Positions 1 through 64,000 of a stretch of DNA of 64,000 nt are shown here, piece after piece. This DNA comes from Rebecca billardiae RCC1528 (Eukaryota; Protista; Haptophyta). The notes beneath the pieces are model-generated. The model saw nothing but the letters and a program-made list of their open reading frames with translations. It did no database searches and was not told where the DNA came from. The stretch's first letter is position 1, and each line of letters starts with the position of its first letter. Position numbers and translations under genes: made by a program. The DNA lies in NCBI GenBank assembly GCA_965240325.2, contig OZ251249.1, forward strand, positions 558,001 to 622,000, written 5' to 3'.

Positions 1-1395
1 AGGCTCGTTCGCCTCCGTCTCCGAGCTGCAGTCCGAGGGCAAGTCCGGCGCGTTCTTCTACTTCTCCGCCGACTCGAATTACCTGCTCAAGACAATCTCG
101 CGCGCCGAGATGCGCTACCTGCGCGAGATCCTGCCGAGATACGTCGCGCACTTGCGCAGGCGCGACAAGCTCGCGCGGCGCGCGGCGGCGGCGGGCGCGG
201 GCGGCGGCGGCGCGGGCGCGGTGCCCACCGGCGCGTCGCTGCTCCCGCGCATCACCTCGGCGCACGAGCTGCGCCTCCCAGACGGCACGCGTGTGCCCTT
301 TGTCGTGATGCGCAACGTGTTTGCCACCGACCGCCGCATCCACGAGCGCTTCGACTTGAAGGGCTCGACGGTTGGCCGGCTGACGGACGCGGAGACGCTG
401 GCGCGCACGCCCGACGCGACGCAGAAGGACCTCAACCTGGGCGCGCGCACGTTCGCGCTGCCCGCGCCCAAGCGCGCCGCGCTGCTGGAGGCGATCTCGG
501 CCGATCTCGAGTTCTTGCAGAGCGTGCGCTCGATGGACTACTCGCTGCTCATCGGTGTGCACAGGCGGGGCGGGCAGCGCGCGCACTCCGCGGCGGCGGC
601 GGCGGCGGCGGCGGCGCCCGCGTCAGCGAGCGCGGCGGCGCTCGACAGCGCGCTCGACCACGCGGAGGCGGAGGCGAGCACGGCCGCGGCCGACGCGCGC
701 GCGACGCCGACGCGCACGCCCGCCGCGCTGCGCGCGCCGAGCGACGTCGATCTGCGCTTCGCCGAGGCGCGGTGGCAGACGCGCATGCTCACGCTCGGAG
801 GCGGCAGCGGCTACCTCGGAGCGCCGAGCGCCGGCGCGCCGGGCATCGGCAGCGTGGCCGAGTCGCCAGAGCCGCCGACGCCGCCCGCGCGCGCGTCGGG
901 CAGCGGCGCGCGCGCGCCGCCCGCGCTCGCCGGCGCGCTCGCCGACACGCCCGACGGCGGCATCTACGCCGCGCCGCCGCGCTCCGACGCCGAGGGCGGG
1001 CGGGGCGGCGCGCAGGAGGCCGAGCCCACTGAGGTGCTGTACATCGGGCTGATCGACATCACCACCACCTGGGGCGTGTCCAAGCAGGCGGAGCGCGCCG
1101 TCAAGGGTGCGCGCGCGCGCGCGCGCGCGGAGGCGCGCGCGCGGACGCGCGCGCAGGCGGGCGTGGCGGCGGTGGCGCGCGGCCGTGGCAGCTGGCGCCA
1201 CCTCGCGCCGCGCCCCCGCCCTGACGGCTGCCCCGCGCCCGCGCCGCCGCCGCTGTGCTGCGTGCAGGTATCGTGCACAGCCGGCATGCGATCTCGGCCG
1301 TGCCGCCCGCCGAGTACGCGCAGCGCATGCTCGCCTTCCTCCAGGCCAAGATTGTCGCGGACGGCCCGTCGCAGGACGCCGAGGCGCGCGTGTGA
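1..1395 (+). CDS. Phosphatidylinositol-phosphate kinase (PIP5K family), 3' part; 5' end lies outside the window
   Basis: Frame from nt 2 reads GKSGAFFYFSADSNYLLKT...FVVMRNVF...RFDLKGS...KDLN...MDYSLLIG...YIGLIDI. Removing a GT-AG intron at 1107-1267 gives the C-terminal ISAVPPAEYAQRM motif and a TGA at 1393-1395. Confidence 0.93.
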
Positions 1396-2381
1396 GCGTG
1401 TGAGCCGTGATAACGCGCCGTCAGGGACTCAGGGCGGACGCGCGCGCCGGGAGTAACCGGCGAGCAGTCCAGCACGACTGTCGGCCGGTGCCGGTGGCGC
1501 TCGCGTTGGCAGCGAGCAGTAGTTGTAGTGATGACGAGTTGCGTGAGTAGTATAGCAGCATCTATCAGCCATCGATCGTCAGTGCGACGGCGGGCCGGCC
1601 CGTCACCGTCGGCCCGTCTGCCGTCACGGATTACGAACGTCAGCATCAGGACGATCAGCAAGGGCGGTCTGCTAACTCTAACTCTGCTAACTACTAAGCG
1701 CGCGGGCCCGGCGGGCGCCGGCGGTCTCGTCGGGTCGATCTGCTCGGCTTCATCTGCTGGACGCGACGATATCCGGCGGCCTCCGGGAAGTATCTCACGC
1801 ACCAGCGGCCCGCGCCTTATCGTCCCCTGACGAGAAGGTTACATCCGCACACCTACTAGACGCTGATAGTAACACCTAGTACGACGCGGAGGATAATCAG
1901 ATTCGTCACTGGAGACAACGAAACATCCGAAGGCCTCAAACCACACACACACAAATATATATATAATTTAATGTCAAAATATATAGAACACAAAATTAAA
2001 AACCAAAATAAAATTCATGCACCATTTACGCATGCCAACGGCATCATGATCATTTTTATTACTATCTAAATTTTATTTTGATAGTAACATTGTTATTACT
2101 AACTAGTATAATGACGTTGTTACTGCTATAGTTAGTAGCATTGGTAGCTATCTCGGTAGTGACACTGTCACTACTAAGCTAGATCTATACTTCAATCTAT
2201 ACTTGCTATAATACTATACTTCAATCCCGGTCAGTCATCTCAGACATTGATAGATAGATATCCGACTCGAGTCGTCTCGGCGTCTGTCATTCTCTTGAAA
2301 GTTATTCTGGCGTCCGCCGGAACAGTCATCAGCATAGTCTAGCTGCTCTCTCTCTCTGTCTCTAGCTAAGCTGCTACTAGA

Positions 2382-2439
2382 ATCATTATCATCATCATCA
2401 TCCATCATCATCATCATCATCATCATCATCGTCGTCGTC
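2382..2439. repeat. (CAT)n/(CGT)n microsatellite in an AT-rich segment
   Basis: Directly visible ATCATCATC... run; it explains the poly-M/D ORF 2235..2429. Confidence 0.9.
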
Positions 2440-2539
2440 TGAATAGTAAAGCTTGTTACAAAGTACGACTACTAAATATACTAACTTTAGCGTGTATCTG
2501 TGAAGTCCTGTCTAACTACCCGTTCGACCGCCTATGCCC

Positions 2540-2990
2540 TATCCGGACGGGGCATCGAGCTCGAGCCAGGCCCGCATCCAGACCTGCGTGTAAAGTTGCA
2601 AAGTGTAAAGTAGGTCCGGGAGCCCAGCCGGACTTGTCCGGCCAGTCCGACCGGACGCGTGCCAGCTGCCACCGGGCCCGGCACTCTCCGGCGCCTCCGC
2701 CCGGCGCCGGCCGGTCGCCGGGGCGCCGCGGCCGAGAGGCAGTGCAAAGTTGTAAAGTGTAAATTACATCCGGGAGCCAGGCCGGACCTATCCGGACAGC
2801 CGTCCGGCCACGCACGCGTGCGGGCTGTGCCGACGCGCCGCGCCGGCCGGCTGCCGGGCGCACGAGGGCGTGTATGACAGTGTGAAAAAGTAAATCCGGG
2901 CGCCTCCGGACGGGGCATCGCGCGCCGCGCAAGCTGCTTGGCCCAGCAACCCCCCGTAAAAGTTGTAAAGTGTAAAGTAAGTCCGGGGCT
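2540..2990 (-). repeat. Four degenerate inverted copies of the TTTACA-core repeat
   Basis: TGTAAAGTTGCAAAGTGTAAAGTAGGTCCGG at about 2589, with related cores at about 2743, 2871 and 2955. These are reverse complements of the core in the 5125-7120 array, and the first copy also retains flanking spacer sequence. Confidence 0.88.
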
Positions 2991-3239
2991 TTCGCGGGTC
3001 CAATCCGGGATCCCGCAGCCCGAGCGGCGGCGCGATGTTCGCCGCCATGGTCGATGGTGTTCGCAAGCACGTTCAGAAGCCGCCCGCCCTCGACGACGCG
3101 ATCTGCACGTGCGCGCGTTGGTCAGAGCACACGCGTGACGTGGGTGAGTCGGGGGACTACCCACTACGAAGCAAAGTAGAGCGTGAAGCAAGGTAGAGTG
3201 TGTTTCCGCGTGCGCGCTCGGGCAGCTCTGCTGTGACCC

Positions 3240-4490
3240 CTCGGCCACGTCGTGATGTGTGCGTCCGCGCGCACGGCCACGCCAGCGTGGCCAGTGCGCT
3301 TCCTCTTCAACGACACCAACGAGCTCGCCCTGGCGCACAACGTTGGCAGCAGCGCCGTGACTACACGGCTGCTGGTGGTGCGCGTGTCCGGTTGGCCACA
3401 CCCTCGTGACTCTGCGGCTGCGCGCAGAAGCAGCGCCACCGGCGTGCTGCTGCCTGCCGGCATGCTGGTGGCGCCCGCGCCCGCGCCGCCGCCGCCATTT
3501 TGTGACCGTCCCACAGTGCGCCCCGCTGCATGCGCCTTGTGGCGCGCGTCCGGTTGGCCACAGCCTCGTGACTCTGCGGCTCTGCGGCTGCGCGCACAAG
3601 CAGCGCCACCGGCGTGCTGCCGCTGCCGGCATGCTGATGGCGCCCGCGCCCGCGCCGCCGCCGCCATTTTGTGACCTTCCCGCGCCGTGCGCCCCGCTGC
3701 ATGCGCCGTCTGGGGCGCGTCCGGCTGACCGCAGCCTCGTGACTCTGCGGCTGCGCGCGCAAGCATCGCCACTGGCGTGCTGCCGCTGCTCGCATGCTGA
3801 TGGCGCCCGCGCCCGCGCCGCCGCCGCCATTTTGTGACCTTCCCGCGCGGTGCGCCCCGCTGCATGCGCCGTCTGGGGCGCGTCCAGTTAGCCACAGCCT
3901 CGTGACTCTGCGTCTCTGCGGCTGCACGCGCATCTACCGCGGCGGGCTGCGCCTGCTGTTCACGGCCAAGGCGGACGGCGAACCCCGTACATCCCCGCCG
4001 CGGTCGTTGCCACCGCCGGCGACGGCGTCGTGCGCTGCGAGTGGCTTGCGCGCCTGCCCGCGTGGCACGCCCTCCGCACCCGCACTGTGCCCGCGGCTTG
4101 GCCCACACGCGTGCACAACGAGGCGGTCGAATGGGCAGCGCGTGCGTAGACGGCACCTGCGCCGTCGGGTCAGCGCCGCCCGTGCGCCGGGCGTGCGCAC
4201 CTTCCCGCCTCGCCAGCTGGCGCGCGAACCGCCCTCGCCGCGTGGCTAAACGAGCAGCTCGGCTCGCGCGGCGCGGGCGAGCCGATCAGTGCGCGCCCGG
4301 CGGCGCCGGGCGCTGGCCGCCGATTACGCGCGTGTACGCGGGGCGCTCGCCGGGTCTACTCGCGACGTGCTCGACGGCGAGTCGATGGTGTGACTACAAG
4401 CGCAGTGAGCACTGGCGGCGGATTGTCTTCTACTTCGCCAAGCTAGACGGCATCGACCTCTGCTGCGTGGACGACGCGTGTGTCCACGCG
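3240..4490 (+). pseudogene. Decayed archaeo-eukaryotic primase (PrimPol/herpes UL52/NCLDV-type) with C-terminal Zn finger, interrupted by a tandem repeat
   Basis: Collinear fragments VVMCASAR...WPVRFLFND (about 3250-3315), TRIYRGGLRLLFTAKADG (about 3926-3980; resembles D-x2-(V/I)Y...LR(L/M)..s.K) and SRWCDYKRSEHWRRIVFYFAKLDGIDLCCVDDAC (about 4380-4482; C-x6-H...C-x-D-x2-C like the PrimPol/UL52 Zn finger). The frames are not continuous. Confidence 0.45.
3380..3925 (+). repeat. About 3.3 copies of a 160-170 bp GC-rich tandem repeat
   Basis: Recurrent CCTCGTGACTCTGCG at about 3402, 3564, 3735 and 3898, and GCCGCCGCCATTTTGTGACC three times. Confidence 0.9.
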
Positions 4491-5124
4491 CACGGCCGCG
4501 CAGGCGCAGCTGCCGTGCGCCTTCGTGGCTTCCTTTTGACGGTGCCGACGGGCTCGCCCCCTCACCACGCGTGGCCTGCGCGGCCGTGCAGCGCGGGCAC
4601 GGTGGCTCGCGCGGCAAGGCGCCGGTTGCGCGCTCGCAGCAGTTTGCAGCCCTCCGGCGCGCGGCGTTTGCTGCAGCGCCGTGACCACGCGGCTGTGGGC
4701 CGCGCCACTGGTGCTGCTGGCCGCCGCGGCCATGCCGCCGCCGCCATGATACGACCTTTTCGCGCTGTGCGCCCCGCTACACACAGCATGCGTGGACGAC
4801 CGCGCTGCGCCTCGCGCCAAATGGCGCCCAGCAATACGGATGCGCACTGCACACTGCGTGCAGCGGGTTGAACGGCCCTGGCTGTGGCGTGCAACGTGCG
4901 CCGTAGAGGCGTGACTCGCCAGCCCGCGGCGGGCGTAGCGCGCGCACGCACGGGCGAGCAGCACTACTGCGTGTTGCTCAGCCGCGCCCGCGCCGCGCCA
5001 TCGGTAGGTGGTGGCGCCCTCGACCGGTATCGAATCGCCCTCCCTCACCTACCTCCCTCGCCCGGGCGGGTCGATCGCGGGCGCCGGCATCGCGATCAAA
5101 TCGCGTCCGGCCGCGTCGTCCCGC

Positions 5125-7120
5125 CCGGACTTACTTTACACTTTACAACTTTACAGGCCCTCTCGCGCCCGCGGCCCGGCGGCGGCGCGGCGGCCGGCGG
5201 GCCAGCATGCGTCCGGTCGGACTGGCCGGACATGTCCGGCTGGGCTCCCGGACCTACTTTACACTTTACAACTTTACACGCCGGGCTGGGTGCTGGCCTG
5301 GCTCGTGCTCGATGCCCCGTCCGGACGTGCGCTCCCGGACCTACTTTACACTTTATACAACTTTACAGGCCCTCTCGCGCCCGCGGCCGGCCGGCCGGCG
5401 GCGCGGCGGCCAGCATGCGTCCGGTCGGACTGGCCGGACATGTCCGGCTGGGCTCCCGGACCTACTTTACACTTTACAACTTTACACGCCGGGCTGGGTG
5501 CTGGCCTGGCTCGTGCTCGATGCCCCGTCCGGACGTGCGCTCCCGGACTTACTTTACACTTTACAACTTTACAGGCCCTCTCGCGCCCGCGGCCGGCGGC
5601 GCGGCGGCCAGCACGCGTCCGGTCGGACTGGCCGGACATGTCCGGCCGGGCTCCCGGACCTACTTTACACTTTACAACTTTACACGCCGGGCTGGGTGCT
5701 GGCCTGGCTCATGGTCGATGCCCCGTCCGGACGTGCGCTCCCGGACCTACTTTACACTTTACAACTTTACAGGCCCTCTCGCGCCCGCGGCCGCGGCGGC
5801 GCGACGGCCAGCATGCGTCCGGTCGGACTGGCCGGACATGTCCGGCTGGGCTCCCGGACCTACTTTACACTTTACAACTTTACACGCCGGGCTGGGTGCT
5901 GGCCTGGCTCGTGCTCGATGCCCCGTCCGGACGTGCGCTTCCGGACTTACTTTACACTTTACAACTTTACAGGCCCTCTCGCGCCCGCGGCCGGCGGCGC
6001 GGCGGCCACGGCATGCGTCCGGTCGGACTGGCCGGACATGTCCGGCTGGGCTCCCGGACCTACTTTACACTTTACAACTTTACACGCCGGGCTGGGTGCT
6101 GGCCTGGCTCGTGCTCGATGCCCCGTCCGGACGTGCGCTCCCGGACCTACTTTACACTTTACAACTTTACAGGCCCTCTCGCGCCCGCGGCCGCGGCGGC
6201 GCGACGGCCAGCATGCGTCCGGTCGGACTGGCCGGACATGTCCGGCTGGGCTCCCGGACCTACTTTACACTTTACAACTTTACACGCCGGGCTGGGTGCT
6301 GGCCTGGCTCGTGCTCGATGCCCCGTCCGGACGTGCGCTCCCGGACCTACTTTACACTTTATACAACTTTACAGGCCCTCTCGCGCCCGCGGCCGGCCGG
6401 CCGGCGGCGCGGCGGCCAGCATGCGTCCGGTCGGACTGGCCGGACATGTCCGGCTGGGCTCCCGGACCTACTTTACACTTTACAACTTTACACGCCGGGC
6501 TGGGTGCTGGCCTGGCTCGTGCTCGATGCCCCGTCCGGACGTGCGCTCCCGGACTTACTTTACACTTTACAACTTTACAGGCCCTCTCGCGCCCGCGGCC
6601 GGCGGCGCGGCGGCCAGCACGCGTCCGGTCGGACTGGCCGGACATGTCCGGCTGGGCTCCCGGACCTACTTTACACTTTACAACGTTACACGCCGGGCTG
6701 GGTGCTGGCCTGGCTCGTGCTCGATGCCCCGTCCGGATCTGCGCTCCCGGACCTACTTTACACTTTACAACTTTACAGGCCCTCTCGCCCCCGCGGCCGG
6801 CGGCGCGGCGGCCAGCATGCGTCCGGTCGGACTGGCCGGACATGTCCGGCTGGGCTCCCGGACCTACTTTACACTTTACAACTTTACACGCCGCGGGCTG
6901 GGTGCTGGCCTGGCTCATGGTCGATGCCCCGTCCGGACGTGCGCTCCCGGACTTACTTTACACTTTACAACTTTACAGGCCCTCTCGCGCCCGCGGCCGG
7001 CGGCGCGGCGGCCAGCATGCGTCCGGTCGGACTGGCCGGACATGTCCGGCTGGGCTCCCGGACCTACTTTACACTTTACAACTTTACACGCCGGGCTGGG
7101 TGCTGGCCTGGCTCATGGTC
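5125..7120 (+). repeat. Tandem array of ten ~200-bp units, each with two CCGGAC(C/T)TACTTTACACTTTACAACTTTACA cores separated by alternating GC-rich spacers
   Basis: Unit starts at about 5125, 5335, 5543, 5741, 5941, 6141, 6341, 6549, 6747 and 6947; units are near-identical. Confidence 0.97.
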
Positions 7121-7870
7121 GCGCCAGCCAGATCAGTCGCGCGCGCGCGGCGGCACTGCGCGCGCGCGGGGCGCGCGTGCCTTTCCTAGAAACTTCCGCA
7201 GAGCCGCGAGAAGGTTACACTTTACATAGTGACAGGGCTGGACCAGGCTTACTAGTTACACATAGGAGACCACGACGTTACATATAGGAGGCATAGGCTA
7301 CATTTCTACTATACGGCTTTTCTGGGGGGTGTAACCTTCTCGTGACAGGACCACCACCGGCCCGCGCACCGCGGGCCATCGGCATCACGGCGATGCGGCG
7401 GCTCACGGACTGCGTGAGTCGGCTGCTGCCTAACTGATGACGCGGCGGCAGATATGCACAGCGCGGGCGGCCTCACGCCGCCAACGCCCGCAACGGCAAC
7501 GTCAGGGCCAACGGCCTGCGCGGACAATGCGCGCGAGTCACCGGGGCCGGCGGCGCGGCGCGGTCGAGGGCACGGCGAGGCTGCGGCGGCGCCGCAGTCT
7601 GTTGAGTGTTAAGTATTGTGACACTTGTGTGACTGTGAGTGTTGAGACGGTGGCAGCCAGTCGCCAGTGGCAGTGTCAGTGAGTCCGGCCGCTCCGGCCC
7701 CGGGGCCGCCGCGTCCCGGTCGGGGCCGAGACCGTTTGCGCCCCATTTATAAAGTGAGGACGAGCGGCGGAGTCTGACTGCAGACTCTGCAGAGTATTGC
7801 TCGTATAAATAACGCGGTCCGCGCGACGCCCGATCGCACGGCGCGCGGCGCGGGCCGCGACCGGCGGCGG

Positions 7871-8953
7871 CTACACGCGGTCGTCAGATGGTCTCGATCT
7901 GCTCGGTGATGATGCGGAGCCGTGATGGGCTGTGTCTGTGACGACGCCCGTCCCCGCCGCGGACGCCGATGCCGCCATCACACCGCCGCCATTCTCATGA
8001 TTCTGCTGGCCGCCATCATGCGGTCGTGGCGGGAGCGGTAGCGCGAATGCTGCCGCCGCAGCCGGCGCGGCGGCGGCTGGGCCCAGGCCCTCGGCGCTTT
8101 GCGGCGGCGGCGGCTGCTGCTGGCCGCGCCGCGGCCAGGGCTGGGCGAATGCCGACGGCGGTGGCAGCTTGGCCGCAGCAAGGCTGGCCGCGTCGGCGCC
8201 CGCGTGCGTGGCGTGCTGCTGCTCAGAATCAGGAGGCGCCGCGCCGCGGCCGAACGGCTGCCCTGAGAGCAGGTCCATGTGCCGCGCGTGCCCTGGCTCC
8301 GGCCCGGCGGGCGCGCCAGCGGGGCCGCCGGCCGGGGAGGCAACTGCTGGCAGCGCGCGCTCAGCCTCAGCGCTCGTGGCGGCGCCGTTGGTCGCTGCGC
8401 GCGCTGCACGCGCGCGACCGAGCGCGCCGTCATAGTTGTTGGCATACGCCCCTGCGGCTGTGGGCACGCCGTCCGCGGACTGCCTGTCGCGCATCTCGAA
8501 CGCCGCGTCCGACGCGTCCGCCGGCGGGTCAGCGGCGCGGTGCGGGCTGGCTTTCCGCCAGTGCCAGTACGACGCGCCCATGCAGACGAGGACGGCGCAG
8601 ACGAGGACGACGGCGACGATCGCGCCCACGGTCTCCTGCTCTTGGTCGGACCCCTCCGTGGGCGCCTTGCGGTCCAGCTCGGACGTGGAGCCATCCGGGA
8701 ACGAAAAGCCATCGTCGGAGTCATCGCCGCCGTCGGCATCGCCGCCGCCGCCGCTGCCGCCACCTCCCGACTCCGGCCCAGGCGGCGGCGAGGGTGGGGG
8801 CAGCGGCGGCGGCGCGGTCGATGGCGGCGAAGAGGGCGGAGGCGGCACTGGCGGCGGTGAGAACGGTGGCGGCTGCGCCGAGGCGAGTGTGGAGAGCAAG
8901 TGGACGACGACGACCGCGGCGAGGGGGCGGCGCCACACACCTCGCGGTCCCAT
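7871..8953 (-). CDS. Single-pass type I membrane protein, Pro/Gly-rich, function unknown
   Basis: ATG at 8953, signal-like LAAVVVVHLLSTLASAQ, Pro-rich stalk, TM segment VGAIVAVVLVCAVLVCMGASYWHW followed by RK. Confidence 0.7.
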   Translation of the reverse strand: MGPRGVWRRPLAAVVVVHLLSTLASAQPPPFSPPPVPPPPSSPPSTAPPPLPPPSPPPGPESGGGGSGGGGDADGGDDSDDGFSFPDGSTSELDRKAPTEGSDQEQETVGAIVAVVLVCAVLVCMGASYWHWRKASPHRAADPPADASDAAFEMRDRQSADGVPTAAGAYANNYDGALGRARAARAATNGAATSAEAERALPAVASPAGGPAGAPAGPEPGHARHMDLLSGQPFGRGAAPPDSEQQHATHAGADAASLAAAKLPPPSAFAQPWPRRGQQQPPPPQSAEGLGPAAAAPAAAAAFALPLPPRPHDGGQQNHENGGGVMAASASAAGTGVVTDTAHHGSASSPSRSRPSDDRV

Positions 8954-9153
8954 CGCGCCCGCCTTGCCGGAGGAGGCCACGCCCGTGCGCCGCCGCCGAG
9001 CGGCCGGGTCAGGTGCTGAAAATCGTCGTGTCGTGTCTTTTTTTATTCGCTACCCGTCGGGCGGACTGCCGGTGGTCGTCGACGGAATCTCTCATGATGA
9101 GTCAGCAGCGGAGTCGCAGGCGCAGCGCGCCCGTCCGATCATGCTGAGTGATG

Positions 9154-11874
9154 TCATGCAGACAAGGGGTCGGTTGCCAGTGTCAACGAGCTCTCGCCAC
9201 CCACGCTGTCCTCGCGCGTACGCCCGGGCGCGCCGTCGCGCCCGCTGCCGCTCGGCGGGCCGCACGCAGCCGCGCCGTCCGCGCCGCCGCCCGCCTCCGC
9301 GCCCGTCACCGGCCGAGCGGCCGCCGGCGCCAGCGCCGACGCCGCGCCGGCGGCGAGGCCCTGCGCGGGCGGCGGCGCGAGCCTGCCGCTGGCGTTGACC
9401 GAGCACATCGGCGAGGGCGCGCCCTGGCTCGCGCCCCCCGGCGCCGCCACCGGCCCGAGCGCGGGCGAGCGCGGCATCGGCGACGAGAGGGTACACGAGG
9501 AGAACGAGGGCGAGGCCGAGCCGTCGGAGGTGGAGCTGAGGCGCGCGCGGCCGGCGGAGGCGCGCTTGGACGAGCCGCCGCCGCGCTCGGCGGTGGGCGT
9601 GCGGTCGGAGCCGCGCCCCCTGCGGCCGTGCGACGACGAGTGCACGCCGCCGGGTATCAGTCCCGTCAGCCCCCGTCCCTCGGCCTCGCCGCGCGCGCCC
9701 CGCGCCCGCACCAGCGCAACAAACACCGACCGGAGCTTCTCGTTGAAGCGGTCAAAGCCGCCAAAGCCGGCCTCGATCGTCATCAGCAGCCGCTCCTGGT
9801 CGGAGGACAGGAGGCACGACGCGGCGCGCGCGTCGAACGCCTCGAAGTGGCGCACCCACGCCGCCTGCTCGGCGGCGAGCGCCAGCGCGTCCGCCTCGCC
9901 GCCCTCGGCGGCGGCGAGCTTGCCCGTCACCGGGCAGCCTGCCGCGGGCGGCTGCGGCGCGGGCGCGCGCTTGGCGCTCTCTGTGGCCTGCGGCACGCCC
10001 GCGCTCGCCTCCGCCGCGGCCGCCTCCACGCTCCGATCGAGGCACGGCAGCGTGCGCAGCTTGATCTGCTTGAGCTGCCCGCCCATCTCCAGGAACGTGT
10101 ACAGCTCAATCACGCACCACAGGCGCGAGAGGTAGCTCTTGCCGCACACGCACAGCAGCTCGTTGCACCCGGCCAGGAAGACGGGGAGGCAGGTGAGGTT
10201 TGCCTCGATCTGGGATTGGTCGATGCACACCTGCGGCGCGGCGCGGCGGCGCGGGCGGCGGGCGGGCGCGTGGGCGCACGGCGCGCGGGCGCCGCGCACG
10301 CAACAGCTGCACGCGCGCGCACACACCGCGGCCGCGGTCGCATTCGCCACAGCGCGCGCGCGCACACACACACCTTGTCGATCCAGACGGTGGGCTCCCT
10401 GCCGTGCTCCTGCACGAACAGCCGGCGCCACGCCTGCAGCTCCTCCCACTTGCCGCGCGGGTCATCGCGCCAGCTGCGGGCGCGCGCGCGCACAAGGGCG
10501 AGGAGGGGGCGGGTCGGCGGGCCGCGCTGCGCGCGCGGACGCACGGCTCTCACGGCGGCGGCGCGCCCGAGCGCGGCGCTCGCGCGGGCGGCGCGCGGCG
10601 CGCGCGCACGAGTGCGAGACGAACGCGTCGACGTGTCCGAAGCGCGCGGGTTGCGAGAGCCGGGCGTACAGCTCGGGGTTGGGCACGCCGTCGCGCATCT
10701 CCTCGTACTGCAGCTCGCACAGCCGCACGCAGCGGAACAGCGCCGCGGCCGTCTCCTGCACGGCCGCGGCCTCGCGCCCGCCGAGCAGCGCGGCGAGCCC
10801 GGCGGCGGTGGAGAGCTGCTCGCCGCGCGCGGCCATCCAGGCCTGCACGCGCACGCGCATGCTGGTGTGCACGAGCACGAACCCGATCCCCATCCCCGAC
10901 ACCGCCGTGAGCAGCGCGATCAGCCAGTGCATGGCCCAGTCAAGGCCGCCGCCCGCGCTGAACTTGATCAGTCGCGCGCCCGCCGACGCGCCGAGGTACG
11001 CGATCTCGAGGAGGCCGACGTGGAAGAAGGTGAGGCCGTGCGCGGCCCACTGCAGGTCGAGGCGCGCGCGCGTCGAGAAGTCGAGCGCGCGGTAGTAGCA
11101 CAGCTTCGCCACCGCCACGCTCGCGACGAGTGCCTGCGCGCCGCGCAGCGCGACGTCCACCGCAGCCCACCAGCACGGCACGGCCATGCCCATGGTCTGC
11201 GCGCACTTGAGCTCGGCGGGGTCGGGGCCGACGCCGTGGCTCACGTCCTCGCACTCCTCCGCGCGCATCGTGCGCGCGCCGAACATGCACACGCCGCCCG
11301 GCTGCGGCGGCAGCTCGTCAACGTCCATCGACGTCTTGCCCAGCACCGCAAACGCAAACAGCGCCCACGCGCACGCGCCGACGACGAGCGCGCGGCGGAC
11401 GAGGCGGTCGTCGGTTGGGAGCATGGAGAGGAGGACGAGCAGCGCGCCGAGCGGCGCGCCGACGAACGAGGCGCCCGCGTACAGCCCGCCCTTCAGGCCG
11501 GCGAGCGCGACGCCCGCCACCACCGACGCGAGGAGCAGCCCGAGCCCGCCCCAGTAGAGCGGGAGCTGGACGCGCACGCGGAACTGCTGCCCGACGCGGT
11601 GCGCCTCGTCGAGGCGCATGCGGATGTGCTTCTCCTGGCAGTGCGCGGGCATCGCCTCGCCCGGCCGCGCGGGCGGCGAGCCGATCCCATGCCCGACGCC
11701 CTCGTCCACCGGGCCGACCGCGCTCGAGCGGCGGCGCGAAGAGAGCCGGCTGCTCATCGCGTGCAGCACGCGGCCCGACATCTTGCGCACGAGCGAGCTG
11801 CCCGGCGCGCCGAATGCGGTGGGCGGGTCGTCGCCCGTCGCGCCCGCGCTCGCGCGGCGAGGCGGGCTGCCCAT
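9154..11874 (-). CDS. Multi-pass membrane protein with a C-terminal TIR-like domain (3 exons)
   Basis: Introns 10474-10609 and 10231-10373 (GT-AG) join DAFVSHSW-RDDPRGKW...VWIDK-VCIDQ...LPVFLAGCNELLCVCGKSYLSRLWCVIEL, which matches the TIR-like FxSH...D...S/RxWCxxEL pattern. Several hydrophobic helices lie upstream. Confidence 0.75.
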
Positions 11875-12309
11875 GGTGCACTCCTCTTGATCACGACGAC
11901 TATCTACAAGCCGTCCGTGCGAGCACGGTGCACGGTGCACCACCCACCTTCTGTTTATGGGCAAGATGCGGGTACGAGTGGGTGATGCACGCAGCCAATC
12001 ATAGCTCGTCTCGACTCTTTGACTCCGCCGTTCATCAGTTGCGACTATTTGCGAGTGTGAGACTCGGAGAAGCGGCGGCCAATCTCGGTCCGGTGCGCCA
12101 AGCGTCGTCGCATTATTTTCCGGTCACGACGTGCTGGCGGTGCGCAATTCCGTTACATGTCGTTTCACGATCATCTACGGACTCGGAGCGACTGACTTTT
12201 CGCGGCGCCGCGCGGCAGGGCACGCGCGGCGGGCGGCCGGGCGGCTGGGCAGCACCGAGCGCCCCGCCCCCCACCAGGCCGCGCCGCGCGCGCCCCCCCC
12301 CCCCCCTCC

Positions 12310-13058
12310 TCAGTGCCCCATCACCTCCTGCACCGCCTGCAGGATCACATGATTATAGTGCGCCGCGTAGAGCCGCGAGTTGCGCTGCGTGACCGCCGCG
12401 ACCCCCTCCCAGAGCTCGCTCACCTCGGCGGACATGAAGCCGACGCCGCCGAGGCCGGCGGTGGCGGCCGCGAGCGCGGCGGAGATGCGCTCGTCCGCGC
12501 GCGCGTGCGCGGGCCGAGCCGCCAGCGCCGCGCCCTCCTCCTCCTCCTCCTCCTCCTCCTCGGAGTCGTCCGCGCCGCCGCCGCCGCCGCCGCCGGCGGC
12601 GCGCGCGACGGCCGCGTCGGCGCGCGCCGCGGCCGCGGCCGCCGCGGACGGCGGCGCGGCGGCGTCGCGCGCGCGGCGTGCGGCGGCGCGCGCGGCGGGC
12701 GCGGGCGGCGGCGGCGGCGGCTCCGCGTGCGCGAGCGCGTGCGCGCGCACCGCCGCCTCCAGCCGCCGCGCCACGGACGCAAACAACGGATCTGCCTGGG
12801 TGTACTTGCCTTCGACCGCGGCGGCAAGCTGGCGGCCGGCGGGCTGCGCGCGCGCCGTCGGCACGCCGTGCGCGAGGAGCAGCCGCGTGAGGAGCGCGCC
12901 GACGCGGCGGGCGCACAGCGCGAGCGAGGGCGGCGGCAGTGCGCACAGCTCGACCAGCGAGGGCGGCGACGCGTCCGAGCCGCCGCGCGGCGAGTCCGCC
13001 GCCGCGTGAGAGCGGAGTGACGCCGACGCGGGCCCGCCGACGCCGGCGGCAAGGGTGG

Positions 13059-13095
<37 letters not shown>

Positions 13096-15603
13096 GATCG
13101 CGGCGGTGCCGTTGGCGCCGGCGGCGGAGACGGGGACGGAGGACGAGACGCCGGCGAACGCGCGGATGCACTCCGCCTTGAGCTGCGCGACCTCCGCCGT
13201 CGAGCGCACCACCACGCCCTCCGCCGCGCACGCCGCGCGCATGCGCAGCAGCGTCACCGCCACTCGGCACGAGAGCACGGCCGAGCGCTGCAGCGCCGTC
13301 ACGTCGGCGGACTCGAAGCGGAGCGTCTCCGGCAGCCCGGACGGGTCGGTGGGCACCGACACCGAGTCGCCCGACGTGCGCGAGAACGCCAGGTGCGCCA
13401 GCGCGCACTGCAGCAGCGCCTCGTACGCATACGATCGCCCAGCGGACAGCGCGCTGAGGTCGACGTGGGGGGAGGCGACGGAGGGCGGCGCGCCCGGCGG
13501 CGGGGCGGGCGCGGCGGGCGCGGCGCCGCGCGGCGCGGGGCCCGGGCCGCCCGCGCCGGGCTGAGCCACCGCCACCACCGCCGCCGCTGCGGCTGCGGCT
13601 GCCGCGGGCGGCGCGGCGCGCGACGGCGACGCGGGCGCCGCCGAGCGTGACGCCGTGCTACGCGACCAGAGAGACAGCGAGGTGGAGGCGTCGGCGGAGG
13701 TGCGGGCGACGCCGATGGCGGCGGCGGCCGCGACGGCGGAGCCGCTCGGGAGGCGCGGCGGGAGCCGGCCGGCGGCGACGGCGGCGATCGGGCCGGTGGC
13801 GATGGCGGCGCCGCCGGGCGCGGCGGAGGCGCCGCCGCCGCCCGCCGCGCGCGCCGCCTCGGCGTGTGCGCGCGCCGCGCCGCCGCCCGCCGCCGCCGCC
13901 GCCGCGCCCGCCGCCGCCGCCGGCCGTGCCGCCGCCGCGGCCGCGCCCGCCGGCGGCGCGCGGCCCGCCGCCGCCCCGCCCGCCGCCGCCCCCGACGCCG
14001 CGAGCGACAGCTCCCGCAGCACCGCCTCCCGCGCATACGTGGCCGTGCCAGCCAGGTTGAGCTCTCCCGAGTGTAACAGCTCATCGAAGCGGTCTCGCTC
14101 CAGTCGGTCTGCGCGCGCGGCGGCGGCGGGGTGCGGGGGCGTGCGTGGGGTGTGTGTGTGGGCCGGCGGCGTGGGGGGGGGGGGGGCGAGCGCGCGCGCG
14201 CGCGGCGGAGCGGCGCGGCGGGCACTCGCCCCACCGTCTCACCCCGCTCCGCAGCGCTCGGCAGCGCACGCGCGCGCAGACGCGCTCGGGCGCGCGCACG
14301 CGCACACGCACGCACCGGCGTCATTCATCAGCACGGCGCGCGCGGCCTGCAGGTGGAAGTGGGCGATGTCGGAGCGGATGTCGTCGATGCAGCCGAAGAG
14401 GAACTCGAAGATGTCGGGGATCAGGTGGTGCAGCTGCTCGGCGTCGGCGTGCGCAAGCGCGGACGAGCCCGCGCCGCTCCGCGGGCGGCGCGCGGCCGCG
14501 CCGCTCGGCGCACGGCTGTCGCACGCGCGCAGCCGAGGCAGCATGGCGTCGGCCCACGCCTGGACGGCCGCGTCGCGCGAGGGCGCCTGGAGCGCACGCA
14601 GCTGCGCGGCGGAGGAGGGCGGCGGCGGTGCGCGAGGGGCGCGCGCCGCTCAGCCCGCGTGTCAGCCGCGCGCAGTCCGCGGCGGCACGCGCGCCGCCAC
14701 ACACCACCACCGCTCGGCGCGCGCGCCGCATCGCGCCGCGCCCGGCGCGCGCCGCGCGCCGCGCGCGCACGCACCTTGTCCAACACGTACTCGACGATGT
14801 CGGCGAGCGCGTGCGCGTCGAGCGCGCCGTGCGCGAGCGCCTGCACGAGCAGCTGCAGGTCTATCCGCTCGTGCAGCTCCGCGCGCAGCTCAGGCCTGTG
14901 CGGCGCGAGCGCCGCCAGCGCGTCCCGGAGCTCAGACGTGAGCGCCAGCACGCGCAGGTAGCGGCCTCGGCACATGTCGGCGGAGAGGACTTCCCAGAAG
15001 TTGGAGCGGCCGCTGCCGGCGGAGGCGGGGCCGTGCTGCGTGCCGATGCTCACGGAGGACGACGACGACGGCGCCGCGCCCGCGCCCGCCGCGCCGCCGC
15101 TCTGCCGCCGCGCGGACGTGGCGCGGCGCGCCGTTAGCGAACCGCCGCCGCCGCCGTGCGAGCCGACGCCCGCCGCCGCCACGCTGCTGCGCTCGGCCGA
15201 GGCGGAGGCCGAGGCGCGCGCGGGCGGCGGCGGCGGCGCGGCGGCAGCGGACGCGCTCGCGAAGCCGCGGCTCGACGGCGCCGACGCCGCCACGCCCGCG
15301 CCCGCCGGCTGCGGCGGCGCGCCCGCGCCCTCAAGCGCGGCAGCGCCGGCGCCCACCCCGCCGGCGGGCGCGGACGGCGCGCCGCCGCGCTTGGCGGAGT
15401 GCAGGCTGCTTCGGCGCAGCAGGCCGGGCCGCGCGGAGCCGCCGGCGCCGCCGCGGCTGCGCGGCCCGTCCGACGCCGCCGGCTCCGCCGCGCCCTGCTG
15501 CGCCGCGGACGCGGCGGAGGTGGCCCGCCGGGGCGGCGCGGCGGAGAGGGCGGCGGCGACCGAGCCGTGTCCTGCGCCCGAGGCGGCCGCGACAGGCACG
15601 CCC

Positions 15604-15634
<31 letters not shown>

Positions 15635-17510
15635 CGGCGCTCTGCGCAAAGGCGGCGGCGACCGACCGTCCGCCGTCCGCGTCGGCGCCGCCCGCCCCGC
15701 CCGCCCCGCCGGCGTGGCCGCCCTCCCCGCCCGCGTCGGCCTCGGCCGCGAGCGCCGCGGCCGCGCGGCGCCGCACTGCGAGAACGGGCCGCAGCGGCGG
15801 TGTGAGTGCGCCGCGCAGCAGCAGCTGCTCGACGGCGCCCTGCACGGCCTGCAGCGTGCGCAGCGCGGCCGCGGCGCGCTCGGCACGCTCGCTGGCGGCG
15901 GCCGCCGCCGGCGTCGAGTCCAACCCGCCGCCGCCGCCGCCAGCCAAGCCGCCGCCCCCACCGCCCGTACGCACCGGCGCGTAGGACTGCGCAGGCGGTG
16001 CTGCAAAGGTGAGCCAGTTGCGAAGGAAGCGCTGGCCGCGCGTGCACGCGATGTAGAGCGTGGAGAGCGCGTCCTCGTCGACGCGCAGCGCCATCGCCGC
16101 GCGCGCGCCCGTGCCCGCCGCGCTGCGCGGCGAGGCGAGCCCGTCCGCCGCGCCGGCCTCATCCTCCGCAGCCGCCTCCGAGCCCGCGGCGGCGGCGGCC
16201 GCGCGCGGCGAGGGCGGCGCGTCCGCGCCGCCGTCCGCGCCGTCCGCGGCGGGCGGGGGCGGGCCGCAGCAAAGAAGCACCGTCGCGACGAGCACCGCGT
16301 CCGCCGGCGCGTGCGCCGCCGCGGCCGCCGCGACGAACCGCGCCTCCGAGAGCTCGTCGGCGCGCGCCGCTCTGGCGGCCGCCGCGGCACCCGCGCCCGC
16401 GGCGCCACTGCCCGCCGCGGCGCCGCCCGCGCCCGCGGCGGAGGAGGCGAGCGCCTCGACGGCGCGCGTGCTGCGCGCGCCGTCGGCGCCCGCCGCGCCG
16501 TGCGCGAGCCCCGCGGCGCCCACCACCGCGCCGAGCGGCAGCTGCATCAGCGAGGCGACCACCGCCGGCGCCGCGCCCCACGTCGCGCACAGCAGTCCGT
16601 ACCCGGCAGCGAGGGCGGTCTCACGGTCGGCGGCGCGCGCAAACGAGGCGGACGCGGACGCGTCGCCGGGCGCGGCGTCGGGCTCGGACTCGAAGGAGGC
16701 GCTGTCCAGGCTCTCGTACTCGGCGGCCGACGCGGCGATCGCGCGCGCGCGCTCCGCGCTCGCGCCGCCGCGCTCGCGCCACGCCGCGTCCGCCTCCGAC
16801 GCGGCCGTGGCAGCCGAGTCACCTTGGCCGCCGGAGCCGGCGGTGCCGTCCGGCGGCGCGCGCCCGCCCTCGCCGAGGCGCGGCTCGTCGCGATCGTACC
16901 GGCCGGCGTCGTGGTGGTAGAGCTCGTCGTACGCCGCGCCGTACGCGCGTGCGAACCCGAACGCCCCGCCGCCGTCCTCCTCCTCGTCCTCGTCGTCGTC
17001 GTCCGCGCCGCCGTCAGGGTCTGAGCCGCCGCGGTCACTCGCGTAGCCGTCGTCGTCGTCGACGGTTGAGGCGTCGTCGTACGTGCCGAGCAGCCCGACG
17101 TCGCCGATGGCGCTGCCGGCACGCCAGTCCGAGCCGGCGGCGGACCTGCGCGCGGGCGGAGCGCGCGGGGCGCGGGCGGTGTGTGTGTGAGCGCACTGGC
17201 CTAAGCGCTCGGGGCTTGCGCGCGCGCGCGCGCGCGCGCTCGGGCGCGTAGGCGCGTAGGCGCGCGGCGGGCGCGCGCACATGTTGTCATCCGACTCGAT
17301 CACGTCGCTCAGCGCGGGCGGCGGCGGCGGCGCCAGCGCGAGGCGCGACGCCGCGACGTCGTCGACGCCGATGCCGAGGGCCTCCTCCTCATCGACCTCG
17401 CGCGCTTCGGAGGCGTCGGCGTACGAGTCGACGAGCGACTCGTCGTCGTCGATCTCGAGCGCGCCACTCACGCCCCGCCGAGATCTCGGCGCGCTTCCGG
17501 AAGTCGCCAT
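12310..17510 (-). CDS. T-complex protein 11 (TCP11/SOK1)-domain protein with long low-complexity regions
   Basis: ATG at 17510; introns 17146-17280, 14602-14774 and 14109-14315. Spliced motifs NFWEVL...ELRDAL...IDLQLLVQ...LQAPSRD...DIRSDIAHFHL...LERDRF...LPETLRFE follow the TCP11 family pattern. Confidence 0.78.
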
Positions 17511-18396
17511 GGGAGCCGCGCGGCCGTCGCTTGCGCCCGCGCCTCGCCCCTCCCTCCGGGGCTGCTCAAGGTCACGGCCAATGGCTCTTGCGGGCCTGCT
17601 TGGTTTAGGAGCGCGGGTAAATGCCCCAAGCCATTCGATGACGTTACCGCGCGTCGGCTTGGTGCGCCGCGCTGGCTTGGGTAACGACATGCAAAGGCAC
17701 GCACGGCTAGCTGATGGGGCCCCAAACCCGGCTTTGGACGTCAAGTGGCCAACTGCCGACCCGGACGACTCGCTATATTGGTGCGCGATGAGGTCCGATC
17801 GTGCCGTTCGACGCGCAAATGTTCGCCCTAGCGGTTCAAGACGGGTGCCTGCAGCCGGTGTCGGCATCAACGTCGCCCCGGTCGGTGCGAGCCAATGCGA
17901 GAACACGGGAGGCTAGGTGACCGAGTGTTGCCACGAGACTAGAGTGGCGGTCTGCAGCCCGTGCCTCTCGGAACGCAAATAACAAGCCCGGGCGGCCGGC
18001 GGCGCCCGCCGCGTGACCGAGCCGGCCCAGCCCGTGGGTCAACGCGGCTGCGGGTGGGCTGACTTGCACCGCAGAATAGTGCCACCGCTGTAGACGGTGA
18101 CCCGGACCGAGTGTCCGCTGCGGCTGCGGGCGGGCCTCCGGCCTCCCGGACTGCGGAGCGTGCGGGCCGTGCCCCGCGCGGAGCCACAATCACAGTCAGT
18201 TGAACCGAGTGATGACGGTAGTGCGAGTCTTGGTTTACGCCGTCGGATCCTCGGATATCCATACCGCGCCCCTGCGCCCGGGACTTGCGCGGCATGCGCT
18301 GCCATGTGGCCCGGCTAACTCCGCCTACTAGGCTAGGACGTCGTCGTAGTCGGAATCACCGACGGACACCGAATCGTCCGAATCATCCGCGAATCA

Positions 18397-20678
18397 TCAT
18401 GGATTCATGGGCTCCACCGACTGCCCACACCGCCGCCGCCGGGGCGGCGACAGGCTGATGGGCGCGCCGAGCAGCCCGCCGCCGAGCTGATAGTGAAGCG
18501 GCGGCTCTGCAGTCGCCATGGGCGCAGAGCCGGCATGATGGGCATCGTCTGCTGCCACTCCAGGCAGCCCGCCCACCGCAGCCAGCGCCAGCGCCACGTC
18601 GGAGCGATGCCGCTTCAGTGCCTCCTCGGCGCTGCCACTGGCCCTGATGCTGCCCGGGCCGCTTTTGCGCCGTGGGCCCATAGCCGGCGATGTGGTGAGC
18701 GAGCCGTCCAGCCGCGGCCCTCTTCGCACCAGCGCGGTGGGCGAGCACGCCGAGGTGCGCGGCTTCCTCAAGGACGGCAGCGGCGACAGGCTGCCCGGCG
18801 TCGCCGAGTCAGCGGGGGTCGTGCCGCCGCCGGCCTCGTCGGCCACCGCGGCCGCCACGACGCCCGCCTCATGCTCATCACAGCTCCACGCGAGGGGGCA
18901 GCGCGCCTCGTGCAGCGCGCGCAGCTGCATGCGCGTCTTCTCGAAATCCGAGGCGCGCACGAGCGTGTGCCAGTCGAGCGCCTGCAGCACCGCCGCCTCG
19001 TGCTGCTGCAGCTGCTCGGAGTCGCAGTCCCACATCTGCAGCCGGGAAGCCAGCTGGTTGAGGGTGGGCGGCGCGTCGGCTGCGCGGCGCGGCGCGACGT
19101 GGCGCGAGCGGTGGGGCGGCGCGCGGCGGCGCGCGGCGGGCGTGACGGGTGAGCCGCGCGCACGCGGCGGCGAGCGCGCGCGTGGCGTGTGTCGCGATGC
19201 CGCGGGCTGCGCGCACAGTGGTGTGCCTTCACCGCGACCACCACCGCGCCGACCACGTTCTCGTGCCACTGCGCGCAGAGCGCACGCGCGCCCCAGCGCG
19301 CCCAGAGCCGCTCGAGCAGCAGCGCGGCGACCACGAGCAGCTGGTCGTCCAGGTCGAGCGTGAGCTTGAGCACCATCAGGAAGCGGTACGCAGACTCGGC
19401 GGAGGGCGGGGGGCACGCCTCGTCGGCATCCATGTCCGACATCGCCATCCCGCTGCTGCTCGCGCGCGCGCCGCGCGGATACACCAGACCGCTGCCGCTG
19501 CCCAAGCGCAGGATGGCGCCGCCCCCGCCGCCGCCGCCGTCGCTGCCGTCCTCCGCATCGCTGAGCAGCTCGTCGCAGCAGTCGTCACTCTCGTCGTCGA
19601 GGAGCATGCTGTGATCGTCGCGGGTGCACTCGCGCGCGTCGAGCGCGGGGAGCACACACCCTGCGCACGCGCACCCGGCGCCGGCACACGCGCCGCACCC
19701 TCGAGCTGCGACCGGCGCGTCGGTCGCAGCGGTGGCGGTCGCGCTCAGCCGGTGCGATCTCGCACTCGACGTGCTGCCAGCTGTCGCCGCTTCGGGCGCT
19801 GCGCCGCTGCTGAGCAGCTGGACGAGGAGGAGCGCGCAGCCCATGACGATGATGTGCGTCTCGATCTGGTCGGCGGGCACATCCGAAGAGACGCCCTCCT
19901 CGCGCGCACCTGGCTCACACTGCGACGGCAGCACGCCGCGCTGAGCCCGGCCCGTCGGGAGCATCTGCGGCGCGGCGCCACGCTTGGAGCGCACGCCGCT
20001 GCCGAGGGCCGCCGCGCTCGTGTCGCGGCTGGCCGGTGGCAAGCCCACGAGCGCCTCGACGTACCGCGAGGTACCCATCGCCTCGTCGAAGCTGCTCGCG
20101 TACTCGGCCAGCTCCCACGCGTCCGCTCCGCGCGGGAGCACGCCATCGATGCCGGGCGCCGAGCTGAGCGCCGCGCTGGTCGCGTGAGCACGCGTGCCGG
20201 GCGGCGCGGGCTCGGCGAGCAGCACGACGGAGAGCGGCCAACCACTCGAAAACAGCATGCGCACGAACATCACGGCGTTGCTCTGCGCGGCGAGCGGGCG
20301 CGGACAGGCCGGGGGGCAGAGGCAGGTTGGCGCGTGCGCGTGCGGCAGCGCGCGCGAGCGCGCACGAGGGCGTGGCGGCGCAGAAGGAGCGCGACGCACC
20401 TGCCAAGCGCCGACGTCGCAGAAGATGCGCGTGTACGCGACGCAGCCCTCGTCACGCACGTCCGCGTCGATCGCCTGGAGCGCGCACATGAACGAGCGCG
20501 CGACGTCGACCCGCGCAAAGCCAGCGGCGCGCAGCTTGGCCTCGGCGCTCGACGCCTCCTCTGCCGACGCGTCGCTGCAGACGAGCAGCGCGGTGGACTG
20601 CGTGCTCAGCGCCAGGAGCGACGAGCATGACCAACGGCGCGACGGCATCCCCACCACCAGCGTGGACCGCGCCGTCAT
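18397..20678 (-). CDS. Receiver-like domain + cyclin-box fusion protein, paralogue 1
   Basis: ATG at 20678; introns 20283-20399 and 19080-19216. Cyclin box LLVVAALLLERL...WHENVVGAVVVAVKAHHSD...LQQHEAAVLQALDWHTLV (cyclin Y/PHO80-like pattern). N-terminal ALLVCSD...LRAAGFARVDVA...AL...YTRIFCDV...FVRML...LSVVLLA...GIDGVLPR resembles a REC domain. Confidence 0.72.
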
Positions 20679-20973
20679 CGCCCGGGCTCGCGCAGGCGTT
20701 GGGTGGGATGCGTGCCTTGATGGGGAGGGAGCGTGTGACGTGTGAGTGTGGTTGATTATTTTGATGGCGGGCGAAACCACCTAATTGTACGGTTCCCACT
20801 GGCGGTAAGTATTAATCAAGATGAATACGTGAATCGTCGAGCCAGAGGGTTAGAATCATCTTAAACCACTGATGATTCAGGGTGGACCTCTATTGAGCAA
20901 ACTATGATGTGGAATCTTTTCATATTCGGCCTCACTCCGAAATAAACTCCCATGCTCGATCATGTGATGAATA

Positions 20974-21567
20974 CAGGTGGATACGGGCTAACTGGACACA
21001 GGGGCTATCTGGACACTCAGCGGGCGGCGGGCCTCGTGGCGAGGGCTCGTGGGCGAACGAGCACGAGCGCCCACTGGCGGGTCGCCACGACGGCGCACGA
21101 TGTTCGCTGAACTCACCTGGTCGTGAGACGTCGTCTGCGCACGCGCCAGGTCGCGCTTCTCGCCGCCTTCGCCTTGTTTCGTGAGTCCCGCGCACAAGGG
21201 CGAACGCCAGCGTTTCAAGCCGCAAGGCGCGTGCGCGGACTCAGGAAGGGCGGACTCCGAGGCAAGGCGCGGTTGCGCTGGCGTGGGTAGGTCCCAGAGC
21301 AACCGTCCGAGCCGCTGCACACGCTTTTCCTCCGCGCGCGCGTCTCTGAGCTCGATTCCCATGCCTCAGCCAGTGCCAGGGGCTAATTGGACAGTGCCAT
21401 TGCGGCCGCCACGCGCGGAGACGGGCCCGCAGCGCAGAAAGCGCGCTGCGGCGGAACTCCAGGGACCCCCTGAAGTCCGTCCCTGGCGCCCCTTCGACCC
21501 CAATGCTCCCAGGGAGGCCTCCGCGTGAGTTGGGTCGGCCACTGTCCAGATCACCCGTATCCACCTG
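20974..21567. mobile_element. 594-bp Tc1/mariner-type MITE with TA target duplication
   Basis: TA|CAGGTGGATACGGG (20974-20987)...CCCGTATCCACCTG|TA (21554-21567). The inverted match extends to about 25 bp with few mismatches, and GGGCTAxxTGGACA recurs internally at about 21002 and 21380. Confidence 0.85.
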
Positions 21568-23452
21568 TACCGGTATCCGCGGGTATTGTAGTGGGTCACT
21601 CCAGCAGGTATTATCGACGTCAGTGCTGGTTTAACCTGATTTGCCGCGGTTAGCGCGCAGATACTGGGGATTCCGTCCTGATGCGCTTAGGTAACGAGAT
21701 CCACGGCGGCTTTCTGCTCCGCTCGCTCCGGGCTGGTGCGGGCCTCCGTGGCTGGTGCGGGCCTCCGTGGCACGCACGGACGGCACGGTGGGCGACCCAG
21801 ACCAGTTGACTGGAAGAGAGATGGACTGCAATCGAGGCGAGCTCCACGCGCTCAGCCTCCACTACCTTGTCGAGCTTGGCGAATGCTATACTTTCCTTTC
21901 AAGCGCTCGCATGCATAGAGTCGGATGCCGTCTTGCCGCCGGTGTTACTTTGAAATCCGTTTGAACGTGGTCGCGGCAGGTTGGTTGGCCGGATAGTCAG
22001 GCAGCCAGGCAGGCCTCCTCGGCGTAGACGACGACATGATGCATGCCAAGCGCGCCGATTACGCGCAGAAAGGCGTGCGCACGCGTCCTCGTGCACCTGT
22101 CAGGCTGCAGCCTTGGTAGTGGCAAATATAATCGGATGAGAACAAACCTGTGACTGCCACACTCGGCCACAGCTGCCAGCACACCAGCCAGTGCCTTGCT
22201 GGCGAGCGCGCACCGTGGAGAGGCGGCGAGCGCGCAGAAACTTGAGAGAGATGAAGATCTGCGGCTTGTGACCCACGCTCCTCAGTCAGTGCATCCCGAT
22301 GCGGTCCCAGCTGCAGCTCTTTCATCATATCCGTATCGGATGAGTGACGTACTGAATTTACATATTATCAGTAGTATGCTGATGACTCGTGGCATCACAC
22401 TCCTCAGGCGCCCTCAATACTATTATAAGCAGCAGTGCCGAAATGAGCAGTGCTGTCTGATATCAGCATCCGTGCATTGAGCTCGCGGGCCGCCGCGGTG
22501 GACGTCTCCGCAGCGGCGGACGACGCGGGTCACGCGGTGCCCAGGCTGCGACCTGTGTGCACTCCGCCGGCAATCCGCGTCACGCACATCAGGAAATCTT
22601 CTCCGAAGTCTAAATCGTCCTATACAGCTACGTACGAATAATTTAACGTGTACGTAGGCCACTCGACTTGCACTCGGCAATCACGCCGTGCGCGCGGCCT
22701 GCGGCTGCTGCGTGCGGCAACTCAGCGGCAAGCCGCCAAGCGTGCGTGTCACGCGCAACTGGCAGGTGAGTGAGTTCAGCGCGACGAGTCAGGTGAACGC
22801 GCGCAGATCAGCGCGTGCAGTACGTACACCGCCTACAGCCACTTCTCGACCGATCGCCTACCTGCCTGAAGCAGCTGCAAGGCGTGCAGCCGGGTGTCGC
22901 GGGCACACGGCCAGCCTGGCGGGCATGACACGCCCGCCGGGCCGTACGGCCGCTCGGCGTGCTGCCGCGCGATGCCATCGTGGAGGCATTGTAGCTGGAT
23001 TCAGGGACCCGCCAGTCTGGCAGGCTGTCTGAGGGTAGCCGTAGATACAGACCCAGATGCTGCGACTCGTCAGAATGCAGTAATCATGCCGCGTTCACAG
23101 CGGCCGCCCCAAAACAGGTAGTACCGCCCCCACGCTCTGCCAGGGGATCGTCGACATCGCCACGACATCGTCGGCGTCGCGCGGTCATATCATCGCGGCG
23201 GACGAATTATTATACTATATCAGCAGTAGACTTTATCAGTAGTCGCGTAGACCGGACACTTCATCAGTGACTTCACGTCCCGGCTGTCGCCGGCACGGTC
23301 CGCGCCGCGCCGTACCGGCCGTCCGGCGACGCAGGACGCGGCAGGTGGCCTATGGCGCACTGGCCGGTTCACTGACTCGATCTACTCGGGTGTATGAGGG
23401 TCTGACTGACGAAGAGAGTCTGCTTTCGCCACTACGGTAGTGGCACCGCCGC

Positions 23453-25688
23453 TCAGTTGGCTTTGGCCAAGCGCAAGGGCGCCGAGAGAGCGGCGGCCTG
23501 AAGAGCGGCACCTTGGTCGTGGGCCTCGGAGGCGCAGGCGTCCTGCAGCGCGCAGCAGGCCGTGGCGAGCCGCGACGGCGCCACGTCCGACGAGGCGGGA
23601 GTTCTGGCCGAATCGTGTAACCCGTGCGCGACGAGTGCGCTTCCGGAGCGCGCGTCTGCCGCGCTGCTCGACACGCTTCGACGGCGGCGGCCAAAGCCCG
23701 CGATGACTGCGGCCGCCCCAGCCTCAGGCGAGCGCTGGAGGCGTCGGCCTAGCGCGGTTGGCGAGCACGCGGCCACGCGTGGCTCACGCGGCCGCTGCGT
23801 GAGCAGCGCCGGGGATGGCCAATCCAGCGGCGACGAATCGGCGGCGTCTGCACCGCCGATGGTGTCGCCGGTCTCCTCACGCGGCAACGAGGCGGCCGAC
23901 GCCAGAGGACAGCGCGTGTCATGAAGAGCGCGCAGCTGCATGCGCGTGCTCTCAAACTGCGACGTCCGCACGAGCGTGTGCCACCCCACGCCCTGCAACA
24001 CCACCGCCTCGTGCTGCTGCAGCTGGTCGGCGTCGCAGTCCCACATTGCCAGCCGCGAGGAAAGCGTCGTGAGCGTTGGCGGCGAGTCGGCTGCGCGGCG
24101 CGGCGCGCGCGCGCGCGCGGGCGCGGGGGTGGTGGTCTGTCAGTCATTTGATGCGGGGATGGCAGCGCGCACGCACGTTCGCAGCCATGATGGCGCTCGC
24201 GACTCGCCGGTGCGCGCGCGGTGAGCCGCGCGCACAGTGTGCCTTCAACGCGACCACCACCGCGCCGACCACACGCTCGTGCCACTGCGCGCAGAGCGCA
24301 CGCGCGCCCCAGCGCGCCCAGAGCCGCTCGAGCAGCAGCGCGGCGACGACGAGCAGCTGGTCGTCCAGGTCGAGCGTGAGCTTGAGCACCATCAGGAAGC
24401 GGTACGCAGACTCGGCGGAGGGCGGGGGGCACGCCTCGTCGGCGTCCCCGTCCGACGTTGCCGGGTCGCTGGAGCTCGTTCGCGGCGTAGTGGACGGGTA
24501 GCTCCAGCTGCTGCCGCTGCTGACGCGCGGCAACGACACCAAGCTGCTTCCGCGCAGTCCGCCGACGTTGTTGTCGCCCGCATCGCTGAGCTGATCGTCG
24601 TCGGAGCTTGCTTCGTCGCTGTCGTCGTCGAGCAACATGGCCTCGTCAATGCGGGCTGGACGGCACGCCTGCGAAGCGCACGCGCACCTGCTTTCCCTGC
24701 ACTCGACGCCTTTGAGATGCGCACTGCCGCATTGTGGCAGCGCAGCAGCAGGGAGCGAGTCATCATCATGCTCAGCAGGCGGCGCAGCTGCGTGCGCAGC
24801 CACCGGCGCAGGGTCGTCACTCAGAAGCTGGACGAGGAGGAGCGCGCAGCCCATGACGATGACGTGCGCCTCGATCTGGTCGGCGGGCACATCCGAAGAC
24901 GCGCCCTCCTCGCGCGCACCTGGCTCACGCTGCGACGGCAGCGCGCCGCGCTGAGCCCGGCCCGTCGGGAGCATCTGCGGCGCGGCGCCACGCTTGGAGC
25001 GCACGCCGCTGCCGAGGGCCGCCGCGCTCGTGTCGCGGCTGGCCGGTGGCAAGCCCACGAGCGCCTCGACGTACCGCGAGGTACCCATCGCCTCGTCGAA
25101 GCTGCTCGCGTACTCGGCCAGCTCCCACGCGTCCGCTCCGCGCGGGAGCACGCCATCGATGCCGGGCGCCGAGCTGAGCGCCGCGCTGGTCGCGTGAGCA
25201 CGCGTGCCGGGCGGCGCGGGCTCGGCGAGCAGCACGACGGAGAGCGGCCAACCACTCGAGAGCAGCATGCGCACGAACATCACGGCGTTGCTCTGCGCGG
25301 CGAGCGGGCGCGGACAGGCCGGGGGGCAGAGGCAGGTTGGCGCGTGCGCGTGCGGCAGCGCGCGCGAGCGCGCACGAGGGCGCGGCGGCGCAGAAGGAGC
25401 GCGACGCACCTGCCAAGCGCCGACGTCGCAGAAGATGCGCGTGTACGCGACGCAGCCCTCGTCACGCACGTCCGCGTCGATCGCCTCGAGCGCGCACATG
25501 AACGAGCGCGCGACGTCGGCCCGCGCAAAGCCAGCGGCGCGCAGCTTGGCCTCGGCGCTCGACGCCTCCTCTGCCGACGCGTCGCTGCAGACGAGCAGCG
25601 CGGTGGACTGCGTGCTCAGCGCCAGGAGCGAGGAGGATGACCATCGGCGCTTTCCCATCCCCGCCGGTAGGGTGGACCGCGCCTTCAT
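23453..25688 (-). CDS. Receiver-like domain + cyclin-box fusion protein, paralogue 2
   Basis: ATG at 25688; introns 25293-25409 and 24091-24235 at the same positions as in paralogue 1; same motifs. Confidence 0.72.
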
Positions 25689-26178
25689 CGCCACCAGCCG
25701 TCGCCGAGCGCCCTAGCGCAGGTGTGCCGTCTCGAGCGTGGTGGGAAGGTAGGGAACACAGTCGCCCAGCGAATCTTAAAGAATCTAGGGTCCAACGCCC
25801 GTTCAGGCGTTCATTATTGTGCCTGCTTGGGTGTGCGCAGTGCGCACTCTTCTAATAGTCATTTACAGTTCGTTCGCCAGTGAGGAATGAAAGAGGCGAA
25901 CTCTCCTCGATGACTGCGCAGTAGTTCTTAATTATTGGCGGGAAGGAAGCCTCTTTTAAAATCGATCCCACAATAATAGGATCTTAACCAGCGACAGCCA
26001 CTCTTCAGGGCCACGTGGTCAATGGCCAGGGCTCAAGAATGAATCACCCAGCTACCTGCCGACTGCCGTTCGACGACGTGTCCACTCTATCCTGAGATCA
26101 TTGATTGGGCTCGAGGTAAATCAGTCGCTCATTTACCCGGAACGTACCATACCTGTACGTACCGGTTGGGTCGATGAT

Positions 26179-29007
26179 CTAGGTCGCCGCGTGCGCCGGC
26201 ACGCCCAGGGCGGCTGGGCCGGTCGTCGCCGCCGCGAGCGGCACGAGCGGCTGCGCCATCTTGTAGAACTCGAAGCCGCCGCCGAGGAGGTACGCGTGCA
26301 CGAACGTGAGGACGCGCGACTTGGCGTCGCCGATCTTCGCCTCCTGGTGCGCGGGGTACGCCGAGCCGAGCCACACGTCGAGCATGAGCAGCCCGCGGTC
26401 GTACGTCGCCTCCTGCACCGCAACCGCGCACGACGTCCAGTCGGCCGAGGCCTCGAGCGCGAACGCCTGGACGGCGTCCACCAGCTCGGACACGCGCGGC
26501 GGCGGCGTCTGCGCGGGCAGCTGCACGGCGAGCTTCACCGCCGGCGGCGCCGAGCGGTGCAGGTTGGTCACCGCCATCTTGCGCAGCACGTGGTTCATCA
26601 CGACGAACGACTGGCCCGCGATGCTCACGAGCCGCGTGTGCGTGAGCCAGATCTCCGAGACCGTCGCCGACGCGACCGCCGGCTCGCGCCCCGCGTCGCT
26701 CAGCAGCACGGTGTCGCCAATGTCGAACGGCCGCACGTACAGAACATACAGCATGCCCGCCGCGGTCTCGTACGGGAGCCAGCCGAGCGCGAAGGAGCAC
26801 GAGAGGAGGGCTGTCGCGACGGGGATCACCCACGCCTCCACGTCCATCCCCCACGGCACGAGGAACACCGCGGCGATCAGCAGCACCATCCCCCACGCGC
26901 CGCGCGCGCACGCGTTCACCTTGGCGTTCAGCTCGCCGAACGAGTCGACGGATGCGGAGATGAACCGCTGCTCCTTGTACACGCGCTCGAGCGCGGCGAC
27001 GAACTCGTCGCGCGAGATCGCGTCGAGCGGGAAGAGGCCCGCCAGCGCCTGCAGGTGCTGCGCGCGTGCCTTGCGCCCGCCGAACGTGCGCGGCGGCATC
27101 GCGGCGCCGACCGCGCGGAGCAGCGGCTCGCGCCCGAGCGCGTGCGCGCGCCCCGCAGCGGCCGCGGCCGCGGCGACCGCCGCGTCCGGGTCTGTGGCGC
27201 GGCGCTCGCTCGCGTTGGAGAGGGAGACGCCGAGCGCGTCGTCCTGCGCCACACCCGGCCCGAGCGCCGCCCCCGCCGCCCCCGCCGCCGGCCCCAGCTC
27301 GACGAGCAGCGCGTCGAACGCCTTCTCCGCGCGCCGGCGCGCCGCCTCGAGCGTGCGAGCGATCCCGCCGCCGAGCTCGAGCGAGCTGCGCAGCAGCTCG
27401 AGCTGGGTCGCAAAGTCGCCGGCGAGGGCGTGCCTCGTGTCGAGCGCGGAGCCGGCGGCTGCCGCGCCGCCGCTTCCGCCGCCCTTCGGCGCGCCCGCGC
27501 CGCCGTCAGCGCCGCGGGCGCCGCGCGCCGCGCCGCCGCGCCGCACCGTGGCCGCGGACGCGCCGCGCTGAAGGCCTGCCACCGCCGCCGCGCCGCCGCC
27601 GCCGTCGGCGCTGTGCCGCGCGGCCGCCGGCGCGTCGGCAGCCGCGCGCATGGGCGGCGGCTGCGCGCCGCAGGCTGCTGCCATCGCGCCGCCGCGCGGC
27701 GTGCCCGTCGCCGAGCGCGTCTCGCCGCCGCCGCCGCCCGCGACGGGCGCGCGCAGCCGCCGCGCTTTCTGCCGCCGCCGCGCCGCCTTGCCGACGGTAA
27801 GCAGCAGCCGCGCGGCGCGCAGCGAGACGAGCGCCGCCTGCACGCGCGTCTCGAAGTGCACGATGGAGCGCCTCTCGAACGAGCCGGCGAGCCACGCCTC
27901 GAGCAGCCCCCACGAGAGCGCGCTCACCCCAAGCCAGACGTGCACCGCGCGCAGCCCCGGCGTGCCCAGCAGTGCGCGCCACGCCGCGCTGTCACCATGC
28001 ACCGGCTCGGCGCCCGCCGCGCCGCCGTGCGCAAACAGAGGCATGAGCAGCAGCCAGACGAGCGCCGTCCCCGGCCAGCCCTGGAAGCCCTTGACGACGA
28101 GCGCCGCGCTCGCGGGCACGCCGCCGCAGTACTCCAGCGCGACGAAGAGCGACCACGCCCCGCCCGTCAGCGCGCGCGCCACCGCCAGCAGGTAGAGGGG
28201 GCGCAGCAGCCACACGCGCCACTGGCCGTGCAGCGCCGAGTCCGTGTGCGTCAGGAAGAAGAAGGAAATTGGAAGGAGCAGGAAGAGCAGACGCGCGGCG
28301 GCGGCGCACTCGTTGGCGCACTCGCGCGCGACGAGCGCGCACGCCGGGCCGAGCTCGGCCGCGCACTTGCCCCGCGCGCGCGCGCACGGCGCGCCGCGCG
28401 CGCCTCGGCGCTGGCGGCCGGCCGCCCCGGCGGCGGCGGCGGCGGCGGCGGACGCGGCAGCGGCGCCGCCGCCGCCGCCGCTTGCCGCGTCGCCCGCGAG
28501 CGGCTGCTGCGCCTCGCTCGGCGCCGGGCGGTGCGCCTGGGTGCGGCGCGAGGCGCTCGGAGGGGGCGGCGCGGGCTCTGTCTCCGCGGCCACCTCGCGC
28601 ACAAGCGGGTCGAACGCCAGCTCCGAGTTGCTCAGTGGCACCGCGCCGTGCTGCGCGTCGCCGTCGGCGGACGAGGCCGAGTCGTCTTGGCTGTCCATGC
28701 CGCCGTCGCGCTCGGGCACGGCGTCCGGCGCGTGCTGCTGCTGCTGCTGCTGCTGCAGGAGCTCGGCGTCCACGCGCCCGACGATCACCTCGTCGTGCCG
28801 CACGCCCTGTGAATCCGGCCCGCTCGCCGCCGCGCCGCCCTTGGCATCGGCGCCAAGCTGCGCGAGGCTTGCGACCGCCTGCGCCGCCTCGGCGAAGATC
28901 TCGGCGTCGAGCATGCGCGCGGGGCCGGCAGTCGACGGTATGGTCGACTCGGTGGCGCGGTGCTCGAGCACGCCCACCGGCGGGATGGCGCGGCGGGGCT
29001 CCGCCAT
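26179..29007 (-). CDS. MscS-like mechanosensitive channel, paralogue A (apparently intronless)
   Basis: LYVLYVRPFDIGDTV...VSEIWLTHT...VVMNHVLRKMAVTNLHRS is the MscS signature, preceded by TM helices and ISRDEFVAALERVYKEQRFISASV as in eukaryotic MSL proteins. The start ATG is inferred. Confidence 0.88.
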   Translation of the reverse strand: MAEPRRAIPPVGVLEHRATESTIPSTAGPARMLDAEIFAEAAQAVASLAQLGADAKGGAAASGPDSQGVRHDEVIVGRVDAELLQQQQQQQHAPDAVPERDGGMDSQDDSASSADGDAQHGAVPLSNSELAFDPLVREVAAETEPAPPPPSASRRTQAHRPAPSEAQQPLAGDAASGGGGGAAAASAAAAAAAGAAGRQRRGARGAPCARARGKCAAELGPACALVARECANECAAAARLLFLLLPISFFFLTHTDSALHGQWRVWLLRPLYLLAVARALTGGAWSLFVALEYCGGVPASAALVVKGFQGWPGTALVWLLLMPLFAHGGAAGAEPVHGDSAAWRALLGTPGLRAVHVWLGVSALSWGLLEAWLAGSFERRSIVHFETRVQAALVSLRAARLLLTVGKAARRRQKARRLRAPVAGGGGGETRSATGTPRGGAMAAACGAQPPPMRAAADAPAAARHSADGGGGAAAVAGLQRGASAATVRRGGAARGARGADGGAGAPKGGGSGGAAAAGSALDTRHALAGDFATQLELLRSSLELGGGIARTLEAARRRAEKAFDALLVELGPAAGAAGAALGPGVAQDDALGVSLSNASERRATDPDAAVAAAAAAAGRAHALGREPLLRAVGAAMPPRTFGGRKARAQHLQALAGLFPLDAISRDEFVAALERVYKEQRFISASVDSFGELNAKVNACARGAWGMVLLIAAVFLVPWGMDVEAWVIPVATALLSCSFALGWLPYETAAGMLYVLYVRPFDIGDTVLLSDAGREPAVASATVSEIWLTHTRLVSIAGQSFVVMNHVLRKMAVTNLHRSAPPAVKLAVQLPAQTPPPRVSELVDAVQAFALEASADWTSCAVAVQEATYDRGLLMLDVWLGSAYPAHQEAKIGDAKSRVLTFVHAYLLGGGFEFYKMAQPLVPLAAATTGPAALGVPAHAAT

Positions 29008-29093
29008 GCCGCGTCGATATGTACGCCCTCGCCGTCGGGTGGGACGGCGAGCAGGGGAGAGAGGGGAATCGGTCCCAGACCGGAGCCACAGCC

Positions 29094-32000
29094 ATGGCGG
29101 CGGCGCGCGGCGGACCCGACGACGAGGGCGAGCTGCTGAGCGCGCCCAGCAGCACACCGCGCGCCGTGGACCAGAAAGCGTTCGCGCATGCCATCCACAC
29201 TGTGCTCATGCTCCGCACCCTCGGCGCTGCCGCCTCGGCGCAGACCGCGGCCGGCGCGGCCGCCGCGTTTGCGCCGGCACGGCCGGCGCATCCTCCGCGC
29301 CCGGACGAGATCGTGCTCTCGCGCGTGGACGCGGAGCTGCAGGAAGGCGCGGACTGGGGCGAAGATGAGGCGTCACCAGGGCGGTCGGAGGATCCGTCCG
29401 CCTCTCCCTCGCTGCGCACCGCCGGGGCTGCCGCGCGCGCCGAGGCAGCGGGCTCGCCGGCCGGCAGTCTCGGCGATGCCGACGGCGACGGCGGCGACAG
29501 CCGCGCGGACGAAGGCGCCGAGTGTCTGCCTCGGGCAGATGATGACGAGGGTGGTGGTGATGACGACGACGGCTTCATCTCCGCGTGCTCCTCGGAGCCG
29601 GACTCTGACGGCGACACCGGACTCCAGGATTACGTAGACCCGTCGGCTGAGAGCCCTCTGCTGGCGCTGGGCGCACGCGCCGTCGGCGGCGGTGCGGTGG
29701 CGGCGGTGGGTGACGCAGACGGCGGGCTGCGCGGGGCCAGCGGCTCGGTCTCGGTCGTGGGCGCGCGGCAGGACGCCACACTCGCGCGCACGCCGTCGGA
29801 GCCGGCGTCGAGCGCCGGCGCGCACGCATCGGCGGCCGAACCGTCCGCCCGCCTTTGCGTGCGCACGCCCTCGAGCGCAAGCTGCTGCGCCGCCGCGCTG
29901 CCGCCTGGCTCCGCGGGCACCGGCGTGTCGCAGGGCGCGCCACACGACCGCCCCCACGCCCGCGCGCCCTCGAGCCTCGGCAGCTGCGCCGCCGCCCCGT
30001 CGTCCGGCTCGCGCGCGCGTGGCGGCGCGCGGCGGCGCGACGGCGCGCAGGCGGGAGCGGCGGGACGCGCGCTGGCATCTGCGGCCGAAGCGGCGGAGGC
30101 CTGGGCAGCCGGCGGCGCGGGTGGCGGCGCGGGCGGGCTCGGTGCCCAGCGCAGCCCGCATGCGCCCGGTGTGCACCTCGGCCGCCGGCGCTCGGCACCG
30201 AGCGCGCGCGCGCGGCGGCGTCGGCTGCTCGCCGGCGCGGCGCGGTGTGCCGAGCGCGTGGCACACGAGGCGGCGCTGCTGTGGCCAATCCTGCCGCTGG
30301 CGCTCTTCTTCTGCACGCGCGAGGACGTCGCGATGCGCCTCGCGTGGCGCGTGTGGCTGCTCCGCCCCGTGTACGCGCTCGCGGCCGCGCGGCTCGGCGT
30401 GGCGGCGGCGCACGCGGCGGCGCGCGCCGGCGCCGCCGCCGCGCGGCACTTCCACCACTGTTCCGTGCGGCCAGTAGCAGCAGCCGATGCCGCCCCCTTA
30501 GCGCACCCCTCGCATCTGCTCGCGGGCTGGCCCGGCGTGACGCTGGCGTGGGTCGCGCTCATGTGGGCCGGCTGCGTCGGCGACGCGTGGGGCTTCGCCG
30601 ACGCGCGCGCCTGGGCGGCGCTCTGGCGCACCCCCGGATTCCAGGGCCTACTGGCCTGGCTGACGCTGCTCAGCGGCACGTACTGTGGACTGCGGGCGGC
30701 GCTGCGGCGCGCGGACGGCACCGCGTCCGCACAGCACTTTGGCAGGCGCGTGCGCGCCGCGCTGGTCGCGCTGCGCGCGGTCCGGCTGGTCCTAGCCGCG
30801 GGGCACGCCGCCGCGCGGCAGCAGCTGCCGAGCGGCACGCCGCCGCCGCCGCCCGTCTCGGCCGCGCGGCGCGGCGTCTCCGGCGGCGGCGGCGCACCGC
30901 GCGAGCGCGGCAGCGCACCGCGCGAGCGCGCGCTCGGCTCGGACACGTCAGCTCGAGCAGGGCTGATGCTGCCCCCTGCCGGTGCGGCTCCGCACAACGC
31001 TGGCGAGAGCGTGCACGCGGAGGAGGACGGCGGCTTCCACCGCGCGCTCGGCCGCGCGCTCGGCGACGAGGACGGCAGCGGCGCGCCGCCCGACGGCGCG
31101 CGCCGCTCGGACGAGCTGCTTCTGTGTTTGCTGTGGCAGAGTGTGCGCACCGAGCTGGCGGTTGCGAGCTCGCTGCCCGAGGCGCGGCGGAGGGCGGAGG
31201 AGGCGTTCTGGGCGCTCGAGGCGGCCATGGCCACGTCGACGATGGTGGTGGGCGCTGACGGCGAGCTCGGCGTCTTCGGAGCCGGCGCCGACCGCTTTAC
31301 GGGTGCGGGTGCGGGCGCGGGGGCGCGCGCGGGCGCAGGCGCGGGCGCGCGCGCGGGCGCAGGCGCGGGCGCGGGCGCGGCGGGCGCGCTGGGCGTCGCG
31401 GCGGCGGCGCCGAGGTCCGGCGCGGCCGAGGCGGCGGCGGGCGGTCCCGCGGGCGCGCCGAGCCCGAGCGAGCCGAACGGCGCCGCGGTCGCCGGCGCGG
31501 TGCGCGGCCGGCTGATCCCTCGCGAGTACCTGCTCCGCGCCGCGGCCGCGCAGCTGCCCGCGCAGCTGCCGACGCGCGCGCGCGCCGCGCGGCTGCAGGC
31601 GGTCGCGGATCTCTTCGCGGCCGTGGGCTCGGACGGTCTCGCGCTCGGAGACGTGGTCGGCGCGGTCGAGCGCGCGTACAAGGAGCAGCGCTTCGCCGCC
31701 GCCTCGATCTCCGCCTTCGCCGACCTCTCGGCACTCGGCGGCCGGCTCGCGCGGCTGTGCTGGCTCGGCCTCGCGCTCGGCGCGAGTGCGTACCTGGTCG
31801 ACTGGGGCTTCTTGGATCTTTCGGCATTCGTTCTCTCGACGGGCACGGCGCTACTCTCGTGCGCGCTCGCCCTCGGCCGGCTGCCGTTCGAGGTGGCGGC
31901 CGGCGTGCTGTATGTGCTGTACGCGCGCCCCTTCGACATCGGCGACGCCGTGCAGCTGCTCAGGCCGGGACCGGACGGCGACGCGCGCACGGAGACGGCG

Positions 32001-32495
32001 ATCGTGTCACAGGTGTGGTCGACGCACTCGACCTTTTTGGGCGCGGGCAGCGGCCGCTCGTTCGTGCTGACGAACTACGCGCTGCGCGAGATCGGCGTGG
32101 TCAACCTGCACCGCTCCGCGCCGCCCAAGCTGCGCGTGCGGCTGCAGCTCCCCGCGCGCACGCCGCCCGCCCGCCTCTCCGAGGTCGCCGAGGCCCTCCG
32201 CGCGTACGCTGCCGAGGCGGCCTCGGAGTGGAGCTCGTGCCGCGTGCTGCTCGACGAGCCCCAGTACGGGCAGGGCGCGATGGCGGTGCAGGTGGTGCTG
32301 GGCTCGGCGTATCCGGCGCAGGAGGAGGAGAACATCGGCGCGGCCAAGTGCCGGCTCCTCAGCTTTGCGCACGCATACCTCTCGTCCGCCGGCATCGTCG
32401 GCGCCTTCGCCGAGGCCGCGCAGCCAGTTGCCGGCGCTCAGCTGCTGGCGGGCGCGGGCGCGTCGGCCGTGCGGACGTCGACAGCGACGGCGTGA
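29094..32495 (+). CDS. MscS-like mechanosensitive channel, paralogue B (apparently intronless)
   Basis: LYVLYARPFDIGDAV...VSQVWSTHS...LTNYALREIGVVNLHRS; collinear similarity with paralogue A. The start ATG (GCCATGG) is inferred. Confidence 0.88.
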   Translation: MAAARGGPDDEGELLSAPSSTPRAVDQKAFAHAIHTVLMLRTLGAAASAQTAAGAAAAFAPARPAHPPRPDEIVLSRVDAELQEGADWGEDEASPGRSEDPSASPSLRTAGAAARAEAAGSPAGSLGDADGDGGDSRADEGAECLPRADDDEGGGDDDDGFISACSSEPDSDGDTGLQDYVDPSAESPLLALGARAVGGGAVAAVGDADGGLRGASGSVSVVGARQDATLARTPSEPASSAGAHASAAEPSARLCVRTPSSASCCAAALPPGSAGTGVSQGAPHDRPHARAPSSLGSCAAAPSSGSRARGGARRRDGAQAGAAGRALASAAEAAEAWAAGGAGGGAGGLGAQRSPHAPGVHLGRRRSAPSARARRRRLLAGAARCAERVAHEAALLWPILPLALFFCTREDVAMRLAWRVWLLRPVYALAAARLGVAAAHAAARAGAAAARHFHHCSVRPVAAADAAPLAHPSHLLAGWPGVTLAWVALMWAGCVGDAWGFADARAWAALWRTPGFQGLLAWLTLLSGTYCGLRAALRRADGTASAQHFGRRVRAALVALRAVRLVLAAGHAAARQQLPSGTPPPPPVSAARRGVSGGGGAPRERGSAPRERALGSDTSARAGLMLPPAGAAPHNAGESVHAEEDGGFHRALGRALGDEDGSGAPPDGARRSDELLLCLLWQSVRTELAVASSLPEARRRAEEAFWALEAAMATSTMVVGADGELGVFGAGADRFTGAGAGAGARAGAGAGARAGAGAGAGAAGALGVAAAAPRSGAAEAAAGGPAGAPSPSEPNGAAVAGAVRGRLIPREYLLRAAAAQLPAQLPTRARAARLQAVADLFAAVGSDGLALGDVVGAVERAYKEQRFAAASISAFADLSALGGRLARLCWLGLALGASAYLVDWGFLDLSAFVLSTGTALLSCALALGRLPFEVAAGVLYVLYARPFDIGDAVQLLRPGPDGDARTETAIVSQVWSTHSTFLGAGSGRSFVLTNYALREIGVVNLHRSAPPKLRVRLQLPARTPPARLSEVAEALRAYAAEAASEWSSCRVLLDEPQYGQGAMAVQVVLGSAYPAQEEENIGAAKCRLLSFAHAYLSSAGIVGAFAEAAQPVAGAQLLAGAGASAVRTSTATA

Positions 32496-32514
32496 CAGAC
32501 GAGCAGTAGCACGG

Positions 32515-32595
32515 TATATATCAGATATATATATATATATATATATCTATCTATCTATCTATCTATCGATCTATCTATCTATCTATCTATCTATC
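32515..32595. repeat. (AT)n/(TATC)n microsatellite, continuing at 33449-33490
   Basis: Directly visible. Confidence 0.95.
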
Positions 32596-33448
32596 GACCA
32601 GTTGCACGCGTGAGCGCCGAAAAAACGACACTTTGGCAGTGATAGTCACCGTCGCCGCCTCGGGCATGCCGCTGCCGCCGGCAGCAGCGGCAGCGGGAGC
32701 GTGGCAGCGGATCTACCACCTTCTGCGTTACACGCTGCGTCGTGCGCGCCAGGTGGCAGGTGTCCCCTGTCTGCCGCGCGGAAGGCAGCGGTCGGCGAGC
32801 GCAGAGGTGAGAAGGAAGGCGCGCACGCATCGTGAGAGCTTCAGCAGCTTGCCCACGCGCTTCACGTAGGCGGTGTTGTTGCGTGCGCACGCCTTCTGTA
32901 CCCGTACACGCGATCGCAGCGTGAGCCACTCCAGCCTGCCTGCGCATCGCGGGCCGAGCCGCCGGCGCCTCGTCTCCTGAATCCTCATTCACGAGGACAG
33001 CACGTGTATGTATCCGTGGCGCGCTCGCTGCCGATGGCGGCTCCCCGTGTCGAGGGCGTTTGGCTGGAGCCGCATCCAGGGCATATATCGTCACGGTCCC
33101 ACCCGATGCTGACGCTGAGGTGGCGCGCTTGCCGAAGGCAGCAGCATTGGCTGATGCCTTCTGCATTGGCCACCTCTGCGCGACCGCGCGTTCACGCTGC
33201 CGGCGCGCGGGCGGCGTCGCTTGGTGGGCACCTGCCTTGGGTTTTGTCGTTCGTTCTCAGCGACGGTTGGGTCGATTGACATGCCGATTGGATTGGGGCA
33301 TTGCGAATCGGCTTCGCAATGCCCCATTCCGCTCGGATCGGCGCGGGCGTCAGCCATGCGGCAGCGCGAGTGACAAAACCGACATTTCATACGCATACAG
33401 TATGTCGTTTTTTCATACGCTCACGGTTACTCACCCGTGCAACGGGTC
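32596..33448. mobile_element. 853-bp non-autonomous TIR element inserted in a (TATC)n microsatellite
   Basis: Left end GACCAGTTGCACGCGTGAG versus reverse complement of the right end GACCCGTTGCACGGGTGAG (17/19). A second inverted match GAAAAAACGACA lies further in, and TATC repeats abut both ends. Confidence 0.8.
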
Positions 33449-33488
33449 TATCTATCTATCTATCTCTCTCTCTCTCTGATGATGATGA

Positions 33489-34950
33489 TGGCCCGCGGTG
33501 CAGGGCGGAGCGCGCAGCGTGGAGCCCGCACCAGCGGGCCCGAACCACGTTTCAAAAAGATCTTTGATCAAGAAAAAAGGGACGGGGGACGATTTTCAGG
33601 GCTGGAGGAGACTCAACCAGCTATTGGCACACACCGTCTCCGCCTGCCGCCACTGCTACAGCGATCGGGCGCGCGCGCGCGTACGCGCGCGCGCGCGCGC
33701 TCGGTTGTGGCGCAGACAACCGTTACCGGCCCGCCAGGGACGGCCCCACAACCAGCACATGACAGCGTCAGTTGCTCGCCCCTGGCAGCCGAGCGGCGAC
33801 CCTGGGCACGCACAGCGCAGGCGAGTGCTCGCGCCGGATGCCCGTGCCGCCGCCCGCACCGCCGCCCACGCCGCCAGGCGCGTTGCTGCCCGTAGCACAC
33901 CTGGGGCGGGGCGAAGAGAGGGCAACCGCCATCGTGCGTGCGGCCACGGACCTCCCACGATGGTGGCGGCCGTCCTTGTGGACCACGAGCCCACGAATCC
34001 AAGAGCGTGCGGGTCGAGCGTCGCGTAAATCGACTGCGGCACACGCATGGCGTGTCTACAGGTGCGATACCTTTCACGCACGCGACATGGCAAGATGTTC
34101 CGGCTACCTCCGAGGCTTGCTCTACATGCGCGCCGATGCTCGATCGCAACCACCTGACGACGCGAGAGACCGCAGCGGCTTGCGCGCGCAGCCCCGGCGT
34201 GACGTACAATGCCATGCTTGGCGAGGACCAAAACGCATTGGGGATGAACCTCATACGGCTCTGGTCGAACACAGTGAACCACGATGTGTGAGCATCAAGC
34301 TGGGTGTCATCTACAAGTGCCACATGGCGGTCGGCGTTGCCGCCGTGGAGTTGCAAGGCGGCAACGACCGCAACGGCTTCACGCGCTCCATCCGTGGAGC
34401 CCAAAACATGCGGTGGTGGTCGAAAATCACAACAAGCTCGCTCTGGCGGATGGTGGCGACACTGCTACCGACCCCTAGGTGCAGTCGTACCATTCGGCAA
34501 TATGAGAAAATGTCGTCTACTGAGTCGTCCCTGTGGCTGTCCTGTGGCATAGGACCCAGTCCTATGGCACAGGACAGCAGTGGGATATCCGAGGCGTGCT
34601 CACTCATACCTTGGCTTGCTCGAGTGCCTCGGTCAGCTGGCGAGCGAGCAGCCCTCGCAGCAGCAGCGCGTGCCGACGCCGACGATCTCGCAGCAGCAGC
34701 GCGTGCCGACGATAGTCTAAGTCGGCCATGACTTCGACTGTACACAATCGGCGCCTCGCCGGCGGCTGCGATGGGCCCGCCCGGCCGCGCGGCGGGCGGC
34801 GGCGCGCCGCTGGAGTCTACTCGCTGCCGGGCTCGCGGCCGGGCGGGCCCACTCTCGATCGCGACGGAGGGTGCGACGGAGGGTGCACCGCCACCGCGGG
34901 CCCCGAACTACGTTCGTTCTACGGAAAAGGACCGCGGAACGCGGTCATAT
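33489..34950 (+). mobile_element. Candidate Helentron/Helitron2-like non-autonomous element
   Basis: GGCCCGCGGTG (33490-33500) is inverted at 34892-34902 and followed by the hairpin GACCGCG-GAA-CGCGGTC (34930-34946). The interior has lower GC and no gene-like codon pattern. An 11-bp GC-rich match could be chance. Confidence 0.35.
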
Positions 34951-35329
34951 TGAATATTTATTGATGATGATGACAATGTGAGTCGAGCACGGCATCACTC
35001 AGTGAGTCTGCTGGCACTCGTGGCAGATGTCGGAGTCCGCCGGACGCTCATCGCATAGTATGACGACGACGATACTGTGAGTGGCGTCACTTGATGAGTG
35101 GCCGCGGAGAGTGCACCGTCCACTGACCACTCCCGGCACGGATCGGACGAATTCACCGACTGCGCGCGGCCCGCCGATGGCCCTAGCCGGTGGCCGCCCT
35201 CCTCGGCAAGGTGCCCGATAAACAGCCAGCCCACCCGCGCCTGTGGCTGCAGGGGTGGGCTTCGCCAGCGCGCGCGCCAGTGCGCGCTGGCGCCGCGTTC
35301 AGCAGCCCGCTGCGCCGCGCGCTCGCTCG

Positions 35330-37252
35330 TCACTTCTTGTAGCCTCGCAGCCCGTTGGCGATCGCCGCCTTGTCAATGTCGTCAAAGTAGGGGTGGTTGA
35401 GGCCGTCCTTGGCGGTGATTCGCCCTTGCGGCTCGTAGATGAGCATTTTCTGCGCGAAGGCGCGCGCGGCGGCGGTGCGCGCGGTCAGCTCGGCACACGC
35501 CGCGCGCGCGCGGGCGCGGCGGTATGCGCGCGGCGCGCGCGCTGCATACCGCCATCAGGTCCGACGACTTGTCGTCGAGGGGCGGCACCGCGCTCTTGAG
35601 CGGCTTGGGCTTCCACGCGGGAAACTCGTGCTTGAAGTCGGGCAGCTTGGTGACGCCCGACCAGCTGCTCTCCGTCGGCGTGCCCAGCAGCCTGCGCGGC
35701 ACCAGGGCACGGCGGCGGGCGCGGCGCGCGGCTCGCGTCAGCCCACGCATCAAGGCCCTCGGCCAGCCCATCAGAGCGCGCGCGGGCCCGCGCGCTGGTG
35801 CCGGCGCTCGGCCACTCGGAGCGGAGCGCGCAGAGCGAGCGCGCGCGAGGGCGCACCGGAAGATCTTGAACAGCTCGTCAATCTCCGAGTCGCCGGGGAA
35901 CAGCGGCTGGCCGGTGATCATCTCCGCCATGATGGTGCCCACGCTCCAAACGTCCACGGGGCACGCGTACAGCTTCGAGCCGAGCAGGATCTCGGGCGCG
36001 CGGTACCAGAGCGTCACCACCTGAGCACGCGCGGCGTGGCGCGGCGGCGGTCGGCCGGCCGGTGCGCGCGGCGCGTCGGCTCACGCGGCGCGCAGGGCAG
36101 GCAGCCAGCCGCAGCACGGCGTGCGGCCGCGAGGTCGCGCGCCGAGGGCGTCGGCGCGCGCGCGGGGTGCCGCACCTCGTGCGTGTATGTCCGCAGCGGG
36201 ATGGTGAAGGCGCGCGCCAGCCCAAAGTCCGCCAGCTTGAGCATCCCGCTGTGCGGGTCGACGAGAATGTTCTGCGGCTTCAAGTCGCTGTGAGCGGCCG
36301 GTCGTGAGGGGGGCGGGCGCGGCGCGGAGGCGTGGGCATGAGGGTGTGACGGGCGCGGGGCGGCGGGCGGGGCCGGCTGTGTGCGCGGGAGCGCTTGCCG
36401 CCCCGCGCGTGACGGAGCGGCCTCGCTCGACGGACGGCCGACCGCCACGCAGCGGCGGCAGGCAGGCGGTGCAGCAGCGGCAGGCAGGCAGGCGGCGCGC
36501 GCGCGCGCGCGCGGGCGGGCGTGTGCGCGGGCGGGCGTGTGCGCACCGGTGGAAGATACGGTGTGAGTGGCACCAGTCGAGCCCGCGCATGATCTGAAAC
36601 ATGAAGGACTGCGGGGCGGGCGGGCGGCAGCGCGCGCGTGCGGGCAGCGCGCGCGTCAGCTCGCGCGCCGCGCCGCCGTGCCGCCACCCGCGCCCGCGCC
36701 AGTGCCGCGCGCGCGGCGGTTGTCGCGCGACTCGCCTTAACCTCAAGCGTCGGCAGCTTGTTGCCGTTCGCCTTCATGTACTTCTTGAGGTCGTAGTCGC
36801 AGAACTCGAAGCTCAGGTAGAGCTTGTTGTCGCCGTAGAACACGTCCTTCAGCCTGCGCGGCGCCGCGCGCGCGGCGCGCGTCCCGTGCGCACACGGCGC
36901 GCGCGCGTCAGCGCCGAGCCCGCGCTCGCGCCTGTCGCGGCTTGGCGCGCGCGCGCCGAGCTGCGCGGCGCTGGGCTCGAGCGCGGCGCGGGGCGGCGTG
37001 GCAGGGTGGCCGTGCCGCCCCCCACGCGCGTGCGCGCCCCGCGGCGCACCGGACGATGTTCGGGTGCTGCAGCTCCTTGAGGAGCGACACCTCGCGCAGC
37101 GCGGTCCCCGGCACGCCCTCGTCCTCGCCCTCGAGCCGGATCTTCTTGAGGGCGACCACCTCGCCGGTGGTCGTGTGCTTCGCCTTGTACACCACGCCGT
37201 ACGTCCCCTCGCCCAGCTTGTCCGTCTTCATGTAGTTGTTCAGCCCCGACAT
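35330..37252 (-). CDS. Cyclin-dependent kinase, CDK1/CDKA-CDKB group, PGTALRE motif (7 exons)
   Basis: [81 protein letters not shown]. Introns 36854-37049, 36609-36735, 36288-36546, 36021-36175, 35692-35856 and 35450-35549. Confidence 0.96.
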
Positions 37253-37553
37253 GGCGCCGCGCGCGTCCTCGCGCAGTGCCGCCACCCGCTTGCCTCAGCG
37301 AGTGCCTCGAGCTGTCCAACGAACGGTGCCTTTGAATGGCGAGTCCGGGGGCTCCGGGCGCGTTTGACGTGGCTCGAGAGCTGATTGGCCACCGCACACG
37401 CGTGCGGAACAAGGTGGCACCGCGGCGTGTCCGGCTCGCTCAAAAACCGAAAAAGCCGCTGGGCGTCCGGGCCGAGCTCGCTCGGTGGCGGCTGCTCGCG
37501 GGCAGCCAAAGCAAGAAGCAGGGCTGCCGCAGTGCGGCCATTCAACTCGGCGC
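37253..37553. promoter_or_regulatory. Putative bidirectional promoter between the CDK and the TPR/cNMP gene
   Basis: About 300 bp between divergent ATGs; contains AACGG (37322-37326), TTTGAA (37331-37336) and an inverted CCAAT (ATTGG, 37384-37388). Confidence 0.4.
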
Positions 37554-39963
37554 ATGTCGTCGGCGGCGCAGCTCGGCGCGCGCCCGGGGCAGTGCGGCGG
37601 CGAGCTGGGCGAGCAGCGGCGCTCGGTGAGCTTCGCCACCGAGCCCACCTACTCCGCCGGCCGCCCGGCCCCGGACGCCCACGCGCCCGGACCGGGTACG
37701 CTCAACTACGAGCACGAGCTGGCCCTCGCGCGCGCGTCGCGCGAGCGCGCGCTCGCGCGGCACGCGCGCGAGGGCGGCGGCGGCGGCGCGCCGCGCCGGG
37801 CGAGCGCGGGCGCGGGGATGGCATCGCCCCACTCGGCCTCCGCGGGCGCCACGCCGCTCGGCCGCGCGCACGACGATTACGAGGGCGCGCGGGTGCCGCC
37901 GATGGGACCAACACCCGCCGGCTGGGCGCGCGCGGGCGGCGCGCCGCAGCCGCGCGGCGTCGAGCCGTACGCGAGCGAGGGCTACGCGAGCCGCGCGCTC
38001 GCGCTCGCGCTCGGCGCGATGCCCTCCTCGCGCGAGCCGCCCTCGCCGCCGCCCGGCGGCGCCGCGACCGCCGCGCGCGCCGAGGCGCGCGCGCGCTCGC
38101 CCGAGGGCGCGCGCCGCCCTGTGTCGCCACTCTTCGACAGGCGCGTGCGCGCGTTCGCGTACTCGCGTGCGATGCAGCAGCAGCCGATGGCGCAGCCGCC
38201 GCCGCCGGCCGCGCCGGGCTGGGCGCCCGAGTACTCGCTGCCCGCGCCGCCGCCGCCGCTGCGCGCCGCGGCGCCGCCTCATCCCTCGGCCGCGCACGGC
38301 GCGGCGCGCGCCGCCTGGGAGCTGCAGCAGCCGCAGCCGCAGCCGCAGCCGCAGCAGCAGTGGCAGCAGCAGCAGCAGTGGCAGCAGCAGCAGCAGTGGC
38401 AGCAGCGGCAGCAGTGGCAGCAGCCGCCGACTCGGGCGCAGCACGACAGCACCGGATGGCATGCGCCCGGCGCGCCGCCGCCGGCCTCGCGCGTCGACCC
38501 GGCCGCCGACGAGCTGCACCGCCAGCTCGAGGTGCACCGAGCACAGCTGCGCGCCGCGTCGGCCGCGGCCGAGCAGGCGGCGGCCGCGGCCTTCGCGGCC
38601 TCGAGCGCGGCGGCGCGCTCCCACTCGCCCGAGTGCGCGCGCGCGCTGAGCATGCGCGCGGGCTGGGCTGCGGCGGGCGGGCTGCGCGGTGGCGGCGGCG
38701 TCAGCCCGGACAAGGTGCTCAGCGCCGCGTGCGCGCGCGCGCTCGGCAGCGGCGACCGCGGCGTGGGCGCGGCCGCGGCGGCCTCGGCGGCTGCGGCGGG
38801 CCCTGAGCCGCACGCGCGGCCGCAGGCACCGGACGCGCGGGCTAGCACGAGCGCCGCGCCGCCAGATCACGGCCGGTGGGGAGTCGGCGCCGCGGCCTCG
38901 CCACCCGCGGCGCGCGCTGCGGCCTCGCCGCCGCCGCCCGCGGCGCGAGCGCCGGGCGCGGGCAGTGTCTTTGGCAGCGGTGGCGCGCAGCGCGCCGCGT
39001 CGCCGCGGCCACTCAGCCCCGGCGGCGGCCCTGCGCACCCGAGCCCGCTCAGCCGCACGCGCCGTGCCGCGCGCATCCTTCGGGATTCGTTCGACTTGGA
39101 CGCGCGCGGCTCGCCGCAGGGCCCGGCGCACGGCGGCGCGCGCACGGCGGCGCGCGCGCGCGCGCGCTCGGCGGGCCGCGGGCGGGCGGCGCGCGGCGGC
39201 GGCGGCGGCGGCGCACGCGAGCAGCAGCAGACCGCGGAGCGGCGCGGCGCGCGGCCCGCCTCCGCAGGCCGCGCGCGCGCGCTGCGTCCCTCCGCGCCCG
39301 CGCGCACGCCGGCGCACGCGGGCGGCTCGCCGCCGCGCATGCCAAGCCCGCGCGCGCGCGAGCTCTCACGCCCGCTGCGAGATCGCGATCTCGTCGCGCT
39401 CACCGCCGCGCAGCCGCTGCGAGATCGCGATCTCGTCGCGCTCACCGCGTCTGCGTGCCTCGCGCCGCCGGGCATGGTCGTCGTGTCGTCCGGCTCATGG
39501 CCCAACTCGCCGCCGCCGCCGCCGGCCGCGGCGCCATTCACGCCGGGCGCGGCGGCGGCGGCGGCGGCGTCCGTCGCCGGCCTCGCGCCGACCGCGCTCA
39601 CCTGGGCCGAGCGCACCGAGCGGCTGCACGCCCTCCAGGCCGAGGTGTTTCAGACTCGGCCGGACGGCGCGTGGCAGCAGCAGCAGCAGCGCGGCCCGGG
39701 CGCGCGCGCGCGCTCGGCCTCCATCGCGAAGAAGCGCGTCGCCGCGGACACGCACCCACCGCCGCGCGCCGCGCCGCCGCAGCCGCAGCCGCAGTGGCAG
39801 CCGCGGCCGGGCGGCGGCGCGTGGGCGGCGGCGCCGCAGCACCGGCACACTTCGGCGCACCGCCCGACGCCGCAGCCGCAGCCGCAGTCGCACCCGCACA
39901 CACGCGGCGGTTGGGGCGAGGCTGAGGCGCGCGCGGCCGCGTGCCGCTCGGGCGGCGCGCGCC

Positions 39964-39995
<32 letters not shown>

Positions 39996-42900
39996 ACGCC
40001 CGGGCTGGGCGCGGCGCGGCGTGAGGCTTTGCTGGCAGCCATGCGCCGCGGCCTCACGCGCGCGCCCGACTCGATGCCGTCGCCGCCGCCGCCGGGCTCG
40101 CGCGAGCGGCAGCCATCGCCCCCGCGCGGTCTCGGCGGCAGCGCAGACGGCGTCGCCGGCGCCTCGCCCTCGAGCCCTCCTGGTCAAGTGCCGCCCGCGG
40201 CGCACCAGCCGTCGCCGACGCCGCCGCAGCCCGCGCCGCCGCCGCAGCTGACGGACGAGGCGGCAGGCGGCTGGTGCGTTCCCCTGCGCTCGTGCTCGCC
40301 GCCGCCGATGCCGCCGCCGCTCCCGCCGCCCAGCGGCGGCGCACGACCGCGGCTCTCGCCGCCGCCGCCGCCGCAGCCGCCGCCGCATGCGCACTCGGCG
40401 CCGCCGCCGCGCGCCATGGCTGCTAGCCCCGAGCGGCGCCGCAGCCCTCACGCGACGCGCGTGGACGGCGGCGCGCGGGCCGCGAGCGATCGGCCGTGGC
40501 CCGACGCGCGCGCGGCCGAGGCCGGCGGCGCCGAGAGCGCGCCGCGGCCGCCCGCCTCGGCGGCGGAGGCGGGCCGTGCGCCCGGGCGTGCAACCGCGAT
40601 GGCTGGCGCGGCCGAGGGCGGCGGCGCGGCGCGCGCCGCCGTGCCGGCGGCGGCCGCGGCCGCGGCGGCGCGCGGCGCGCTGAGCCCATCAAGGCGCGCG
40701 CCTCGCGCCGAGGACGCAGGGGACGCCGCGGCGGCCCTCGAGGCGCACGTGGCCGCGGTCGCGCGCGCGCGGATGCACGCCGACGTGATCCGCTCGGCGG
40801 CGCGCGGCGAGCCCGCGCCGCCGTCGCCCGGCCGCGGCGGTGGCGGCGGCGGCGGCGCGGTGCCGCCGCGCGCCGCGCGGTGCGCCGCGGGCGGTGGGAC
40901 TGGGGACGCGTCGGCGGCGCCGGCGCCGGCTGGGCCCGGGGATGGCGTGCTGAGCGCGGCGCGTCTCGCGCAGCTCCGCGCGCAGCCGACGAGCGATGTG
41001 CTCACGCGCGCGGCCACGCAGCCGGCTGCTGCTCCGGCGTCGCCGCCCGGCGCGGAGGCGCGGCAAGCGGTTGGCGGCGGCCATGCTGGCACGGCGGCGC
41101 GGGGCGGCGGCGCGGCTGTGCACACGCCACCGCACGCGCAGCTCCCGTCGCCTATCGCGCCCGAGGCGGCGCGCGGCGCGCACGGCACGCACGCGGCCGC
41201 GACCACCGCCGCGTGCGCCACGTCGCGCCTCGTCGCCGCGCAGCCCACGGGCAGCAGCAGCAGCCCTGGCGCCCTCATCGCCTTCTCCCCCGCCGAGCGC
41301 GGCGGCGGCGGCGGCGGCGCGGGGGCGCCGGGCGGCGGCGCGGGCGCGCCGGGCGCGCCGCTGCCGCCGCTGCCCGACGCGGCGGCGCGCTCGGTGCACG
41401 GCGGCTCGTGCGCGGGCGGCGCCGAGCCCGGCGGCGGCGGCGGCGGCGAGCCGCCCGCGCCCGACGCCGCGCCCGCCGCCGCCGTCGCACTGCGCCCGCT
41501 GCCCGTCTCGCCGCGCCCGCCGCCGCGCCCGCCGCCCACACCGGAGGAGCAGGCGGGCGCGCGCATGCATATTCGGAAAGGATCGGCACTCGAGGCGGCG
41601 CGGCAATACGAGCGCGCGCTCAAGGCGTTCCAGGCAGCGCTTGAGCTGGACGGCCGCGCCGAGTACGAACTCGCCGGTGCGCGCGCGCCGAGCAGACCCC
41701 CCCGGACAGCCAGCCAGTCCGGATGTGCGGGCCGGACCGCGAGGCCTGTTTAGCTGCGGTGTGTGTGCGCCGAGCGCTGCGCCTGAGCTCACGCGCCACC
41801 GCGCCGCCGCGTGCCCGCGCCCACGCGCCGCCGCGCGCGCAGTTGCGCGCATGCAGCTCAAGCTGGGCGACGCGGAGAGCGTGGCGGCGGCGCGCGGCGT
41901 GCTCGCGCGCCTGGCGGTGCCGGACGCCGCGGAGGCGGAGGCGGAGGCGGCGGCGGCGGCAGAAGCACACGAGGGCGAAATCGGCCGCGCCGCCGCGGCG
42001 CAGCGCATGTTGCCACAGGCGCGCGCGCGCCGCGCGCGCGCCGCCGCTCGCTCTGTGTCCGCGGCAGCCGCGCGCGCGCGCGCCACCGCGGCCGGTGGGT
42101 CGTGCGACCTCACGCGCGCTCCCGCCCGCGCGCCGCCGTCCCGCCGCCCTGCTCCGCCGCCCTCCCCGCCCGCCCTGTGATGCGCTCCGCGGCCGCGCGA
42201 CGCCGCGCGGCGCCGCACGCGCGCGGCGCCGTGCCCTGTGTGCGGATGCGGCGGCGGGTGCGGCGGCGGGTGCGCGCAGGTGGTCCCGCGCGCGGTGAGG
42301 GAGCAGGCGCGCGCGAAGCTCGCGGCAGCCGACGAGCAGCTGGCTGCACTCGGCGGGTTTGACATGCGCGGCGCCACGGCGGCGGCGACGGGCGCGCCGG
42401 CCGCCGCGGACGACGGCGACGACGCGGCGGCGGCGGCAGGCGGCGAGCCGCGCCGCGCCGGCGCCGAGCCGGCGGCGGCAGACTCGGCGGCGGCGGCGGC
42501 GGCGGAGGCGGCGCGCGCGACGCCCGCCGCGCCGACCACCCCGGTGGCCGGCACCTTCAGCCAGCTGATGAGCGTGCTGAGCGGCGGCCGCCGAACGAGC
42601 GCGCCGCCGGGCCAGCGCAGCGAGGCGGCCGCGGCCGCGGCCGCCGCCGCCGCCTCCGCCCTCGCGCGCTCACCGTCCGCAGGCGCGCTCGGCGGCTCGT
42701 CGGTGTCGTCGTCGGCGGCGGCAGCGGCTGCCATGGGCCCCCCACCGCAGGTGCCGCCGCGAGCGTCCCCGCCGCCGCGGCCGCCGCCGCGCCAGCATGC
42801 GCACGGCATGGCCAGCGCGCGCGGCCATGATGCGGACAGCCGCAGTAACGGTCAAAGTAACGGCCGCGCCGCCGCCACCGCCACCGCCACCACCGACCCC

Positions 42901-45900
42901 GAGCGCACTCTGTCCCTGCTCGCGCGCGCGCGCGCGCAGCCGCGGCGCGGCGTGGAGCACCTGCTGCGCGCGCTGAGCGAGGCGGAGCTGCTCTTCGCGT
43001 GCCGCCGGCTGCTCACGCTGCTCGTGCTGCCACCCGGCGCGCCGCTGCTGCTCGGCGGCGAGGACGGAACAATGGCGGCGCTCATTCTGGACGGCGATGC
43101 GGCGGAGGAAAGTCCGCAGCCGCCGGGCGCGGGCGGCGCGGGCGGCGCGGGCGCGGGCGGCGGGCTCGAGGGGGGCGAGGAGGCGGCGGGCAGCGGCAGC
43201 GGCAGCGAGGCGCCCGGCTCCGGCTCCGGCTCGGGCGCCGACGACGCGCGCGACGCCGACGCCGACGCCGACGACGACGCCGACGCCGACGCCAACGCCC
43301 AGCCACCTTCGGGTGCCGACGCGGAGCGCGCGCGCGCGGGCCGCGCGCGCGCCGGCCGATATGGCGCTGGCGACGTGGTCGGCGAGCTGGCGCTGTTCCA
43401 CGGGGGCAGGCGGCCGGTGACGGTGCGCGCGCGGACGGCGCTGACGGTGGCGCTACTCCCCTTTGCCGAGCTCGAGCGCTGGAGTGCGGAGGGCGCCGGC
43501 GCCGACGACGCCTCGCCAAGCGCGCGGCTGGGCGCGGGCGCGCACGCCAAGCTGTGCGCTGCGCTTGCCCACGCCGTGCTGGCGCGCACGGGCGCGGTGC
43601 CGCCGTCGCCGCCGCCGCGCGGCGCGGGCGCGGCGGGCGGGGCGGACGGCGCCGCGGACGCCGACGCCCCCGCGCTGCACCTCGAGGACACGCTGCGCGA
43701 GCTGGCGGCGATGCGCGCCGCGCGCCGCTGGGCGGAGCGCGCTGAGGCGGCCGTGCCGCCGGCTGCGGGCGGCGGGCATGGCGGCGGCGAAGGCGGCGGC
43801 GGAGGCGGCGAGGGCGGCGCGGCGGCGGTCGCGGTGCACTTTGGGCGGGAGCTGGTCTTCCGCCGGCGCGCGGTGATGGACGGCGACGCCCCAGACGCCG
43901 AGAGCGTGCGCACACACCTCCCGCCCGCACCGGCGTCCGCCGCGCGCGCCGGCCTCGCGCGTCGCGCCGCCGCGGGCGGCGCCGCCGACGGCGCCGCCGC
44001 GCGCACCGGATACTGGGCGTGGCTTGGCTTGGCGCCGGGCGCTCGGGAGGAGGAGGTGGCGGCGGCGGGCGCGGGCGCGCTCGCCGCGTCGGCCGCGGAC
44101 GGCGGCGGCGGCGACGCCGCGCTCGCCGCCGCCGCCGCCGTGCTCTCATCCGAGCGCGCGCGCGGCGGCTACCGCGCGTGCGTGTGCGCGCGCGCGCTCG
44201 CGCACGCGGACGCAGAGGGGGCGTGCGCGCGCGCGCTCGCGAGGCTCGACGGCGGCGGGGGCGGCGGCGAGAGCGAGGCTGAGTGGGCGGTGGTGCTGCC
44301 GGCGGCGCTGTGGCACGCGCAGCCACACACGCTCAGCGTGCACGCGCGCTCACGCGCGCTCGTGCTCGCGCCCATGGGCACGGCCACGCTTGCGGCGGTG
44401 GCGACGGCGGCGGCAGTCGCGGACGGCGGCGGCGGCGACGGCGGCGGCGACGGCGGCGGCGGCGACGGCGACGGCGGTGCGTGGGCACTGGACTGCGCGG
44501 ACATCGCGTACGCGCGGCCGCTGCCGAGCTGCGCGGCCGGCCTCGTGCTGCAGGTGCGTCCCACGCCCATCCGCTCGCCCAGGGCCCGCCGCGCCGCGCC
44601 GCCGCGCCGCCCGCGCCGCCCGCGCCGCCCGCGCCGTGCCGCGTGGCAGCGCGCACGCGCGCACGCGCGCACGCGCGCCTGACCGCGGGTTGGCGTGCGG
44701 CGCGCGCCTGCGCGCGCGCGTGCGCAGGCGGCTGGACTGGACCTCGGCCGCCCGGTCGAGCTGAGCGTGGGCAGCGGCCGCGCGCGCGACCTGCTGTGCT
44801 GCCTGCTCGAGCGGTGCGCATCAGCGCGCGCGCACGCGCACACGCGCGCGCACGCGCGCACACGCGCACGCGCGCGCCGCGCGCCGCGCGCCGCGCGCCG
44901 CGCCCGCCGCGCGCCGCGCCGCGCGGGGCTGTGTTGCCGCCACCGCGCGTGCGCGCGCAGGCGGGCGTGTGCGCTTGTGTGCGCGCGCGCGCGGCCGGCA
45001 GGGCCACTCACGCGCGCCGCCCGGCCGCGCGCGCCGCGCCAACCCCACCGCAGGCTCCGCACCGCGCCCGCGCCCGCCGCGCCGCGCCCCGCGCCGCCGC
45101 CGCTGCCGGCCGGAGCTGACGGTAGCCTGCCGCCGCCGTGTGTCCAAAGCGGCGAGGTGCGCGCGCAGCCGCGCCGCGGCGCGCCGCCGCTCGGGCGCGG
45201 TGCTCAGGCCGGCAGCCTGCCGCGCCCGCGCCGCGCGTGCGCTCGGGGCCGGGGCGCGCCCCGCCCGGCAGCTGACCGCGCGCCCCCCCAGCCCTGCCCC
45301 CGCCGCGCCGCGCCGCGCCGCGCCGCGCCGCGCCGCGCCGCGCCGCGGCATGGCGGCACGCGCGCGCGCGCCACACCCGCCTTCCGCGGCGCACGCCGGA
45401 TCCGCGCGGCGCAGCTCGAGCTCGGCTGCACGGGCGTGTCCGGGGCTGCGGTCGCCGAGGTCCGGTGGTGGCTGCCGGCGCGCGCGCTGCTCGGCCGCGG
45501 CGCCCTGCTGCTGCTCGCCGCGCGCCGCGCCGACGCGCGCGCGCCGGCGCCGGCGCCGCTCGGCGCGCGGAGCGCGTTGCGCGCGGCGGACGCGCGCGTG
45601 CATGCGGTGCGCGCCCCGCGCCGTCCGCGCGCGCGCGCGCGCGCCAGCCAGCCCCCCGCGGCGCCACGCCCCGACGGCGCGCGCGCGCGCGCCTCGACCC
45701 CCTGCTCCGCACTCTCACGATTCGAACACCCTGTGTGTCGCGGCCGCGCGCGCGCGCGTCTTGCCAATGGCGGCGCGCGCGCTCGCTCGCTCGCTCCATC
45801 CGTCGGCGGTGCCGCCGCCGCGCGCGCGGACGGCGCCGCGCCAGCTTGTGCCGCTGCTGCCTGGGACGCGCGTGCGCAGGGTGGGCGCGGCGCGGCTCGA

Positions 45901-46378
45901 GCTGTGCGCGCCGCACCCGATGCCGCGCGTCGCGCTGCGCGCCGGCTCGCGCGCCGCGGCCGACGGCTGGGCGCGTGCGCTGCGCGCGTGCGCGGCGGCG
46001 CGCGCCGACGGCGGCGCCGGCGCCTCGCCGGAGGCGGAGGCGCGCGGCGCGATGCACGGCGCACCGTGCGCGCTGCCCGACCTCGCGGAGCTGCGCGCGC
46101 GCGCGCTGGCCGACGGGCTCCCGCCCGACGAGGACGACGGCTGGGCGCGCGAGGCCGAGGCCGACGACGCACCCGAGCAGGATGGCCGCCGCTCCGGTGG
46201 CGACGGCGGCCGGTCCGACGACGACGGCGGCGGCGGCCGCCCGGGTGCGTGGCTGCGCCGCGTGTGCGCGCTCGCCGGGCTGGACGTCGAGGGCGCGCGC
46301 GTGACCGACGAGGCGTTGCGGACGGGCGACGGAGCGGCGCGGCTCTTCGCCGGCCCGCACGCGCTGCTCTGGGCGTGA
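37554..46378 (+). CDS. Large low-complexity protein with a TPR-like segment and a cyclic-nucleotide-binding-like domain; 3' exon structure uncertain
   Basis: ARMHIRKGSALEAARQYERALKAFQAALELD (TPR-like, about 41560-41650) and LLRALSEAEL...GEDG...LILDG...GAGDVVGELALFHGGRRPVTVRA (cNMP-like, about 42960-43480). Introns at 41677-41842, 42019-42279 and 44554-44727, with more downstream. It could be more than one gene. Confidence 0.55.
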
Positions 46379-47452
46379 CGCAGGCCCTGCCTGACGGGGG
46401 CCGGCCGGCGGCGGACGCGCGGCGCGGACCGGCGCGGCGGCGTGCGCCGCTCCGCGCGGCGGTGGAGCGCGCGGCCGCGTGGCGCCTGCTGGCTGCTCGC
46501 GTCTGCACCGCTGCGTGTGCTGCCGCTTAGGCAGCCGAGGCACTCCGACTAGTGACTCCGAGCGCCGCCACGCGGTCGACCCGAGGCCGAGGGCCGATGA
46601 CTCTCGCCGAGCCAGCGCCCGAGGGCGGCGCAGGCGCGAGCGGGCCGTCCAGTGACCCGAGGCCCGGGCCCCGGACGCCCGGCCGCGGTCATGAGACATG
46701 ACGCTGACACCGGCCCCAGGCCTGGCCGGCGCCCGCGGCTGGCGTCCCAGACGTGACGACGACCCCGGAGGCCCGGAACGGTCTCGCGGACTGAGATTCG
46801 GAGTGAAACTCAGAACACGGTGCCGCCGTGTCGTCATCATAGTTGTTGCTGATGCTCGTCACATCGCGAGACGCGGAGAGCAGGCGGTGAGCTAAACCCG
46901 GCACCCGGTTCGCACGCTCACCAGACTGAGGCTCAGCTCACGCGTCGACGTCATCAGCGGCCTCCGGGCGGCTCGGTCGGCAGCGCCCTCGGGGCGACTC
47001 ACGGCAACTCGCGCGCAGGTCGTCGCTTCACGGTTGTTGTCGCGCTTCAAGCGGCGGAAGATCCCTGTTCGTTCTAGCTGTAGGCCGCTGCACAGCAGTA
47101 ATCACTTGCGAGCCCGCGCCACGCGGCCACGTCCGTGTCCACCTCTGCCAACCCCGCCGGCCCGCCTGCCGCCACCGCCGGCGGGCTTGCCCCGATGAGC
47201 GAATCTGTTTTCGCGCCGGCTGTTCCGGCGGCAGTTGGAAGATGGAGCGGCGAGTCCGGCAAGGGCTGGAACGGTGCGGGTAAAAAAAGGCCGCCGTTCG
47301 AGATGCAGCGCTCCGCGCCGGCGGCGGCACGCTGCGGGGGGCGCAGTGGCGCACGCGGAAGGCAGCAGTCGTGTCGGCTGCAGCCAGTGGCAGCTTGAAC
47401 CCTCGGCCCCGCCGCCGCCCCGCGCGCGCATCGCGCGAGGAGAGCGCGCGAG

Positions 47453-47551
47453 ATGGAGCCGGTGGATCACCCGGCGGACAAGCACACGGACGTGCAGTAC
47501 GCCATGGAGGGCGGCGGCTACGACTACGGCGACGCGCACGCCGCGCCTGGC

Positions 47552-47582
<31 letters not shown>

Positions 47583-49462
47583 CTGACTCCTACAGCCAGT
47601 CGCTCGACCCGCCGCCGATGTCGTCGTTCGGCGACGGCGGCGGCGCGCCGCCGACGGCGCCGCCCGCGCCGCCGATGAACGCGGAGGAGTCGGCCACGCT
47701 GCAGTCATTCCTCGCCGGCGGGCAGGACTCGGGCGAGGGCGTCGTGCTCGACTGGGCCTTCCTGCTGCCGATCGCTCAGGCCGTGCTGCTCGGCTGCGCG
47801 GTCGTGCTCGCGGTCTCGGCGGTGGGCTCGGACGCGTGGAAGGTGGGCACGGTGTCGGACGGCTCGTTCGCCACCGTCGGCCTCTCCCGCCTGCGCATCC
47901 AAGACGCCTCGGGCGAATGGGCAACCGTGCTGCTTCGGGACGCGTGCGCCGGCGCCGCTGCGCTGCCGAGCGGCACCGGCGGCGGCGGCGGCGGCGGCAA
48001 CCGTACGGTGCGCGCGGCGGACGCGGAGGAGGCGGAGGAGCGGGGGAAGCGGAAGCTGCTCGCCGCCGCCGCGCCGCCCTACCCCATGCCCCCCGACGAC
48101 GCGTGCGCGTACGCCTCCGCCGGCGCCTCGGTGGTCGGCCTCGCGTGGACGTCTATTGCTCTGTTCATCGTCCTCGCCGCTCTGAACGGTTACGTCGCGC
48201 TCGCGGGCCGCGGCGCGTGCTCGGCGGTGCAGCCGGCCGTGCAGCCGCTCGAGGCGAAGCTCGGCGCGCTGCCGCCCGCCGTGCGCGAGTACGCGCCCAC
48301 CGCCGGCTGGGCGCTCGGCCTTCTCTTCATCGCGGTCGCGCTCATAGTGTTTGGCTCCGGCACACCGCCGGGGCTCGGCGCCGGTGTCGCGGTGGTCGGG
48401 GTGAGCTTCGGCGCGCTGCGGCTGTGCGCGCTGCTCGTGACGTGCGGGCTGGGCGTGCACGCGGCGTCGCACGTCGAGGCGTGGCGCGCGGTGCTCATCT
48501 CCGGCGCGTCGGTCACCACCGCCAAGTGGCGCGCGCTCGGCGGCGACCTGAAGACGCGCGCACTCGTCAGTCTGCTGGGCCTCTGCACCGCGCTGCATAT
48601 AATCATGTGGCTGCGCGATATCAACTGGGGGCTGACGCTGCCGCTGCTCGGCGTGGGTGCGCGCGCGCGCGCGCGCGCGCGCGAGCGCGCCGCGCCACCC
48701 GCTCTGACCCGTGCGACTGCGCCGCGCGCGCCGCGCGCCTCTGGCCCCGCCGCTGGCCGCGCCCGCCAACCGCTTGCCCGCCGCTGGCCGCGCCCGCCAC
48801 CGCGTGCCCGGCGGTGGCCGTGCCGGTGCGCTCTCTTGGCTTTCTCCTCGGGGGGCCTCCGCCACCGCCGCCCGGTCCGATGGGCGCAGTGTCCGTGCTG
48901 TTCAGCCACGCGCAGGGCCTGCTCGCGTACTGCGTGCTCACGCTCGTCGCGCTCTTCTTCGAGCTCCTGATGCTGGCAGCGGTGCGTGCCGCGCGCCGCG
49001 CGCCGTGCGGCCCCGTGCTGCGCGCGCTGTGCGCCGCGCGCCGCGCCGCGGCGGTGCGCGCGCTGGGCCCGCACCGCGCCGCGCGGTGGCGCTGCCACCC
49101 GCGCAGAGGCCGGAGGGAGGTGGGAGGGAGGAGACGCCGCGCTGCGCGTGTGCGGGCTGGCAGGCCCCGAGCGCGTCTGAGCGAGCTCCCGCGCTTGGCG
49201 CCCCCCGCCCCGCTGCGCGCGCTGTGCCCGTGTGCGCGCGCGCGGCCTGCGCCCCCGCCCGCGTGTGTTACCGCCCGCTGTGCCGCCTGCTGCGCGTCCG
49301 CCTCCGCGCCCCGCTCGCGCCCCTGCGCCCTCGCAGGAGGGCGCGCAGCTCTCGCACGGCTCCGTGGGGCTCGAGGTGCTCGACATCGTCCTGCTGGTGC
49401 TGGAGGTGGTCGCGCTGGCGGGCACCGTCTACCTCAAAATACTCGCGCCCGCGGCGCGCTGA
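47453..49462 (+). CDS. Multi-pass membrane protein of unknown function (N-terminal part weakly claudin/PMP22-like)
   Basis: Many hydrophobic helices; W...GL...C...C in the first loop; introns 48657-48889 and 48982-49336 keep the frame to TGA at 49460-49462. Confidence 0.68.
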
Positions 49463-49469
49463 GGCCGAG

Positions 49470-49705
49470 GTCGGCGCCCGCGGCGCGCTCAGGCTGAGGC
49501 TGAGGCCGGCGGGCGGCGGAGGCCGGCGCCCGCGGTGCGGGCAGGCTGAGGCGGAGGCGGAGACTGGCGCCCGCGGTGCGGGCAGGCTGAGGCGGAGGCG
49601 GAGACTGGCGCCCGCAGTGCGGGCAGGCTGAGGCGGAGGCGGAGACTGGCGCCCGCAGTGCGGTCTGCGCCTGAGGCGGAGGCGGAGGCTGGTGCCCGCG
49701 GTGCT
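49470..49705 (+). repeat. 41-bp minisatellite just 3' of the stop codon
   Basis: GGCGCCCGC(G/A)GTGCGGGCAGGCTGAGGCGGAGGCGGAGACT starting at about 49525, 49566 and 49607, with degenerate copies on both sides. Confidence 0.88.
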
Positions 49706-50259
49706 GTCTAAGAACCTGAGGCCGCGCGGGCGGGCGGGCCGAGGCGGCGGGCGCGGGCCGCGCGGCGCCGCAGCGCGTGGCAGGCGCACGCGCCGGCGCG
49801 CGCAGGCGGCGACGGCGATCCCGTTGGCATGGAAGCTCCCGCGCCCATCAAGCCCGGCACGCACTTCGGCGCGCTGCCACCTGCAATGTTCCGGCGACTC
49901 GCCGTCGGCACCGCAGCCGGGCAGTCTGACCGACCGCGCGAGTGCGTGCGGACGCGGCCAAGAAGCAGTAGAAGCACGACGCTGCGGCTGTATCTGGCCA
50001 TCTGGGAGGGCGCGGCGATCCCTCGAGGCGCCGAGCACCCAGGCCGCGGCAGCTGACGAACGGCCTGGCCGCCGCCGGCGGAAGAATATAACGCGATATC
50101 CTACATCACTGTACGACTGCTAATAAATGAGCAGACGCGAAATAAACTAATAAGAGCGCGGACGACCGTTGCGAGCGTTCGGACCGTTTCATCGGCGATC
50201 CGATCCCGTTATTTTATTCCCACCTTTGTCCTGGGAAGGTGCCCACCGTCGCCATCGTC

Positions 50260-52192
50260 ATGAGCGCGATGGCGCGGTGCACGGGCGTCCTCAACAAGCT
50301 CAAGTTCACCACGTCCAAGACGGTGGACATCCTGGACTGGCGGTTGGCGCTCTCGCAGTACGCGCTGCAGGCGCTCTTCCTCGCCTACTTCCTCTCCGAC
50401 CTGGTGCGGCGCCGCCGCAGCGCCGCCGCAGGACGCGTCCCGCACGCGAGGCGCGGCGCCGCACGTCGGTCGGCACCGCGAGCGGCGGCCCGCGCGCGCT
50501 CACGACGGCCCCTCCATCCCCGGGCGCGCGCGTGCGCGCGCGAGCAGATCATCAACAGCGGGCACCTGTACAAGGAGGTGCCGCTCGGCCGCGTGGCGAG
50601 CGCGTATGTCACGGCTGGCAAGCTCGCCGACCTGCAGGAGGGCTCTCCGGACTTTTGCGAGCGCGACAAGAGCCCCAGCTTCACGTGGGACGGGTGCGAG
50701 GACGAGCCGTTCTGGTGCGACGACAACGTGCGGTGCACGCGGCCGCAGTTCAACCAGGTGCGTCGCCTTGCGCGCAGCGCCCGCGCGTGCGGGCCGCCGC
50801 CCGCCTTGTTGCGCGCAGCGGCGCAACCGCCGCTGCTCATCACGGCCTGGCGCGCGGCGCGCGCGCGGCGCGCGCCGTGCGGGCGCACAGATGTACGCGA
50901 AGACGGACGAGGCGATGTGGCTGTTCACGTACAACAAGGACGCGATGTACATCACGCTCCCGTCGTGCGCCGGCCAGACCGGCCGCTCCAACACGTGCCC
51001 GGACGGCTTCTCCTTTGAGCGGACGGGCGGGCAGTGCCGCTGCCTCAGCATCTCGAATTACTGGATGATGGGCGCGGAGGGGCTGACGCTCAACATCGTG
51101 CCGACGTACAGTACGAGCACGACGATCCGGCCGCACATGAAGAACGACTACGCCACCGCCGTGTACGACTCGAGCGGCGCCCTCGTCAAGGAGGTCCCGC
51201 CGGGTGAACTGCTGTCCTTCTCGATGTCGGAGCTGCTCGGGCTGATCGGCGTCGGGCTGGACGAGGTGAACCCGCGCGCGGAGCAGTTCTTCAAGTCGCG
51301 CTCGGGGAGCCGGTTCAAGGACGACGAGCAGGTGTACCGCATGACGGGGCTGGAGGTCGAGCTCGAGTTCATCTTCGAGGGCGTCGTCGGAGGCACGATG
51401 CTCCCCAGCTCCGGCGCGAACGCCTCCGAGGCGGTGCCGGACACCGTGCAGCTGCGCGTGCGCGCGCGCGACCGCGGCGTGAGCTACGCGTCGTTTGGCT
51501 CGCAGATCACCTACTTGACGTACCCGGCGTACAACTGCACGCGCAGCGGGCCCGACGCGCCGTGCGAGGTGGAGGGAGAGGTCTTCGTCGACCGTTACAT
51601 GCGCGGCATCAAGGTGAGCTACTCGTTCACGGGCAAGGTGTCCACCTTCTCCATCTTCTCGCTGGTGCAGTCGCTCACCTCCTTCCTGGTGCTCTTCAAC
51701 CTGGCGAGCACGCTCGTGAGCGTCGTCGCGATGTCGCTGATGGGGCACGCGAGCAAGATCTACGAGGGCGTGCGCGCTGAGGACGTGAGCGTGGACCGCG
51801 CGCACGCCAAGATCGGCGCGCAGACCGTCATCGCCGCGCTCTCCTACGACGAGATGTGCCGCAACGGCGAGGAGATCACGGAGGGCAGGCTGGCGGGCGT
51901 GCTGAGCGCACACGGCGTCGACGCCGACGACGCGGCGCTGGTGGCGCAGTCGATCATCGCCGAGGCGACGAAGGGCGGCGGCGAGGAGTACGACGGGAAG
52001 CTGAGCTACGTCGAGTGGCGCGAGCTCGTCACCGACGACCTCGCGCCCGTTGAGAAGGTGGTCAGCGCGCTGCGCAAGCGCGCCGGACGAGAGACGGCGG
52101 CGGCCAACAAGCGCAAGGGCAGCCGCGACGTCGAGGCGACCGTCGCGCCCGAGCCGCCACCCGGCGAGGGTGATAGTGAGGCGGCCGGCTGA
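50260..52192 (+). CDS. P2X receptor-like ion channel with an EF-hand-like C-terminal tail
   Basis: FTTSKTVDILDWRL (YxTxK-like) + TM1 + GHLYKE, Cys-rich ectodomain, RGIKVSYSFTGKVSTFSI + TM2; introns 50404-50547 and 50758-50890. Confidence 0.82.
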
Positions 52193-52998
52193 GCACAGCC
52201 TGAATGGCTGATGATTAGCATATGACATATATATATTATATATATGATGCAGCTAGCGCATACTGCCTCCGGGTCGCCGATTCTGGCGGGCGCAAGGTGG
52301 AGTTCCGCCACTGCCCCAAACTTGATGAGCACCAGCAGCATGCAGCCCAGCCAGTGCCATCGGACTCGGGCACTGGCGCGCAAAGTCGCGGCCGCCCCGG
52401 CAGCGGCCCGATACTGCTGATGCAAGCGCGCATCACCTGGGCATCACCGGTCGCCTCGAGCTCCTCGCAGAGCGGCTGGAGCGCAGCCCGGCACACGCCG
52501 GCGCACAGCTCACCGGTGCCCGTGGCGCGCACAGGGTTACGGATGATCTCGTACGACACGGGACCGACGAGGGCTGGGGCCAGCGCATAATCATCGAACG
52601 AACACGACCGAGAAGGAGAGGTCACGTCGGCGTCGCTCGGCGAGTCCATCGGGACGGATTGGTGCGGCGACGACTTCGCCGAGACGGCGTGCCGTGTCCA
52701 CCGGTGGACACTGGACATTGATGCACAATCCGGTAGGCGACAGTCGTGGTACAATAGTCCGGGGCAGTGGCCCGAAGTCCGCCCAGACGAGGTGCCGACT
52801 GTCACTGCCCGCCGGTGACGTGACACTCAAGTGTGACTGATACCGGCTATAGTGGTACGGCCCTTGGTGCCAGCAGACGAGCCTGCCCGCCCCGGCCCCG
52901 GGGCCGGGCGCAGCCCGTCGCGGCCATCAGCTGCCTGCTGATGACAGACCTGGCCCTGGGACGCTGCCGAGAGTCTTCAACTGAGTGAGTTCAACTTG

Positions 52999-54596
52999 TC
53001 AGCCGGCCATTCCGTCCGCATCGCCATCGGCCTCAGGCCGGCCATCTGCCGCCAGCTCGAACAGTCTTGGGGGCGCCGGGCCGTCAGTGGCACCCTCCGC
53101 GCCGCCGCCGCCCGCCGCCACGCCGGCCACGTCGTAAGCAACGCTGCACGTCGGCAGCGCGCGGACGGCGCCGGGCACCCACATGCGCAGGCCCAGCCCT
53201 GTGCCGTGGAAGCGGAGCCGGGCCTCCGCCCCGGCGGCGGCCGCGTCTCCGCCGCCTGGCACGGACGGCACGGCCACGGGCTCGGCGCCGAGCTCGGTGG
53301 GCAGCGCGCTGACGCCGACGCCCGAGGCCGCCTCGAGCGCGCGCAGCGCGCTGGCCAGCGCCTCAGGCAGAGGGCGCACGGCCGTTGGCACGTGGCCCGC
53401 CCAGATATTCACCAGCAGGGTGACGCGCGCGCCGCCGCCGGCCGCGAGCTGCGCGGCGGCGGGGCTCGGCGCGACGTCGAGCGCGCGCGTGAGCGGCGCG
53501 CACGACGCCGGGGGCACGCCGTGCAGGAGCCGGCCGTCGAACTGAATATGCTTGCCCGGCTCCGGGAAGCTCACGTGTGCCTGCCGCGCCAGCCAGCGCA
53601 GGGTGGTGGGCGCGTCGCGGGCGCATCGGGTGAACAGTCCGACCTTGGGCATGGGCTTGGCGCGCTGGACGTTGCGCGCGCGCGCAGTGGCGCGGTGCCC
53701 CCGCCCACGCGCGGCCCCGTGCCCACCCCAGCGCCGCGCGCACTCGGCGCAGCACAGCGCCGCCGCGCGGCTCCGCTCCGCACCTCGCGCATCGGCTGTC
53801 CGACCTCGTCATTGGCTCGGTTGGACAGCACGACCGTTGGCATGGCCCCGCCGCCGGCCGGGCAGCGGAGGTAGGTGACGGTGGAGACGGCGGGCCACAC
53901 GCCCACGCCCGACTCGGCGAGCTGCTCGTCCTTGTCGTAGTGGAACGACAGCCCGCCCTCGTCCGCCTCGGCGCGCGCGGCGCCGCCCGCCTCTGCGCCC
54001 GCACCGGCGGGTCGCACCGCGCCCTCGGCCGCCATTGCCTGACACCACCACTCCGCGCCGCACGCGGCCGCGGCCGCCGGCGTGCGCGCGTGCAGCGCGA
54101 GGATGCTGCTCACTAGCCGCTCGAGCGCCGTGCGGACCGGCGTCGTGCCGTCCAGCCAGAACGTCGCCGGCGCGTCAGGCGCATCCGCCACGAGCGCCGC
54201 CTGCTCGGCCAGCGCAGTGAGCGCGGCCGGCGCCGCGCGCGAGAGCGTGGCGAGGTCCCACGCGCGGAAGCCGAAGTCGAGCCCGATGCTCGACGCGCCG
54301 AGCACGCGTCCCTCCTCGTCGGTCGGGCGGACGCGCGTCGAGCCTCCGGCCCCGACCGCGCGCGCGGCGAGCGCGCAGCCGCCGTGCCCGCAGTCGCAGA
54401 ACGCTCGGCCAAAGCCGAGGAAGTCCACGTCGTGCTCGGCGTGGCACGTACTCGCGCAGCCGTAGCACATGCCCAGGCCGTTCTCGCCGGTGAGGCCGCA
54501 CGTGCGGCACTCGTACACGCGCTGCGAGACGAGCTCCTCGCCCGAGAGGGCGAACGTGCACGTACCCGCGCTCGGATCATCGTCGTCGACCTCCAT
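52999..54596 (-). CDS. UBR-type zinc finger fused to a 2OG-Fe(II) oxygenase-like domain
   Basis: CTF...QRVYECRTC...MCYGCASTCHAEHDV...FCDCG (UBR box), then GAEWW...FHYDKDE...STVTYL...FDGRLLHGV...RVTLLVNIW (HxD...H...R); intron 53581-53783. Confidence 0.75.
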
Positions 54597-54771
54597 CGTG
54601 CCTCGTGCGTGAGCCGTCCCGGGTCGGGGGCTCGGAGCGGGGCCTGCCGCCTCGGCCCTCGGCGGCGAAATCTGTTCGCAGGCGCGACGATTTCGTCGCC
54701 ACGGCGGCAACTCGGTCGTCTCCGCCCGCCGACGCGCAGTTCAGCCTCGCGCGACTGACGCCGCGGCGAAG

Positions 54772-56078
54772 ATGGCCCCCATCGCCCTCCTGAATGGCTG
54801 CGAGCTGCAGCCGCCATCGCTCCAAGTGTACGGTCTGACCGTGGCGTTTGTGGTCGGCTGCGCGATCCCGCTCGCCGCCGTGGGCGCGGCCGTGTTCGCG
54901 CTCTCGCGCGCGAAGGTGCCCGCGGTCGTGCACCTGGCCATCGCGGCGGCGATCGCCGCCGCGCCCTTCGCGCTCTTCCCGCGCGTCGACGCCTGGCTCG
55001 GCGCCGCGCTCGCGCGCGACGCGCAGCTGGGCTTTTTCTGCGGCGCGACAGCGTTCGCTTTCGCCGCGTTCCGCGTGGTCGAGGTGGCGTGGGGCACGAC
55101 GCCGAGCGGCGCGGCGACGTCCCTGGAGAGCTGGCTCCTCTACTTCAACGCGAGCCCGGACCCGCGCTACGCCGAGGGCAAGCCGATCGCCGCGCCACCG
55201 AACGCGCTGCGGCAGCGCCTGCTCCGCGTCCCAGGCCGCCTCCTGGCAATGGGCGCTCTCTGCTCGGTGCTCGAGCCGAACGGCAAGTCGGTGTTCCACC
55301 GGCTGGCGGCACCGCCGGCACTCCCGCCTTCCGCGTACCTGCTCGCCACCAACGTGCTCTACTCCATCCTGCTGTGGCTCTTCCTCGCGTTGTGCGCGCT
55401 CGCGCGCTCCACGCGATCGCGCTTGCGCCCCTCGCGACGCGCGCGCGCGCACAGCGTGTCCTCCGCCCGTCGGCGGCCGGCGGCGGCCCCTGCGCCTGCG
55501 GCCCGACCTCCCCCGCCCTACCCACCGGCCGCCCGCCCGGCCGGCCGCGCCGGCCGCGCCTCGCCAGCTGCTTCGACATGGGCTCGTGCGCGGTGGTCGC
55601 GCAGGGCGTGGACAGTCTCCAGGCGTTTTCGAATCCGGTGTTCGGGGCGACGAGCCCGAAGGACTTCTGGGGGAAGCGGTGGAACAGGCAGGTGAACGCG
55701 CTGCTGCGCCGCTCGGTGTTCCAGCCGCTGGCGGGCGTGGCGGGCGCCACCGCCGCCGCGCTCGGCACCTTCGCCGCCTCCGCCGCTTTCCACGAATTCC
55801 AATTCCGAATCACCTTTGGCAGTGAGTATGCGCTCGGCGGCGCGTGCCGTTTCTTCGCGTGCAACGTCGGGCTCTGCGTCGCGCAGACGGCGCTGGAGAA
55901 GCTCGTGCTCCGCCGCTCGCTCGCCCTGCAGGGCGCGCTCGCGCTCGTGCCGCGCACGCTCAAGGTCGCTGCGAACATTCTCGCCATGGCGCCCTTTGGC
56001 CACCTGTTCGTCGACCTGTGGATCCGGCACGGCATGCTCGACACCATCAGCCGGATGGTGCCGACGGTGCGCTGCTGA
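54772..56078 (+). CDS. MBOAT-family wax synthase / sterol O-acyltransferase-like membrane protein
   Basis: FSNPVFGATSPKDFWGKRWNRQVNALLRRSVF...FAASAAFHE matches the wax-synthase MBOAT signature; intron 55392-55567. Confidence 0.88.
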
Positions 56079-56538
56079 CGCCGGCGGAGCATCCCGGACA
56101 TGGCACCCGTCAGGGACCTGTGTGTCGACACTGGCGTGGATGCGGCCGACGGCATCGGCTCGGCACCGCGCCGGCTGATGTGCCACTCGGCGCGTCGCAG
56201 CTGCGCCGCCGCCGCTGCTCGCGGCGGCCGGCCCGGCTGAACGGCCCGCTGCCATCTGAGGCGATGTAGTGACTGGTGTGTCGCCGCGGGCGCCTGCGAC
56301 GCTTGGGCGGGGCCGGAGCCGCTGGAAGTGGCCAGAGCGACGATGCCGGGCTTCTGTGGAGTGTAATTATAAACGCGCTGCGGTCAAAGATTGACGAGGA
56401 ATAAGTGATGCGCATGATGAAGCTACATTTGTGACGATGACGATTGATGCGTAGTATTAAAATCGTAATCTGGCGCGCCTGCGCGCCTTTTTATTTCGGT
56501 CGCCTCGCTCGACGCTCGTCGGCCGCACGCGCGGCGCG

Positions 56539-58322
56539 ATGGCGGTCTCGTGGCTCACGTGGGCGGTGCTGCTCACGGCCGTCGGGCTCTTCATCGCGTG
56601 GATGCTGCGGCCGGACCCGTCGCTGCCGCCCCGCGTGCCCGCGGCCGACACCGACTACACGCGCAAGCCCGGCCTCTCCGGCCTGATGCCGCTGCACGCG
56701 CCCGCCACCGGCCTGCGATACGTTGTGATCGGGACAGGCAGCGTCGGCCTGCGCATGGTGGACGCGCTGCTCGAGCGCGGCGAGGCGCACGTGGTCGGTG
56801 TGGACGTGGCGCCGCCGCGGCGCATCCCGCCCGGCATGAAGTTCGTCCGCGCCTCCGCGACCGACTACGCCGCGGTGCGCGCCGCGCTCGACGGGGCGGA
56901 TGTCTGCTTTGCCACCTTTGCTCTCATCCGGCCGTGGGAGCGGCTCGCGTGCCTGTACGGGCCGAGCCACGCGGTGAACGTGGCGGGGACGGAGAACGTG
57001 GTGCGCGCGTGCGCCGACGCCGGCGTGCGCGTGCTCGTGCACACCTCCACCTCCAACGTCGCCGTCTCGCCGAAGCTGCCGATGCGGATGCTGCTGGACG
57101 AGAGCGCTCCGACCGTGGACGCCCGCACGACCGCCAACCACTACAGCTGGACGAAGGCGCAGGCGGAGCGCGCGGTGCTGCGCGCGAACGGGACGCCGCT
57201 GCCCGCGGGCAGAGGGCTGCTCGCCACCGGCTCCATCCGGCCGTGCTCGGGTGCGCGCGCGCGCGCGCGCCGCCTCGCGCGCGCGCTCGCGAGCCCGCGC
57301 GGTGCCTGTGCGCGCATGCGCGCTCGCTCGGCCGAATCGCTGGCTGCTGCCGGCGCGTGCGCGCGGCGCGACGCCCTCGCAGGGCTCTTCGGCCCGGAGG
57401 ACGTGAACCTGTGCGAGCGCTGGCTCAGCGCCGAGCACGCCTACGTCACCGCGGGCAACCAGGTGATCGACTGGGTGTACGTCGACGACGTGGTCTGGGG
57501 CCACCTGCTGCTCGAGAGATCGCTACTTCACAACCCGACGCGCGCCGGTGCGCGCGGCGCGCGGGCGGAGCGCGGCGCGCGGAGGGCTGCGTGCGCGAGT
57601 GCGCGCGGCGCGAAGGGTTGCGCGCGCGAGTGCGCGTGGCGCGGACGGTTGCGCACGGGACTGCGCGGGGCGAAGGGTTGCGCGCGGGAGTGCGCGCGCG
57701 CGTGGTGCGAGCGGCGGCGTGGCGCGCACACGGCGTGCCACGCTCGCTCCGCTGACCGCCTGCCGCATGCCCACGCGCCGCGTCGGCGCGCGTCCGTGCA
57801 GGCGGCGAGGCTTTCTGCATCTCGCACGACGAGCCGCTCGCGTTCGTGCACCTGCTGCAGTCGGTCAAGTACTTCCACGAGCGAGTGCGCGCGCGTGCGG
57901 CCGAGCGCCTGCCCACGGGGGCGGCAGCGGCGCACTCGGCTGTCGGGCTGACGCGCAGCGCGCCGCCGCCGCGCGCCGCGCGCCGCGCGCGCATCCACGC
58001 ACAGATGACGCAGCGGCCGATGACCGTCGGCGCGCTCCCGCCGCACGCGATGGACGTGCTCTCGTTCTTCGTCGAGCTCGTGACCTGGCTGCGCGGGCGC
58101 ACGATCCACGCGGACGTCGGCAAGCTCACCGCGCCCATGCTCGCGATTACCCGCCTCTCCTACAGCTTCTCGACGGAAAAGGCGCGGAAGCTTCTGGGCT
58201 TCCGGCCGCTGTACTCGGTGGACGAGGCGGTGCAGCGGACGGTGGCGATGTACCTGCGCAGCCAGCGGCGTGCGGCGGGGGCAAAGGACGGGCAAGGGAG
58301 CGCGTGGAACGGTATGCACTGA
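56539..58322 (+). CDS. 3-beta-hydroxysteroid dehydrogenase / sterol-4-alpha-carboxylate dehydrogenase (NSDHL/ERG26-like) extended SDR
   Basis: N-terminal TM, VVIGTGSVG, VNVAGTENVVRAC, LVHTSTSNV, YSWTKAQAE, DWVYVDDVVWGHLL, GEAFCISHDEP, FSTEKARKLLGFRP; introns 57251-57382, 57548-57801 and 57885-58004. Confidence 0.88.
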
Positions 58323-58588
58323 TGCGCCGCGCTCGCAGCGCGGCTCGCTCGACGAGGACGTCGACGGCGCGCGTGCTGTGGTCGTGGCATGCGCACGCGC
58401 CGGTGCGCCCAGGGTCGTCGATGACCATCAAAAAACAGGCGCACCCAGGAATCGGAAATGAAAAAGTGACAACGAATAAAAAAGCAGACTGCCGCGCATC
58501 GATGGCATCTTGCCGCGCCGCCCGGACCGGCTGGCAGGTGGGACGCTCGCATCTTGCCAGGCGCCGCCCCGCGCCCACATTGCCCGCG

Positions 58589-58795
58589 ATGGAGAGCGCG
58601 CCGGCAATCATGAGCCGGCTGCGCTGGTGGTTCTCGGCGAAGAACCTGGTGGCGCTCGCGCTGGTGGTCGTCATGATCGCCGTCAGCCTCAAGACGCGCG
58701 GGCCGCAGGTGCACGGCCACATCTGCTTCTTCGCCGCGGAGACGTGCGAGGCGGCCGCGCACGCGCGGCGGGTGCAGCCAGACTCGGGCGACGAC

Positions 58796-58841
<46 letters not shown>

Positions 58842-60106
58842 AGCGCGAGGCCGAGGCGCACGTGTGCGCGATGCGCGACCTGCTCAAGCTGATCGCGTGC
58901 AAGTCGGGCAAGTTTGACGACGCGTGCTGCAAAGGCTACCGCCACTTCCTGCGCGCCAACTGCGTCTGTGCGTATGAGGCGTGGCCGCGGCACTACGTGG
59001 GCGACGACATGACGCCGATGATCTGGGCGCAGAACGTGATGCAGTGCAACGTCTCCTACGCCCAGGTCGCCTACTCCTCGCCGTGCCTGCAGCAGCCCAG
59101 CCGCACGTGCCCGGAGGACGCGACGGACGGCGACGTCAGCCTGTCAGCTCATCCGCGCGGTGCGCGCGTGCGCGCGGCGGCGCGCGCGCGCGGAGGCAGG
59201 GCGAGCGAGCAGGCCATGCGCGCGCACGCGCGTGTCGCTCACGCGCGCGCGCCACGCGCCCCGCCTCGCGCGCGTGCAGGCCTCCTGCTCCTCCGGCGCG
59301 ACGGCGAGTGGGGCCGCGTGCGCGGCATCGGGCTGTCGCAGCCGATCGCGGACAGCAGCTGTCAGGCCCTGGGGTACGCGCGCGCGAAGAGCTTCACGAG
59401 CTCGAGCGCGGTCGCCGCGACGTACGAGACGATGCCCAACGACCAAGGCGATGGCGACGACGACCCCATCGGCGAGACCGACGAGGAGTCCGGCGCCGAC
59501 CTCGCGCTCGGCGTGCCCGCGCGCGTGCACCTGCTGCAGTGTGACGACAACGATGAGGACCTTGACCGCTGCTCAAGGCTGGCGGACAATCGGCCGCTCG
59601 GCGGGATGTCGCTGGGGTGGAGCGGGCGGCGGCTGCGGGCGGGGCGCGCGGGGAGGGCGGCGCCCGCGCGCGGGAGGAGGGCGCAGGACGACCACGACGA
59701 GGACGACGCCGCGCTGGCTGCCGCCGACGCCGAGGCCGGGACGGACCCGGACAGGCGGCTGACGCACGCCGAGCGAGTCGAGCGGCGACACGCCGACGCG
59801 GCGGAGGCGGAGGCGGAGGCGGAGGCGGAGGGCACGCGGCGGAGCAGGCGACAGGAGGAGGAGCGCAAGGCCGAGGCGGCCGAGGCGGGCGCGGACGCGC
59901 CGGGCGCGGACGCGGGCGCGGACGCGCCGGGCGACGGCGCGTGGGTGCTCGAGTGCACGCGCGCACTGCCGGACGACCCGGAAGGCGCCAAGCTGCCCGG
60001 GCCGCAGGCGTGCTGGCAGAGCCGTGAGGACACCACCGACTGCAGCGGCGAGGTGACGAGCGCGAGCGTGGCGTGCGGCACGGCGGGCGCTGTCGAGGAG
60101 TCGTGA
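58589..60106 (+). CDS. Signal/anchor-bearing Cys-rich protein with a scavenger-receptor Cys-rich (SRCR)-like domain
   Basis: Hydrophobic LVALALVVVMIAVSL, then DGDVSL...GLLLLRRDGEWGRV...ADSSCQALGY...LQCDDNDEDLDRC...DC...ASVAC with SRCR-like spacing and a charged insertion; intron 59160-59279. Confidence 0.6.
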
Positions 60107-60587
60107 GCGCGCGCGCGCACGTCGCTCGGGCCCGGCTGGCCTGCTCGCCGCACGGACGATCCGAGGCTGCTCGTTGCGGCGCCGCCGCGCCGGCTGGGGC
60201 CCACCGGCGCCCGCTGGTCCCGCCGACTGCACGGCTGCCAGCGCGCATCTGCACTGCGCTGCGCGGCCGCGACAGCCGCGCGGTCGCCTCGCGCTGGTGC
60301 GGCGGACGATGCGAGCTTTCGGCCGCACGCATTGGCGGCGTAAATCCGGATCTACGCCGCCCGCGCGCGGTCTGCGATCACGTCGCGACCACTGGCGCGC
60401 GCAACCATTCATCAGTCCATTCGTCATCGCGACGACGTGCGCGGGTCCGATCACATGACGAGTCCGCCCGCGCGTCTGTCTGATGGCGCCATGTGACACT
60501 GTAGCCAGCATCAGCTGCAGCAGTTATTATTATATTTAGACACTCGCCGGGCGCCGTGCCAGCAGCTCTGGCAGCTGCCTGCCACTG

Positions 60588-62540
60588 TAGGTGGGTCCCT
60601 CCCAACTGGGGCGATATTCTGGCGCACTCAGAATGGCGTCCTAGATTTCGTCTCTCACCCAGAATCGACGCTATAAATGCGTCCCATCGGGGCGGAGCAA
60701 AAGTTTCGACCTCAAATCCTACTCCGCGTGCCGTCGCGCGGCCGAGCGCGCGCGCCGTGCCACTAGTGTCACATAGAGATTTTGCGAAGCGTTACTTGAT
60801 GGTTATGGTGGCTAGATGGCGACATGCGATCGGAATGACTTATTGGCAACCGTTGACACCCGACCGAACCATTTTATGAAGCAAAGAGTGGGGCTCTATG
60901 CTGTGCGCGGATACCTCCAACAAACTACAGCAAGATCGAGCAGATTACCCACTTTGTATATAGCCAATTACCCGTATATATATAGCGAAGGTTACCCACT
61001 TTATGTTGACCATGGATGTGGCTCACTATATATTCAAATTCGTTCCGATATGTGGGTACGTTTGTTGGGTCATCGAATAGGCGCCGAGCGACGCGGACAC
61101 AGGCAAACCGGGCCGCAACGGGACTGCCTGCGAGTGGCAGTGTTTGTGGCGGGCTGCGTGCCGAGGCACGCATCATCGCCCGCCACCGAGCATGTCACCG
61201 TCGTCACACGGGAGCCCTCCGCCGTCGAGGCTGGACTATCAGCCAACGCCACCGCCGGAGCTTGCCGCGCTCGGCGGCTTCCGTGCTCGTACTCAGCGTG
61301 TCACCGGTCGTCGTATGCCCACCCGCGTGAGGCCGCCACCAGTCCACGACTACCGCAGCTGCAGCCCATGCCGTGGACGATACCTCCTACAATCTTCTTG
61401 CCAGGCAGCAATACGATAGGTTCACCGACGCTGCTGCTAGGCTGAGAGCACTCAGCCAGTTGGCCGGCGAGACGTCAGATGGTTGAGCTGCTGGCCTAGC
61501 CATCACGTTGCGGCTTCCGCTCGCTCAAGTACACCCAACGTGACGACGAGAACGTGCCGGGCAATCATCAGACATGCGTCTGAGGGGTCTACCACGCCTA
61601 GCCGTAGATTTGCTGAGTACGAGTCTTCGCAGATAACAAGCGGAACGAGTGGGACCACCCGATGGCAGGAGCAACAGCGTGGGGTGGCACCCGCGCCTGT
61701 CAACGCGACCGAGTTCTGTCAAGAATGGACCCATATCCTGCGACCACGCTCGAGCACCGCATATTATGCCCACACTCGGCATAGGGAAGGATCGCTGAGC
61801 GCCTGCTGCCGCTGTCAAAGGCTCTGCTGATCTTCCTGGCGCTTGATCGTGCACACGGATGGCAAGTCAGCGTGCTCGATGCACATCGCGGCGGCTTCTT
61901 AGCATCCCAAGTCCTCAGTGCACCCATCCCAGGCCTGCTGGTCAATTATTGGTACCAACCCCCACCAAACACGCCCTCTCGGAAGTCGCCAATCGCTCAC
62001 ATGGCTCCCCGAGAGCCCGGGGCTGGCTGTCGTGCGTTCTCACGAGCAGCTTGCGCGCAGCCCAATTGTCACCTTCACGGTGCGTAGAGCTGCTCAAGAT
62101 GGCGGGAGCGTCAAGAGTATGCACATGCCTGATGGTGACCCATGCCTCCCGTCGCCTGACCCGCTTGTAGCGAAAAGTGACCCTGCTCGAAGGCACGGGT
62201 CGAACACCTGCCGATCGATTCAAGTTGTCTGTACGCGTCTAGCCGGGCGAGAGTCAAACATGCCGGCCCGTGCCAGGCGGGGGATGTGTGACCACGGATC
62301 CCATCCGTGAGCACGCGCAAAGCGCTGGAGCGCGCGATAGGTGTTGGCAGTAGTCTACCCGACACACGGCGGCTCGGTCGCGCTGGAGAGGCGCTCCGAC
62401 ATCGTCGGGAGCGTTCAGATCGGGACCCCGGCCGGCGGCCCGGCGATTTTCCCGAGCCGCGCCCCGCGCGAAAAGAAATCCGGCCATAAAACCCGGTAAA
62501 TGTTTAAAAGACCGCTGGAAAATCGCCAGGGACCCACCTA
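60588..62540. mobile_element. 1.95-kb non-autonomous TIR element with 3-bp CTG TSD (PIF/Harbinger-like)
   Basis: CTG|TAGGTGGGTCCCT (60588-60600)...AGGGACCCACCTA|CTG (62528-62540). Similarity continues as GGCGAT(A/T)TTC after a 9-bp indel; the interior has lower GC and no intact ORF. Confidence 0.75.
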
Positions 62541-62828
62541 CTGCCAGCAGCAGGCACTGCTTTAGTGCCGGCGCCGGGCGGCCGAGCAAGGTCACCGCCG
62601 CACCGCCGTAGGTAGGGCCGTTATTAGACGAGTCGTAGTATACCCGTCAGCCGTACCGCGTCGCCGTCATCGCCGTCTGCGTCACTACAGACACACCGTC
62701 ACACAGCCCGACAGGCTCACTCGGCGCCGTTATCCGGTTATGCCGCTGATCATCCGCCGTTATTATTATTGCGCGCTGCATCAGGCGGATGATATGATGT
62801 ATACGTACGTATATATATATATATATAT

Positions 62829-64000
62829 GAGCCGACGTCAGTTGTATTGCCGCTTTGGATAGTGTGGTCAGTTGTATTGCCAAAAGCACGTTATGACTAC
62901 CGTGGTCAGTTGTATTGCCGTTTTCAGTAGTATGGGTCAAGAATATTGCCGCTTTTGGATAGTGTGTCAACAATATTGCCCCTCAAATACTGGTTTCAAA
63001 CCAATGACCCTTTCACACGACTTGGTTCACGAATATTGCCGTTTTCGAGCTTGAACATAGTCTGCTCAGAAATATTGCCCTTTCCATAACTATGTGTCAG
63101 TTGTATTGCCGCCAGCAGCTGGTGGCTGGGGCACGACTCGCACTCAGACAAGAGACTCGCGCAGCCCGTGTGCGCGTGCGTGCAGAGCTGCGACTGCCTG
63201 CGCGCGGCATGCAGGATACGCGACTGCAACCAACCGACATGCCATCATCATGCGGCCTGCGTAGCTCATCTGGACTTCCAGTAGCAGTCGGCGCTTCCCG
63301 TCGCCGTCGCGCTTGCTGCCCGCCGGCGGCCGGCCGCCAGCGCCATCGGGACTGCTGCTACTTCAGCGGCCACGTGAGCCGCATCGCGTCCCATGCCGCT
63401 ACACGCGCCGCCTCAAGCTGCGACCGCGCTCGCCAAGCCTGCCACTCGGGTTCCAGCAGCAGCAGGAAGCGTCGCCTGCCCCTCCTGCTTGCTGGCTCGT
63501 CGAGGCGCGCGCGGCGCACCGCTCGCCGGTCGGTGCGTTGTGTCCCAGCTGGCAGTACGCCTTGGACTTCCTCCTCCACGGGCCAATCAGCCTGCGTTGA
63601 CGAGTGCGACTGGCGCACGGTCAGCCACCTGCACACGGTTGGCCACAGGGCAGTCTGCTATTGGAGTGATGACAATCGCAAAAAGGCACGCGCCAGCAGT
63701 GTTGCACGAGCGAGAGCGACGCGCGTTGGTTGATCGCCACGGTGTGAATGACAGTCGATGGCAGGGAGTGAGGGGGGCGCGCGTCGCGTTGGTCAAGCTC
63801 CTTGAGGCCGTTGAAGAGCACACGCCCGTCGTGCACGTTCGACTCCCGCGAATCGGGGCGCAGCAACACACGCTCACCCTGCTTCACGCATGCACCTGCA
63901 TGCGCTGCCGTCGCAATGTCATCGACTGCGCGCTTGACGGTCCCGGAGTCGAAGTGAGCACGGAGCAACGCCGATTCGATAGAAGTCGCGACGGATTCTC
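62829..64000 (-). mobile_element. Probable end of a Mutator-like element that continues beyond the window
   Basis: Starts after an (AT)n tract. TATTGCC occurs eight times (62845, 62875, 62913, 62944, 62974, 63034, 63073, 63104) at a ~30-bp period. The minus-strand FCDCHHSNSRLPCGQ (about 63640-63685) resembles a degenerate SWIM finger. Confidence 0.4.

Follow-up and report, generated by a model that had tools for sequence, protein, structure and literature searches.

Can the receiver fold of two-component signaling serve as the regulatory domain of a cyclin? This question is raised by a locus in the haptophyte Rebecca billardiae RCC1528, within a stretch of 64,000 nucleotides (contig OZ251249.1, positions 558,001 to 622,000; hereafter the window), where a receiver-like (REC) region lies upstream of a cyclin-like region in two neighboring genes. 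Eukaryotic receiver domains precede transcription-factor, phosphodiesterase, CCT, and kinase modules, while cyclin Y is a membrane-anchored activator of CDK14/16 under 14-3-3 control. A preliminary description of the locus knew of no described REC-cyclin fusion, and our literature searches likewise turned up no paper describing one. The evidence assembled below makes it likely that the locus consists of two intact tandem paralogues, each joining a pseudo-receiver and a cyclin Y-type module through a disordered linker, and that the encoded proteins are putative CDK regulators.

Organization and integrity of the gene pair

The pair, already recognized as a tandem in the preliminary description, comprises two three-exon genes arranged head-to-tail on the minus strand, copy A (18397-20678) and copy B (23453-25688). 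The interval originally delimited thus runs from the stop end of copy A (18397) to the ATG of copy B (25688). Blastn aligns 18888-20682 with 23899-25692 at 85% identity, with a spacing of 5010-5016 bp between the repeats. The features of the locus are as follows.

20400-20678, minus strand: copy A exon 1; begins at the ATG (20678) and encodes a leader of 26 residues ahead of REC beta1-beta3
20283-20399, minus strand: copy A intron 1; 117 nt with GT..AG borders, located in the beta3-alpha3 loop (phase 0), staying in frame with no stop codon
19217-20282, minus strand: copy A exon 2; REC alpha3-alpha5, predicted disordered linker, cyclin Y-type alpha-N helix (approximately 19815-19880), and first half of the cyclin box (approximately 19217-19400)
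19080-19216, minus strand: copy A intron 2; 137 nt in phase 1, with donor CACT/GTGCGCGC and acceptor CAG/
18397-19079, minus strand: copy A exon 3; second half of the cyclin box, completed by the alpha-C helix (together 19079-18888), and beyond it a tail of low conservation and uncertain extent with the stop (18399-18397)
20679-23452, no strand: spacer between the copies; lower GC content (58-70%)
25410-25688, minus strand: copy B exon 1; ATG at 25688, REC beta1-beta3, key residues as in copy A
25293-25409, minus strand: copy B intron 1; 117 nt, GT..AG
24236-25292, minus strand: copy B exon 2; REC alpha3-alpha5, linker (diverged from that of copy A, with indels), alpha-N helix, and first half of the cyclin box
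24091-24235, minus strand: copy B intron 2; 145 nt long, matching copy A in its donor and acceptor motifs and 54% identical to the copy A intron
23453-24090, minus strand: copy B exon 3; second half of the cyclin box, alpha-C helix, and tail, with the stop at 23455-23453

The host haptophyte genome is very GC-rich. Within the spacer there is no long ORF and no Rfam match, and the regions upstream of copies A and B are mutually dissimilar. An Rfam scan of 17-27 kb and a blast search against a phage collection both returned no match.

Reading frames are unbroken in both copies, and all introns are GT..AG. The closest relative, P0001, which is colinear with the window copies across both domains, was considered as the cDNA of an orthologue and rejected; because the Logan run from which it comes also holds genomic contigs 100% identical to the window, P0001 is probably an intronless paralogue from the same organism. 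Intron 2 of copy A interrupts the cyclin box just past a conserved K-A-H, and its junction codon (T/CC) encodes Ser, in agreement with the 'KAH-S-DAPP' of P0001. An intron at the homologous site, with the same phase and donor, has been removed in the MMETSP product P0003 relative to contig L004, and the 39 residues encoded by intron 1 are missing from every relative in the family alignments. From these homologues and the intronless relative we infer that copies A and B are spliced and that REC and cyclin parts share a single transcript.

Both copies are intact and under purifying selection. Exon 3 gives an omega of 0.28 at a dS of 0.59 between copies A and B, and comparisons of the window copies with P0001 give 0.25-0.65 overall. 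Exon 1 of copy A is 74% identical to residues 1-70 of P0001 (omega 0.25), while the cyclin halves have higher values (0.58-0.65) than the receiver. Parts of the two copies have been homogenized by patchy gene conversion, since intron 1 is identical at 116 of 117 positions and dS across exons 1-2 is 0.02-0.07, whereas intron 2 has diverged to an identity of only 54%.

These observations bear on the reading that the pair includes at least one decaying duplicate, or that stand-alone receiver-like and cyclin genes have been mis-joined in the gene models. Sequence conservation between the copies does not extend into the tails beyond the cyclin box, and P0001 stops 13 residues past the box, both of which would fit such a reading. 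However, the complete reading frames, the splice motifs conserved in both copies, and the low omega at substantial dS argue against decay, and mis-joining is at odds with an exon that holds both the REC part and the first cyclin half in a frame open through the linker. In addition, MMETSP transcript products of relatives hold both domains in one ORF, and the intronless P0001 extends colinearly over both, making this explanation very improbable.

The receiver-like domain and its relatives

The preliminary description had proposed searching for the same architecture elsewhere, and relatives combining REC and cyclin Y parts were found among pavlovophyte haptophytes. An exhaustive phmmer search of 1.84 billion representatives with P0001 recovered P0002, P0003, P0004, P0007, and P0011, whose similarity to P0001 lies in the REC part, in the cyclin part, or extends over both. 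P0002 and P0003 are MMETSP records, the P0003 ORF being complete, and P0004 originates from Pavlova sp. CCMP459. Among the matches listed, the relatives are confined to pavlovophyte haptophytes. Word-indexed searches, in which the best 8000 candidates were scored for each of three queries (the ORF, the family alignment, and the P0003 cyclin region), returned family members only and added no further taxa to this range.

Some of these relatives have canonical receivers. P0003, P0004, and P0011 match the Pfam Response_reg model with 48-55 bits (cut-off 30.2), and canonical members carry DDD, CDIVMPE, T, and KP, with receiver and cyclin module encoded in that order by single transcripts. The canonical pavlovophyte paralogues (P0003 and P0011; P0004 and P0015 from Pavlova sp. 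CCMP459; and P0018-P0020) are approximately 23-32% identical to the window proteins and have the same architecture and cyclin-box intron position. Motifs common to both groups are NGC before beta3, WPxS before beta4, and HxxxMG in the alpha-N helix.

A CheY-like fold had been suggested for the N-terminal region of the window proteins, and structural modeling agrees. When the in-frame intron 1 is read through, the receiver part of copy A is predicted to form a (beta-alpha)5 fold with beta1 to alpha5 in order; the folded blocks have pLDDT values of 67-89, and the 39 intron-encoded residues are disordered (pLDDT <50). When this model was compared with 48,161 PDB chains, all 50 of the best 50 matches were receiver domains, with 113-127 residues aligned at Z 12.4-14.5 and rmsd 2.0-3.3. 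In a VIA comparison with the P0001 model, the match to CheY has a Z of approximately 15 over 123 of 128 residues. Response_reg (PF00072) has no match at its curated cut-off in the window exons or in P0001, and receiver homology by sequence is indirect: P0001 matches P0003 (E 2.4e-9, most strongly within the REC part), which in turn scores 54.6 bits against Response_reg (cut-off 30.2). A protein-language-model look-up of the REC part pointed to response-regulator-like and OKR_DC_1_N-like clusters at 0.92, which we treat as leads only.

Alignment to the canonical family receivers places the motifs LVCSD, IFCDV, and LPRG at the sites originally assigned to them. LVCSD aligns with IIDDD, such that the acidic-pair positions (CheY D12 and D13) are Cys34 and Ser35 in copies A and B; via the family profile, these two residues also align with the DD of RpfC. 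The acidic pocket, first described as reduced, is indeed degenerate, but the loss goes further than that word implies, since both canonical positions are gone. IFCDV aligns with IFCDI(VMPE), placing Asp88 (codon 20417-20415 in copy A) at the phospho-acceptor position (CheY D57); both window copies and P0001 conserve this residue. LLAEP aligns with VMVTG, the Thr position being Ala, and VLPRG aligns with VLSKP, with Lys replaced by Arg and Pro by Gly. Thus, both canonical residues at the switch positions (CheY T87 and K109) have been lost. Across copies A and B and the P0001 subfamily, Lys-Pro is replaced by Arg-Gly or Arg-Asp, and the P0001 receiver likewise keeps the acceptor Asp without either Mg-binding Asp, the Thr, or the Lys. 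In short, DD(D), D, T, and K-P of the canonical paralogues correspond to C-S, D, A, and R-G in the window pair.

Receivers of the CheY type can neither bind metal nor carry out phosphotransfer once the acidic pair is lost. Of the five residues needed to transfer a phosphoryl group and to switch, four are replaced (by Cys, Ser, Ala, and Arg), so the N-terminal domains of copies A and B are most likely pseudo-receivers. The preliminary description had raised this possibility from the retained Asp, the reduced acidic pocket, and the apparently replaced Lys, and the alignment agrees, adding the loss of Thr. Asp88, together with the neighboring Asp36 (the Asp of LVCSD, one position past the acidic pair), would leave some room for residual phosphorylation. 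Under an alternative reading, the receiver of copies A and B still works, with Asp88 phosphorylated by an HPt protein and metal held by Asp36 and other ligands, so that the cyclin is switched on or off. The conservation of Asp88 in all three proteins is consistent with this, as is the constraint on the N-terminal receiver half, the most constrained part of the protein (omega 0.25), and the canonical paralogues indicate that the family began as true receivers. Hybrid histidine kinases also exist in haptophytes (PMC6324907). Nevertheless, both Mg-binding positions are Cys and Ser, Asp36 is not conserved in the subfamily (Gly in P0001), and the switch residues have changed from Thr to Ala and from Lys-Pro to Arg-Gly or Arg-Asp, and a working receiver is accordingly quite unlikely. 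The direct link from His-Asp phosphorelay to CDK that had been proposed for the locus is therefore not supported for copies A and B, in which four of five needed residues are replaced; direct His-Asp input would be plausible for the canonical paralogues (P0003/P0004 type) only. Light or clock input to copies A and B is pure speculation.

Plant PRR/TOC1 proteins and bacterial atypical response regulators act without phosphorylation. The putative pseudo-receivers of the window resemble plant PRR/TOC1 and bacterial pseudo-receivers in having a receiver fold that is under selection, has lost its phosphorylation residues, and may be employed for regulation or interaction. However, their output is a cyclin box, unlike the CCT or DNA-binding domains of those proteins. 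Plant PRRs have Glu at the phospho-acceptor position, whereas the window pair retains the Asp, and the two groups are related by fold family only. No Pfam match to a CCT domain was found in the window exons or in the relatives, and the resemblance to PRRs lies only in a possible way of working.

The cyclin Y-type module

In the C-terminal module, a single cyclin box is preceded by an alpha-N helix and followed by an alpha-C helix. Because the box is split by intron 2, single window exons and ORFs give no cyclin match: nothing relevant was found in Pfam, and the two cyclin half-exons alone gave no significant match to PDB sequences (animal cyclin Y, CCNY, at E 0.41, and otherwise chance matches). 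Assignment of the fold proceeds through P0001. An AF2 model of P0001, built on the family alignment, has a (beta-alpha)5 domain spanning residues 6-139, one helix from 192 to 224, and further helices (pLDDT >90) between 310 and 438, with the relative placement of the two domains not confident (pTM 0.47). In a Foldseek search with this model CCNY was the top match (9r2i_D, E 7e-4), followed by receiver domains (TM 0.6-0.78). In the VIA comparison, residues 192-431 of the same model superimpose on human CCNY 110-289 with a Z of 16.6 (157 residues, rmsd 3.1). A family profile built without any window sequence matches CCNY 115-291 with an E of 5.9e-22, covering the alpha-N helix, and also matches the receivers of RpfC, CKI1, and CheY (E 5e-5 to 1e-2); P0001 alone matches CCNY at E 1.2e-3. 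Against Pfam Cyclin_N, P0001 scores 16.9 bits (below the cut-off of 23) and P0002 29.6 bits. Exon 3 of copies A and B is 57-60% identical to P0001 (tblastn with P0001, E 1e-20), and through this identity and the family alignment the predicted cyclin fold is assigned to both copies. The model and profile matches thereby bear out the C-terminal cyclin box of the preliminary description, and the cyclin part is specifically cyclin Y-like, with its single box and flanking helices.

The residues expected to face a kinase are also recognizable. The Lys of V-K-A-H (copy A) or L-K-A-H (copy B) aligns with a CCNY Lys in helix 3, and the Glu of H-E-A-A/V-V-L in both copies aligns with a CCNY Glu in helix 5, the last box helix; we take this Lys and Glu to be the CDK-contact pair, as in cyclin A-CDK2. 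A cyclin-like module that binds no CDK, serving as an adaptor or in a TFIIB/Rb-like transcription role with the receiver fold as a dimerization handle, is a distinctly improbable alternative. In its favor, Pfam cyclin scores lie under the cut-off in the P0001 subfamily, and omega of the cyclin halves (0.58-0.65 versus P0001) exceeds that of the receiver. Against it, the best match in both sequence and structure is specifically cyclin Y, flanking helices included, and the K-A-H Lys and last-helix Glu align with their CCNY counterparts. A Pfam search of the neighboring long ORFs found no CDK, HPt protein, or histidine kinase within the window.

Animal cyclin Y (PDB 9r2i/9r2n) has the same single box between alpha-N and alpha-C helices and shares the YRF, LERL, NW..K, and E..L motifs with the REC-cyclin family. 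It has no two-component domain; N-terminal to the helix it carries a myristoylated flexible segment, where the window family has a receiver fold. The window proteins begin MTAR and MKAR and thus have no Gly2 and no myristoylation signal. Two 14-3-3 motifs, pS100 and pS326, lie around the box in CCNY (PMC13168255). These have no clear counterpart in the window copies, which read K-R-G-A-A-P at the site where the canonical paralogues read R-x-x-S-A-P-R.

Among single-box cyclins, Pho80/Pcl and the plant and protist P/U-type cyclins (PF08613) form the sister group of cyclin Y. PF08613 gives weak matches in P0003 and P0004 and 35 bits in P0010, a plain cyclin recovered by the P0001 phmmer search. 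The family matches cyclin Y better than Pho80, and Pho80/Pcl and P/U-type cyclins are without a receiver domain.

Proposed role

If copies A and B are pseudo-receiver cyclins, as we favor, they would be subunits that activate or target a PCTAIRE/PFTAIRE/Pho85-type CDK. Their receiver-shaped N-terminal domain would no longer accept a phosphoryl group and may instead serve as a regulatory or docking module held in a fixed state, for example by dimerizing with, or competing against, phosphorylatable paralogues. Alternatively, it may stand in for the flanking regulatory segments used by animal cyclin Y. Canonical paralogues encoded elsewhere in the genome would be the members that take His-Asp input. 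A more far-reaching scheme, which we put forward tentatively and consider rather unlikely, is that pavlovophytes possess a small set of cyclins gated by receivers. In its canonical members, phosphorylation through a His-Asp relay would couple an environmental sensor kinase directly to a CDK. The pseudo-receiver members, this tandem pair among them, would be partners or decoys held in a fixed state that heterodimerize with the canonical ones or compete for the same CDK or HPt protein.

The joining of a receiver to a cyclin Y module would constitute a new class of two-component output and a new mode of cyclin regulation. If receiver-gated cyclins exist as outlined, a two-component pathway of pavlovophytes would have a cyclin-dependent kinase as its output. 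With both canonical and degenerate receivers encoded by a single genome, the family would provide a natural experiment on how a phospho-switch is re-used after its chemistry is lost, and cyclin Y-type regulation would be present, and remodeled, in haptophytes.

Organization of the tandem gene pair

Self-comparison of the window identified direct repeats with 85% identity at 18888-20682 and 23899-25692, and base-by-base alignment of these repeats, together with motif positions, predicts two three-exon genes on the minus strand (copies A and B), spaced 5010-5016 bp apart. This supports the tandem pair proposed in the preliminary description, the outer boundaries of which correspond to the copy A stop (18397) and the copy B start (25688). 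GC content is 58-76% across this region and reaches up to 86% elsewhere in the window. No third copy was found in the window by tblastn with the family proteins. The coding end past the cyclin box is uncertain in both copies; their tails have in common only an island around A-C-S-P-T-A-L, and the closest relative, P0001, ends 13 residues past the box.

Predicted gene models and putative gene-conversion tracts (all introns GT..AG)
20678, minus strand: copy A start codon, ATG
20678-20400, minus strand: copy A exon 1
20399-20283, minus strand: copy A intron 1, 117 nt
20282-19217, minus strand: copy A exon 2
19216-19080, minus strand: copy A intron 2, 137 nt
19079-18397, minus strand: copy A exon 3
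25688, minus strand: copy B start codon, ATG
25688-25410, minus strand: copy B exon 1
25409-25293, minus strand: copy B intron 1, 117 nt
25292-24236, minus strand: copy B exon 2
24235-24091, minus strand: copy B intron 2, 145 nt
24090-23453, minus strand: copy B exon 3
about 20610-19815: putative gene-conversion tract 1, from A versus B identity
about 19425-19225: putative gene-conversion tract 2, from A versus B identity

Intron 2 is in phase 1 with the donor CACT/GTGCGCGC, and a homologue contains an intron that matches it in codon, phase, and donor. The MMETSP transcript product P0003 is 100% identical to its contig (L004) on either side of a 148-nt gap that begins T/GTGCGC and finishes CAG/. 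The predicted junction codon of intron 2 in the window, T/CC, encodes Ser, and P0001 reads K-A-H-S-D-A-P-P at this point. Intron 1 is in frame and stop-free in both copies, and the ORF list therefore runs through it. The 39 residues that it encodes are absent in all relatives and are predicted to be disordered in the fold model of the copy A receiver (REC) region. Retention of intron 1 (20283-20399 and 25293-25409) would add 39 Pro/Arg/Ala-rich residues in the beta3-alpha3 loop, beside the phospho-acceptor-position Asp, with the frame unbroken.

Identity between the two copies is 93-100% across exon 1, intron 1 (116/117), the opening 468 nt of exon 2, and the first half of the cyclin box, where dS is 0.02-0.07; it falls to just 42-55% in the linker, intron 2, and the tail. 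In exon 3, which encodes the second cyclin half, dS is 0.59, dN 0.16, and omega 0.28. This mosaic suggests an old duplication and two recent gene-conversion tracts; the near-identical sequence of these tracts takes in an intron, and the 42-55% segments lie between and after them. Compared with P0001, both copies have dS of about 0.5-1.0 and omega of 0.25-0.65, with the minimum in the first receiver half. The low omega in both comparisons argues that both genes are maintained and that the degenerate receiver is not drifting.

P0001 (439 aa) is encoded without introns on a 2076-nt Logan contig (L001:445-1764). It was considered as an orthologue cDNA, but this was dropped because its run, ERR14847148, also has a contig matching window 17218-19289 at 100% identity, with intron 2 included. 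Rebecca billardiae DNA is thus present in the run, which makes P0001 a probable intronless paralogue from that species. P0001 lacks both introns of copies A and B precisely, and the simplest explanation would be that a spliced mRNA bearing both domains was reverse-transcribed; P0001 may represent an intronless retrocopy within the alga's own genome.

Directly downstream of copy A is a long Ala/Gly-rich low-complexity ORF (14421-17906, minus strand) with a match to T-complex protein 11 (Tcp11; 30.2 bits, cut-off 27). Upstream of copy B is a 992-aa ORF (26179-29157, minus strand) without a Pfam match at E 0.01, the C-terminal part of which (P-F-D-I-G-D-T-V) we take, by eye, to resemble MscS-type channel proteins. 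An ORF at 42238-44679 (plus strand) matches a cyclic-nucleotide-binding domain (28 bits, cut-off 27.5). Among the long ORFs of the window that were scanned with Pfam, none matched a histidine kinase, an HPt protein, or a CDK, and an Rfam scan of 17-27 kb gave no hits.

Receiver and cyclin Y-like domains

The copy A REC region, in which intron 1 was left in as coding sequence, was aligned to its relatives (alignment A4) and modelled; it has the order beta1-alpha1-beta2-alpha2-beta3-[disordered insert]-alpha3-beta4-alpha4-beta5-alpha5, with pLDDT of 67-89 in the folded blocks. In a structure search of 48,161 PDB representatives, independent of Foldseek, every one of the best 50 matches is a receiver domain, with Z of 12.4-14.5 and rmsd of 2.0-3.3 over 113-127 aligned residues. 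The P0001 model matches CheY with Z of about 15 over 123/128 residues, and the CKI1, Sln1, DesR, and CheY receivers with target-normalised Foldseek TM of 0.6-0.78. These models give the N-terminal domain a receiver fold.

On its own, P0001 has 16.9 bits to Pfam Cyclin_N, under the 23-bit cut-off, and matches human cyclin Y (CCNY) among PDB sequences at E 1.2e-3. With a profile built from seven family members, the match to cyclin Y reaches E 5.9e-22 and spans CCNY residues 115-291, which take in the pre-box helix, kept in the family as H-x-x-x-M-G. The P0001 model has pLDDT >90 at 310-438 and about 90 for helix 192-224. The best structural match of its cyclin module is cyclin Y (Foldseek E 7e-4), and residues 192-431 match CCNY 110-289 with a VIA Z of 16.6 over 157 residues. 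As modelled, the C-terminal module of the family is cyclin Y-like, in agreement with the sequence profile. The claimed receiver and cyclin architecture is therefore borne out by receiver-fold models and by profile and structure matches to cyclin Y, and modelling returned receivers for the copy A REC region and cyclin Y for the P0001 module. The window protein was handled exon by exon, apart from the read-through of intron 1.

Cyclin Y, which has one box only, becomes active when 14-3-3 clamps two phospho-motifs that flank it (PMC13168255); cyclin Y has been reported from animals and protists, not plants or fungi (PMC7686383). Canonical paralogues P0003, P0015, P0018, and P0019 have in common R-x-x-S-A-P-R in the linker from the receiver to the alpha-N helix, and the P0015 tail has an additional R-S-K-S-G-P after the box. 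These recall the two box-flanking 14-3-3 motifs of animal cyclin Y, whereas the window copies have K-R-G-A-A-P, with Ala at the aligned Ser.

Distribution of the family

An exhaustive phmmer search with P0001 against 1.84 billion representatives yielded just 11 proteins with E of 1e-3 or below, including the window's own ORF fragments, an unrelated repeat protein (P0009), and a plain cyclin (P0010). The architecture extends beyond the window, in relatives that carry REC and the same cyclin module. One group has canonical receivers (P0003, P0004, and P0011, with P0015, P0018, P0019, and P0020 added later), with Pfam Response_reg at 48-55 bits (cut-off 30.2) and the motifs DDD, CDIVMPE, VTG, and SKP, followed by the same cyclin module. 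In a second group (P0002, P0007, P0008, P0013, and P0017) the receiver is degenerate in another way; P0002 and P0008 have about 29 bits to Cyclin_N, over the cut-off. P0002 and P0003 are MMETSP records, the latter with a complete ORF, indicating that REC and cyclin are on one mRNA in relatives.

P0004 comes from Pavlova sp. CCMP459 (Pavlovophyceae). The restriction of the family to pavlovophytes is provisional, since the word-indexed protein searches scored the 8000 best candidates each. In GC content the window would be in keeping with a pavlovophyte origin, Diacronema lutheri for instance having 73% GC (PMC8379373). Full-text literature searching found no description of a receiver-cyclin protein, and neither the Diacronema genome paper (PMC8379373) nor a survey of eukaryotic histidine kinases (PMC6324907) mentions one; the receiver-cyclin Y architecture appears to be undescribed.

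Receiver chemistry and possible phosphorelay input

The register of beta1 was set by a conserved T-A-L-hydrophobic run (family alignments A1 and A4), and residue numbers are predicted spliced-protein positions derived from coordinates. L-V-C-S-D of the window pair aligns under I-I-D-D-D of canonical members, and the family profile pairs the DD of RpfC's receiver with the first two Asp of I-I-D-D-D, placing Cys34 and Ser35 at the Mg-binding positions. LVCSD has its Asp one position past the acidic pair, where P0001 has Gly. Asp88 (IFCDV) is at the phospho-acceptor column, the switch Thr is replaced by Ala (LLAEP under VMVTG), and Lys-Pro by Arg-Gly (VLPRG under VLSKP). A CheY-type receiver that lacks the acidic pair can neither bind the metal nor undergo phosphotransfer. 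From their sequences, copies A and B are thus read as pseudo-receivers, as had been suggested, although the conservation of Asp88 leaves some doubt. The direct phosphorelay link also proposed is probably wrong for the window pair, in which the acidic pair, switch Thr, and Lys are all lost.

Among the A4 columns (window 20073-20678 and relatives) that are invariant in all three subfamilies are those of N-G-C, ahead of beta3, and of W-P-x-S-x-V, ahead of beta4. In the receiver fold, the loops bearing these motifs are on the opposite side from the phosphorylation site, and they could form a family-specific interface that has outlasted the loss of phospho-chemistry. Hybrid kinases are recorded in the haptophyte Emiliania huxleyi (PMC6324907), making an upstream His-Asp relay plausible for the canonical paralogues.
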